64,000 nt of DNA, taken from Eledone cirrhosa (lineage: Eukaryota). The stretch is from the NCBI GenBank assembly GCA_964016885.1, contig OZ024742.1:335916001-335980000 (forward strand), written 5' to 3'. The stretch's first letter is position 1. Every line of letters starts with the position of its first letter. This document shows, piece after piece, positions 1 to 64,000 of this stretch. The notes beneath the pieces are model-generated. The model ran no database searches. It saw only the letters and a program-made list of their open reading frames with translations, and was not told the DNA's origin. The position numbers and the translations under genes were made by a program.

Positions 1-508
1 GAGAAGTGGTATGAGCATAAGCCAGGTGATAGAAAACGATCAGGTGAAGGTGCTGTGGGATTTTAGGGTACAGACGGACAAGAAACTGGAACACAATAGA
101 CTTTACCTGGTGGTTTTGGACAAAGAAAATAGATCGTGCCTGATTGTGGATGTTGCCTTCCCATTCGACACGAGAGTGCAAGAGAAGGAGAGGGAGAAAA
201 TTAACCGATACCAGGACTTAAAGTGGGAGGTAAAAAGGATTTGGAACTGCCATGAAGTCAAAGTGATCCCGATTGTCATAGGCGCACTAGGGACTATCAC
301 AAAAGGTTTCCAGGGATGGTTAAAGAAAATTGGCCCCTTCACGCTTTTTGGAACGCTTCGAAAGGCATGCTTGCTGGGAACAGCAAGAACCCTCCGATAC
401 GTCCTGAATATCTGAGGCTGCAGGTAGTGGCTTGATATTCATTTCAACAAACTTTCCAGTTAACTAACATCAATGACTGAGACTCAAAGAGTAATAACAA
501 TAATAATG
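1..508 (+). mobile_element. 3' end of R4/Dong-clade non-LTR retrotransposon (restriction-like endonuclease domain, 3' UTR, TAA-type tail)
   Basis: ORF 11..415 reads LWDFRVQTDKKLEHNRxxLVVLDK...IVDVAFP...EKINRYQDL...PIVIGALG, the RLE C-terminus typical of R4/Dong; followed by a short UTR and gtaataacaataataat. Confidence 0.85.
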
Positions 509-758
509 ATTTCTTTATTAACCACAAGGGTTTACATAAAGTAGACATTAAGGACAGTGCAGGACAATACAGGGCGGTACAAATGGGCATTTCTGCGTGT
601 AAAAAACAAAAACAGAGGATGTAACAATAAAATAACAATGAAAAATTCCCCAATAGGGGGGAGACTTCGGAGGGACATTTGTGGAGAAAGCCCAGTAAAA
701 GGCCACAGTGACCCTGACTACCAAAGCAAGTGCCCTCTCCCAGTTTTCCACCTTTAAT

Positions 759-3700
759 TTACAGATACGTACTCAGAGTAGGCCCATTCACTCGGGCAAT
801 TCTTGCTTCTCTCACCCATCTTTCAACAAAATGCTGCGAAGAGAGCACTTCCCTCTCTACTCTGATTTTCCTTTTCAAATGAAATTTGAAAAAGTCAATC
901 AGGGCATCACCAAAGAGGTAAGTGCTCGTCTTCAGCCCTTTCAAACGTGTCCACCATACTATCTCTTTCGCCATGGCCACCAGACAGATAAAAACTGCCT
1001 GCCCTTCCCGGCTAAAGGAAGAGAGCGGGGCAATCCTCACGATGGACTCAGATGATAGCCGGATCCATCCTACACGCGACAGCAGGTGTTCGACATAAAC
1101 CCACAAGTCAGGAATTTTCGGACACTGGACGAGTGCGTGCAGGACGGTTTCGTCGCACTGCGCGCATCTCGGACATGCCCGGCTGACGGCACCTCCATGC
1201 CTGTAGAGTTTATCCCGAACTGGCAAGGCTCCTCGGTAGCACTGCCAGGCCAGAGATTTCTGGAAATTGTCCATAGGTCCCGGCCCGAAAGTTCTCCCGA
1301 AGAGATTGGCTAGTTGATTTTCGTCGACGCTTAGAGTTTCTCCAAGTACGTCGTCGCTCTTCCCCTCCACTAATCCTCTATAGAACGCCGAGGTGGAGTT
1401 TCCACCGATCACATTGCCCGATTGGTCGAGGGCTGTGAGCGCCTGAAGACATTCCAGTCTCCAGGCGCTCCCTCTCGGTCTTCGCTTGACCCAGGACTGC
1501 AGCCCCGTCAAGGAAACGAGCTGGGGAAATACGTGTCTAGCAAACGGCGACCACATATGATCACCGTCGAGGAAGAGGTGGAGATGTCGTAGCCTGAGCG
1601 CGTGTCTGCGCATCATCAGCCACGGCATTCCCAGCCCTCCACGTAGCGGGTGTTGACAGCAGATGGACCGCCTGACCATCGGAGCGCGTCCCTTCCACAA
1701 AAAGCGAAAGAGCAAACGCTACAGGGCAGTCAGGCGGGGCTTGAGACAAGGTACGATGGTCAGGCTGTAGCAGATGACAGACGCGATGTACGCGTTAGCC
1801 ACCTCCGCTCGACCTTTCAGGGATAGCTTCCTCTCCGCCCATGTCTGGGTGAGAGAAGCCACCCTGCTCGTCACCTCGTCCCAGTTTTTGACCGTCTGGA
1901 GGTCCGGACCGAACCAGACCCCTAGCAATTTAACCGGTCCGTCCGTCCAGCGTCCGACGACGCTGTTGGACGGCATGGACCTGCCTCTCCAGGTGCCGAG
2001 CTGCAGGTCCACTGACTTTTCCTGGTTGATCATTGCTCCTGTCACCGCTTCGTATTCTCTTAGTGTAGTGCGGATCGCCTCGATGTGTTTGGCGTTCGAC
2101 ACCACTACGGTGACATCGTCTGCATATGCTGACACGGATCGCCCTTCAACGTCTGCATATGCTGACACGGGACGCCCCTCAACGTCTCCAGTTTGTGCAG
2201 TAATGGCTCGAGAGTCAATACGTACAAGAGGGACGAGAGGGGACATCCTTGGCGGCCGAGCACATGATGTTGAACGGTTCCGAAAGGTGACCGTTCACTC
2301 TCACCACAGAGCAGATGTCGCTGTGCATGGCAGCGATCCAGCCTCTGAAGACGGACCCAAAGCCAGCCGCCCTCAGGACTGCCGCTAGGTAACGATGGTC
2401 GACCCTATCGAAAGCTTTCGACTGATCTAAATTGATCAAGGACCCACCCGTGCCAGGTTCCCTAGCTACCGTCTCTACGATGTATCGCATGAGGTGGAGG
2501 TTGTGGTGGATGGATCTGTCGGGAATGGCGCATGTCTGCGCCTCTCCCACCAGACCACCAACGACAAGCGCCAACCTCTTTGCTAGCACCTTGGCCAAAA
2601 TCTTGAACTCTGTGTTTAGCAGAGTTATGGGCCGGAAATTATCGATGTTATCCCCCTTGTTCGGATCCGTTCTCAGCAGTGCCACCGCTCCTCGGTTCAC
2701 AGAACTGGGAATTCTCCCGTTCTGTTGCCAGTTGCAGTAGACGTCCGCCAAGAGGCCTCCGAACAAGTCTGGCATCTGTACGTAAAGTTCATAGGGCAGA
2801 CCATCCAAACCAGGCGATTTACCCCTTGTGCAGCCAGTCATTGACTCCCTTACTTCAGCGGATGTTATCGGCTTTTCGCAACACTCCGTCTCAGTGGCCG
2901 AGAGCCGCGGCAGTCCGTCGAGGTAGACACTAAAGTCCATCCCTCGACCCGGCCCACCTCTGCCCCCGAACAGCTGAGCTAAGTGTCGCTGAAAAGCTTC
3001 ACACATTTTCCCGGGATCGAGTAGCATGCGCCCGTCGTGGTCCACCAAAGACCGGATCGTGGGTTTGTTGCCACGACGCGCCTCCGCCACTCGGGCCCAT
3101 TGAATGGCTTTCGTCCCCTCGTGTCTGAGAGCACGCACCCTAGCTCTGACAACGCAGCCTTCGTGCTTTGCATTGAAGAATTGGTCAAGGGCCAATTTCG
3201 CCGCAAACACGTCGGTCGCAATGCCTTTGCTAAGCGCCTCGTCTAATTTTCTAACTAGTTCTCCCTCTGCTCTATTTTTCTCTATTGCTAAAGCCTTACT
3301 AAACCTAATCGATTCTATTCTAATCGCTCTTTTCAGAGCAAACCACCACTTGTTGTTGACGATGGCCCCCGTCAACGCCCGCTTAACTAGTTCGCTAATC
3401 CGGTCTCTGTAGGCCTTGCGCGCTGGTAAGGACGCGTTTAGCTTCCAGTAGCCGGGTCCTCGTCTATGAAGCCTATCTAAGTCAAGCACACAGATCACGA
3501 ATTTGTGGTCCGTGTAGCTGACTATCTTGAATTGTGGACAGCTTATGCTAGACCTATCTATTTCCCTACAAAATACTCTATCTAGATATGATCTGGATGA
3601 CCATATGCGATTTGTCCAAGTCCACATTGGCACATTCGGGAAATCCAATCGGTACCTGTCAGACAGTTCAAAACGCCTGACCAGGTTGGTGAGTCTCTTG

Positions 3701-4186
3701 CACCCTCCACCCTCATCCGCTAATCCCACACAGTCACAGCGTGCATCTAAGATCCCGTTCCAGTCGCCCACTAACACTAAAGAGCGGGACGTTCCAAGAA
3801 AGGTCTCCAGACGCCGGAAGAAATCAGGCCGCCCTGCTCCTGTCGGGGCATAGACGACCACTAGCCTGAAAGCTTGCCCGTCTCCGCTGGTCATGTCCAG
3901 CACCACCAACTTACCCTCTGTGTCCAGGAAGATGGCCCGTATGGCGAGATCCAAACCTCTCCGAAAAAGCATAGCACCCCCCCCCCCCCGATCCATGACG
4001 GCTGGGAGATGCGTACACATCGTAGCCGCCGAAGATCGGTACGAAGGCCCGTGCTTCGGAGATTCTGGTCTCGCTGATGGCCACTACATCTATGTTTAGT
4101 GACCTGAGGTCGTTGAGCAGGTGACCCTGCTTCCATGACGACCCCAAGTCACGCGCATTTATGCTGCCTATTCTGAGTGAGGTCAT
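759..4186 (-). pseudogene. Tx1 ORF2 (APE endonuclease - RT - CCHC), disrupted
   Basis: Fragments with GSINAR, GDWN, SYLDR, TDHK, GPGYWKLN, KSPGLDGLP, FRPITLLN, LDQSKAFDRVDH, YADD, CPRC..HALVQC; frameshifts near 3975 (poly-C) and 2250, stop at 1719. Confidence 0.92.
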
Positions 4187-4221
4187 GTTTAAAATAGAGT
4201 GGAAAAGATGGGAAAGACCAC

Positions 4222-6297
4222 TTACCGTACTTTTCGTAGAGGAGGGATGGTTTTTCCATCCCGTTTCACTTGATCGTCTGGTGAAGGGACCGTTGAATCG
4301 TCCCTTCGGCTGGTCGTCGGCTCTTCTATCAGTATGTCTGAATATACTCTTCGGTTGAGAGTCCCTCCTAGGTCTCTGAAATCACCAACTGCTTAGGAGA
4401 ATTTCGTTTTAACGTTTGTGTATTGTTTCTGTGCTATTTTTAGCAGTCTTATGTTAGTTAGCATTTTGATTGGTGCTGGTATTATGTAGTCGTGTTGTGA
4501 AATGTCTGTGTGTTCAATTGTGTAAGTCATTAGTTTCTTGTTGTGTGTATTTATTGCCGTGCATTTGTTTTTCTGGGGGTGGGGTGTGGTTCTGCTATTT
4601 TCTTGTCGTTGTTGCTGGGTGTGTGTGTTTTGTTGTTGTGTTTGCGATGTTGGTGCTTGTGGTGGTGGTGTTGGAGGTGTTGTTGTTGTTGGCGGTGGGG
4701 TTGTCGCCGGTGGTGATGGTGGTGCTAGTGTGGGTGGTGATGGTGTTGGTGGTGTTGCTGCTATGAATCTCTTTGCAGTAGCCTTTACCCTTTTTTCATT
4801 TCTTTCCTCCCTTTTCGAAGGCGACGATGCGCTGCTTCTGCGTTTGTGCCTTCTTACGACCTTTTGCCATCTCTCTCCCACCTCACACTCCATGTCTGAT
4901 TCTGTGAGGTCGGGGAAGGGTACCAGCTCCACTCTTTCACTTGTTGTTGTTGGTGATGTTTTCACTGGAGTCTCTGTTGCAGCTGCATTTGGTATTGCTG
5001 TTGTTGTTGTTAATACTTCCACTGCTGCTGCTGTTTTTGATTTCCGTGGAGTGGGTATGGGTGGCAACATTCCTGGTTGCCGCTTGTCCTGTTTCTGGTA
5101 GCCGTGGAGCCGGTTTCGGAAGGAGGGGGGGGGGGGGTTCTCCTTTCTCAGGGTCTTCTCGTTGCAGAAGGCCCTGAGGTGAGTCTTCGATCCACAGCGA
5201 AAGCATTTCGGGTGTTAGCCCTCAACACTTATGGGCAGTTGAGTGCCGTTATCGAAGTCTATCACATCCGGGATAGCTTCGATGCACTCCTGGTTGGTTT
5301 GGATTAACATCTCAATGGAGGTGCCGACCCAATCTTCTCTTACTTTTTTCTGTACTTGCAGTACAGTTGTTTTGTCCTCGATTGCGACGAGGACAGACGC
5401 GGCCAGCCAAGAAGGGGCCATCCCGGGGGGGGGGGGGGTCAGTTTGACCCTCACAATTTTTTGCCCGCAGTAGGAGGGCACCAACACCATTTCCTCGCTC
5501 CTTAGGGTCACTAAGGATTGAGCCTTTGCCTCCTGGGGTGTGGCAAAAAGTACGTCTACGGTGGCATATTTCTTGCCTCGGGTGATGTGCGTTTTCCGCT
5601 GCCACACAGACCCCAAGGCTTTTTGTATTTGAGTCTCTGTGGCTCTTTCAACCCTACGGGATTTTGTACTTACTGTACGGTACGTGACCGTACAGTGCTG
5701 TTGGGTTTCGAAAAGTTTTTCGGCTGCCTTGCAGATTGCTCGGTGTCCAGTTTTTGTCACCATCTTCTTCGCTTCCTCTAATTCCTCATTTGTTATGAGG
5801 ATGGTTTCCAGGTTCTTTGCGATACCTGCAAACGAGATTGGTTTTTCTTTGCTGCTGTTGTTGTTGTTGTTGTTGCTGCTGCTGCTGTTGCTGTTGCTGC
5901 TAATGCTGTTGTTGTTTATGCTGCTGCTGATGCTGTTGCAGCTGCTACTGTTGTTTTCCTTCTCACTGTTGCTGCTGCTGCTGTTATTACGGCTGCTACT
6001 GCTATTATTCCTGACGTCAGACGAATGAAATGGATTTTCGTATTTCCCGCACACCTGTTTCGTCGTTGTCGTCGTCGTCGTGGAGAAATCTTGCACGCTT
6101 TGCACGTGATTTTTCTTTTCTGGCGTCGCTTGCGAAAGAGAAGGGAGGGAGAGAGACACATTTAGAGAAGGGAGGGAGAGAGACAATCTTCTCTCTGCTG
6201 TAGTGACGATTGAGGAAGAAGAAGACGGAATGAGTGGGAGTGACCTATGTTTTTCGTAGACATGTTTTTTTTTGTTTAAAATAAATATTGGGCACAA
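4222..6297 (-). pseudogene. Tx1 ORF1 (N/S-rich N-terminus, zinc-knuckle region, P/T-rich tail), disrupted
   Basis: ORFs 6297..5215 and 5070..4393 are homologous to ORF1 at 9753 and 62258 (SFA, YRT..KS, PSYCG, VEG). Confidence 0.8.
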
Positions 6298-6614
6298 AAC
6301 CCCAATAAGCGGTTATTTAACCCCGTGGGCCAAATAACGGGCAGAAAGACCCCTCTCACGAGGAGGAGGGTGTTTTTGTCTACAAGTTGGTTAAAGTTTT
6401 AAATAATTTACAATTGTTATAGCGGTCAAAATTTACAATACCTTACAGAGCCGAGCCTCCGTCAACCATAACATTCAATAATAATAATAATTACAACAAC
6501 AATAATAATAACGACAACAACAACAACAATAATAATATACACATATATATATATATATATATATACACACGCGCACACACATAAACATATCTACACACAC
6601 ACACACGATAGCAA

Positions 6615-8530
6615 CTAACAGCGCTGCGATCGAATGTGGCTTTTTAGCCCAGCCAATGATCTAAAATGTCTTGCACAGAGTTGGCAACCGAAACATTCAC
6701 TGGCAACAGCCGGCTGTGGTTGGAGTTCATGTACATTTGCATGTTGTTTGAGCCCTCCTGCTGATTTACATTCTCTACCACATGTTTGGCAAGCATGATG
6801 AGTAGCATCTCCAACAGCAGCCTGGTAGTCAACCACTGGTCTTACTTTATGACTGCGAAGATGACTTTCGAGTCCAGCTTTGCTTAGGCAGAGTCTCGCA
6901 CAGACGCTGCATGTCAGCGCCATAGGAGGACCTTCGCTGTCTGGAAATGCAACAGCAATGCTCTTCCTCACATCCCGCTTTACTTTCTCGTATGCGATTC
7001 GAGATGCCTCAAAGGCAACTTTTCCCTCATATACCGTCTTTCTCCATTTATTACGATCAGCAGCAACATTTCCCCATGTATCAGCAGAGATGCTAGCGTC
7101 TCTCAAAGAGGCTTTCAAGGAATCCTTATACCTCTTTTTTGGTTTATGTGGAGGTCGTTTTCCTTTAACTAACACTCCATAAAGGAGTTGTTTTGGTATT
7201 CTAGAATCCTTCATCCTGGCAAGGTGATCACTCCAACGGAGTCGTTGCTTAAGCACAAGAGCTTCTATACTGTCACACAGATAACTTTCCAAAATCTCGA
7301 CATCACTTATGTGGTCCCTCCAGTAAACGCCATGAATCCGTCTGAGACACATCTGATGGAAACGCTCCAATTGCTTAAGGTGGTGTCGATATGTGACACA
7401 GGTCTCGCAGGCATAAAGAAGACAAGAGAGCACACATGCCTTGTACACCTTTGCCTTTGTCTTATTGCATATGTCTCGCCTACCCCAGAGTCGCCTTTCT
7501 GGCTTTCCGAAAGCATCACTTGCTTTCTTAATCCTGAGTGGGATTTCATTATCAAGGTTGCTGTATCGATTGACAGTGCTTCCCAGGTAGACAAACTGCT
7601 CAACCACTCCAAGTCGTTTACCATACACATAGATATTTGGTTCACTGTACTGCCTATCAGGGGCAGGTTGGTACTGACGACGGTTTTCTTGAGACTGACA
7701 GTCAATCCTAGGGCAGTGCAAGCGTCAGAAATTGCATTCAAAATGTGCTGCATATCACTCTCTGTGTGCGCTACAAGATCTCAATCATCTGCATACAAGA
7801 GGTCTCTTATGATTGATATAAATACTTTTGTCTTCGCAGCAAAGCGCCTGATGTTAAATATACTGCCTGAGGTTCGATATTGGATGTAAACACCATGCTC
7901 GCAATTCCTGAATGCAATATAGAAAACCATTGCAAAGTATATGGCAAACAGGCTCAATGCTGGAATATCCCCCTGTTTCACTTCATTTTTTACTGAGATA
8001 GGCTCCGACATGTTACCTCCGACATTAACCCAAACCTTCATGTCGTCATGGATAGACCTAACCAAAGCAAGGAACTTATCAGGGCAACCAAGTTTCTGGA
8101 AAACCTTCCATAATGCATTTCTGTTAACAGTATCGAAAGCTTTTGTCAGATCGACAAAAACCTGATACAGATCCAAACCTGGAGCTGTCTAGCTGAGAAG
8201 ATCATATCAGTAGTGCCGCGTCCAGCACGAAAACCAGATTGACTTTCAGGGAGAACACAATCAGCAATGTGTGTCAGCAGACGGTCCAGAAGCACCCTAC
8301 CTAAAACTTTCCCTACGACAGAAAGCAATGATATACCTCTGTAGTTCCCACAATCATTCCTGTTACCCTTTTCCTTGTACAAGACCACCATTACTGCATC
8401 TCTCCAGTCCTCAGGTATGGATTCATTAGCCCATATCATGCCAAACAAAGAGTGAAGATGTTGCAGAAGTTTCTCACCACCATATTGTAGGAGCTCTGTA
8501 TGCCATCCATACCTGGAGACCTTCCACGTA
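6615..8530 (-). mobile_element. 5'-truncated RTE-clade LINE, frameshifted RT with three C-terminal C2H2-type zinc fingers
   Basis: NYRGISLLS, PESQSGFRAGRGT, FVDLTKAFDTV, LYADD, FVYLGS, LLYACET, RLRWSDHLARM, then CxxC-x12-HxxxH motifs. Confidence 0.9.
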
Positions 8531-8784
8531 TGAGTGTCAATAAGTGAGTTTTTATTTTTTTTATTATTTTTTTTTTATACGGGAAGACATAGAATTAGTC
8601 GGGCTGGATACCCGATCGCGCAATTAAACCACTGGGAGTAAAGGACCCCTAGCCCTTGTCAGGGCATTCTTCTAGGAGAAGGCAACTCAGGAAACTGGGT
8701 TAACTCCGACATAAAACCTGCGGCTCAGTAGTTACCGTTGATCTTTTCTTCTTTTCGTGTTATAGCTACTGTCGCTCAGAGAGT

Positions 8785-8884
<100 letters not shown>

Positions 8885-9752
8885 GGGTCGCTCTCGAGTG
8901 CTACTGGTAACATGTAATCCAGTCCAAATTGTCTCATGGTCGGGTCGTCGACTACTAAACCGGCAACCCCACCAAACTTGCTTGGCGAGGAGGGTGATAT
9001 TTGGACACCATGAGGGATGAAATACAAGACCCGGCAAAGGGCGGAGAAACTCAGCAGGGTCAACGGCCATCCAAATATATATATATATATTTTTTTATAC
9101 GTAGAGGTTAAACTCCGAGGCATAAAAAGCTGAGGGCTGTCGTTGTATTTTCCGTGGCAAACATTTGCACCGAAGAATGTATCGTCAGTTCCAAAAAGTG
9201 TGGTTGGTCCTACACAAGCCTTCACCACTTAAAACAAAACTTTATGTGTGTAGTTCAACATCACTTTCTCACATCAACTTTTGTTGGACACTCATACGTC
9301 GGATATCTACGGAAGAGTCCATCATCATATATATATATATACATGTGTGCGTGTGCAAGCTTGTTTTCATACATATTAATATACATAAATATATACACAT
9401 ATATAAATACACACACACACACACACACAGGAATTAATAGACAAAAATATACCTATTTTTTCTTCAAAGTCCCGACTGCGCAGTTTCGTTGATCCATATG
9501 TAACAATTGTGCATTATCTATCTATCTATCTATATCTCTGGGATGGACACACGCGTATAACTTGCTGAGTAAGTTCTGTTTAAATTTCTATAGAAATTCT
9601 TGTCTGATAACTTTAATTTTTGTACCATTTTGTAGAGGGACTGCCAGGTCAAACTTTGATCTGGTCAGTCTCTCAAAATATTCTACGCCTTTAGGCGAAA
9701 TAGTTAAACAAAAAAAAAGTTTTTTCTTGTTGAAAAGTCAATATTTTTTTAA

Positions 9753-11546
9753 ATGGCCGAAGCTTCTTCACCAAAATTCGAAGGAGGAAAGGGGAAGATG
9801 AACTTACAGCTTCGCCCTGCCGCTGTCACAGTAGCAGAGGTCAAGAAGAAAGGCCAGCCAGAGGAAGAATTCTCTCCACCTGTTAACCGACAACTTGACG
9901 TTGCCATGGCAACAACCCAAAGAACCAGCAGCAACAGCAACAACAACAACAATGCGACGGACGAAAACAACACCAATAACAATAACAATAACAACAACAA
10001 CAAGACCAATAACGGTGACAACAACAACAATGATAACAACAACACCACCAACGACAACAACAACACAAACAAACAAAATTTCTCCTTCGCCGAGACGACA
10101 AGGAGAACCCTCGACTATCTGCCAGTAGATATAAGAAAAGCGAAGGAGCTACTGGCGGATGCGAAAAAATATATAGTGTACGGGGAAAATGGTTCATTCA
10201 CAATCCATTCCCCCCCGGAACTAAAAAGCCAGAGACTCCTAAACACGGTCATGTTTAGGACAATCTCGAACAAAAGTAAAAAACCAGCTCAACCATCACA
10301 GAGCGAGATAGAGCTGGTGTTAAAAGACGTCATGAAGGACATCACCTTCATTCAGAAGGATAGACTCTACGGGAGTCTATCCATTCTCATGAAGGACAGG
10401 GACACAGCAGTGAAACTGTCCATCAAACCAATCACACCCACCGCATACACCTTCTACCCTACGTACATGGGTAGAAGAACACAACAAATAAAAATCCACA
10501 CCATCCTGCCGATTATGGACATATGGTGGGTTTTGACAGGTTTTCTGGACCTGGAGGATGACATGCTGGTGTCCATGGGAAAGGCATCGGGGGACGCGTT
10601 CAGTGGAACGAGCCTCGAACTTGTAGTTCAAATGAGGCCCGAAAGGATCGCCCAGATCCCTGAACGCGTCATACTGGATGATCTAACCTTCATCAACATT
10701 ACCGTTGAGGGTAGACGGCCCTCGTGTTACCTCTGCGGAACCAGAGGTCACCTGAGGGCTGTCTGTCCCCAACTTAATAAGAAAACCCCAATCCTGCCTA
10801 CACCACCAACAACTGCACAACCAACACAATCACCACAACAACCACTACAAAAACAACCACCACAGCTCAAACCAAAACAAAACAATGTCCAACCCATCCC
10901 CTCCACTCAAAAAACAAAAACAATTTCCAAAACACCCGTACCGCAAACACAACCCGAAAATATACCCCTCCCCTCCAACGCGGAAGATGACCCTAGTTCG
11001 TCGTCAGACGAGGAGGAGCACTTCTACACAATCAAAAGAAAAAAAAGAAAACACACCTCAGACACACAAATGAAAAAAACCCCTCCCCAAAACATAACAC
11101 TGACACCAACACAAAAGAGCTCACAACAACAGCAAACAAAAAACACCACACAAAAACAAAAACATGCATACACATACATAAACACAAGAAACAAAAAACT
11201 GTTAAACATTGTGTACAACAACAATCTAATAAAAACACAAGGGCCTAACTTCACCCAGGCAGGGGATTTCCCCCACCTCAAAATGATTAAGGCCCCACAG
11301 GACACCTATAAAACTTTAAAAAACAATTTTAAAGAGGACGTGAGTCCCCCCTGCGTCGGGCCCATTAACCGCGTCCTCCTAAAAAACTATCCCACCCCCT
11401 CCCCAAACACCCACACAACTCCAAGCTCCCCAACCACACAACACACTGATGCCCCCACACTTCCACAAACCACCACCCCACCCAACAACCCATCCCCCAC
11501 CCTAATGGAAATTGTGCAGCCCGATACCCGGGACGCAGAGAGGTAA
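9753..11546 (+). CDS. Tx1 ORF1 protein, 597 aa, with CCHC knuckle CYLCGTRGHLRAVC
   Basis: Open 597-codon ORF directly upstream of ORF2; N-rich N-terminus, knuckle, P/T/Q-rich C-terminus. Confidence 0.9.
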   Translation: MAEASSPKFEGGKGKMNLQLRPAAVTVAEVKKKGQPEEEFSPPVNRQLDVAMATTQRTSSNSNNNNNATDENNTNNNNNNNNNKTNNGDNNNNDNNNTTNDNNNTNKQNFSFAETTRRTLDYLPVDIRKAKELLADAKKYIVYGENGSFTIHSPPELKSQRLLNTVMFRTISNKSKKPAQPSQSEIELVLKDVMKDITFIQKDRLYGSLSILMKDRDTAVKLSIKPITPTAYTFYPTYMGRRTQQIKIHTILPIMDIWWVLTGFLDLEDDMLVSMGKASGDAFSGTSLELVVQMRPERIAQIPERVILDDLTFINITVEGRRPSCYLCGTRGHLRAVCPQLNKKTPILPTPPTTAQPTQSPQQPLQKQPPQLKPKQNNVQPIPSTQKTKTISKTPVPQTQPENIPLPSNAEDDPSSSSDEEEHFYTIKRKKRKHTSDTQMKKTPPQNITLTPTQKSSQQQQTKNTTQKQKHAYTYINTRNKKLLNIVYNNNLIKTQGPNFTQAGDFPHLKMIKAPQDTYKTLKNNFKEDVSPPCVGPINRVLLKNYPTPSPNTHTTPSSPTTQHTDAPTLPQTTTPPNNPSPTLMEIVQPDTRDAER

Positions 11547-11570
11547 GTGCCTTTTCTCTTCACCACCAAC

Positions 11571-14500
11571 ATGGCTATGCTAAGAGTAGGCTGTTTAAAT
11601 GCGCGTGGCCTGGGCTCAACTTGGAAGCAAGCAATGCTTCTAAATGACCTCAGGTCACAACGTATAGATGTGATGGTTATTTGCGAGGCCCGGATCAGCA
11701 ACGTGCGACAGCTGGCCCCCACCTTTGATGACTTTGAGATGCACGCATCTCTCTGTCAGCCCGGAGGTGGGGGTGGAGTTGTCGTTCTGCTGCAAAAACA
11801 TCTGGGTCTCGCAACACAGATGGTACATTTGGACCCGGAGGGTCGACTAGTGGTTCTGGACCTTGGCAGTGGTAAAGGCGGAGCGTTTAGGTTGGTAGCC
11901 GCCTACGGCCCTTTCGGGTCAATGCGGCCGGACTTCTTCCATCGTCTGGAGACTTTTCTAGGGACGTCCCGCTCCTTGCTATTAGTGGGGGACTGGAATG
12001 GTATCCTAGATGCACGCTGGGACTACGTAGGGGCCTGTCCCGATAGAGAGGGGTGTAATAGCCTCAAAGGGTTAATCGGTCGATTTGACCTGGCCGATAG
12101 ATATCGACTAGATTTTCCGACTGCGCCAACCTGGACTTGGGCAAATCGTAGCGGATCATCTTGGTCGTACCTAGATAGGTTCTTAGTTAGAATTAAGGAT
12201 AAGGACTTTTTAAGTTGTCCAAAAATGCGCATGGTTGGCTATTCAGACCACAAATTAGTGACCTGCATGGTCAACCTTGACAGAACTCATAGACAGGGCC
12301 CCGGTTACTGGAAGCTCAACTTGTCCTTGCCGGCAAGTAGAGCCTACAGGAATCGGATTAGTACGTTAGTTAAGGAACGGTTGACTGGAGCGATCGTAAA
12401 CAGCAGGTGGTTGTTATCTCTAAAGAGAGAGATTAGAGTAGTCTCGATAGCATTTAGTAAGGTTCTAGCTGCGGACAGGAATAGGAAGGAAAGGGAGCTA
12501 ATAGATAGAGTAGAAGAGGCAATTAGAAGCGGCGACGTGGCCAGAGTGCTAGCGTCGAGAACGGCTTTGAGCCAGTTTTTCGACGCGAAGCACGAAGGCT
12601 GCGTTGTCCGAAGTAAAATACGTGCTCTAGGGAACGAGGGGACCAAAGCTGTTAGCTGGGCCCGCGTGACAGAGGCCAACAGTGGAACTAAATCCACCAT
12701 CCGGTCTTTGCGAGACCTGGATGGACGGGCGATTCTTGAGCCTAAGCAGATGTGTGAGGCCTTTCAAAGGCACTTTGCCCGACTGTTCGGGAGGGGCGGG
12801 GAGCCGGTTGGGAACGTGGACTTCGGTCCATACCTCGACGGCCTACCGCGCCTCTCGGACAGGGAGGCGAAGTCCTGCGAGGAGCCGATTTCGGCCGCTG
12901 AGATAGAGGACGTGCTGAGCCTATGCGGCAAACGCAAATCCCCGGGTCTCGATGGTCTTCCTTACGAATTATATCTAGCTATGCCGGACTTGTTCCCCGA
13001 TCTCCTCGAGGCGGTCTACTGCAACTGGCAACAGAACGGGAGAATTCCCTGTACTGTGACCAAGGGCGTAGTCACGCTAGTGAGGAAGGACGAGAACAAG
13101 GGGGACGAAATAAGTAACTTCAGGCCCATAACTCTGCTAAATACAGAGTTACAGATTTTGGCCAAGGTGCTAGCAAAGAGGTTGGCGCTTGTCGTGGGCA
13201 ACCTGGTGGGAGATGCGCAGACATGCGCTATCCCGTCCAGGTCAATCCATGACAACCTCCACCTCATGCGATACATCATAGAGAGGGTTGGGAACGAACC
13301 CGGCTTTGGTGGGGCTCTGATCAACTTGGATCAATCTAAGGCGTTCGATAGAGTCGACCATGGTTACCTGGATGCGGTGCTAGCGGCGGCAGGCTTCGGA
13401 CCCGTTTTCAGAGGCTGGATCACTGCTATGCACAGCAGCCGCATCTGCTCTAGGGTCAAGGTGAACGGCTACCTCTCGGAGCCGTTCAAAATCGCGCGGT
13501 CCATCCGACAAGGGTCCCCTCTCTCCTCCCTTCTGTATGTGTTGACTCTCGAGCCACTACTGCGGAAGTTGGAGTTGTTGCAGGGCATCCCTTTGGAACC
13601 GGGATTGCGGAAAGCGGTGTCGGCCTACGCCGATGACGTGACAGTAATGGTGTCGACGGCCTCCGAAATCGAGGCGGTCGGCACCTTACTGGAGGAGTAC
13701 GAAAAGTTCACAGGGGCTAAGCTGAACCGGGACAAGTCGATCGGTTTGCAACTCGGCACGTGGAGGGGCAGACCGATGCCCTCCGATGGCGTCGTCGGAC
13801 GCTGGACGGAGGGCCCGGTGAAGTTGCTTGGGGTCTGGTTCGGACCGGACCTCCAGGTGGAGAAAAACTGGGCGGAGGTTACGAACAGGGTGTTTGCACT
13901 GACCCAGAAGTGGGCCAGTTGCAAACTATCCCTGAAAGGTCGGGCGGAGGTGGCGAACACCTACATAGCGTCCGTCATCTACTACCGCCTGACCGTAGTG
14001 CCCTGCCCAAGGGAAACCCTCACCAAGATGGAGCGCGCGCTCTTCCAATTCCTTTGGAAGAGGCGGGCTCCTATGGTGAGGAGATCCATCTGCTGTCAAC
14101 ACCCTTCGAAAGGAGGGCTGGGGATGCCGTGGCTAATGATGCGTAAACACGCATTAAGGCTACAGCACCTCTACGTATTCCTCACCGGACAACCGGTGTG
14201 GGCCTCGTTTGTGAGACGAACCTTTCCCAGACTCGTCTCACTCACCGAGCTGCAATCCTGGGTCAAGCAAAGACCGAGAAAACTGGGCGCCTGGCACACT
14301 GAGTGTGCCCAGGCGCTCACCGCCCTCTGGCAGGCGGATCCGGTTATCAGTGGAGACTCCACCGCAACATTCTATAGAGGGCTGGTACGCAGCAGGTGCG
14401 ACGACGCCCTCGGAGAAGCCCTAGACATGGAGGAGGACGAACTGGCCGGCCTGTTCGGTAGGACATTCAGCCCGGGACCTATGAACAACTTCCAGAAGTC

Positions 14501-15008
14501 CCTGGCCTGGCAGTGCTACCGAGGAGCTTTACCGGTTCGAGAAAGGCTCTACAGACACGGGCGCCCGGGTAGGGACCCCGCCAAAAAGATCTGTCCCAGA
14601 TGCGTGCGTGACGAGGAAACCGTTGCACACGCATTGGTACACTGCTCGGGCGTAGCCGATCTGTGGGGCTATGTCGAACAACTGCTGTCAAGGGTGGGAC
14701 CGATCCGGTTGACCACCGAGTCTATTGTAATGATCAAGCCGCCTCCCCCCTTCAAAGATGAAGCAGAGGCGGTGTTTCTGTGCGTAATAGCCATGGCGAA
14801 AGAGGTTGTATGGTGGACGCGTCTGAAAGGACTGAGGTCAGGCACCTTTCTCTCTGGCCAACAACTGGTCCGTTTCTTCCGATATCATTTCGGAAGAAGG
14901 ATCAGGATGGAGAGAGAGGTGCTGCACCCCAGTCGTTTTTATGAAAGGTGGGTGAAAGTGGCGAGAATGGCCCGTGTGAATGGGCCTTCTCTTTACATAA
15001 GCCTGTAG
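11571..15008 (+). CDS. Tx1 ORF2 protein (APE endonuclease, reverse transcriptase, CCHC)
   Basis: Uninterrupted ORF with first ATG at 11571; LNARGL, GDWN, SDH, RQGSPLS, YADD, CPRC..HALVHC. Confidence 0.95.
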   Translation: MAMLRVGCLNARGLGSTWKQAMLLNDLRSQRIDVMVICEARISNVRQLAPTFDDFEMHASLCQPGGGGGVVVLLQKHLGLATQMVHLDPEGRLVVLDLGSGKGGAFRLVAAYGPFGSMRPDFFHRLETFLGTSRSLLLVGDWNGILDARWDYVGACPDREGCNSLKGLIGRFDLADRYRLDFPTAPTWTWANRSGSSWSYLDRFLVRIKDKDFLSCPKMRMVGYSDHKLVTCMVNLDRTHRQGPGYWKLNLSLPASRAYRNRISTLVKERLTGAIVNSRWLLSLKREIRVVSIAFSKVLAADRNRKERELIDRVEEAIRSGDVARVLASRTALSQFFDAKHEGCVVRSKIRALGNEGTKAVSWARVTEANSGTKSTIRSLRDLDGRAILEPKQMCEAFQRHFARLFGRGGEPVGNVDFGPYLDGLPRLSDREAKSCEEPISAAEIEDVLSLCGKRKSPGLDGLPYELYLAMPDLFPDLLEAVYCNWQQNGRIPCTVTKGVVTLVRKDENKGDEISNFRPITLLNTELQILAKVLAKRLALVVGNLVGDAQTCAIPSRSIHDNLHLMRYIIERVGNEPGFGGALINLDQSKAFDRVDHGYLDAVLAAAGFGPVFRGWITAMHSSRICSRVKVNGYLSEPFKIARSIRQGSPLSSLLYVLTLEPLLRKLELLQGIPLEPGLRKAVSAYADDVTVMVSTASEIEAVGTLLEEYEKFTGAKLNRDKSIGLQLGTWRGRPMPSDGVVGRWTEGPVKLLGVWFGPDLQVEKNWAEVTNRVFALTQKWASCKLSLKGRAEVANTYIASVIYYRLTVVPCPRETLTKMERALFQFLWKRRAPMVRRSICCQHPSKGGLGMPWLMMRKHALRLQHLYVFLTGQPVWASFVRRTFPRLVSLTELQSWVKQRPRKLGAWHTECAQALTALWQADPVISGDSTATFYRGLVRSRCDDALGEALDMEEDELAGLFGRTFSPGPMNNFQKSLAWQCYRGALPVRERLYRHGRPGRDPAKKICPRCVRDEETVAHALVHCSGVADLWGYVEQLLSRVGPIRLTTESIVMIKPPPPFKDEAEAVFLCVIAMAKEVVWWTRLKGLRSGTFLSGQQLVRFFRYHFGRRIRMEREVLHPSRFYERWVKVARMARVNGPSLYISL

Positions 15009-15339
15009 GTGGAAAAGAGGAAGGAACGAGGGAGCACCCCCTCTCTGTGCTCCTGAGGAAAAGGGTTGCACACTTTTTTCGGGGGTGTGTGCGACCCCCA
15101 AGGCGCCTCCTCTCTATTGAGGATTTTGTTATAAATTTTATTTTTTGTTATATTTTATAACAAAATCCTCTATTGAGGATTTTGTTATAATTCTATTTTT
15201 TGTTATATTTTATTTTATTTTTATATATTGTTATTGCCTCCTCCCTATTGAGGACGCCTTGTTTTGTAAACTCCCCCCATTGTACTTGTCCCACTTTTGA
15301 TGCCCTTGTGGCAAATAAAAGAAACATATCTATCTATCT

Positions 15340-15852
<513 letters not shown>

Positions 15853-15853
15853 G

Positions 15854-15894
<41 letters not shown>

Positions 15895-15919
15895 GTATAT
15901 ACATATATATATATATGTC

Positions 15920-15953
<34 letters not shown>

Positions 15954-16053
15954 CGTGTGTGCGTGTCTGCTTGTTATCATACATATTAATATACATACAG
16001 AGAAACACACACAGAAACACAATACACGCACAGACACACAGACACACACATAT

Positions 16054-16630
<577 letters not shown>

Positions 16631-16889
16631 TATATATATATATATCGATATTTGGTTTTTCGATTACTAGCTTGAAATGCTATTGTTTATTCTTTGAATA
16701 AAACCAACCCCTTTCAAAACAGCCATCAATCTATGAGACTATTGAAATCCTTATCTAATTCACGCCCAAACTTGGTCCGACTGGGGACCACAAATAATTC
16801 ATTCCTTTGCTATTGTTATTATTGGGGTTATGCTTATGATCGTTATACCTATTGTTAATTCATAAGTAAAGAGCTACTTATATATATAT

Positions 16890-17620
<731 letters not shown>

Positions 17621-17806
17621 AATATAGACACACACGGAGAGAGAAAGTAGATAAATATACAGAGAGACATACAGATATGGATAGATGGACAATAGAAATA
17701 ATAGATCCTTCCCACATAACTTTCTTAATAATGTATACTTTGCAGAGAGGCAATTTTGAAGGCGTAGATAACAATTATGTTGATTATGTATGTACTGTAT
17801 ATATAA

Positions 17807-17852
<46 letters not shown>

Positions 17853-17871
17853 TGGAGTAATATATATATAT

Positions 17872-18115
17872 ATCATCATCATCATCATTTTACGTCCGCA
17901 TTTCCTGCTTGCGAGGGTGGGATGGGTGTTATTCAGCACAACATCTCTCCATTAAGTCACGGTCCTTCGTCATCTCCCCTGTGAGCTTCAGCGATCTGAG
18001 TTCAGCTCTCACCACCTCCGCCCATGTTTTTCTTGGTCTTCCTCCACTGCGTCTTCCTACCACTGGGATTTCTTGGCACTTCTTTACCCAGCGGTCATCC
18101 TCCATGCGACCCAAT
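17872..18115 (-). mobile_element. 3' end of RTE-like LINE with (GAT)n tail
   Basis: RMEDDRWVKKC...GRRSGGRPRKTWAEVV; ends aaatgatgatgatgat. Confidence 0.75.
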
Positions 18116-18364
18116 AGTTGAGCACATTATATATAGTCGCTGAGAAAATCGGCGGTTATGTTATCCTGACGTACTGAAAGATAATAGAACCTGTGAGGAA
18201 TCTCACCCCGCATCTCTTGGATGATGGGTGAGAAAGTTAACCACTACTCTAAAGAGACACTGATCCCCAGTCCCAGCTGTTTAGATGATTTTAGAATGCA
18301 TCTAGGAGTATAAAAGAAACTGTGGGCTTATTTAGCTTTTATCATTGTGAAAATTTCAACAACA

Positions 18365-18445
18365 GTGGCTACTTCGCGTAGTGGTTAATGCAATCGCCCG
18401 GTATCCGAGAGAGAGATGTAGGGTTCGATTCCTCAGAGGTGTCTC
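18365..18445 (+). mobile_element. tRNA-derived SINE head or tRNA pseudogene
   Basis: A-box-like GCGTAGTGGTTAA and B-box GGTTCGATTCC; no clean cloverleaf. Confidence 0.45.
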
Positions 18446-18654
18446 TGTATATGTTTTTCACCTCAACCAGTAGTATTGCTGATTTTCTCAAATACCTTTT
18501 ATACTGATCAAATGTTATTATGGTCATTTGCATTGGGACACAGCAATCTCCAATTTTCTAAACGATTTTTAAGTCAACCGATGTGTTTGCACTTATAGCT
18601 ACAGGTTTTAAATCTTCTAAAAAGACGGAATTGATGGCAAGGAGTTCATTAACG

Positions 18655-18850
18655 GAGTGGCTAATATTGTGCGGAGTTCGATTTCTTGCATTTTATGAGT
18701 TCAAATACCGCTGAGCTTCGCTTTGCCTTTCATACTTACGGGGTCGATAAAATAAAGCACCATTAATACACTGTGGTTGATTTAATCGACTTTCCCCTTT
18801 CCCCAAATTGCTGGCCCTGTGCCTATAGTAGAATTCATTACTATTATTAT
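18655..18850 (+). mobile_element. tRNA-derived SINE, family 1 (GAGTTCAAAT B-box, GCCTTTCATCCTTACGGGGTCGATAAAATAAAGTACCAG core, ATT tail)
   Basis: Same core recurs near 20680, 29255, 31660 (minus), 35685, 42700 (minus), 44285 (minus), 44500-45015, 52525 and 60170. Confidence 0.85.
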
Positions 18851-18949
18851 CATTGGCCCTTTACGATCTGAGTTGTAAATTAAATATATACTAATATTCT
18901 ACACGTGGTGTTTATGAGGCTGTTTGCTTGCAAACAAACCGAATATTAA

Positions 18950-19330
18950 TAATACCGATACTATAAATCTGACGGCCGTATGTAGGTAACAAACTATCCG
19001 CCAAGCGGCTAGACCAAACAGCACCAAATTTGCACCATAGATGTAACTTTTTCCAAGTAAAAAAGTGGGGGTATTTTCGTCTACTGAATTTTGTTAAAAG
19101 ATTAAAGACATTATTTAAATATTCACTTCTTTAAAATTTCAAATGTCAACACTTCCGGTTATACGACATTCCTAACGTCTTCACGAACCAGAGTATCATC
19201 TTCCTGTTTTCCTTCGGTTGCAACGTTTTTCGAAATATTTACTTCTGCGTTCGCAGATTGATTTTTTTTAGTTTCAGAACTAAGGTTAAGGGTGAAAGCA
19301 GCGATTCTTTGCTTAAACTTTAATCTGTTA

Positions 19331-19382
<52 letters not shown>

Positions 19383-19800
19383 TTAATTCGTGTACAGATA
19401 TTTTTGCATACACAAAAACAAAATATAAACAAACGTATTTATTTCACGAAAGCACAGACGGCTTATTATCATTGCTACTACCGAGATGCCACCCAAAAAG
19501 TCCTAGCCTGGCCGCAAGATCAGATTTTCCGGAAGAAAAAATGTTACTAGAGCCACAGAAAGACTAAGCTTCGCTATTACCATCAACAAAGCTCAGGGTC
19601 AAACCCTAATAGTGGCTGGCCTTCATCTGGGAAAACCATGGTCAAGTGTATGTAGGATGCTCTAGGGTGAGCTCGCCAAACAATCTCTTCATCTTTGCTC
19701 CCGAACACAAAATATTGTACACTCTGAGGCTCTAACAATGTAATTTATGTATTTTCTGTTACTTGGAATTTCCATTATGGTTGTACAGATTATTGTAAAG
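18950..19800 (+). mobile_element. Helitron remnant with Pif1-like helicase C-terminal fragment
   Basis: About 19563-19675 translates LSFAITINKAQGQTL..AGL, then after a frameshift HGQVYVGCSRV; also contains a pLTR-like piece at 19150-19335; outer boundaries approximate. Confidence 0.75.
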
Positions 19801-19994
19801 TTTGTTAAACAATGTGTTCAACCTTTATTGTTGTAACTAGCAATTTTCTTTAACGTACTGGAGCTGAACTGGGGAATCCTAAAAAGCACGTTAACTCCCC
19901 CTCCCCCATCGCTGACTTGAGAGGGCGTGCGATATCTTCGCACAGGAGTGGAGGGGGGATTCCTGAAAAGGTAAAATGCCGGTAAACCTTGCCG

Positions 19995-20031
<37 letters not shown>

Positions 20032-20811
20032 GGGGGGTAAGGAAGGAAGAGGAGAGGAAGGAGAAGCTGAAAAATATTTTGAATGAACAAATAAAAGAGA
20101 TATAATAACCTATACATAATATAAAAGAGAGTTGTTTGTTGGTTGGTTCCTTCGCGTATCACACGAAAAAAACGAAAAGTGACAATCGGAAAGTACGTAC
20201 AGGATTGGGATAAGAGTATATCCAGGAAAGTTTATTGATACTAATTTTATAACACCAAAGAAGAAGAAAGACATACCACGTATGCTAACCAACATGACTG
20301 CTATTTCTAGCAGGTTGGGAATCAACCATAAGGGATTCTCTCTGCGAGTTTGTTGTCAGTGATGATCGTGTTTCGCGGCCTATGTCTCCGATTCCAACGG
20401 TGGCTTATACACACACACACGGGCGCACGCACACGCACACGCACACGCACACGCACACGCACACGCACACGCACACACACACACACGCACACTCACACTC
20501 ACACAAACACACACACACACATATATATATACACACACACGAACACTCAAACAAACACACATACACACACACACACTGTAAACAAGACAATGCATTCAAT
20601 ACAGACGTTTTATCTTCTGCCGGTCTTCTCTTATCATTTGTTAATCTCGGCGAAGCTGGGTACTTCAGCTAGTTATTAATAAATCCCGCTGAGGTTAGCT
20701 TTGCCTTTCATCCTTACGGGGCCGATAAAATAAAGTACCAGTAATGTACTGTGTAATTGCAAGCCTTGTGCCTAAAGTAGAAACAATTATTATTATATAT
20801 GGATATGTATG

Positions 20812-20869
<58 letters not shown>

Positions 20870-21423
20870 CATGTATATATATATATATCCAATCCATCAT
20901 TTAGCTATCTATCACTCTATCTATCACAAAAGAACAATACATCTCCAACAAATACCACAAGTCTACATCACAACAACTACAGCAGCAGAACAATTACAAC
21001 TACTACAATACGACTGCAACTACTACAAACGTTATAACAGCTACAATAACAACACAACAACAAAGCAACAACACAACCAACCTACCTGGGCATATTTCTG
21101 AAGTGAATCGATAAGAGCAAACCGTATTGATTACTTTGTAATCAATGCAGCCAGGTGTATTGAGAGTGACGTTTGACGTCGATTTCAGGTAAGGTTGATT
21201 GGATGTATACATTTATAATTATCCTTCATATACGGAGAACAATGATATTTTTTGTTTTGTCCTTCTCTCAGTATGATTATCTGTGTGACTGTCTGTCAGT
21301 TTAGCGGTCAAGCTTGTGGTCATTCTATTGGTCAGTTTGTCTGTCTGTCTGTCAGTTATGATCGATATTAAAAACCCGCAAAAGATGGTGTCGAAATATA
21401 AAGACTGATAAATGAAAACAGAC

Positions 21424-21576
<153 letters not shown>

Positions 21577-21668
21577 TGTATTTAGTTATAAAGCAATGTG
21601 ACTGGCGGGTTTAATCGGGGTTAACCACAGTAAATAAGGTACTCAATACATTAGTAGAGTGTAAACAG

Positions 21669-21801
21669 CAAATTTAATATAGAAATGTCTTCTACAGGAC
21701 TAGAATTGTTTCATTCGAAGGAAATCATCAGGAAAGCCCTGATGATTCCCTTCGAATGAGACATTTCTAGCCTTGTAGAAGCTATTTATATATTAAATTT
21801 G
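21669..21801. repeat. Palindrome of two head-to-head hammerhead-like cores
   Basis: GTTTCattcgaaggaaaTCATCAG gaaagcc CTGATGAttcccttcgaatGAGAC; left part is homologous to 49125-49247. Confidence 0.65.
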
Positions 21802-21860
<59 letters not shown>

Positions 21861-21928
21861 CAATACGTGGCAGTTACTTGCTTATACATAAAGACATACA
21901 TACAAGCACACTGTCAATTATATGTATA

Positions 21929-24840
21929 CTAGCAGAGGCACGCAGCAATGCCCGGGTATTTTATGAACGTAACAATATATTCTGCCACATATAACTTCAA
22001 ATTTTACCAAGAAAATATAATTGTTGTATTTTAACGAAATTAGGAATTTCAGCAGAATATTCATTGTCGCTTGTTCAATGCAAATCATCTAGATAAAAAT
22101 ATTAATTTTGTTCAGTGGTGTTGTTTTGAATACTACTCCCTTTTACAGTCAGGATATATACACATAAAGAAGACAGTTATTGCTCTAACCAGTCTATTTA
22201 CCATCGATAACTGCCCTAAATATACATTCACATACATTACACAAATATACACCGTGTGTGTGTGTATGTGTGTGTGTAAGTAGGACTGACAAACACAAAT
22301 CCGAACGCAGACACACTTCGAACAAATGCAATCAAACGTTGAATGCCCTATACGTAAAGAATACACTCGGAAAAAGCTCCAACAATAAGCAAAGCATGTA
22401 GTGGACAAGACTGTCTGATTCCAAACTCGTAAAAATTATATTCGTAAAATAAACTTAACATATACATTCGAATATTAACCACAATTAAGAGGCTGAGGTG
22501 TGAAGAGCAGTGAAAGAGCTCAAATGAGGTAGGGCCCCTAGGGAAGATGGAATCCGGTCTGTGATGTCAAACGCCTTAAATATAGAATGTATTCTCTGGC
22601 TGACTCATGTGTGCCAGGTGGCCTGGATCTCTGGAAAGGCACCTAAGCAATGACAGTCAGGAGTGATAATCCCAATTTTCAAAAAGGGGGACAAATGAGA
22701 TTGTTCCAATTACAGAGGGATCTCTTTGTTAAGATTCCTCGGTAAAGTTTATGCTAAGTGTCTGGCAAAGAGATGCCGAGAGATTGTCGAATTCAAGCTA
22801 GTTGATGAACAGTGTGGTTTTCGCCCTAGGTTCAGCACAGCCAATCAAATATTTACACTGAGGCAGGTCTTCGAAAAATGGTGGAAGTATTGCCAAGAGG
22901 TATATTCTTGTTTTCTCGACCTTGAAAGGGCATATGACCGCGTTACTCAGGACCTGCTGTAGACAGTTCTGCAGGAGAATGGGATCGATGGTCAGCTTGT
23001 TGCTGCCCTGATGTATCGATACGAATGCCCGAGTATTTGTGTTCGGATAAATAGTGCTAAATCAAAACCATTGAATGTGGGAATCGGACTCCATCAAGGG
23101 TGCGTACTATCACCTTTCCTGTACATTATTTACATGAACAGGATTGATATGCATTGTCGGGATGGAAGTGGTGTCATGACTGGCGGGTGTAAAATCAGTA
23201 GGCTGGAATTTGCAGACAACATGGTGTTACTTAACTCGACAGAAGGTGATCTCCGACTTGCCCTTGTTAGGTTTGATGCCGATTGTCGCATGGCTAAATG
23301 AAAATCAGTGCTGTGAAAACTGAGACACTCGTCCTCTCAAGGAAGCCTGCACAGTGCACTCTACATGTGAATGGAGTTCAACTGAAGTAGGTAGAGAATA
23401 TCAAGTATGTCACGGCCGTGTTCACGAGTCATGGAAGGCAGGAAGCTGAATTAAGTGCAAGAATTGCAGGAGCTGGTACAGTAATGCGGCGGCTTCAGCA
23501 TTCAGTAATCAGAAGAAGGGAAGTAGGCGTAAAAGCCAAACTTGCTATCTTCAATCCTGTGTTCGTGCCAATCCTTACCTATGGGCATGAATCTCTAAGG
23601 TGGATGTAGTTCTCTGCCCTCAACTTATTTTGATTCCTTCGCAGGAAACCCAATCTTTCTGTTTCAATTTTGGATTAGATGTCCACCATGAACGGGCTGG
23701 TTACTTCTTTGAATCACAGAACTTGGTTGAAGCAATCTCCTACCAAAAGATGTTATAACTCTATTTCATTTCCAGCCACAAAGTAAATCTGCACAAATTG
23801 GTGAGGCTCCTGTGGATGTGGCAGAAAACCACCCATTAAGTAGTAGCACTGTCCCTGAATTTTATAAATTGTACAGAATCTGAAGTCAGTCACATTCCAG
23901 TCAGCTTCAAAAGATGTTATTTGAAAGGCAGAATTATATTTTCTGATGTATTTATTGAAGTGTTATGCCTCTGGCATATCCTGGAGGAGTAGATTCTTCA
24001 GGAGGCTCTTCTATTGTTTTAAGGTTGATCTTGCCTTATGAGTAGCTTAAACCTGCTGTTTCTGCTGTCCACATCTTGGCACCACAATGCTGGAAGCATT
24101 TGTTTATTTTTCCAATGTTGATTTGTGGATTGCTGCTGTATGACTTTTGTGGGTCACAAGAAAAAGGATCCATCAACCAGTTCCTTTTACTAGTGGCTTG
24201 TGGTCCTGCTCGGGCAGTAGAACAATGTACCTGATCAGCATTTCGTCTAATTTGCCGCTCTTCCTCAATTTGTTGTTCTCGCAGAACAGCAGTTTTGTGA
24301 CTTTTTTCATCCCAACGGTACTGTCTGTCCACTATAAAACACAACGATAAAAATATTTTTTGTGTTAATTCAAATAACATTGACAAAAAATAACGCATAA
24401 ATTTATCCGAAAATATGTATATATAATCTTGATTTTTTCCAATGGTAAAATAAAGAGATGATCAGGGTTTACTGTAATAAAATATACAACGTCTGCTTAC
24501 GTTAATTTTAGAGAGAAAGAAATGACAGAAATCGCATGTAAATACGAATCTGCAATTCAGAGTGTACACTGCGTTAAACAGTGGCTAGACGGCTTTGTGT
24601 GGGAACAATTATATAGTTTCATTATATAATCCTATATGAGCCTGTTGAATTTCAACTGCTGCGTATAGAAATCATTCGATGTTTTCAAAAGATTAGAAAT
24701 ATCCTATGACCAGGAGTAACGGGTTGAATCATCGGTGGGGTTCAGTGCTAAAACTTAGGGAAGAATTCCTAAGTACATATATACATATAACCCATGTTTT
24801 GAAGATGGCGGTGGTATTTTTTACTATATAAAATAGACTA
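21929..24840 (-). mobile_element. Internally deleted Helitron interrupted by an RTE insertion
   Basis: 3' hairpin plus CTAG at 21929-21957; RepHel N-terminal remnants at 23750-24150 (QHCGAKMW, IRKYNSAFQITSF, YKIQGQCYY, FVQIYF); 5' boundary approximate. Confidence 0.75.
22490..23600 (+). pseudogene. RTE-clade RT fragment
   Basis: NYRGISL, EQCGFRP, DLERAYDRV, GLHQGCVLSP, FADN, ILTYGHES with stops. Confidence 0.88.
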
Positions 24841-24978
24841 ATAACTGGACGTATAAAGCAAAAATAAAAGGTGTTGGTTCGATTCCCACACATATTTGTT
24901 TACCTATCTGGGGTCTTATACGCATTGTTATTAGGCTATTTCTGTAGTCAAAACTGCGGCGAAAGCTACTAATTCAAT

Positions 24979-25009
<31 letters not shown>

Positions 25010-26402
25010 CCAGGTGGAGAAGAACTGGAACGAAGTGACGGCCAAGGTGTTTGCACTCACCCAGAAGTGGGCCGAGTGCAAACTATCCTTGAAAGGTCGA
25101 GCGGAGGTGGCGAACACTTTTATAGCGTCCGCCATCTACTACCGCTTGACCGTCGTGCCTTGTCCAGCCAAAACGCTCGCCAAAATGGAGCGCGCCCTCT
25201 TCCGATTCCTTTGGAAGAGGCGGGCTCCTTTGGTAAGAAGATCCATCTGCTGCCAACACCCTTCTAACGGAGGGCTGGGGATGCCGTGGTTGACGATGCG
25301 CAAACACGCGCTCAGGCTGCGGCATCTCTACGTATTCCTCACCGGACAACCGGTGTGGGCCCCGTTCGTGAGGCGAGCCTTCCCACGACTCGTCTCACTG
25401 ACCGAGCTGCAGTCCTGGGTCAAGCAGAGACCGAGGAAAATGGGCGACTGGCACATCGAATGTGCTCAGGCGCTCACAGCCCTCTGGCAGGCGGACCCGG
25501 CGATCAGTGGAGACTCCACTTCGTCATTCTATAGAGGGTTGGTCCGCAGCAAGTGCGACGACGCGCTCGGTGAAACTCTAGGCGTGGAGGAAGATGAACT
25601 GGCCAGTCTGTTCGGTAGGACCTTCCGCCCGGGACCGATGGACAACTTCCAAAAGTCCCTGGCCTGGCAGTGCTACCGAGGAGCTCTACCAGTTCGAGAC
25701 AAGCTCTACAGACATGGGCGCCCGGGCAGGGACCCTGCAAAAAAGATCTGTCCGAGGTGCGTGCGAGACGAAGAAACCGTCGCGCACGTATTCATACACT
25801 GCCCGGGCGTCACTGACCTGTGGGGCTATGTAGAACGACTATTGTCGCGGGTGGGACCAATCCAGTTGACCACCGAGTCCATTGTCATGATCAAACCGCC
25901 ACCCTCCTTCAAAAACGAAGGAGAGGCGGTTTTCCTTTGTGTGATAGCTATGGCGAAAGAGGTTGTATGGTGGACAAGGTTGAAAGGGCTGAGGTCAGAC
26001 ACCTTTCTCTCCGGCCAACAACTGATTCTTTTTTTCAAATACCACTTTGGCAGAAGAATCAGGATGGAGAGAGAGGTGCTGTACCCCAGCAAGTTTTATG
26101 AAAGGTGGGTGAAAGTGGCGAGAATGGCCCGAGTGAATGGGCCTTCTCTCTATATCAGCCTGTAGGTTGAGGAAAAGGAGGAGGAGAGGAAAGGAGTACA
26201 AGCTCTTCGTACTCCTGGAGATGAGGGTTGCACATTTTTTTCGGGGGTCTGTGTTACCCATATAAACTGTCTCCCTCTATTGGGGAAAATCGACTAACTT
26301 TTAAATTCCATCTGTGATAACATTTTACACGTTTTTATTGTATGTAAACTTCCCCCTTTGTATTTGTCCCCTTCTTTTGTGCCCCTGTGGCTAATAAAGA
26401 AA
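25010..26402 (+). mobile_element. 5'-truncated Tx1 (UTR type B) between (TATC)n tracts
   Basis: 383-aa ORF highly similar to the C-terminus of the 11571 ORF2; TATC repeats at 24981-25009 and 26404-26466. Confidence 0.93.
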
Positions 26403-26404
26403 TA

Positions 26405-26466
<62 letters not shown>

Positions 26467-26467
<1 letters not shown>

Positions 26468-26964
26468 GTTTCTGTGCGTAATAGCCATGGCGAAAGAGGT
26501 TGTATGGTGGACGCGTCTGAAAGGACTGAGGTCAGACACCTTTCTCTCTGGCCAACAACTGGTCCGTTTCTTCAGATATCATTTCGGAAGAAGGATCAGG
26601 ATGGAGAGAGAGGTGCTGCACCCCAGCCGTTTTTATGAAAGATGGGTGAAAGTGGCGAGAATAGCCCGTGTGAATGGGCCTTCACTCTACATCAGACTAT
26701 AGGTGAGGAAAATGAAAGACCAAGGGAGCACCCCTTCTTTGTGCTCCTGAGGAAAAGGGTTGCACACTTTTTTCGGGGGTGTGTGCGACCCCCCAAGGCG
26801 CCTCCTCTCTATTGAGGATTTTGTTATATATTTTATTCTGTTATATTTTATTTTATTTTGATGTTTTGTTATTGCCTCCTCCTTATTGAGGACGCCTTGT
26901 TTTGTAAACTCCCCCCATTGTACTTGTCCCACTGTTGATGCCCTGGTGGCAAATAAAAGAAACA
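26467..26964 (+). mobile_element. 5'-truncated Tx1 (UTR type A) between (TATC)n tracts
   Basis: Matches 14773-15325; followed by (TATC)n at 26966-27026. Confidence 0.92.
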
Positions 26965-28068
<1,104 letters not shown>

Positions 28069-28759
28069 TATATATATATATTCTTCCCACTTTTCTCTCT
28101 GATAAAGGGCTTATGCCCGAAACGTCGTCCCCCACCCCACTCTCAAGAGTGAAACTAATATTAACATTTTGTATTGATATTAAATAAATGGAAACTATAT
28201 TTGTGTGTGCGTGTGTGTGCATGTATCCATGTATATATATATATATATATATTATACATATAAAAAAGCACATACATATACACACACACATGACACATAT
28301 ACACACACATATACACATATACACATATACACATATACACATATACACACACACATACACATGTGCCCCCCCGCCCCCATATATATATATATATACATAT
28401 AGATACAAAACAAACACGCACAAGAAAATCACATATAGAGCTAAAACATGATACACTAAATTTCCTATCTTCAATTATATTAATAAGTTGGAAACACTAT
28501 TTCCAAATGATATCAATTCAGCCCACGTGTCACGTTTATCTAGATATAGAAGAAAGATATACGTGAACAAAATAGTTATGCTCCAGCACGTGTTATAAAC
28601 TATATAATATATAAATAGAATGTACGGAACCTTAATAGCGCTACAATCCAATGACAAAAACCAGTGCTATAGAATTATTATATGCATATAGGGACACATG
28701 TATGCCTGTAAGAATGTGTGTGTGTGTGTGTATGTGTGTGTGTGTGTGTGTATATATAT

Positions 28760-28960
28760 AGCAAAGAAAGTGTGGTAAGGAACCAGGTGGACTATATCGC
28801 ACCAGAGTACTCGATACTTAGAGTAGTAGAGTGGGTAATAGGAAAAGAGTCAGGACCCAAACGGCCGATCTCCGGCAGCCCCGACAGCCATATCCGAACC
28901 TGGCTGTCGGGACGGCCGGAGCTCGGCCGTCGGTGTCCTGACCTTTTCTTATCTCCTTAT
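28760..28960. mobile_element. Small fold-back (MITE-like) element; relatives at 42400-42670, 50840-50920, 52068-52113, 59868-60032 and 35626-35680
   Basis: Shared AGAGTACTCGATAC..GGTAGTAGAGT..TAATAGGAAAAG..TCAGGACCC arm and central hairpin; TA flanks. Confidence 0.8.
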
Positions 28961-29564
28961 AATATATAACCACCAATTTCTCTGTCTGTCTGTCCGACAG
29001 TGGAAACACGTGCGCGCGTGGTTGCTATCTCTCTCTCTCCAGCTATCCCTCTCTTTTAGTCTGTCTGTTTCTCTCACTCTCACTCTTTCTCTTTGTAACA
29101 CACTAACATTCCTCCCCTCTATCGCTGTGAAGAATGGGGAGATGGAGGAGGAGGAGGAGGAGGAGGAGGAGGGGGAGGAGGAGAGAGTCACTTCGTCACT
29201 TCACCTCTGCCTTTCTTTCTCTCCCCTCTCACTCCCTCATTACGTACATACATTAGGGCGGTGGATTGACAGAATTTGTAGAGAGTCGGACACCATGCTT
29301 CATAGCATGGAGTTACGTCCCTTTACGGTTTGAGTTCAAATACCGCCGAGGTTAACTTTGCTTGTCATCCTCATGAGATCGATAAAATAAAGTACCAGTA
29401 ATGTACTGGTAATTGCTGGCCTTGTGCCAAAAGTAGAAACAATTATTAGAAACATTGCTTCATTTTTACATATCCAAGCATTAGTAAAATAACTAATAAT
29501 TTCAAAAGTAATTTTTCAATTCCAATTGTTATGAACAGCAAAACATTAATAATAATTTTGTTCT

Positions 29565-29716
29565 AAGAAATATATATACATTTCTGTGTGTGTAATATAT
29601 ATATATATACACACACACAGAAATATATATATATACACACAGAAATATATATACATTTCTGTGTGTGTAATATATATATATATACACACAGAAATATATA
29701 TACATTTCTGTGTGTG

Positions 29717-29797
<81 letters not shown>

Positions 29798-29860
29798 GAA
29801 ATATATATACATTTCTGTGTGTGTAATATATATATATATATACACACACAGAGAAATATA
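29565..29860. repeat. Palindromic minisatellite (CACAGAAATATATATACATTTCTGTG + TA/CA), about four units
   Basis: Unit seen near 29566, 29638, 29686 and 29794. Confidence 0.8.
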
Positions 29861-30123
29861 TGGGCACTTCTCTGTTTGTCTGTCTGTCTGTCTGTCTGTC
29901 CTTCCCTAAAACTCAAATGTAGGTGCTACAGAAATATTACCTTCCCCTTCCTTTCTCCACTTTGGTACTACCAAGAGAAACACTGTCGCTATAGAAACAT
30001 TACCTTCCCCTCTCCACTGATTTTGGTCACTGAGGCCGAGGGAATCGCTGGTTGCTATAGAGACACCTTGCACAAACCAGAAGTAACCAGTTCGAGGCGG
30101 TTCTGACTTGACACCATGCCAAG

Positions 30124-30621
30124 TCTACTTATAATATATAATGGGCATTTCTCTGTTTGTTTGTCTGTCTGTCCGTCTGTAAAAAATGCCAAGGAAACAA
30201 ATAGACGCGGTTTCAAATCTCTATGCTTTTCAAATTCATTACATTAATCTTTATTTATACGTTTCGCTTTACGAGTGTTTCGACTTACGAGTGTTTCGGC
30301 TTACGAGTGTTTCGGCTTATCATTATATATAAGCGTTTCTATTTCCATCGTTTTATCGTAAACGTTTATATATTTCCATCGTTATATCATAACGTTTATA
30401 TTTCTGTCACTAATCTCTTTTTCTCCTTTTTCGTTTTAACATATATTTATTTCAAAGATTTCACCGTATAGATAACATATATATTTATACATGCATAAAA
30501 GACACACCGAGAGACGGTGAACATGTGGTGCCGAAAATATTTCTCATCCAAATCTCAACAATATCAGTATATACACTAGATTTGCTAGCAGAAAACCGCC
30601 CACCGGGTGGTTTTGTGCTAG
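30124..30621 (+). mobile_element. Non-autonomous Helitron-like unit
   Basis: 5' TCTACTTATAATATATAA + (CTGT)n; 3' hairpin AAAACCGCCC-ACC-GGGTGGTTTT then CTAG. Confidence 0.6.
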
Positions 30622-31028
30622 TCTCTATATATATAAAACGGAAGATGTCTGTCTGTGTTGTGTATGATTTTTATGCATTTCCACATTTCTCTACCAATTT
30701 CGTTGATCTTTTTCCATTATGCTCCAAATTTACCAACGATGGTCAACGCGTAATAAACTTTGCCAAACATTTCCTGCTTCTATGAAAACAATCGATAAAA
30801 CTAAATACATGCTGTAACCCTCTCTCTTACACGCTTATTCACTCTCACTACTACCCTCAAAAATCTATGAAACTACATACATGTTGCAACTCTCTCTCTC
30901 TATATATATATATATCACACACACACACATATACATATACATCTAAAGAGAGAAAGGGAGATGTAGAGAGAGAGAGTGAGATAGGTCGTTATACAGAGAG
31001 AGGTACAAGATAATCAGATAGGTAGATA

Positions 31029-31067
<39 letters not shown>

Positions 31068-31202
31068 GCGACGAACGCTGGTTCACACACACACACACAC
31101 ACACACGCACAAACAAATATATATATAAAGACAGAGAGAGAGGGGGGATAGGGAGAGAGAGAGAGAGATCTGCGCGTTCTTTATTCTTCTCCATTCTGTA
31201 GA

Positions 31203-31263
<61 letters not shown>

Positions 31264-32340
31264 ATGAGTGAGAGAGAGAGAGAGGGTATAAGAAAAAAGG
31301 GAGAGGGGTTGAGAAAGAATGAAAGTTTAAGCAAAAAATCGCTGCTTTCAACATTAACGGGATCTTCTGAAACTAAAAAATTCAATCTGTGAACGCAGAA
31401 TTAAATATGTCGAGAAACGTTGCAGCCGAAGGAAAACAGGAAGACGATATTTTGGTTCGTGAAGACGTTCCATGGTAATGAACGGAAAAAGCGAGGATAA
31501 TACGTCGTTATGTGAACCGAGAAGAACAATTTCATGCAAGGACAAGACCAAATTTATGGTATAAATGGAGTCTATTTAAAATAACCGAATGATTTCCAAC
31601 ACCGGAGTTTAAGAATGATGTAAATAAAATTGTAAACGAAAATGACAGAGGTTATTAAAATAGTTGTTTCTACTTTTGGCACAAGGCCAGCAATTATCCA
31701 GTACATTACTGGTACTTTATTTTATCGACCCCGTAAGGATGAAAGGCAAAGTTAACCTCGACGGGATTTTAATTTTGCCTTAAATTAGTAAAAGTAAATA
31801 GTGAAGATTTAGGCCAGTACATACGTATGCGCCGACGGACATACACATACATATACATACGCACACACAAATACATACACACACACAAACACACAGACAC
31901 ACACACGCGTGTAAACCTTATGCATTTCTACAATATTTTCACCAAACGTAAGACATAGGTTACTTATGAACTCCGGATGGTCATGGGCGCTTTCATTTTT
32001 CCGGATATTGATTATAGGGCCTCCCGGCAGATAACCCCCTTTAACCACTTCCTTGGAGTCGACTGAAGCACTGCAGTGCAATGCAACAAAACGTGATAAC
32101 TTCTGGAGTTCGCAACCGATTTTAACAAAACTTGACACATGGGCTACGTTGGTTCTACAGATGGATGTTAACTCTCAGAATTGGCACATATTGAGTAGGG
32201 GACCCCTGGGGGCAGAAACCCACTTTTTGAAAAAGCCGATGATTTTGTAAAAGTATAGTTTTCGAAGCAGCACTGAAGTATTGACATAAATAGTATACAT
32301 AACTGCTATTTAATACCCGAGCAACGTTGGGAACCTCTGC

Positions 32341-32343
<3 letters not shown>
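30622..32343 (+). mobile_element. Non-autonomous Helitron carrying microsatellites, a Penelope pLTR-like segment and a SINE
   Basis: 5' TCTCTATATATATAAAA; 3' CCCGAGCAACGTTGGG hairpin + CTAT (CTAG in the sister copy); 31425-32343 is homologous to 60894-61775. Confidence 0.75.
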
Positions 32344-32434
<91 letters not shown>

Positions 32435-32888
32435 AAGATATAGAGTCCTTGCGAGGTCTGCCAACTTATCAAGAGGATACCTCATTTTACTAGTCTCAAG
32501 AACGCGTCTACACGACGTGAGAAAGAATCCCAAAAGGCGGAGGGGGAGATAGTCACGCGATATAACGGTCGAGAAACAGAGCTAAGCCTCTTATAACCAC
32601 CAAGAAAATACCATGTTTCTAAATATATTAACTCCCTCTGGTCGAGCAATCTTTGAAGTGTGGGGAAAACTGGAAAGCTTCCATTACTCATACTTCTCGC
32701 CTTCTTCACTACCTCTTCTACGGCCTCGATATGAATACCCCCTCCGCCTCCGTGGTATTTTCTTCGTGGTTATAAGAGGCTTAGCTCTGTTTCTCGACCG
32801 TTATATCGCGTGACTATCTCCCCCTCCGCCTTTTGGGATTCTTTCTCACGTCGTGTAGACGCGTTCTTGAGACTAGTAAAATGAGGTA

Positions 32889-32976
32889 TCCTCTTGATAA
32901 GTTGGCAGACCTCGCAAGGACTCTATATCTTTGATATATTGTTTTTGTTTATGCCACGAAACTACGTAGTCGAGGA
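32889..32976 (+). ncRNA. Type I hammerhead ribozyme, U3-A8 core variant (unit 1)
   Basis: UCCUC-UUGAUAA-GUuGGCA...UGCCAC-GAAAC-UACGUA-GUC^GAGGA. Confidence 0.8.
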
Positions 32977-33475
32977 ATTTAGGAGCAGTTTAGGTATGAT
33001 ACATTTTATTACAATTATATCTAAATGTTTCTTCTCTCTTCATAATGTATTTTTAACTCTGATACTGGTTCAGTCTGGTTCAAACTGAATTGGTCTGTCC
33101 CAGTCATTCATTGAGCAACATCGGTGAAGTTGGCACCCTTAACTCACAGTTGGGTGCGGATGCATTCATGTATATATGTGTGTGTCCGCATGTATCTGTG
33201 TGTTTCTAAATATATTAACTCCCTCTGGTCGAGCAATCTTTGAAGTGTGGGGAAAACTGGAAAGCTTCCATTACTCATACTTCTCGCCTTCTTCACTACC
33301 TCTTCTACGGCCTCGATATGAATACCCCCTCCGCCTCCGTGGTATTTTCTTCGTGGTTATAAGAGGCTTAGCTCTGTTTCTCGACCGTTATATCGCGTGA
33401 CTATCTCCCCCTCCGCCTTTTGGGATTCTTTCTCACGTCGTGTAGACGCGTTCTTGAGACTAGTAAAATGAGGTA

Positions 33476-33563
33476 TCCTCTTGATAAGTTGGCAGACCTC
33501 GCAAGGACTCTATATCTTTGATATATTGTTTTTGTTTATGCCACGAAACTACGTAGTCGAGGA
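33476..33563 (+). ncRNA. Type I hammerhead ribozyme, U3-A8 core variant (unit 2)
   Basis: Same sequence as 32889-32976. Confidence 0.8.
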
Positions 33564-34062
33564 ATTTAGGAGCAGTTTAGGTATGATACATTTTATTACA
33601 ATTATATCTAAATGTTTCTTCTCTCTTCATAATGTATTTTTAACTCTGATACTGGTTCAGTCTGGTTCAAACTGAATTGGTCTGTCCCAGTCATTCATTG
33701 AGCAACATCGGTGAAGTTGGCACCCTTAACTCACAGTTGGGTGCGGATGCATTCATGTATATATGTGTGTGTCCGCATGTATCTGTGTGTTTCTAAATAT
33801 ATTAACTCCCTCTGGTCGAGCAATCTTTGAAGTGTGGGGAAAACTGGAAAGCTTCCATTACTCATACTTCTCGCCTTCTTCACTACCTCTTCTACGGCCT
33901 CGATATGAATACCCCCTCCGCCTCCGTGGTATTTTCTTCGTGGTTATAAGAGGCTTAGCTCTGTTTCTCGACCGTTATATCGCGTGACTATCTCCCCCTC
34001 CGCCTTTTGGGATTCTTTCTCACGTCGTGTAGACGCGTTCTTGAGACTAGTAAAATGAGGTA

Positions 34063-34150
34063 TCCTCTTGATAAGTTGGCAGACCTCGCAAGGACTCTAT
34101 ATCTTTGATATATTGTTTTTGTTTATGCCACGAAACTACGTAGTCGAGGA
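34063..34150 (+). ncRNA. Type I hammerhead ribozyme, U3-A8 core variant (unit 3)
   Basis: Same sequence as 32889-32976. Confidence 0.8.
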
Positions 34151-34218
34151 ATTTAGGAGCAGTTTAGGTATGATACATTTTATTACAATTATATCTAAAT
34201 GTTTCTTCTCTCTTCATA

Positions 34219-34262
<44 letters not shown>

Positions 34263-34390
34263 ATAAGAATATTTATATTTATATATGTTTAATACAACTA
34301 TAAATATGGAGGGTAGTACCAAGTACTAACCGGTTACCGGTATGACAAAAGGCTCAATGCAAATCTTCAAGTGTTTTACAGAGCCGAGAT

Positions 34391-35538
34391 ACAAAGTGTT
34401 AAAACGAAGAAATTTTAGTTTAGAACATTTAGGGTACATAATTGTTGTTAGTGTCATAGGTATCACGTGGAGAGTCAGGAGTTAAAAAGATGTTCTGCTT
34501 GAGAGAACACCATTACAGGCAGCACTGGCTGAAAGTGTAAGCAAAAAGTACAAGCAAAAAAACACAGGGAAAGAAGTTATAAGCAAGGACAATTGGTGTA
34601 CAATGCAGGAGTCAATACAGTCAATAAGGCATGTATGATGAAAGAGTTATAATGTAGTTGAAATAAACATATTTTGTGTGGGGTGTTAAAGCATGTTATA
34701 TTTGTCATAAACATTTAAGATAGTGTGCAATTCGTTAGAGATGCATGTGGTGATAATGTAGGTATTTGTTATGTAAGGTGTAATGCAAAGCACGTGATAG
34801 AGTTGGGTATGTAATTTTCATTCAAGTGTTTTAGTGTTGTAGTTCGTATGTAGGTGTATATGTTGTTTGTAACTCACAGCTATTAACCATGGGATTATTT
34901 TGAGTCGTTTATAGTTAATAGGTGTTTCTTTGTTAAATGTAAATTCCACCGAATTACTGGCCATGTTGTTATTGTAGGTATATTACCGTATGCATTTTTT
35001 ATCTGTAAATTATCTTTTCTAGGGTTTGTATTAACCGTTATTAGGCTGTTGGTAAACCGTTAGGTTGCTTAATTTTATGAGATTACACAGGAAATTGTAA
35101 AGGAGCTTAATAACAAAGGGAGGTAATTAAGGTTGTTGATAAATTAACACCCCACACAAAATATGTTTATTTCAACTACATTGTAACTCTTTCATCATAC
35201 ATGCCTTATTGACTGTATTGACTCCTGCATTGAACACCAATTTTCCTTGCTTATAACATTTTTGCCTGTGTTTTTTTGCTTGTACTTTTTGCTTACACTT
35301 TCAGCCAGTGCTGCCTGTAATGGTGTTCTCTCAAGCAGAACATCTTTTTAACTCCTGACTCTCCACGTGATACCTATGACACTAACAACAATTATGTACC
35401 CTAAATGTTCTAAATGACTAGGATTTTAGTAACATGTTTCGACATTCCCTATGCTCCGATGATATCAGACTTCCCTCTGGAAGAAACAATTGTCAGCTAA
35501 TAAATGTTCTAAACTAAAATTTGATCGTTTTAACACTT

Positions 35539-35542
<4 letters not shown>
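34391..35542. repeat. Long inverted repeat element (arms 34391-34688 and 35144-35542)
   Basis: About 300 bp of near-perfect reverse-complement match; the right arm has an extra HHR-containing segment. Confidence 0.85.
35453..35497 (+). ncRNA. Minimal hammerhead motif, U4C variant
   Basis: GCU-CCGAUGA-uaUCAGAcuucccUCUGGaa-GAAAC-AAUU-GUC-AGC. Confidence 0.55.
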
Positions 35543-35625
<83 letters not shown>

Positions 35626-35794
35626 TTATCAGAGTACTCGATACCAGGGGTAGTAGTGTCTGGTGATATTATAAAGAGTCGAGGTCCCTTTGCCTTTCAT
35701 CCTTACGGGATCAATAAAATAAAGTACCAGTAATGTACTGGGTAATTTCTGGCCTTGTGCCAAAAGTAGAAACAATTATAATATATATATATAC

Positions 35795-35884
<90 letters not shown>

Positions 35885-36629
35885 ACGGTGACATAGAAAT
35901 ACTCGGTTTGGTGCCCAAGTGCACGGTCAGCCCACCGGGAGTAGGAAACCCATAGTTCTTAGGACATCATTCTAGGAGAAGGAAAACTCTCATGTAAAAC
36001 CCGTGACTTGATGGCAGCCAATGATGTTGATATGTTCGTTTTGGATACCCGTCAATGTTGTCCAGAGAGTCACATTAGTCCAGTGCAAGGCCTTCACTTA
36101 AAAAAGCTTCAAGCACTGGTATCACATGATTTAAACGACTTTCACGTAGGTTGTATGAGCATGTCTGGTTGTACGCGAAACATGCCATTTCTCTTTTTCG
36201 CTGCAGCATGTGCAAAAAGGAATGAAAGTTCTTGGCAGAGCTCGAAAGTTATATTTGTCCCTCTTATGTGTGGGAGGGAGAACGACTGATGGCAATTCTC
36301 GAAATCGAGATGCAGCATCAAATATTCATATATATGGAATGGAATGTACAAATATATATATTCAAAATAGGGGGTGCACAAGACAAAGACAATGGAACAA
36401 AACGGGTAAAAACAAATAATGCCTTTAGGCGAATTACACAAATAGTGATAAGAAATTATCTCGAGTTCCTGAACTTACAAAGAAGAGAGAGAACATTGCT
36501 CGAGGGCTTAGCGAAAGGAGAAAAAAGTAGAAAGGAGAGAAATAGAAAGACAGAAAAGAACGATATAGACTGTAGTCCTATATGCAGTCAATGAAGAATG
36601 ACACTGAGGTATAGAAAAGGTAAGAATAA

Positions 36630-38190
36630 TAGAGGAACTAATTGTTACTTCTTTTCAGAAGAGGGCCATCTCTTCATTGAACATTGCACGATCATGTGTA
36701 CGTAGGTGATATTTTAGACCAGTTTGTTTTGCAAGCATGTTCCCAGATGTGACACTTGAACTCTCTGTCTCCTAGCAATACTGGTTGGGATGTGATCATA
36801 CTTTGTACCATGTCTGGTCAGTCCTGGATTTTTGCAGGCACCGCACTTGGGTCCCGCTTACGGAGTGAACGCTTAAAAACAGCATCCTCCATTCGCTTTT
36901 TCTCATACATATTTGATGACCATTTTCCAATGCCTCCCAGTTCTCCATGTCAATCTCTAGATCTTTAATATTACCTTTTACGACATACCTAAACCGTTTC
37001 TATGGTCTATGCTGTGGCCTTTTTCAACTAGTCAGCTCCCCATGAAGTAACTGCTTTCCATCTTCCATTCTGACTACATGACCAACCCATCGCATTTGGT
37101 TCATAATAATCCCTTTCTAAATACTGGTGTTGCTTACTTTCTCATGTACTGCAGCATCAAGTGTGTAAGAGGACCACTTGATATTCAGGATGCATCGGAT
37201 ACAAAACTGTTGAAAGCGTTCCAGTAGTCTGAAATGATGCTTGTAAGTTGTCCACATTTCCCTTCCATAGAGCAGGGTTGTAAGAATACAAGTCTCACAC
37301 ACAGGGAGGTTTGTGTCTCTCGTGATACCCCGATCTGACCAAACTCGCTTCTCAAGCTTCCTGAAGGCAAGACTCGCTTTCACAATTATGTGATTTATTT
37401 ACGATTAACAGTATCGAAGGCTTTAGAAAAGTTCACAAATACTTGGAACAGTGGCACTCGCTGCTCAACACACTTCTCCATAAACTGGTGAGTTGAAAAA
37501 ATCATGTCCATAGTACCCCGCCCAGCTCTGAATCCCCACAGGGTCTGAGGGATGGCACCAAGGCAGATCCATTTTATTAGGACCTTGGATAAGACTGTTT
37601 ATTCCGATTCGAGCTAACTTATACCATGATAATCACCGCATTCAGACCTGGAACACTTGTCCTTGTAAATCAACAGCTGAATTGCATCTACCCAGAAATG
37701 TGAGACAGGCTTACAATACCATACAGATAAAACTAGATCATGAGTGGTCATAAGAATATTGTCTTCAAAGCGGATCAGCTCAACAGATATTCCATCCAAA
37801 CCTGAATCCTTCCCTTTGTGTATCTCTTTGATAATAGACCTTATCTCATAAATGGTTGGGTCATTCTCATTTTTGTTACAGTCTCCTTTTGTGGTATTTC
37901 ATTAATAATTTCCTCTTCAACTACAGATGGATTATCAAAAAGATCTTTAAAGTGTTCAGTTCACCGAATCACGATTTCTGCTGGATCTTTGATGAGGACC
38001 TTCCCATCTTTTGACGTCAGGGTTCCACGTTTGAGGGAAGTGTGCCAAAAACATGCCTTATTTTGCTGTATAATGCCTTCAAGTTTTTGCAATTATAAGC
38101 TATCTGCATCCCTGCTGAAACTTCAAACTACCAGTTATTCTTCATCTTTCGAGATTTACATTTCAGCTTAAACGTTGCTTCTTTGATGTC
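36630..38190 (-). pseudogene. Degraded RTE-clade LINE
   Basis: DGISVELI, GDYHGIS, FSKAFDTVN, TLLYGREMWT, QMRWVGHV and a C-terminal finger remnant. Confidence 0.85.
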
Positions 38191-38253
38191 TGTACCACAT
38201 TTTGCAACATATGTATTCATCCATCTATCTGTCTATTTATCTCTCTCGCTCAC

Positions 38254-38309
<56 letters not shown>

Positions 38310-38804
38310 GTATAATAAACAATACAATATAATTACCTCATTACCAGAGGTTTCCCGAATAAGACGAATACTAACTCTTTTAAACATAAAAATAGGAAAA
38401 GAAAAATAATCTGGTTCACACACCCCTACTCGCTAGCAGTTAAAACTAATGTAGGCAAAACATTCCTAGAGCTCTTAGATAAACATTTCCCTAGAACACA
38501 TAGATACTATAAGATCGTTAATAGAAACTGTGTCAAAATTAGCTACTCCTGCGATCCCCCTATTAAATCTTATATCATCAACAAAAAATCACCTAGAGAA
38601 CATCAAAATTGCTCCTGTAGAGTCAAAAGTGAATGCCCATTACAAGGTAAATGCAACACCAAAGCCATTGTATATGCGGCTAAAGTGACAACCGTCAGCA
38701 ACAACCAACCAGCCACCAGTGAACAATATGTGGGTATGACACAAGACAAGTTCAAAACGCGTTATTACTCACATGTCGCATCCTTTCGACATCCAATACT
38801 GAAC

Positions 38805-40924
38805 ATGGATAAATACCCTTTGAATTACTCTATCAAGAATATCCCAACACCTTCTAACACTTTCTACACGAAAATGCTGATAGACAAAGTAGAGAAGGTT
38901 GTTAAAAGAATGAGATGGAAAGTTTTGATTCTCGATGGACACTTTAACACAGATTCTACGGAACATTTTGACATCAAAACTCATAAATACCCGCAAAGAG
39001 TAAAAGATATGACCGCTTTTGAAATAGACTTAGTTAATCTAATCAACAATATCAATTTTCGTAAGTACTCTAACCCTTTTCAATCTAAACTATCTAATGA
39101 CATTTCAATATTCAAATCTTCTAAAAATAAGTTCATTTTCTCCGACAAAACTAAAAACCTATACGAAGTTAATAATAATTTACACGACCAACTATTAATA
39201 GATAATATCACCTCTAAATACCAAATAGCTAATATAAACACGTATCATAATATAAATAAGGAAGCTAAAGAATTAGCTGTTTCTTTAAAAATAGATAATA
39301 GGACAGAAAAACTTGCTAAACGTAATGCATATATCACCCTTAAAGATCACAAACCTGACTTTATTAATCGTCCTAGTTGTAGATTAATCAACCCTGCTAA
39401 GACTGATATCGGTCTTGCCAGCAAAAAAATTTTAAATAATATAAACACACACATTAGAAGTAAGTCTAAATTACTCCAATGGATAAATAGCTCTTCCGTA
39501 GTACATTGGTTTAATAAAATTAAAGATAAAAATAGTTCTAGATTCACCCAATTTGACATTGTAGATTTCTACCCATCTATCACTCAGACTCTTTTAGAGA
39601 AAGCTTTAAATTTCGCTAGAAAGTTTACCAATATCTCTGATATTGAAGAGAATGTCATCTTGCACGCTAGAAACACTCTACTCTTTACTGATAATGACAC
39701 TTGGGTAAAAATATCTAACCCAGAGAGCCCATTCGATGTCTCAATGGGCTCTTTTGATAGTGCTGATGTTTGTGATTTAGTCGGCCTATTCCTACACACT
39801 TAAAGAAAAATTCCCTAACCATATTTTTGGGCTTTATCGCGACGATGGCCTAATACTTTCCCATACCACCATAGGCCATAACTTAGATAGATTAAGGAAA
39901 GACTTAATAAAAACCTTTGCTAGTTTTAATCTTAAAATTACTATTGACACTAACCTTTCTAATGTAAATTTCCTAGATATAAACATAGATTTGCCCACTG
40001 CTTCTTATAAACCATACCATAAACCTAATGAAAATTTAAAATATATAAATAAAGGCTCTTGCCATCCTCCTATAGTTTTTAAAAACCTTATCCCTAATAT
40101 TAGCCGTAGGATCTCCACCCTCTCTTCCTCAGAAGCTATTTTCAATAAGGCATCCCCCTACTATAATAAAGCCCTGCGAAATAGCCGATTTAGCGAACCG
40201 ATTAAATACATACCCAAATATACTAACTCTTTTAAACATAAAAATAGGAAAAGAAAAATAATCTAGTTCACCACCCCCTACTCTCTAGCAGTTAAAACTA
40301 ACGTAGGCAAAAAATTCATAGAGCTCTTAGATAAACATTTCCCTAGAACACATAGATACTATAAGATCTTTAATAGAAACTGTGTCAAAATTAGCTACTC
40401 CTGCGGTCCCCCTATTAAATCTTATATCATCAACAAAAAATCACCTAGAGAACATCAAAATTGCTCCTGTAGAGTCAAAAGTGAATGCCCATTACAAGGT
40501 AAATGCAACACCAAAGCCATTGTATATGCGGCTAAAGTGACAACCATCAGCAACAACCAACCAGCCACCAGTGAACGATATGTGGGTATGACACAAGACA
40601 AGTTCAAAACGCGTTATTACTCACATGTCGCATCCTTTCGACACCCATCCTTTCGACGCTAGCAGAATATGGGATTTGAAAGACCAAGGTATCCAATATA
40701 AATTGGATTGGTCAATTTTGAACCAATCTAAAGAATATGCAAGAGGAACAAGAAAATGCATACTCTGCATAAATGAAAAATATTGGATTTTACAAAACCT
40801 TAAATCACCAAAAACCTGCCTAAATACAAAGACAGAAATTTTTACCAGTTGCCCACACATGAAATCACACTTGCTTTCCAGCTCATATAAACTTAACACA
40901 CTTTCAGATACTTATCCTCCATAA
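38805..40924 (+). pseudogene. Penelope RT + GIY-YIG endonuclease, disrupted
   Basis: YSIKNIP, KRMRWK, TLKDHK, CRLINPAK, FDIVDFYPSI, DVSMGSFDSA, GLYRDDGL, CSCRVKSECPLQGKC, IVY..YVG, CILCINEK; frameshifts near 39800 and 40645, stop at 40266. Confidence 0.92.
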
Positions 40925-41467
40925 GCTCTTATTCTTCACTTAAATTATTCTCTTTAAAGACTACTCTTTCTGATTTACTTTCATTTTTAACCTTATTATT
41001 AATTTTAATTTAATTTTTATTTTTATTTTTACTTCACATCCACCAGTAACCCCCCCCCCCTTTATCCTTCGATTCACTTACCTAATATCTTCACTTTCCA
41101 CTTTTTACTTCCCTATTTTCTTTACTAGGTGTATTCACAAATCACTTGCGTTTTCCACTCCAGATATTTTCTGTTATTTCGCAGCCATTTTTATATTTTT
41201 ATATTTGTACTCATTTATTCATAAGGCTGCTTTTGATCGCCTTTATGTGTGTATACGTTCTGTATATGTACACGAACGCCTCCGTATGCGCGTGTGCGTG
41301 CGTGTATATATATGTGTATGTATGTGTGTTTTTATATCTGTGTTTTTATATCTATGTTTCTTACATTCTTATTTTTATGTGTGTGCGTGTAAGCGGGTCA
41401 ATGTCCGTGTATATGTTTCTGTGTATGTCTGTATATATGTATTGTATGTATGGATGTGTATGTGTGC

Positions 41468-41541
<74 letters not shown>

Positions 41542-42189
41542 TCGCGTACGTACGTGTGATTAGATATACATGGGACGATATGTATGTATATGTATACGTG
41601 CATCCTGTGTAAGTATGTACGCATGCATACGCTTTTGTCTGTACGTATTGCGTGTATATATATATTTTCTTATAGATATATGTTTTTTATAGATATATGT
41701 GTATGTACGCGTGTATCTCCTTTTCTTTCCTTTTCTTTTCTCTAGTGTTAATTGACTACTTTCTCTTTCATTTAAATATTTTTTCTCTCTCACATATTGT
41801 TTAATTTTTATACATATATCGAGAATGACACTTTCTTTTAACTATTACACTCCCTTCCCCCTTTATCTTCCGCATATAAGTATCTAATGCCTGCGTCTGG
41901 ATTCGTGTCAACTAGATTATATCCGTATTTGTGGTTACATATACACAAATATACTTGCCCTCATATATGTACTTACGCACACATTTTCACCATACACACG
42001 CATTTGTACATACATACATATGTACATTTGTGAGTGTATATACATACATATACACACACCTAACTATATTTCCTTATATTTTTTTTATATATTTTATATG
42101 TCTATTGCATTACCTTTATTTATATATATATATATTTTTTGCATTTCTTGAGGAGACTTTCCAAAAATTTTTCACTATGTTTTATATTG

Positions 42190-42259
42190 CCTTGTCCGAC
42201 GAACGAATGATGACGTTTCTTTCGTATTCGTCTTATTCGGGAAACCTCTGGTAATGAGG
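42190..42259 (+). ncRNA. Type I hammerhead motif in PLE1 3' pLTR, U4C variant
   Basis: CCUUGU-CCGACGA-aCGAAUGAuGACG...CGUCUUAUUCGg-GAAACC-ucu-GGUA^AUGAGG. Confidence 0.7.
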
Positions 42260-42360
42260 TAATTATATTGTATTGTTTATTATACATTAAATTTTGCTCT
42301 GGTACTTACATAGAGCACTCTTCACTCCTATGACTTTTTCAATTTTCAACGGAAACTTCA

Positions 42361-42402
<42 letters not shown>

Positions 42403-42666
42403 CAGGATGGATTCAGTTAGAAACTGGTTAGACCATTACGCACTAGAGTACTCGATACTTGGGGTAGTAGAGTATGGTTATATGAATGAGTCAGGACCCC
42501 GATGGCTGAGCTCCTGCCGTTTCGACAGATAAATCCAAACGTCGAAACGGCCGGACATCAGATGTCGGGGGCCTGACTCTTTTCCTATTACCCACTCTAC
42601 TATCCTAAGTATCGAATTTTCTGGTGCGTTATGGTCTACCTGGTATCTTACAACACTTTCTTGTGT

Positions 42667-42700
<34 letters not shown>

Positions 42701-42789
42701 TTTCTACTTTTGGTACAAGGCCAGCAATTACCCAGTGTATTACTGGTACTTTATTTTATCGACCCCGTAAGGATGAAAGGCAAAGTTAA

Positions 42790-43035
42790 TAATGAAAATA
42801 TTGTGTACAGTGCTCAGGTGCACTACAACTCATCAAAAGTGTATGTATAGTACGTAGGGTAATGTACAAACGTCAGGAAAATGAACAGTGCATGAGTCAT
42901 GATATACACATGTGTGCATGTGTATGGAAGGGGGACATTAGGTGTAGTTTTGGCGAATTTTAGGAAGCATGAGGGTTTTTAAGGATGCAGTGTCTCGACA
43001 GCTAACAACTGACGCGGCAGTTTGTTTCATGCTTG
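42790..43035 (-). mobile_element. 3' end of CR1-like LINE
   Basis: Minus strand resembles the (W)NKLP.SVV....SLK CR1 C-terminus, followed by a UTR and ATT tail. Confidence 0.6.
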
Positions 43036-43250
43036 TAAAAATTCATTGCAGTTTGTTACGACAGATATTTAGGGATTTCTTCATTTATTAGTCTGAATCT
43101 ATGAGTTTCATATTGCAGCTCCTGCTGTTCCTGAAGGTTACCTATTGACAGGTAAACACAATACCTGTCAGATGACATGGTGAATGTTGAAGGATGCGTA
43201 GTGTTAGTGATATATCTATCTATCTGTCTGTCTATATATCTATCTATGTC

Positions 43251-43320
<70 letters not shown>

Positions 43321-43518
43321 CATATATATATACACACATACATATATAAACACATATATATATGCAACAGGCTCACATATGTATAAATGTATATGTATAC
43401 TATATTTATGCTTAACATTTAGAGTATATATAGGAAATATTTGCATTATACATGTTTTCACCTTTAAATATCATACACTATCCGGCTTCCCTTTTTAGTT
43501 ATTTACATAATATTAGAC

Positions 43519-43561
<43 letters not shown>

Positions 43562-43729
43562 AACACAAACACACACATAAACACAAACACACACATATAC
43601 ATGTAAATATATATATGTATGTGTGTATGTGTGTATATACAAATATAAACATGCATATATTTATATACATATATACATAGGAGTTGGCATGTCTTTTGGC
43701 AGCCACGTGGTTTCGGGTTTAGTTTTAAG

Positions 43730-43930
43730 GCATGGCGAATTGGTTATTGGTTAGTGTTCGGCTCACGATCGTAAGGTTCTGAGTTTGATTCCCGGCGGGG
43801 CATTGTGTCCTTGAGTAAGATGTTTTGTTTCACGTCACTCCAGTCCATTCAGCTGGACTAAATGAATTCTACTGGCCTTATCACACACTGTGTTAAATTG
43901 AATCTCCCTGAGAATTACATCTGTCGAATG
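43730..43930 (+). mobile_element. tRNA-derived SINE, family 2 (second copy at 54985-55105)
   Basis: TGGTTAG A-box, GAGTT(T/C)GATTCC B-box, TGTCCTTGAG(C/T)AAGA core. Confidence 0.75.
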
Positions 43931-44283
43931 CTCAGTTTCCAGCAAACAATTAGATCATACGTCGTCGGACCGACAGAGGTCTAACAGAACACAATGGGAT
44001 GGACCTCCGTCGGTTTCGACGATGGGTGTTCCATAACATAATATTTATACACGAATATATTTAGGTCCATGGTTCTCTTGCAACAAAAAGACATATTGTA
44101 CGCTGCAAAAATATCAGTTAATTTGGTAACATGTTTGCTAGTTGACCCGTTAATCAAATTTTACCTCAATATCTGTTATTATCAATCCATCACCCTTGAC
44201 TGGTACCATTCTCCTTCCTTACAAAATTAATTGCTAATCCAGAAACTAATATACTCGGACATATATAATTTGCATAATAATAA

Positions 44284-45018
44284 TTGTTTCTACTTTTGGC
44301 ACAAGGCCAGCAAATACCCAGTGCATTGCTGGTACTTTATTTTATCGACCCCGTAAGGATGAAAGGTAAAACTAACCTTGGTGGGATTTCAATTCAGAAC
44401 GCAATGCAAGTGTTACCGATACTGCCAATCCACCGCCATTTCCATAATAATAGTTACAAATTTAGGCACAAAACCAACAATTTTTCGGACAACATTTTTT
44501 ACGGCATTTAGTTCTGGACCTTTACGTTCTCAGTTGAAATCTCACCGATGTCATCTCTGTCTTTCATCCTTCCGGGGTCGTTAAAATAAAGTACTGGGGT
44601 CCCAGTATCGGTAGAGGGTCGGACACCATGCTTTGCAGCATAGAGTTACAACCCTTTACGGTTTCAGTTCAAATCCCGCCGAGGTTAACTTAGCCTTTTA
44701 CCCTTACAGGGTCGATAACATAAAGTACCAGTAATGCACTGGATAATTGCTGGCCTTGTGCCAAAAGTAGAAACAATTATTACAGAGGGCGGTGGATTGG
44801 CAGAATTGGTAGAGTGTCGGACACCATGCTTTACAGCATAGAGTTATGGCCCCTTACATTTTGAGTTCAAATCCTGCCGAGGTCAACTTTGCCTTTCATC
44901 CTTGCGGGGTCGATGAAATAAAGTACCAGTAATGCAATGGGGTCGATTTAATCGACCTACCCCCCCCCCCCCCTAAAAAAAATTGCTGACCTTGTGCCTA
45001 TATAAGAAACCATTATTA
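44284..45018. mobile_element. Cluster of four family-1 SINE copies (one minus, three plus)
   Basis: Repeated GTTCAAATCC.GCCGAGGT.AACTT.GCCTTT core and CTTGTGCC..AAGTAGAAAC end. Confidence 0.85.
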
Positions 45019-45243
45019 ACATCATTCACAACTATGAATATGAATCCATTTGATATAAAATATGTCTATTCAGTCTATATGAAATATAGATGGATTATTT
45101 TATTTATCAAATTGTAAAAATGTGAGCAAGGCAAACATTTCAGGCACGCCACAAGTGCTAGCTGGAAGTGAGTGGGGCTTATCAGGTACGACAAACACGC
45201 ACAGGTGTAATATCTATCAACCGATCTATCTATCTATCTATCC

Positions 45244-45276
<33 letters not shown>

Positions 45277-45346
45277 TATATATATGTATAAATAGAAAGA
45301 GAGAGAGAGAGGGTGAAAGATATGTATATATATATATAGAGAGAGA

Positions 45347-45377
<31 letters not shown>

Positions 45378-45381
45378 TGAA

Positions 45382-45424
<43 letters not shown>

Positions 45425-45533
45425 GTAATAATAATAAAATTGAAGACTAAAATCCAAAGAGGGCTCGATAAGGAAAATATATATCAAATATATAAGAACC
45501 GCAGAGCAAATATTTATTAAAATAACAGATTAA

Positions 45534-45584
45534 AGTTTAAGCAAAGAATCGCTGCTTTCACCCGTAACGGGATCTTCTGAAACT
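45534..45584 (-). ncRNA. Hammerhead motif in PLE2 3' pLTR, U4A variant
   Basis: AGUUU-CAGAAGA-uCCCGuuaCGGGu-GAAAGCAG-cgauucu-UUGCUU^AAACU. Confidence 0.65.
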
Positions 45585-46509
45585 AACAAAGTCAATCTGT
45601 AAACGCAGAACTGGATATTTCAAAAAACGTTGCAACCGGAGGAAGACAGGAAGACGATACTTTGGTTCGTGGTAACGTTCGCTGTCAAAGAACGGGAAAA
45701 AATGAATAATACGTCATTAATAGGAGCGGTGAAAAACAATTACGCGCAAAGACAGAACCACGTTTATGGTATAAAAGAGGTTGAAGACTAATGTTCTCTT
45801 AGGTGGTGCATAGAGACGTTCTCTGGCAATGAACGAAAAAACGAAGATAATAAGTCATATGTGGAGCGTGAAGAACAATAGCACGCAAAGACAAAACCAC
45901 GTAAATGGTATAGCAGAAGTCGTAGACTAAAATTCTAACTAGGAGACCTAATGAATCTCCGCTACAGAGTTAAGAACAAAGTAAATAAATACGATACAGA
46001 AGTAATAGAAACAAATAAATACATACACGCAAACAGATACGTACATACACAAGCATACGCAAAACCTTACCATAGGTATACAAAACCACGCACATATAAA
46101 TATGTGTGTGTGTGTATGCTTGTGTACAAATAAATAATAATTATATAAACGTATATAAGTAAATAAATACGTATATAACAAGCGCACACACATACCTACA
46201 AATAAATACACGGATGTTCGGAGACGTAAGTCAACTAAAACAAGAAGTACACATATACACACCCACCATACGTACGAACCTGCATACTCACGCAGACGCA
46301 AAACTCCCGTATACACATAGCCAAACCCTAAATACCAGAATATGTAAAAATTATACGCCATAACAGTCAAATATACGTACGAGAAGGTATACATACCTTC
46401 ACAAAACGTACGGGTAATATATACTTACCTATGCAAATAAGTAAAGGAATAAACAAAACATATACTTAGCTCCCACATCAAGACGTAAAATATCCACGTA
46501 TAGATCGTG

Positions 46510-48639
46510 CTATCCGTTAGGGTATAACGTGGGGCTGTAATACAGGAAAGTTTTGTGCAATTTATGTTTACAAGCCGAAATTGCCTCAGATTTTTTGTTT
46601 AAGATGTGGTCTGTGGCGTAGAGTATTTCCAGGGCCTCAGTGGCGCAGAGGTCACATGGTCTTTTATTTCCGTAATACGATCTAGCCCTAGCTAGGATCT
46701 CCCAGTTTAACTTATATTGGGTGTGGTTGTCTTTTAGACTCCAGATATAAGCTGAAAGTGACGTCATATTCCTTCTGAGAGGGTAACGAAAAGAATGGGT
46801 ATGCATGTAAAGACGCTGCTTGAAACTATTGGCGGTTAACCCTATGTAGGCCCTACGGGACGTGGGTGTTACAACCTTACATTTGTAGACAATGTTACTA
46901 GAGAGGCATTTCCCGGATAGGGGGTAATCAGCCCGATTCCTACAATTACAGTTAGTACTAACTACAGGGTTGCACGTGTTCCTACGGCTAGGTAGTTTAG
47001 CTAAATTTGAAGCTGTGATGTTATGTGCAATGTTAGGAGTCGTAGAGTAAGAACTTTTAATAGTATTTCTATTAAAAATTTTACTATATTTATGTGTAGG
47101 GGGAAAATGCTTCGTAATAAGGGAAAGAAAGATCTTAGCTAATGGTGTGGCCACCTCCATATTATATGGTGGGTTAAACCAACAAATGCGACGGGATCTA
47201 TTTCTTCTAGGTCTATTTTCGTACTCTGTATATGCTACCTTATCGACAAATCCACTTCGGGCAAGTGCTTCATTGTAATAAGTGGAATGGTCGTTGAAAA
47301 TGCGCTCGTTGGTGGAAAGACGGGAAAGCCTCAACGAAACGTTTTTTACCAGGTTCTTGGTTATGCTGGCAGGATGGTTGGAATGCTTACTTATGTAATT
47401 AAGCGTATCATTCGGCTTTCTATACGGGTAATACAACCCATTCAATAAATTGAGGGTAACGTCGAGGTAATTAACGACCGAGAGATTGGCCTCAACCTGT
47501 ATACAGAGGTTGAAGCCTTTAAAGAAGGCTGTGAGTTCTTTTCTGAACCTGTCGCAAGCACGTGGGCCGCACTTAGTCATGGTCAAAAGACCATCGTCAC
47601 GGTACAAACCACCGCCCGCGTTGGGGAATTCGTCCTTGATAGAGAAAAGAAGAAAAAGGCCAATAAGATCAGTAACCTCCGCAGAGTCACAGGTGCCCAT
47701 ACTCACGTCGAATGGGGTACTATTGGATTTTTTAATCCAAATAGAGTCGTCAAAATTAATCACCGACTTTCGGGCATTAAGGATGACATCAACTTCGAAA
47801 TCCTTAACCACTGTGAGTGTTTTAGCGAAATTGATAGCTCTAAGGAGAAGTGGTAAAGTGATGGAGGAGTAGTAATTGTTGATGTCGAATTGGATAAAAC
47901 GGCAATGTTCCTTGTTACATATGCCATTGAACTAATCAATCACCGCGAAAGAATTGTTCCACAGTGCGAGAGGGGCCAAACTTCTAATTTCAGGTATAAT
48001 TCTATCAAGAATCCTTTTACTTAGTCTACCTAAATCGGACTTCGTAGGGTTAATAAGCCGAATAGAGGGGTTGTTCGGAAAATTGGATTTGTGATCCTTC
48101 AGGGTAAAGTGGGGAGAGATAGGGTCCAGAGGTCCGGTCCGGTCCAGGATGTTGAGATCAGATGTGATTTTAAACCCAGCATCGTTGGTTTCATTGATGA
48201 CACACCGATTAGTTTTACGGTAATCCTTAGTTACAGAATTATGTAGTAGTTGATGGTAAGTACTGCGCTCCACTTGATATAGGTTGCCAGTTTTGTCGGA
48301 ATGGACGTGCACATCGTTAGAATCCTTAATAGAACGAATTCTATTCTTCAGGTCTTGCTGGAAGGAATTGTTCCTATTCCGAAATTTGATACTCCGAATG
48401 AGTTCCAAGACATCATTTTCGAAGGGTAGCAATGCTGGGTTCCACGGAGGGTTATTATAGGTTTTAAATCCAAATTTATCCTGTTTGTTGTCTGCTTTTC
48501 GCGGATTATCGAAATAAAAGGCACGCCAACGCAACCTTTTAATGAACGCGTCTGTTTTCTGTATCAGGAGTTTTAGGTATGTTTTCCTGCTTGGTACGGG
48601 TATGTTCTTTGTAGAAATATTCAGATGTTGTTTCTGCAT
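46510..48639 (-). pseudogene. Penelope RT + GIY-YIG ORF (about 709 codons) with a single in-frame stop
   Basis: 48639..47932 and the downstream frame to 46510 are co-linear (likely TGG>TAG); STKNIP, TLKDHK, GLYRDDGL, IVYKC..AYIG, CDLC. Confidence 0.92.
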
Positions 48640-48792
48640 GATGAATATAAGTCAGTAGAGTGCTCAACCAAAGGAGCCAAATAGTAATAATAATAAAATT
48701 GAAGACTAAAATCCAAAGAGGGCTCGATAAGGAAAATATATATCAAATATATAAGAACCGCAGAGCAAATATTTATTAAAATAACAGATTAA

Positions 48793-48843
48793 AGTTTAAG
48801 CAAAGAATCGCTGCTTTCACCCTTAACGGGATCTTCTGAAACT
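48793..48843 (-). ncRNA. Hammerhead motif in PLE2 5' pLTR, U4A variant
   Basis: Same as 45534-45584 with one substitution in stem II. Confidence 0.65.
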
Positions 48844-49076
48844 AACAAAGTCAATCTGTAAACGCAGAACTGGATATTTCAAAAAACGTTGCAACCTGAG
48901 AAAGACAGGAAGACGATACTTTGTTTCGTGGAAACGTTCGCTGGCAAAGAACGGGAAAAAACGAATAATACGTCATTAATAGGAGCGGTGAAAAACAATT
49001 ACGCGCAAAGACAGAACCACGTTTATGGTAGATTCTTTGCTTAAACTTTAATCTGTTATTTTAATAAATATATATA

Positions 49077-49114
<38 letters not shown>

Positions 49115-49267
49115 TAAGATATTCCGGGTTGAATCGGAGGTAACCACAGTAAGTAAGGTACTCAATACATAGCAGATTATAAAAGTTTTAATATAGATGA
49201 GATTCTACAGGACTAGAACTGTTTCATTCTTGAGAAATCATCAGTCCAGAAATAGCTGTCGAAACGG

Positions 49268-50150
49268 TATGTAGTTATGCAATAGATGTTTGGTGACGTG
49301 TGGACAACGTGTGAAAAAATCACAAAAGATTCACAAAAACGCTCCTTGAATCGGCCCACCACCATGCTCACATAGGATTTGACCTCCTGTGGTTCGTTTG
49401 GTCGGTTGGAAGTGACCACAGCTTCATAGATTACATCTGGTGTGTTGCATTGCTGTTGAAGGGGGAAAGCTTCAGGCTTACGGCAAGAGCACCCTGGTGG
49501 GGTGTTGCTCCTAGGGCTGCTGGTGATGTGGGCCTTCAAGGAGCATTTCCTGAACCACCAGTCTATCTTCAGATACCCGGACAGACGTTCATCCACGAAA
49601 CTCGCGAGCCACGTATAGTCCCTCAAGGACTCAAGTATAGGCTACTCCATTCAATGGAAAGCCATCACTAAGTTCAAGCCATACGCAAGGGGAAATCCGA
49701 CGTGTGGCTTATGTATTGACGAACGAATAACTATCCTAAAGAGATGACGCAATAGTGATTGCCTAAACACGAGAAGTGAATTTTTCACACGTTGTCCACA
49801 CGTCACCAAACATCTATTGCATAACTACAAGGCTCCGGACTGATTCTTTGTAATTTTATTTTTAATTTTTTTAAATTTTATTTTCAACCTAAAAACTTTC
49901 CGGACTTACACCTCACGCACGCAGTCTAGTATTGACTGTGTGAAGTGACCGAGTTTCTGCGCATGCGCATTCGTACGGTTGTCCTTCCTGTTCCTATAAC
50001 CATACACATCCCGAGCTGAAGATCCGCGAAGGTGAAACAATTGTTCTCGGTATGGTGAACTAACTGTTGTGTAACCACTTCTACCTAACTCGTCCCTTGG
50101 ACTGATTGCTCTACCACTACGGATATTACCTTCCAGTGTTCCATCACTAT
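49268..50150 (+). mobile_element. Truncated, partly inverted Penelope element (GIY-YIG remnant + pLTR)
   Basis: Minus 49340-49560: CSCRKPEAFPLQQQC..VIYEA..SYV; plus 49620-49830: YSIQWK..CGLCIDE..CLNTRSE..CPH; 49270-49324 inverts 49776-49828. Confidence 0.8.
50011..50050 (+). ncRNA. Minimal type I hammerhead ribozyme
   Basis: CCGAG-CUGAAGA-uCCgcgaaGGu-GAAAC-AAUU-GUU^CUCGG. Confidence 0.75.
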
Positions 50151-50786
50151 ATATATATATAAAGAGAGAGAGAGAAAGAGAGAGGGGGTGGCCTGTCCGA
50201 ATCGTCAGTATGCACACTTTACGAACCTACGAATTGTATATAGGACATCGTGTTCACTCTGTGAGTCAGCTACGAAAATCGGGGGGGGGGGGCGGATTTG
50301 GGTCATTTTAGTTGTAGTGATTAGTTTAATTCCTTACACTCTTAAATAGTCAGAAAACTTCGATATGCGATAAACATAACATGTACATAAATTGTAGGGC
50401 ATATCCAAATAGATGTGTGTTTTGGTAGTTTGGGGAGAAAAATATAATTATTGGGGGTGGGGCAGACCGCCCCTTTCCCTCTCGTACCACCGCCCCTGAA
50501 TAATGAAGATGCGGTGGTGACAATATAGAGGTAGATAGGTTTGTTGGGAGTGGAGACAATTACAATAGTGAAAAATGTAATGTTTGCGGTGACGTAATTA
50601 CTACAGGGTGCTGGAAGGTTCGTCAGTGGGTAGAAGTCGTGGTGGGGTCATGGAAAGTGTTGTTGCTGTTGTTGTGTTGAATGTGGGATGACATTAGTAT
50701 GGGTGAGTGGCGGTGTTAGAAGTGTGTGGTATTGGTGAGATGTGATACTGATGTTTGTGTGGTGTGGGTGAGTGGTGATGGACAGA

Positions 50787-50835
<49 letters not shown>

Positions 50836-51147
50836 ACAAAGGAATTGTGGTAATGAACCAGTACTCAATACTTAGGGTAGTAGAGTAAAGTATGACCCCG
50901 TCCGGGTCATACTTTTTCCTATATATATATATATATAAATTTTTTTTTTTTTTAAAATAAGACTCCAGTTGCATTTTCGATTTCATCTTTTTTTCTATAT
51001 ATATATATATATATGTAGAAGTTCTATTTAAATTGTTGGGATACAACAAGCAAATATTTTTATAACTGATATAAAGCACTCAACAAATTATTGGAGTAAA
51101 AATACGATATATTAACAAATGGAAACTATATTTATAAAACCATATTT

Positions 51148-51210
51148 ATTTCATTATACATATTTCAAGGACACCAAGTTAAATTATGGTGTGCTTTCAT
51201 CAGATAAAAT
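51148..51210 (-). ncRNA. Type I hammerhead motif (left arm)
   Basis: Reverse complement of 51832-51894. Confidence 0.7.
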
Positions 51211-51831
51211 ATAATATAGATCAGTTTTATAAATAAATATTGACATACCCTTAAAGAATGCGACAATTTCTGTTGGAAGCTCCCGGATAGTGGGGTTATT
51301 AAATTTATTTAGTCTATTATGCAAATTAGTGTCGGATATGTTTAAATCACAGTAGAATTAAAATAAGCCGTTGAAGTATGGAAAAAAGGGGAAAGAAAAA
51401 GAGAAAAAGAAAGAGAAAAAAAAGAGAAAGCAAAAGAGAAAAAGAAAGAGAAAAAAAAGAGAAAAAAGAGAAAAAAAGAGAAAAAAGAGAAAAAGAGAAA
51501 AAAAGAGAAAAAAGAGCAACTGTTTACTTATTTTCCTCTTAGAGTTTGCTCTTTTTTCTCTTTTTTTCTCTTTTTTTCTCTTTTTCTGTTTTTCTCTTTT
51601 TTTCTCTTTTTTTCTTCTCTTTTTTCTCTTTTTTTTTTCTCTTTTTCTTTCCCCTTTTTTCCATACTTCAACGGCTTATTTTAAATCTACTGTGATTTAA
51701 GCATATCCGACACGGATTTGCATAATAGACTAAATAAATTTAATAACCCCACTATCCGGGAGCTTCTAACAGAAACGGTCGCATTCTTTAAGGGTATGTC
51801 AATATTTATTTATAAAACTGATCTATATTAT

Positions 51832-51894
51832 ATTTTATCTGATGAAAGCACACCATAATTTAACTTGGTGTCCTTGAAATATGTATAATGAAAT
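51832..51894 (+). ncRNA. Type I hammerhead motif (right arm)
   Basis: AUUUUAU-CUGAUGA-AAGcACACCA..UGGUGUcCUU-GAAAUAUGUAUA^AUGAAAU. Confidence 0.7.
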
Positions 51895-51937
51895 AAATAT
51901 GGTTTTATAAATATAGTTTCCATTTGTTAATATATCG

Positions 51938-51969
<32 letters not shown>

Positions 51970-52010
51970 AAGTAGAATGAAAATGTTATTTCTCGCCCTA
52001 GCATAGTTAC

Positions 52011-52069
<59 letters not shown>

Positions 52070-52111
52070 GCCGTCGAAACGGCTTGAGCTCAGCCGTCGG
52101 GGTCTTACTGG

Positions 52112-52255
<144 letters not shown>

Positions 52256-52824
52256 CCAGAGAGAGAAAGAGAAAGAGAGGGAGAGTGAAAGAGAGAGAGA
52301 GAGAGAGAGCGAGAGGAGAATGCTGGCGCTGGTTGATGTGCAGTGTAGGTGAGGGTGGGGTTAGTAGTGTGGTATGTGTAAGTGATGGTGTGAAGTGGAT
52401 GTGTTTAAAAGTTTCTTTATACCATTTGGCTGAATGTCCCAGCTGTTCGTTCATTGGTGCAAAACATTAAAAACAAAATAAAAAACCTGATTGTTATCGT
52501 TGTTGGCCACTTTTCAAAAGATTTAGAGTGGTGGATCGGCAGAATTGGTAGAGCGTCGGACAAAATGCCAATGTGGCATTTGTTCTGGGTTCAAATCCCA
52601 CCTAGGTTAATATTGCTTTTCATTCGAGTCGCTAAAATAAAGTACTTGGGTTAGTTTAATCAAAAGTTTACCCTTCTCCCAAATTTGCTGGCCTTGCATT
52701 TCAATTAAAAATTCAAATGATATGCGTTCTATCTATTGAGATGGAATATATATATATATATAAATATATATATATTTATATACGGTATTAAATAAATGGA
52801 AACTATATTTATAAAACCATATTT

Positions 52825-52888
52825 ATTTCATTATATATATTTCAGGGATATCATATTAAAAATATGTTATGCCTTCTTCAGACAAAAT
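52825..52888 (-). ncRNA. Type I hammerhead motif, relative of 51832
   Basis: AUUUUGU-CUGAAGA-AGGcAUAaCAUAUU..AAUAUGaUAUcCCU-GAAAUAUAUAUA^AUGAAAU. Confidence 0.68.
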
Positions 52889-52976
52889 ACAATACGTAGT
52901 CTCCTGCTTTCGTCAAACATTATAGAAGCTGGATCTTATAGAATTCCAGTAATAATTAGGAGCTGAGACACCAATC

Positions 52977-53044
<68 letters not shown>

Positions 53045-55404
53045 TTAACACAAATCAATATATTTGATAAACACAAATATCCTCATATTTATGTTTGTAT
53101 TATAAATGACCAAGTTAGCTAGATAGAAATATACTAATAATACTATTACAGTTTGCCTATCATGACTTAAGATAATACATCATAAATCAACAAAAACAAA
53201 TTGTACTGGCAATGGCCGTAGTGCTTGGACAAATTTAAATTTCAAAATCAAACCTGTTCCGTGGACAGGTTTAAACCTTAAAATCCAAATATGTTTCGAA
53301 TAATGAAAAAGTGGAAGAAAATACCGCATTTTGATCTCCTCAGCAAGCACTATAAAAATTGGTATGTTCCACTTCAAAGTATTTAGGAAGACTGTTTAGC
53401 GCACGAGGTAACGTCATGCGGTTATCCAGTGTCTAGCTAGCCTCATACTCGTGCTGCTAGAAATAACAGCCGTTTGTATGGGGCTAAAATCAGCTCAACG
53501 AAGGAGCAGTGAAAAATCAATAATAATGAGTTCAAATCTCAGGCGATCATTTACAATGAAATAGCTCAAAGAAAGAAAGAGTATTTCTGAGCCGTGAATA
53601 TATGAATTTATTTTGCAAGGTTTTTGATATGAAATCGTGTGTCGAAACAAATATTGTTATACTTGGGAAGGGCCATATTTATTCTATTATATATATATTA
53701 TTTCAAGGGTACCAAAACTTTGGTACGCTCTCAGCAGATAAAATACAAAGTTTGTTTTATAAATATTGACATATCCAGGAAGAAGATAAGTAAAGGAAAG
53801 AAGGGAAAGAGAAGAAAAGTCAAATATTTCAAATTATTAAGATGAGTATGCAAATGAGGTTGAGATATAGGGCTGAAAAAAACGTTATTTTTAGACGCTA
53901 GGTAGATTTAAATAATTATTAGGATATATGTATGTATAGGAAGGATAACTTGTATTTACGTTAATTTAAAAAGAATTAACAGTTTGAAGGAATGGTGGAA
54001 TATGATTCCAAAATTTAAAAAATTATTTAGCTATATTATGAGTTATAATATTGTATATATAATCAATTAGATTATATGAAGAATTATGGTTGTAAGTACA
54101 TTTTATCTTATATTGCAACAGGTTGTAAGTATACAAATATCTATATAGATTAATAATTGTGCAAGTATAAGTATTATTAGTGATTTTATAGAAATAAACC
54201 ACAAGTATTAATTCTTTACATTTCTCATATGAGTTACGAAGGGTGTTAATTTTACATTTTACATTTAAAAATTTAAGAAAAAGACGTAGTTCAAGTTGTA
54301 AGAGAACATTTGTAGATTCAAATATTTTGTTCCAACATTGAAAATGTTTTCAGAATATTGTTAATTTAGCAAAATTATATAATTTATCATACAAGTTATC
54401 ATGTCTATATATATATATATATGACTGATGTTGCATATTGAATCATATACGAAATGATGTTCATGTAAATAAATAAGTTTCTAGCCTCGTTATGAATTTT
54501 AAAAGTTCTGTATGCAAATGCGCTTCGTCAGCTGATGTTCATAAACATAAAAACTATAAATGTTTAGCTTATAGTTGTAGATGGCTGAGCATTTCATAGA
54601 CACGTGTACCCGTAACGTAATTCTGAGGGAGATTCAGTATGACATAGTGTGTGATTAGGTTGCCCCTTTCAATCACAGGTAAATCTATCCGATGGACTTT
54701 CGAACAGATACCGTCTACCCAGTTTTACTCCCAAAGCTTGGCTCCACACGTTGCTATGATACATGACACTTACGAAAGAAGCCACGCAGTAGGATTGAAC
54801 TCGGAACCTAGTGATTGCGAAGAGAACTTCTTAACCATTTCAACATATTCGAACATGCTGCATCTCTCTCTCTTTCTCTCTTTATATATATGTGTGTGTA
54901 TGTGCGTGTGCATGTGTGTAGAAGTACACGCACACACACACACAGACACACACACACATATATATATATAGAGAGAGAGAAAGGTGAAGGCGCGTGATTG
55001 AGTGGTTAGAGAATTCAATTCGCAATCATGAGGATGTGAGTTCGATTCCTGGACCGGGCGATGCGTTATGTCCTTGAGCAAGACACTTTACTTCATGTTG
55101 CTCTTTCTACCTGGAGTTGCGAGCGATAGATAGCATTAGCAATTGGAAAGACCAACAGAAACATTGTTTCCTCGGTCCGATTTGACGAAAGTCGATCGAC
55201 TGTCGGAATATATATATAATATATATATAGAGAGAGAGAATTATTAACGAAGATCGTTGAGATTATGTCAAAGGTCCCCAGTCAATGTCTAGTTCACTCA
55301 ATGACTCTGCCAAATTGCAGTAATGCAACTGCAACTAGCTGTTTAGAGTGCACACATTTTACTTAATAGCAGGTACGGTAGGTGCATGTATGTGTGTGTG
55401 TATG

Positions 55405-55471
<67 letters not shown>

Positions 55472-55756
55472 AGCAAAACAGCTTTTCTGTGAAGTATGCT
55501 ATACTATTGGTACAGCTGTGTTCAAGTTTAATCCATTTTATTAAGGATTTCTTTTTATATATCCTTATTAGTCAGTTGTGCAAACAACAAGCCATTACAA
55601 CTACCGTTTTCTGCTGAGAATGAGCTCAAGAAATTCCTGGAACATAAATAGATTAACGTGTTTCGCAATAAACTGAAAAAGGCTTACAAGTAAATATGTG
55701 AAATCCTAGAATAAAAAGATTAAAATTAAGCTTTAATATAACGCATACACACGCAC

Positions 55757-55817
<61 letters not shown>

Positions 55818-56074
55818 ATGTATGTATGTATGTATGTATGTATGTATGTATGTATGTATGTATGTATGTATGTATGTATGTATGCACCTTTTGGTAGGCT
55901 TGATACGCTTGATTCAAAGATCAAGTGGAACAGTCTTTAAATAAAGCTTGATGTGTAATGTGCCATTATGTGGAATCTCTAATTCATCAGCAAAGTATAA
56001 ATATCAATTTTCTTTATTATTGCACACATTATGATAGTAGTTTCATTGTTGAAATACTGTAAAAAATACACCAG

Positions 56075-56184
<110 letters not shown>

Positions 56185-56306
56185 CTATAGTAATGCAGTT
56201 CCCTATACACCAGATGATCGCTCCGATATTGATCTTTGAATCAAGCATATCAAGCCTACCAAAAGGTCCATACATACATACATACATACATACATACATA
56301 CATACA

Positions 56307-56337
<31 letters not shown>

Positions 56338-56338
<1 letters not shown>

Positions 56339-56528
56339 CATGTATAACTGAACTTGGATTTGCGGACAAAGAGCGCAGCTCCTTAATTCATAGTCTACAA
56401 ATGGCTGCGATAGCTGGCACCTTCAAAATTTGCAAAACATTCTTGCGATTCAAGGGATGACAATTTCTTTTCTTATACAACCTTGCCACCAGGAAGGTGG
56501 CCGCTCAAAAATATACTCGAAACTAAGA
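56338..56528 (+). mobile_element. Very short R4/Dong-type 3' fragment in (CATA)n (second copy at 56999-57207)
   Basis: ELGFADKERSSLI..LQMAAIAGTFKICKTF resembles the C-terminus of the 57304 ORF; CATA repeats on both sides. Confidence 0.75.
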
Positions 56529-56567
56529 CATACATACATACATACATACATACATACATACATACAT

Positions 56568-56760
56568 GGTGGCTGCCAACTCGTTTTCGAGTACGGCCAC
56601 TACTTTATATCCATGTAGGAAAACCTCTACCGATGCGCTGAACGAGTGACATTTTAGTCCAGCCAGCGACTTGAAAACTCTGGTACAAACACTACACCTG
56701 TGACAATTATTGACACATAGAGCTGGGCCCATGGTACCATGTAACGACAAGTGCAGAGAG
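56568..56760 (-). mobile_element. RTE 3' end with C2H2 remnant and (ATGT)n tail
   Basis: CSVCTRVFKSLAGLKCH is similar to the last finger of the RTE at 6615. Confidence 0.6.
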
Positions 56761-57296
56761 ATCTCCAGATATAAAGCAATGCCTGTGCCGTGAAGCTTTT
56801 ATAGTGAGCAAAGGCACTGCACAAAGCCAGTCCCACTCTCTTGACCAAGATGATATTTACCAAAAAGAAGAACAAGTCAACATCATTGGATACCATCAGG
56901 GTTGCAGGTGTTATATCAGAGTTTTCCTTCTCCTACATACATACATACATACATACATACATACATACATACATACATACATACATACATACATGCATAT
57001 ACATGTATAACTGAACTTGGATTTGCGGACAAAGAGCGCAGCTCGCTAATTCTTGGTCTACAAATGGCTGCGATAGCTGGCATCTTCAAAATTTGCAAAA
57101 CATTCATGCGATTCAAGGGATGACAATGTTCTTCTTTTCTTTTACAACCTTGCCACCAGGAAGGTGGCCGGTCAAAAATATACTCGAAATTAAGAGAAAG
57201 AGAGAACATACATACATACATACATACATACATACATACATACATACATACATACATACATACATACATACATACATACATACATACATACATACA

Positions 57297-58955
57297 TTCA
57301 CCGATGTCTGATGAGGACTGCTACAGATACCTGGGGATAGATGAGAACATATCCTATAATGGTATCTGTAATAAAGAACGCGTAACCAGGGAATACTACC
57401 CCCGATTAAGAAAGATCTGGTCATCGGAACTCTCTGCGCAAAACAAAACAGTGGCTCACAATGTGTTTGCTGTGCCTGTCCTAACACCAACGTTTGGAAT
57501 ACTCAATTGGACAATAGACGAAATCCGAGCAGTTGATATTGGAACTCGAAAAATACTGAATAACACCGAAAACTTCCACATCAACAGTGACATAGACCGC
57601 CTTTACTTGAAACGTAAGCAGGGAGGCAGAGGCCTAACATCAGGCCAGACAACATTTGAATGTCGCATCATATCTTTCCGACAACATCTACGAATCTCGA
57701 AGCGTAGGAGCCCGCTTCTCGAGAAAGTCTATCTGCATGAAACAGATAAGATCATGAGAGTTGGGAAGGAACTCCTTGAGAGATATTCCTTGTGTGATAA
57801 TCAAAAACTCATACCCAGGGATGTCGCTCAGCAGTATCGCAGTGAATCCATGGATGAAAAACTACATGCCTATCAGCAAAAAATCATGCATGGATATGTT
57901 GCCAGGAAGCTCCAGAGTGAGAGTAATATAGATAAAGAAAGTAGTCTATCTTGGACCAAGAACCGCTATATTTGCTCCCACTTTGAAGGATACGCTTTTG
58001 CAATCCAAGAACAGGAGATTAGCACGAAATACCTGATTCACAAAAGAGATAGGGATGCAGACAAAACACCTAGATGTGATAACAAGTGCAGACTCTGGAG
58101 AACTAACATCGAGGATATCATCCATGTCATCAGCAGCTGCCCAAAGATGTCATCGCGGTACTATCTACCTATGAGGCATGATGTAGTGGCCAAAACACTG
58201 TACAATGCAGTTCGTAAAAAAGATAGCCCCGATAATAAACACATTAAAAGCTACAACAATGTGGAAGACATCCATGTACATAATATGAAAGAGTACTGGT
58301 GGAATGTTCCAGTAAAAACCCCAATAAACTGCAGGCATAACAGACCAGATATTATGATATGGGACAGGGAGAACAAAACATGCACAGTAGTGGAAATTAG
58401 CTACCCAGCAGATGCCAATATAATATCAAAGATTAGTGAAAAGGAGAATATTTATGCAGAACTGATGAGAAATCTGCAGATACTCCACCCTGATTACACC
58501 TTCAGATTTATGCCTGTGATTATTGGAGCACTGGGATATGTTAGTAACTGCCTCAATACACATCTTGAGAAGCTAGGCTTCACAGGAACAGAAAGAAGAC
58601 AACTAGTTAGGAAACTACAAGTACAATCCATTAATGGAACAGTAAAAATATGTAAAACATTCCAAACATTTTGCATCTAATAACTGCATATACACATGTA
58701 CAGATACAAAGCATATACACATGCACACATAAAACTCAAAACATCCACATCCACACATACAATAACATCCATATCTACACATGCATGCATACATACATAT
58801 CTACCTAGTTGATGTGTAAATTCCAATGAGAGAGTCTTGTGTCTATGTTAGAAACCGACTCTCTCTCTCTCTATTGGTAAAACTTTGTGAAATTCTAAAA
58901 CCAGAAGAACATACATACAAACATACATACATACATACACACATACATACATACA
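57297..58955 (+). mobile_element. 5'-truncated R4/Dong-clade LINE in (CATA)n; open 458-aa ORF 57304..58680
   Basis: YRYLGI, RLYLKRKQGGRGL, AIQEQ, CRLW..H..SSC, RHD, HNRPDI..VEIS, PVIIGALG; CATA repeats at 57208-57296 and 58910-58956. Confidence 0.92.
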
Positions 58956-59165
58956 TAAATATAAAGAGAGAGAACTAGATAGATTTATATGTATATATAT
59001 ATATATATATATATTTGACTTTTTTTTGTTTTTATAGTACTGGCCCATAGGATCAGATACTCCAGTGAAAGAATATGCTCCGAAATCATTAGACGTGTTC
59101 GTTGAACCTGCGGGTCCAGAATCAGACTGATCCACACAATGATCGCGTCTCGAGCTGTCCGCCGG

Positions 59166-59208
<43 letters not shown>

Positions 59209-59213
<5 letters not shown>

Positions 59214-59744
59214 AAGGTATATATTGAGTTAGGAACTCAAAATAGTCTCTTACAATAGAATAGCTCTAAGAAAGAGATTTTTCCGAGCCATATATTATAA
59301 TAGAATATAAAAGAAAGACGAACACAGACATATACATATATGTGTTCAAATCGCAAGGGACCAGATTCGCTAAGGTGAAAAGAATACTAACTATAGACAA
59401 TAGGGTTTGCCAGACTGAATTTAAATAGATCAAGTAAATAAATACAAACCGGAATTGTGGTAACTACCAATCACCCAGACAGCTTGGTGCTGTTTCGCAA
59501 TACTAATTAACTGTGAATAGAAATACCAATTATTGCTCATCAGTGGGTGAGAAATTAGTATCCTAGACATTTCTTAGTATATTACGACACTGAATAATGT
59601 GCGTATATATAACAACACACATGGTATCTTAGCGTGTCTCACAAACTTACACCACTAAAAATAGCAGCCAGGTTTATTCGACATTTGAATTAGCTCAACA
59701 AATTAACGGAGCCGAATATATCAAAGGTATATATTGAGTTAGGA
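59209..59744 (-). mobile_element. Retrozyme-like 510-bp non-coding unit with a short terminal direct repeat
   Basis: TCAAAGGTATATATTGAGTTAGGA at 59211 and 59721; central HHR; (TA)n flanks. Confidence 0.75.
59471..59550 (-). ncRNA. Canonical type I hammerhead ribozyme
   Basis: UCACCCA-CUGAUGA-GCAAUA...UAUUGC-GAAACAGC-accaa-GCUGUC^UGGGUGA. Confidence 0.92.
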
Positions 59745-59794
<50 letters not shown>

Positions 59795-60028
59795 ATGCAG
59801 TTCCCTGTGATCGCTCCGATATTGTCTGGTGTATTTGTTACAGTATTTATATATACAGTATTTATATATATAGGAAAAGGTTCAGGACCCCGCCGGCAGA
59901 GCTCAAGCCGTTTCCACGGCTATTGCCGTCGTGGTCCTGAACCTTTTCCTATTACGCACTCTACTACCCAAAGTATCGAGTACTCTGGTGCGTAATGGTC
60001 CACCCGGTTCCTAACCACACTTCCTTCG

Positions 60029-60097
<69 letters not shown>

Positions 60098-60108
60098 TAT
60101 ATATATAT

Positions 60109-60157
<49 letters not shown>

Positions 60158-60642
60158 TTATTATTTCGGGAGCGGTTCGGACATGCTTTCCAGCGTAGTC
60201 ACGTCCCTTTACGATCTGAGTTCAAATCCTGCCGAGGTTAACTTTGCCTTTCATCCTTACGGGGTCGATAAAATAAAGTACCAGTAATGTACTGGTTAAT
60301 TGCTGGCCTTGTGCCAAATGTAGAAAAAATTATTTGAGTAAGTTGTGGTTACAAGTGGCGACGCTGGTCGAAGCACTCGATGATATTACTGGGTCCGTCT
60401 CTCGTTGGGTTGTGCCCCAGTTTTAAGGCGGCTGAAGCTTGCAAAGTTTATATATAGTGATAATAAGAATTTCAGCTTTTTGTAAACTTTATTACATATT
60501 ACACTTGTTTCTCCAAACTCTCATATGTGAAGAAGTGTTGATTAAGAGTCAGGATCGGATCGCATGATCAAACCCAAGCTGATCGATGCAGAAACAATTG
60601 TAATATAAAATAAGTTTTAAAAAGGCTGCAATTCATATTCTC

Positions 60643-60729
<87 letters not shown>

Positions 60730-60780
60730 TATAAGGATAAGGAACAAGGATTCAGTGTTCCATCATAACATATTTAATAA

Positions 60781-60863
60781 CATATTACATATGTTTCTCT
60801 ATCGATCAGCTCGAGGCAAAATCTATTACAGATCGACCTGTAATTGAAAGGTCGTCAGATATG
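60781..60863 (-). ncRNA. Type I hammerhead motif with palindromic stem III
   Basis: CAUAU-CUGACGA-(about 54 nt, includes hairpin UUACAGG/UCUGUAA)-GAAAC-AUAU-GUA^AUAUG. Confidence 0.6.
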
Positions 60864-60893
60864 CTTAGTTCGTCTCCGATTCAAATATATATA

Positions 60894-61352
60894 CTAGCAG
60901 AGGTACCCGGCGTTTCTCGGATATTAAATAGCAGTTGTGTATACCATTTATGTTAATACTTCAGTGCTGCTTCGAAAACTATACTTTTACAAAATCATCC
61001 GCTTTTTTCAAAAGGGGGTTCCTGTCCCCAGGGGTCGCCTACCCAATATGTGCCAATTCTGAGAGTTCACATTCATCTGTAGGACAAAGGTAGCCCATGT
61101 GTCAAATTTTGTGAAAATCGGTTGCGAACTCCAGAAGTTATGACGTTTTGTTGCATTGCACTGCAGTGCTTCCGTCGACTCCAAGGAAGTTGTTAAAGTG
61201 GTTAAAGGGGTTATCTGTCGGGAGACCCTATAATCAATATCTGGAAAAATGACAGTGTCCATGACCATCCGGAGTACATAAGTAACCTATGTCTTAAGTT
61301 TGGTGAAAATACTGTAGAAATGCATAAGGTTTATAGATACACGCGTGCGTTC

Positions 61353-61384
<32 letters not shown>

Positions 61385-61395
61385 GTGTGTGTGCG

Positions 61396-61435
<40 letters not shown>

Positions 61436-61775
61436 TGTGTATGTATTTGTGTGTACGTATGTATGTGTATGTCCGTCGGGGCATACGTATGTACTGGCCT
61501 AAATCTTCACTATTTACTTTTACTATTTTAATAACCTCTGTCACTTTCGTTTTCAATTTTATTTACATCATTCTTAAACTCCGGCGCTGGAAATCATTCT
61601 GTTATTTTAAATTGAATATTAGTCTAACGACTCCATTTATACCATAAACTTGGTCTTGTCTTTGCATGAAATTGTTCTTCACGCTCCACATAACGATGTA
61701 TTATCCTCGCATTTTTTCCGTTCATTGCGAGGAAACGTCTTCACGAACCAAAATATCGTCTTCCTGTTTTCTTCG
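60894..61775 (-). mobile_element. Non-autonomous Helitron 3' part (sister of 30622-32343)
   Basis: Hairpin CCGAGAAACGCCGG + CTAG terminus; colinear with 31425-32343 but lacks the SINE. Confidence 0.78.
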
Positions 61776-61938
61776 CAATTTAAGGGTTTTATTTCTTTTG
61801 ATGAAAAACAGTGACCATTTTCGGTTTGGCATTTCGTAAAATGGTACTGCAGAATTGATTGCCCTGGTCAGCAAGAGGGGCCTCTATATATTAGATGTTT
61901 ATTAGAAGAGGGGAAAATAACTAACTCCAGTATTAGAA

Positions 61939-64000
61939 CACCACCAACTTACCTTCTGGGTCCAGGAAGATGGCCCGTATGGCGAGATCCAAACCTCTCC
62001 GAAAAAGCACAGCAACTCCTCCCCCCGATCCCGGACGGCTGGGAGATGCGTACACATCGTAGCCGCCGAAGATCGGTGCGAAGGCCCGTGCTTCGGAGAT
62101 TCTGGTCTCGCTGATGGTCACTACATCTATGTTTAGTGACCTGAGGTCGTTGAGCAGGTGGCCCTGCTTCCATGACTACCCCAAGCCACGCGCATTTATG
62201 CTGCCTATTCTGAGTGAGGTCATGTTGAAATGGAGTGGAAAAGATGGGAAAGACCACTTACCCTACTTCTCGTAGAGGAAGGACGGTTTCTACATCCTTT
62301 TCACTGCTTGTGGCCTCCTCAGGAAGGATGTCCTTATAAATCCTCCTGGAGAGTGCTTGTCGGAAGTCTCCGATGTCTTTGGGGAATTTTTGTTTTAGTG
62401 TCAGGTACGTTTTCTGTGTGATGCAAGTGATTTGTATGTGTGGAGGTGGTGTGAACTTTTGGGTTGTTGTGTAGTCTTTTTCTGTGATGCTGGTGTTGTG
62501 TTGGATGTAGTGTAATAATTGGTTGTTGTTCAAATTTAATGCTGTGTAGTGTGTATCGTTTTGGTTGTTTTGTTTTGTTTGTGTTTGTTGTGGGTTTGTT
62601 TCTGTTTCGCTTTTTGGTGACTTTTGTGGTGTAGGTGATGGTGGTGTTGGGGTTAATGATGGTGATGTTGTTGGTGTTTGGGGTGATGGAGTTGGTGATG
62701 CTGGTGTGGATGGTGGCATATCTGTCCTAACTTTTTTGTTTGATAGTTTATTTGTTTCCCTCTGTATTTTGTTTTTGGAGGGGGAAGGAAGAGAATTTTT
62801 TCTTTTTTGGTTTCTTTTTTTCTTTTTTCCTGATACCGTTTCCCACTCCTCGTCGTCACAATCTGTCTCCAGTTGTGATAGGCCGGGGAATGGAAAATCC
62901 TCCACAGGCGTTAGTTTTGGTTGTGGCGTGGTGGATGGTGTAGGCGCTGGTGCTAGTTCTGGCGCGTTGGGTGGTGGTGGTGTTGGTTTTGCTACTGTTG
63001 CTGGGGTTGTTGCTGTTACAGTTGCTTCTGTTGTTGCTGCTACAGTTGTTGCTGCCATCTTTGCTGCTGGTGGTGATGATAGTTGAGTCACTGGGGTGGG
63101 TAGCAGAGGTGGCCTCAACCTTTTAGCCTGAGGGCAGAAAGCCCTTAGGTGGGTTCCTTCACCACAAACGACACACCTAGGCCTTCTGCCCTCGACAATT
63201 ACGGTGAGGTGGCTGCCGTCAGTGAGGTCTATTACCTCTGGGATCTCCTCAATGCTTTTTTGGTCCGCTTGGATCAGGAGCTCCATCCCAGATCCGGACC
63301 AGTTCTCCTGCTTTTCTTTCGCTATTTCGATTATCTTGGTGTTGGCTTTGATGCCGGCGAGGACGGCAGCTATTAGCCAGGGAATTTCGATGGCCGGTGG
63401 AACGTGGGTGACCCTGATCTTTACGAGTCTCTCGCCACAATAGCTTGGGACGAGTGTGAAGTCGTCACTTCTTAATGGGGCCATGGAGTATTCTCTAGCC
63501 TCCTGTGGTGTTTCAAAGAACACGTCCACGGATCCATACTTCTGCCCACGTCTGACGTGGGTTTTTTTTGCCCACACATGTCCCAAAGCTTTTTGGATTT
63601 GGGACTCGGATGCCCGTTCCACTCGGCGCGATTTTATATTAATTGTTCGATAAGACACGGTGCATAGGCGCCGATGCTCCATTTTATTAGGTGGGGGGTG
63701 AGGCTGACCCTGTACCCATCTTTCTTTACCATTTTTTTGGCTTCTTCTAATTCCTCCTGAGTTACCTGAAATGCTTCGAACTGTTTTGCTACTCTGGCAA
63801 AACTCAGGGTGGTTTTCTTAATGTCATTGTTGCTGTTGTTGTTATCGTTATTTTTGTTATTATTAATTAGTTTCAGTTGTGGTGGTGGTGGCGTCAGTGG
63901 TGTTCGGTGTGGAAGAGTTCATTTTGGTTGAATTCATTTCGATATCACGAGTTAATTTATTTTTTTCTTTTGTTTCTGTTGTCGCGGTGGTGGTGGGGTG
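61939..64000 (-). mobile_element. Tx1 LINE (copy 3): ORF1 and the first ~285 bp of ORF2, 3' part missing, runs off the window
   Basis: ORF2 start at 62223 is near-identical to 4186-3901; ORF1 lies upstream. Confidence 0.9.
62258..63682 (-). CDS. Tx1 ORF1 (474-aa open part) with knuckle CVVCGEGTHLRAFC
   Basis: Homologous to the other ORF1s; N-terminal N-rich part continues past a break near 63700. Confidence 0.8.
   Translation of the reverse strand: MEHRRLCTVSYRTINIKSRRVERASESQIQKALGHVWAKKTHVRRGQKYGSVDVFFETPQEAREYSMAPLRSDDFTLVPSYCGERLVKIRVTHVPPAIEIPWLIAAVLAGIKANTKIIEIAKEKQENWSGSGMELLIQADQKSIEEIPEVIDLTDGSHLTVIVEGRRPRCVVCGEGTHLRAFCPQAKRLRPPLLPTPVTQLSSPPAAKMAATTVAATTEATVTATTPATVAKPTPPPPNAPELAPAPTPSTTPQPKLTPVEDFPFPGLSQLETDCDDEEWETVSGKKKKRNQKRKNSLPSPSKNKIQRETNKLSNKKVRTDMPPSTPASPTPSPQTPTTSPSLTPTPPSPTPQKSPKSETETNPQQTQTKQNNQNDTHYTALNLNNNQLLHYIQHNTSITEKDYTTTQKFTPPPHIQITCITQKTYLTLKQKFPKDIGDFRQALSRRIYKDILPEEATSSEKDVETVLPLREVG

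Follow-up and report, generated by a model that had tools for sequence, protein, structure and literature searches.

Animal non-LTR retrozymes are short, non-coding, low-GC repeats with a canonical type I hammerhead; they are predicted to form self-paired circles, lack LTR features and co-occur with Penelope-like elements (PMC7229834, PMC7761336, bioRxiv 10.64898/2026.07.22.740005), on which they are thought to depend. The 510-nt repeat described here, found in a 64,000-nt window (the whole stretch of DNA analyzed) of Eledone cirrhosa, shares each of these features, with a GC content of 33.7% against the limit of 45% used for retrozymes and a length covered by the 51-972 bp reported by Li et al. 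(bioRxiv 10.64898/2026.07.22.740005). Published animal retrozymes are described as tandem arrays, with units of ~170-400 nt in invertebrates, although solo copies are known, as here. The E. cirrhosa locus differs in being a dispersed unit plus overlap within a (TA)n microsatellite, and the family differs from the published descriptions in having permuted copies and a defined 3' end. Circles and cleavage have been shown for published animal retrozymes, whereas in the 510-nt family both are putative. The locus lies outside the "active" class of Li et al., which has at least two tandem units, each with a hammerhead, and fits their "monomer derivative". We consider that the repeat works like an animal non-LTR retrozyme, its strict membership being provisional. 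A cDNA of more than unit length made from a retrozyme circle is already part of the published model (PMC7761336), and the 2020 review that presents it states that animal retrozymes lack a conserved motif pointing to a partner (PMC7761336).

Other hammerhead repeats are more distant. Cricket pDo500 and newt satellite 2 (newt: PMC7229834) share with the 510-nt unit the type I hammerhead and a unit of a few hundred nt, but they are long tandem satellites, and the accounts available note no TA-targeted solo copies of them. Plant-type LTR retrozymes carry type III hammerheads in LTRs of ~350 bp (PMC7761336); the type I motif and the 29-nt repeat without a ribozyme rule out this class for the 510-nt unit.

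Among Penelope-like elements, Naiad (Craig et al. 2021, PMC8557442) shares with the 510-nt family the (TA)n target, 5' truncation, partial tandems and inversions, and two octopus consensuses end in TTTGATAT like the 510-nt unit. Naiads are, in contrast, coding elements of 3.4-4.4 kb without canonical hammerheads, and the shared stretch is ~8-9 nt. Hydra elements (PMC8557442), of which two copies lie in the window, also target (TA)n and have a sense hammerhead near the 3' end; they are coding, and the distance from hammerhead to 3' end is a few tens of nt in the consensuses examined, versus 266 nt here. In vitro, Poseidon of Anolis (Frangieh et al. 2024, PMC11167929) starts reverse transcription internally, downstream of the hammerhead, after nicking AT-rich DNA, much as proposed below, and its two start sites recall the two 3' ends of the 510-nt family. 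Its start site lacks target homology, whereas the AUAUAU of the 510-nt unit matches (TA)n; its ribozyme needs protein, whereas stem III of the 510-nt hammerhead appears stable.

A unit-plus-overlap copy between two TA runs

Simple repeats, LINE fragments and Penelope-like elements abound in the window, which is animal DNA; no tRNA genes were found in it. The locus consists of the following features.

59212-59721, minus strand (sense = minus): 510-nt non-coding unit, 33.7% GC, 62% paired as a predicted circle
59206-59234, minus strand: 3' copy of the 29-nt repeat, ending in TATACCTTTG|ATATAT flush with the TA run; putative start of reverse transcription
59716-59744, minus strand: 5' copy of the 29-nt repeat, overlap into a second round
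59168-59211, no strand: (TA)22 run at the 3' end, putative target and primer
59745-59791, no strand: an extra G followed by (TA)23 at the 5' end, the TA run itself being 59746-59791
59471-59550, minus strand: type I hammerhead motif, based on motif anatomy and Markov simulation, with predicted self-cleavage

The repeat at the two ends is exact, with a spacing of 510 (BLAST E 2.5e-9). Its first 6 nt are ATATAT, the same as the microsatellite, which leaves a unique part of 23 nt. The original prediction had described ~25 bp at the start of the unit recurring 510 bp on, in a non-coding segment with (TA)n on both sides and with a start away from the cleavage site. All of this was borne out: the repeat extends over 29 nt, both TA runs are present, the longest stop-free stretch of the circularized unit is 65 aa in sense and 52 aa in antisense, and the 3' end lies 266 nt downstream of the predicted cut. 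An ORF with RT and GIY-YIG domains was sought in the unit and none was found, which rules out an autonomous Penelope-like element. The locus holds 1.05 units and one hammerhead, the 29-nt repeat being without ribozyme, and a unit plus overlap between two TA runs is the observed product. In the full unit, 59224-59240 form a 7-bp hairpin, and the 5' copy of the repeat stops one base beyond the loop of this hairpin. When circularized, the unit has a predicted minimum free energy of -118.6 kcal/mol (z -3.8 versus 60 dinucleotide shuffles).

Short hairpin-forming repeats, 75-86% identical between copies, lie beside TA runs at 59870-60029, 28764-28952, 42416-42662 and 52068-52143; a ribozyme motif scan of this family found none.

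The hammerhead of the 510-nt unit

On the minus strand, stem I pairs 59550-59544 with 59477-59471 (7 bp), and the CUGAUGA box occupies 59543-59537. The base of stem II pairs 59536-59531 with 59502-59497 (6 bp) and encloses ~28 nt, GAAA lies at 59496-59493, and stem III has 5 bp, including A15.1-U16.1, with a loop of 5 nt. The GUC at 59480-59478 sets the cleavage site between 59478 and 59477. Every stem, box and the cut site could be re-read as first proposed. The numbering of hammerheads and the C3-G8 covariation rule are established. The latter rule is also given in PMC11167929.

No equally good motif occurred in 60 simulated order-3 Markov sequences of 64 kb, both strands included. Rfam gave 0 hits in the whole window at gathering thresholds and, for 59100-59900 with E up to 10, 32 matches with no hammerhead family among them. 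The label "textbook" therefore rests on the motif and not on a covariance model; the missing score is probably due to the long stem II. At 59532 most of the family has another base, with which stem II would be reduced to the 4 bp of canonical hammerheads (stem sizes in PMC4209133).

The original prediction read the stable stem III as suggesting activity as a monomer, which would agree with published rules (PMC4209133, PMC7761336). Fold prediction, in a model that leaves out tertiary contacts, speaks against activity: the active fold came out 2.1 kcal/mol less stable than the local minimum, with a competitor fold that buries the core. The active fold made up 2% of the local ensemble and 0.6% in the whole unit, and pairing in the predicted circle was 0.8-0.9 for stem III, ~0.3 for stem I and ~0.13 for stem II. 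Since Li et al. (2026, bioRxiv 10.64898/2026.07.22.740005) report cleavage in 1 of 9 dimers assayed, a hammerhead motif is no guarantee of activity.

A circularly permuted relative 6 kb away

A search for circularly permuted copies, recommended as a check of the original prediction, recovered junction-crossing contigs (see below) and one diverged relative in the window.

53043-53603, minus strand: diverged permuted relative, ~one unit long, with an internal junction near 53515 and a 3' end flush with (TA)n at 52981-53042

It lies 6 kb from the 510-nt unit, is identical to it at 331 of 476 aligned positions (~70%), and matches a doubled unit across the junction with an nhmmer E of 2.2e-10. The best alignment was obtained with the unit rotated to about 59301-59316, scoring 222.6 versus 131.8 unrotated and a maximum of 113.5 in 200 shuffles. 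Four segments all lie in the rotated order, their scores being reached by 0, 4, 0 and 0 of 300 shuffles, and the distance from junction to core is ~172 nt in the relative versus 173 nt in the unit. The relative has its own hammerhead (core 53343, cut 53228), whose stem I differs in sequence and still forms 9 bp; compared with the unit, stem III is far longer and the weak stem II has decayed to ~2 bp. The end motif has been lost from its end, which lies ~80-90 nt from the main end and close to a second end near 59290 seen in one sequencing run (X2). Terminal redundancy was not found in the relative (score reached by 102 of 300 shuffles). Its length is approximate, the 5' edge being fuzzy and adjoining a degenerate minimal hammerhead of another family.

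That minimal-hammerhead family occupies 51097-51945, 52760-52900 and 53660-53740, with cores at 51203 (minus), 51839 (plus) and 52881 (minus) and a degenerate one near 53735 (minus). Its first element (51097-51945) is built as a 390-nt inverted repeat with (TA)n at its end.

The family in sequencing runs

Of the ten runs listed, X1, X2, X5 and X8 were placed on 59206-59745, with the TA flanks outside this 540-nt stretch; X3, X4, X6, X7, X9 and X10 were left out. X1 and X2 come from the same sample, of unrecorded type, X8 is a RAD run and X5 comes from a second organism. The stretch was matched by 3,399 of 17.1 million contigs in X1, 3,315 of 16.5 million contigs in X2, 2,907 of 12.5 million RAD reads in X8 and 4 of 18.7 million contigs in X5, at 80-100% identity to the 510-nt unit (mostly 90-99%). 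The unit is a member of a high-copy repeat family that extends beyond this single locus. Summed contig depth is no measure of copy number, and RAD depth tracks restriction sites; the pile-up of RAD ends at 59421 coincides with a TTAA site. At 18 of the 40 substitution rows listed (of 211) the window copy departs from at least 80% of X1 depth, so it appears to be aged or from a minor subfamily, outside the majority type.

The contigs of these runs each span less than one unit, and neither a full dimer nor a master locus was observed among them. Six of the 12 rows listed (of 13) in the table of junction joints go from 59727-59744 to 59214-59298, three in X1 and three in X2. One X5 contig covers 59639-59741, continues through the sequence of ~59232-59253 and then inverts, so that the length of the overlap varies. 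Inversions account for 11 of the 15 joints listed (of 40), and seven X2 contigs have a TA run before 59290, a second TA-flush end. Coverage of the family peaks in the 29-nt repeat, which reads on into the unit in thousands of records. At 59233 an alternative base is found in 80% of X1 depth and in 570/612 and 176/208 reads of X8; both repeat copies of the window locus carry the minority base (7-20% of depth), consistent with a single template molecule. Contig depth is greater at the 3' end, summing in X1 to 27,000-242,000 in the 3' half versus 1,900-30,000 in the 5' half. A depth step at the cut site would be expected if linear cut monomers were common templates. Across the ribozyme contig depth drops ~6-fold, while RAD depth is flat (~106 versus 90-136), and the loops of the window copy diverge there. 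Coding sequence was recognized in none of the 24 loose ends listed (of 578), and a metagenome scan with a 30-nt end pattern gave 0 matches.

Judged from sequence comparison, several observations count in favour of selection on the ribozyme. The stem III pair 59482/59490 varies on both sides at similar rates (5901/11028 versus 1381/2411 of X1 depth), which would be a change from G-C to A-U if the two are in phase. The core and the 7-bp stem I are free of substitutions among the 40 substitution rows listed (of 211), and stem I of the permuted relative pairs despite its different sequence. In the second organism, an X5 loose end behind 59482 has AAAA in place of the GAAA required by the hammerhead; the ribozyme of that copy is likely dead.

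Penelope-like elements in the window

Two Hydra-type elements were found.

45420-49037, minus strand: near-complete Hydra-type Penelope-like element with two pseudo-LTRs, flush with (TA)n; candidate partner clade
38258-42290, plus strand: second Hydra-type Penelope-like element, frame-broken, with an inverted 3' piece flush with (TA)n; right boundary set by eye

Both frames were placed by the published RWK, DKT and CxCX5C motifs; Pfam gave no family for them. One is closest by eye to Hydra-1_Obim among the published sequences compared, and a protein search with a Hydra-type frame returned 2,387 relatives, with informative names in none of the 120 listed. The pseudo-LTRs of the near-complete element measure ~350 nt, show 14 differences over 359 compared positions, some of them beyond the end of the repeat, and each hold TATATATTTGATATAT ~60 nt inside the end. 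Its reading frame has one in-frame stop, between 47932 and 47931; an inverted piece lies flush with (TA)n at 49081, and another end of the same family abuts (TA)n at 19337. The second element has a long AT-rich 3' region, with a degenerate hammerhead-like stretch near 42190-42280 recognized by eye. Comparison of the 510-nt unit with the two coding elements gave no clear match: the scores were reached by 226 and 2 of 300 shuffles, the latter comparison being a gappy AT-rich alignment.

Other repeats of the window include endonuclease-RT LINE copies with long first frames ahead (762-4083, 11547-15008 and 24948-27846) and a 271-nt inverted repeat (34419-34689 and 35144-35414, 98% complementary, 454 nt apart). 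The C-terminal part of a non-LTR element, followed by (CATA)n, lies at 57124-58680; it has no Pfam hit, and its end is presumably a restriction-like endonuclease domain.

A 587-nt family with the same end motif

A second hammerhead family is present in the window.

32427-34222, plus strand: 587-nt family, ~2.7 identical tandem units and an inverted 187-nt piece

The inverted piece has a TTTG|ATAT end flush with (TA)n. The units show 0 differences in 587 and 429 nt, and are recent because they are identical. Their hammerhead has the compensated core UUGAUAA (a U3-A8 variant) and a palindromic stem III; the end motif lies as a UUU-closed hairpin within the stem II loop and precedes the cut site by 40 nt, and the predicted circular fold has a z of -5.4.

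The original prediction saw no evident similarity between the 510-nt unit and this family. This does not hold at the 3' end, where both share AATATATCAAAG[G/A]TATA (16/17 nt) flush with a TA run (59206 and 32427). Homology of the two bodies was not accepted, the best local score of 46 being reached by 5 of 300 shuffles in one of five comparisons. TATA.CTTTGATATATT, a motif defined after being seen, occurred 0 times in 100 Markov windows. The 10-mer TTTGATATAT occurs 8 times in the window versus 3.25 expected by chance, all 8 in three elements: two in the 510-nt unit, four in the 587-nt insertion and two in the pseudo-LTRs of one Hydra copy. Of all TA junctions, 3/152 end in TTTG, where ~1 is expected.

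In the supplement of PMC8557442 (584,131 characters), TTTGATAT has 14 matches, two of them at the very end of a consensus, namely Naiad_Obim and Naiad_Ovul; these are near-identical relatives and count once, and the match, compared by eye, is short (~8-9 nt). The third octopus Naiad there, Naiad_Omin, has a different end, and 0/5 of the Hydra consensus ends examined finish in TTTGATAT. Four short Naiad 3' motifs were sought in the window, where one matched at 45044 and three had no match. The 14 nt at 45044-45057 are identical to the end of the Naiad_Ovul consensus and have no adjoining TA run, which may be chance or a remnant.

Origin of the 510-nt copy

The 510-nt unit is part of a periodic non-coding template. 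The family bears the marks of Penelope-like insertion, namely a (TA)n target, a partial tandem, inversions and 5' truncation, and partial tandems, inversions and a (TA)n bias have been described for Penelope-like elements (PMC8557442). We infer insertion by target-primed reverse transcription with a Penelope-like protein, and we lean towards reading the locus as a solo unit-plus-overlap copy of a likely circular RNA, copied slightly over one round by a Penelope-like reverse transcriptase. The original prediction, of one round plus a short overlap of reverse transcription on a 510-nt circular RNA, is partly supported. Transcripts of a master locus with two or more hammerheads would be cleaved to 510-nt monomers and circularized by a host ligase. 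A (TA)n-targeting Penelope-like protein would nick a microsatellite, and the nicked DNA would prime on AUAUAU at UUUG|AUAUAU, 266 nt downstream of the cut site. Synthesis would then traverse the hammerhead, finish the round and stop 23 nt into the second. Ligated or uncut RNA is needed, because a cut linear monomer gives at most 266 nt from the start site. With one hammerhead, the window copy could not release a monomer and is likely a dead-end product, not a source.

The same element and enzyme could instead have copied a linear, uncut tandem transcript, the overlap marking 5' truncation within the next unit; this rival is strong, although we hold it to be less likely than the circle. It would leave a DNA footprint equal to that of a circle, partial tandems are the usual Penelope-like structure (PMC8557442), and the main substrate of the one Penelope-like enzyme tested in vitro was uncut RNA, with the ribozyme dispensable and an internal start (PMC11167929). 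The hammerhead fold above the predicted minimum and the multimeric 587-nt insertion also fit an uncut template. Random truncation, on the other hand, would rarely give window copies of 1.05 and ~1.0 units, although the former copy was selected for this very length and the latter lacks a sharp 5' edge. Furthermore, a stable stem III should lead to the cutting of tandem transcripts (PMC4209133, PMC7761336), and circles predominate in coral, mussel and axolotl (PMC7229834). We favour the circle over tandem RNA for these reasons: near-unit lengths in the window, the stable stem III and the abundant circles of tested animals. One round is no fixed rule, given the ~2.7 units of the 587-nt insertion.

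A coding Penelope-like element with the 510-nt unit as its pseudo-LTR or 3' UTR, of which the window locus would be a truncated copy, is improbable. The greater depth of the 3' half could be caused by a coding relative that shares it, and Xenopus retrozymes are described as resembling pseudo-LTRs (bioRxiv 10.64898/2026.07.22.740005). The 3' end nevertheless recurs 510 nt upstream without an ORF, at the locus, in the relative and in the contigs of two organisms, and neither the two coding elements of the window nor the 24 loose ends listed (of 578) supply a clear match or recognizable coding sequence.

A more remote scenario, which we regard as very improbable, has two insertions (a new unit landing in an old 23-nt stub of the family) or the DNA-level collapse of a tandem array. 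Nicking by the enzyme at its own pseudo-LTR junction is on record (PMC11167929), and insertion at TA runs is repeated in the window; yet both ends are identical down to the minority base at 59233, no TA run separates stub and unit, and other copies have the same junction. That the 29 nt are a target-site duplication, as an exact direct repeat at both ends might suggest, is scarcely credible, since coverage of the family is highest over the repeat and thousands of records continue from it into the unit. The repeat also reappears at the junction of further copies, whose flanks differ, and in the permuted relative.

As for the enzyme, the end motif, as a sequence match, points to Naiad first and Hydra second. 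Caution is called for in either assignment, as the bare 10-mer is common and the Hydra pseudo-LTR has the motif, though not at its end. A further caution on Naiad is that its cephalopod copies are called long-inactive remnants in PMC8557442, while the 587-nt units are recent. We propose, as a speculation that we ourselves doubt, that the unrelated 510- and 587-nt hammerhead circles converged on the 3' terminus UUUG|AUAUAU of the ribozyme-less Naiad and use it for internal entry; the Naiad enzyme would prime from nicked (TA)n, go round the circle and leave permuted unit-plus-overlap copies.

Implications for animal retrozymes

A hammerhead repeat is by itself ordinary, and the kind (animal non-LTR retrozyme), the solo copies, the size range, the Penelope link and more-than-unit cDNA are already published. 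The literature search, which did not extend to subscription papers, Repbase or two supplements that may hold such cases (PMC7229834, 2026 preprint), found no octopus retrozyme, no permuted unit-plus-overlap copies and no retrozyme priming motif. What would be new is a candidate priming site and a candidate partner for an animal retrozyme. A shared motif stands precisely at the TA-flush end of two families, permuted copies record the start and stop of synthesis, and the end motif likely hints at the identity of the enzyme. A defined RNA, a start site, a DNA target and two candidate enzymes provide the basis for an in vitro test, and counts of ends in an assembled genome offer a way to tell a circular from a tandem template. 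If Naiad is indeed the partner, an animal retrozyme would have a named priming site and a named enzyme, and ribozyme circles would parasitize a Penelope clade that itself lacks hammerheads.
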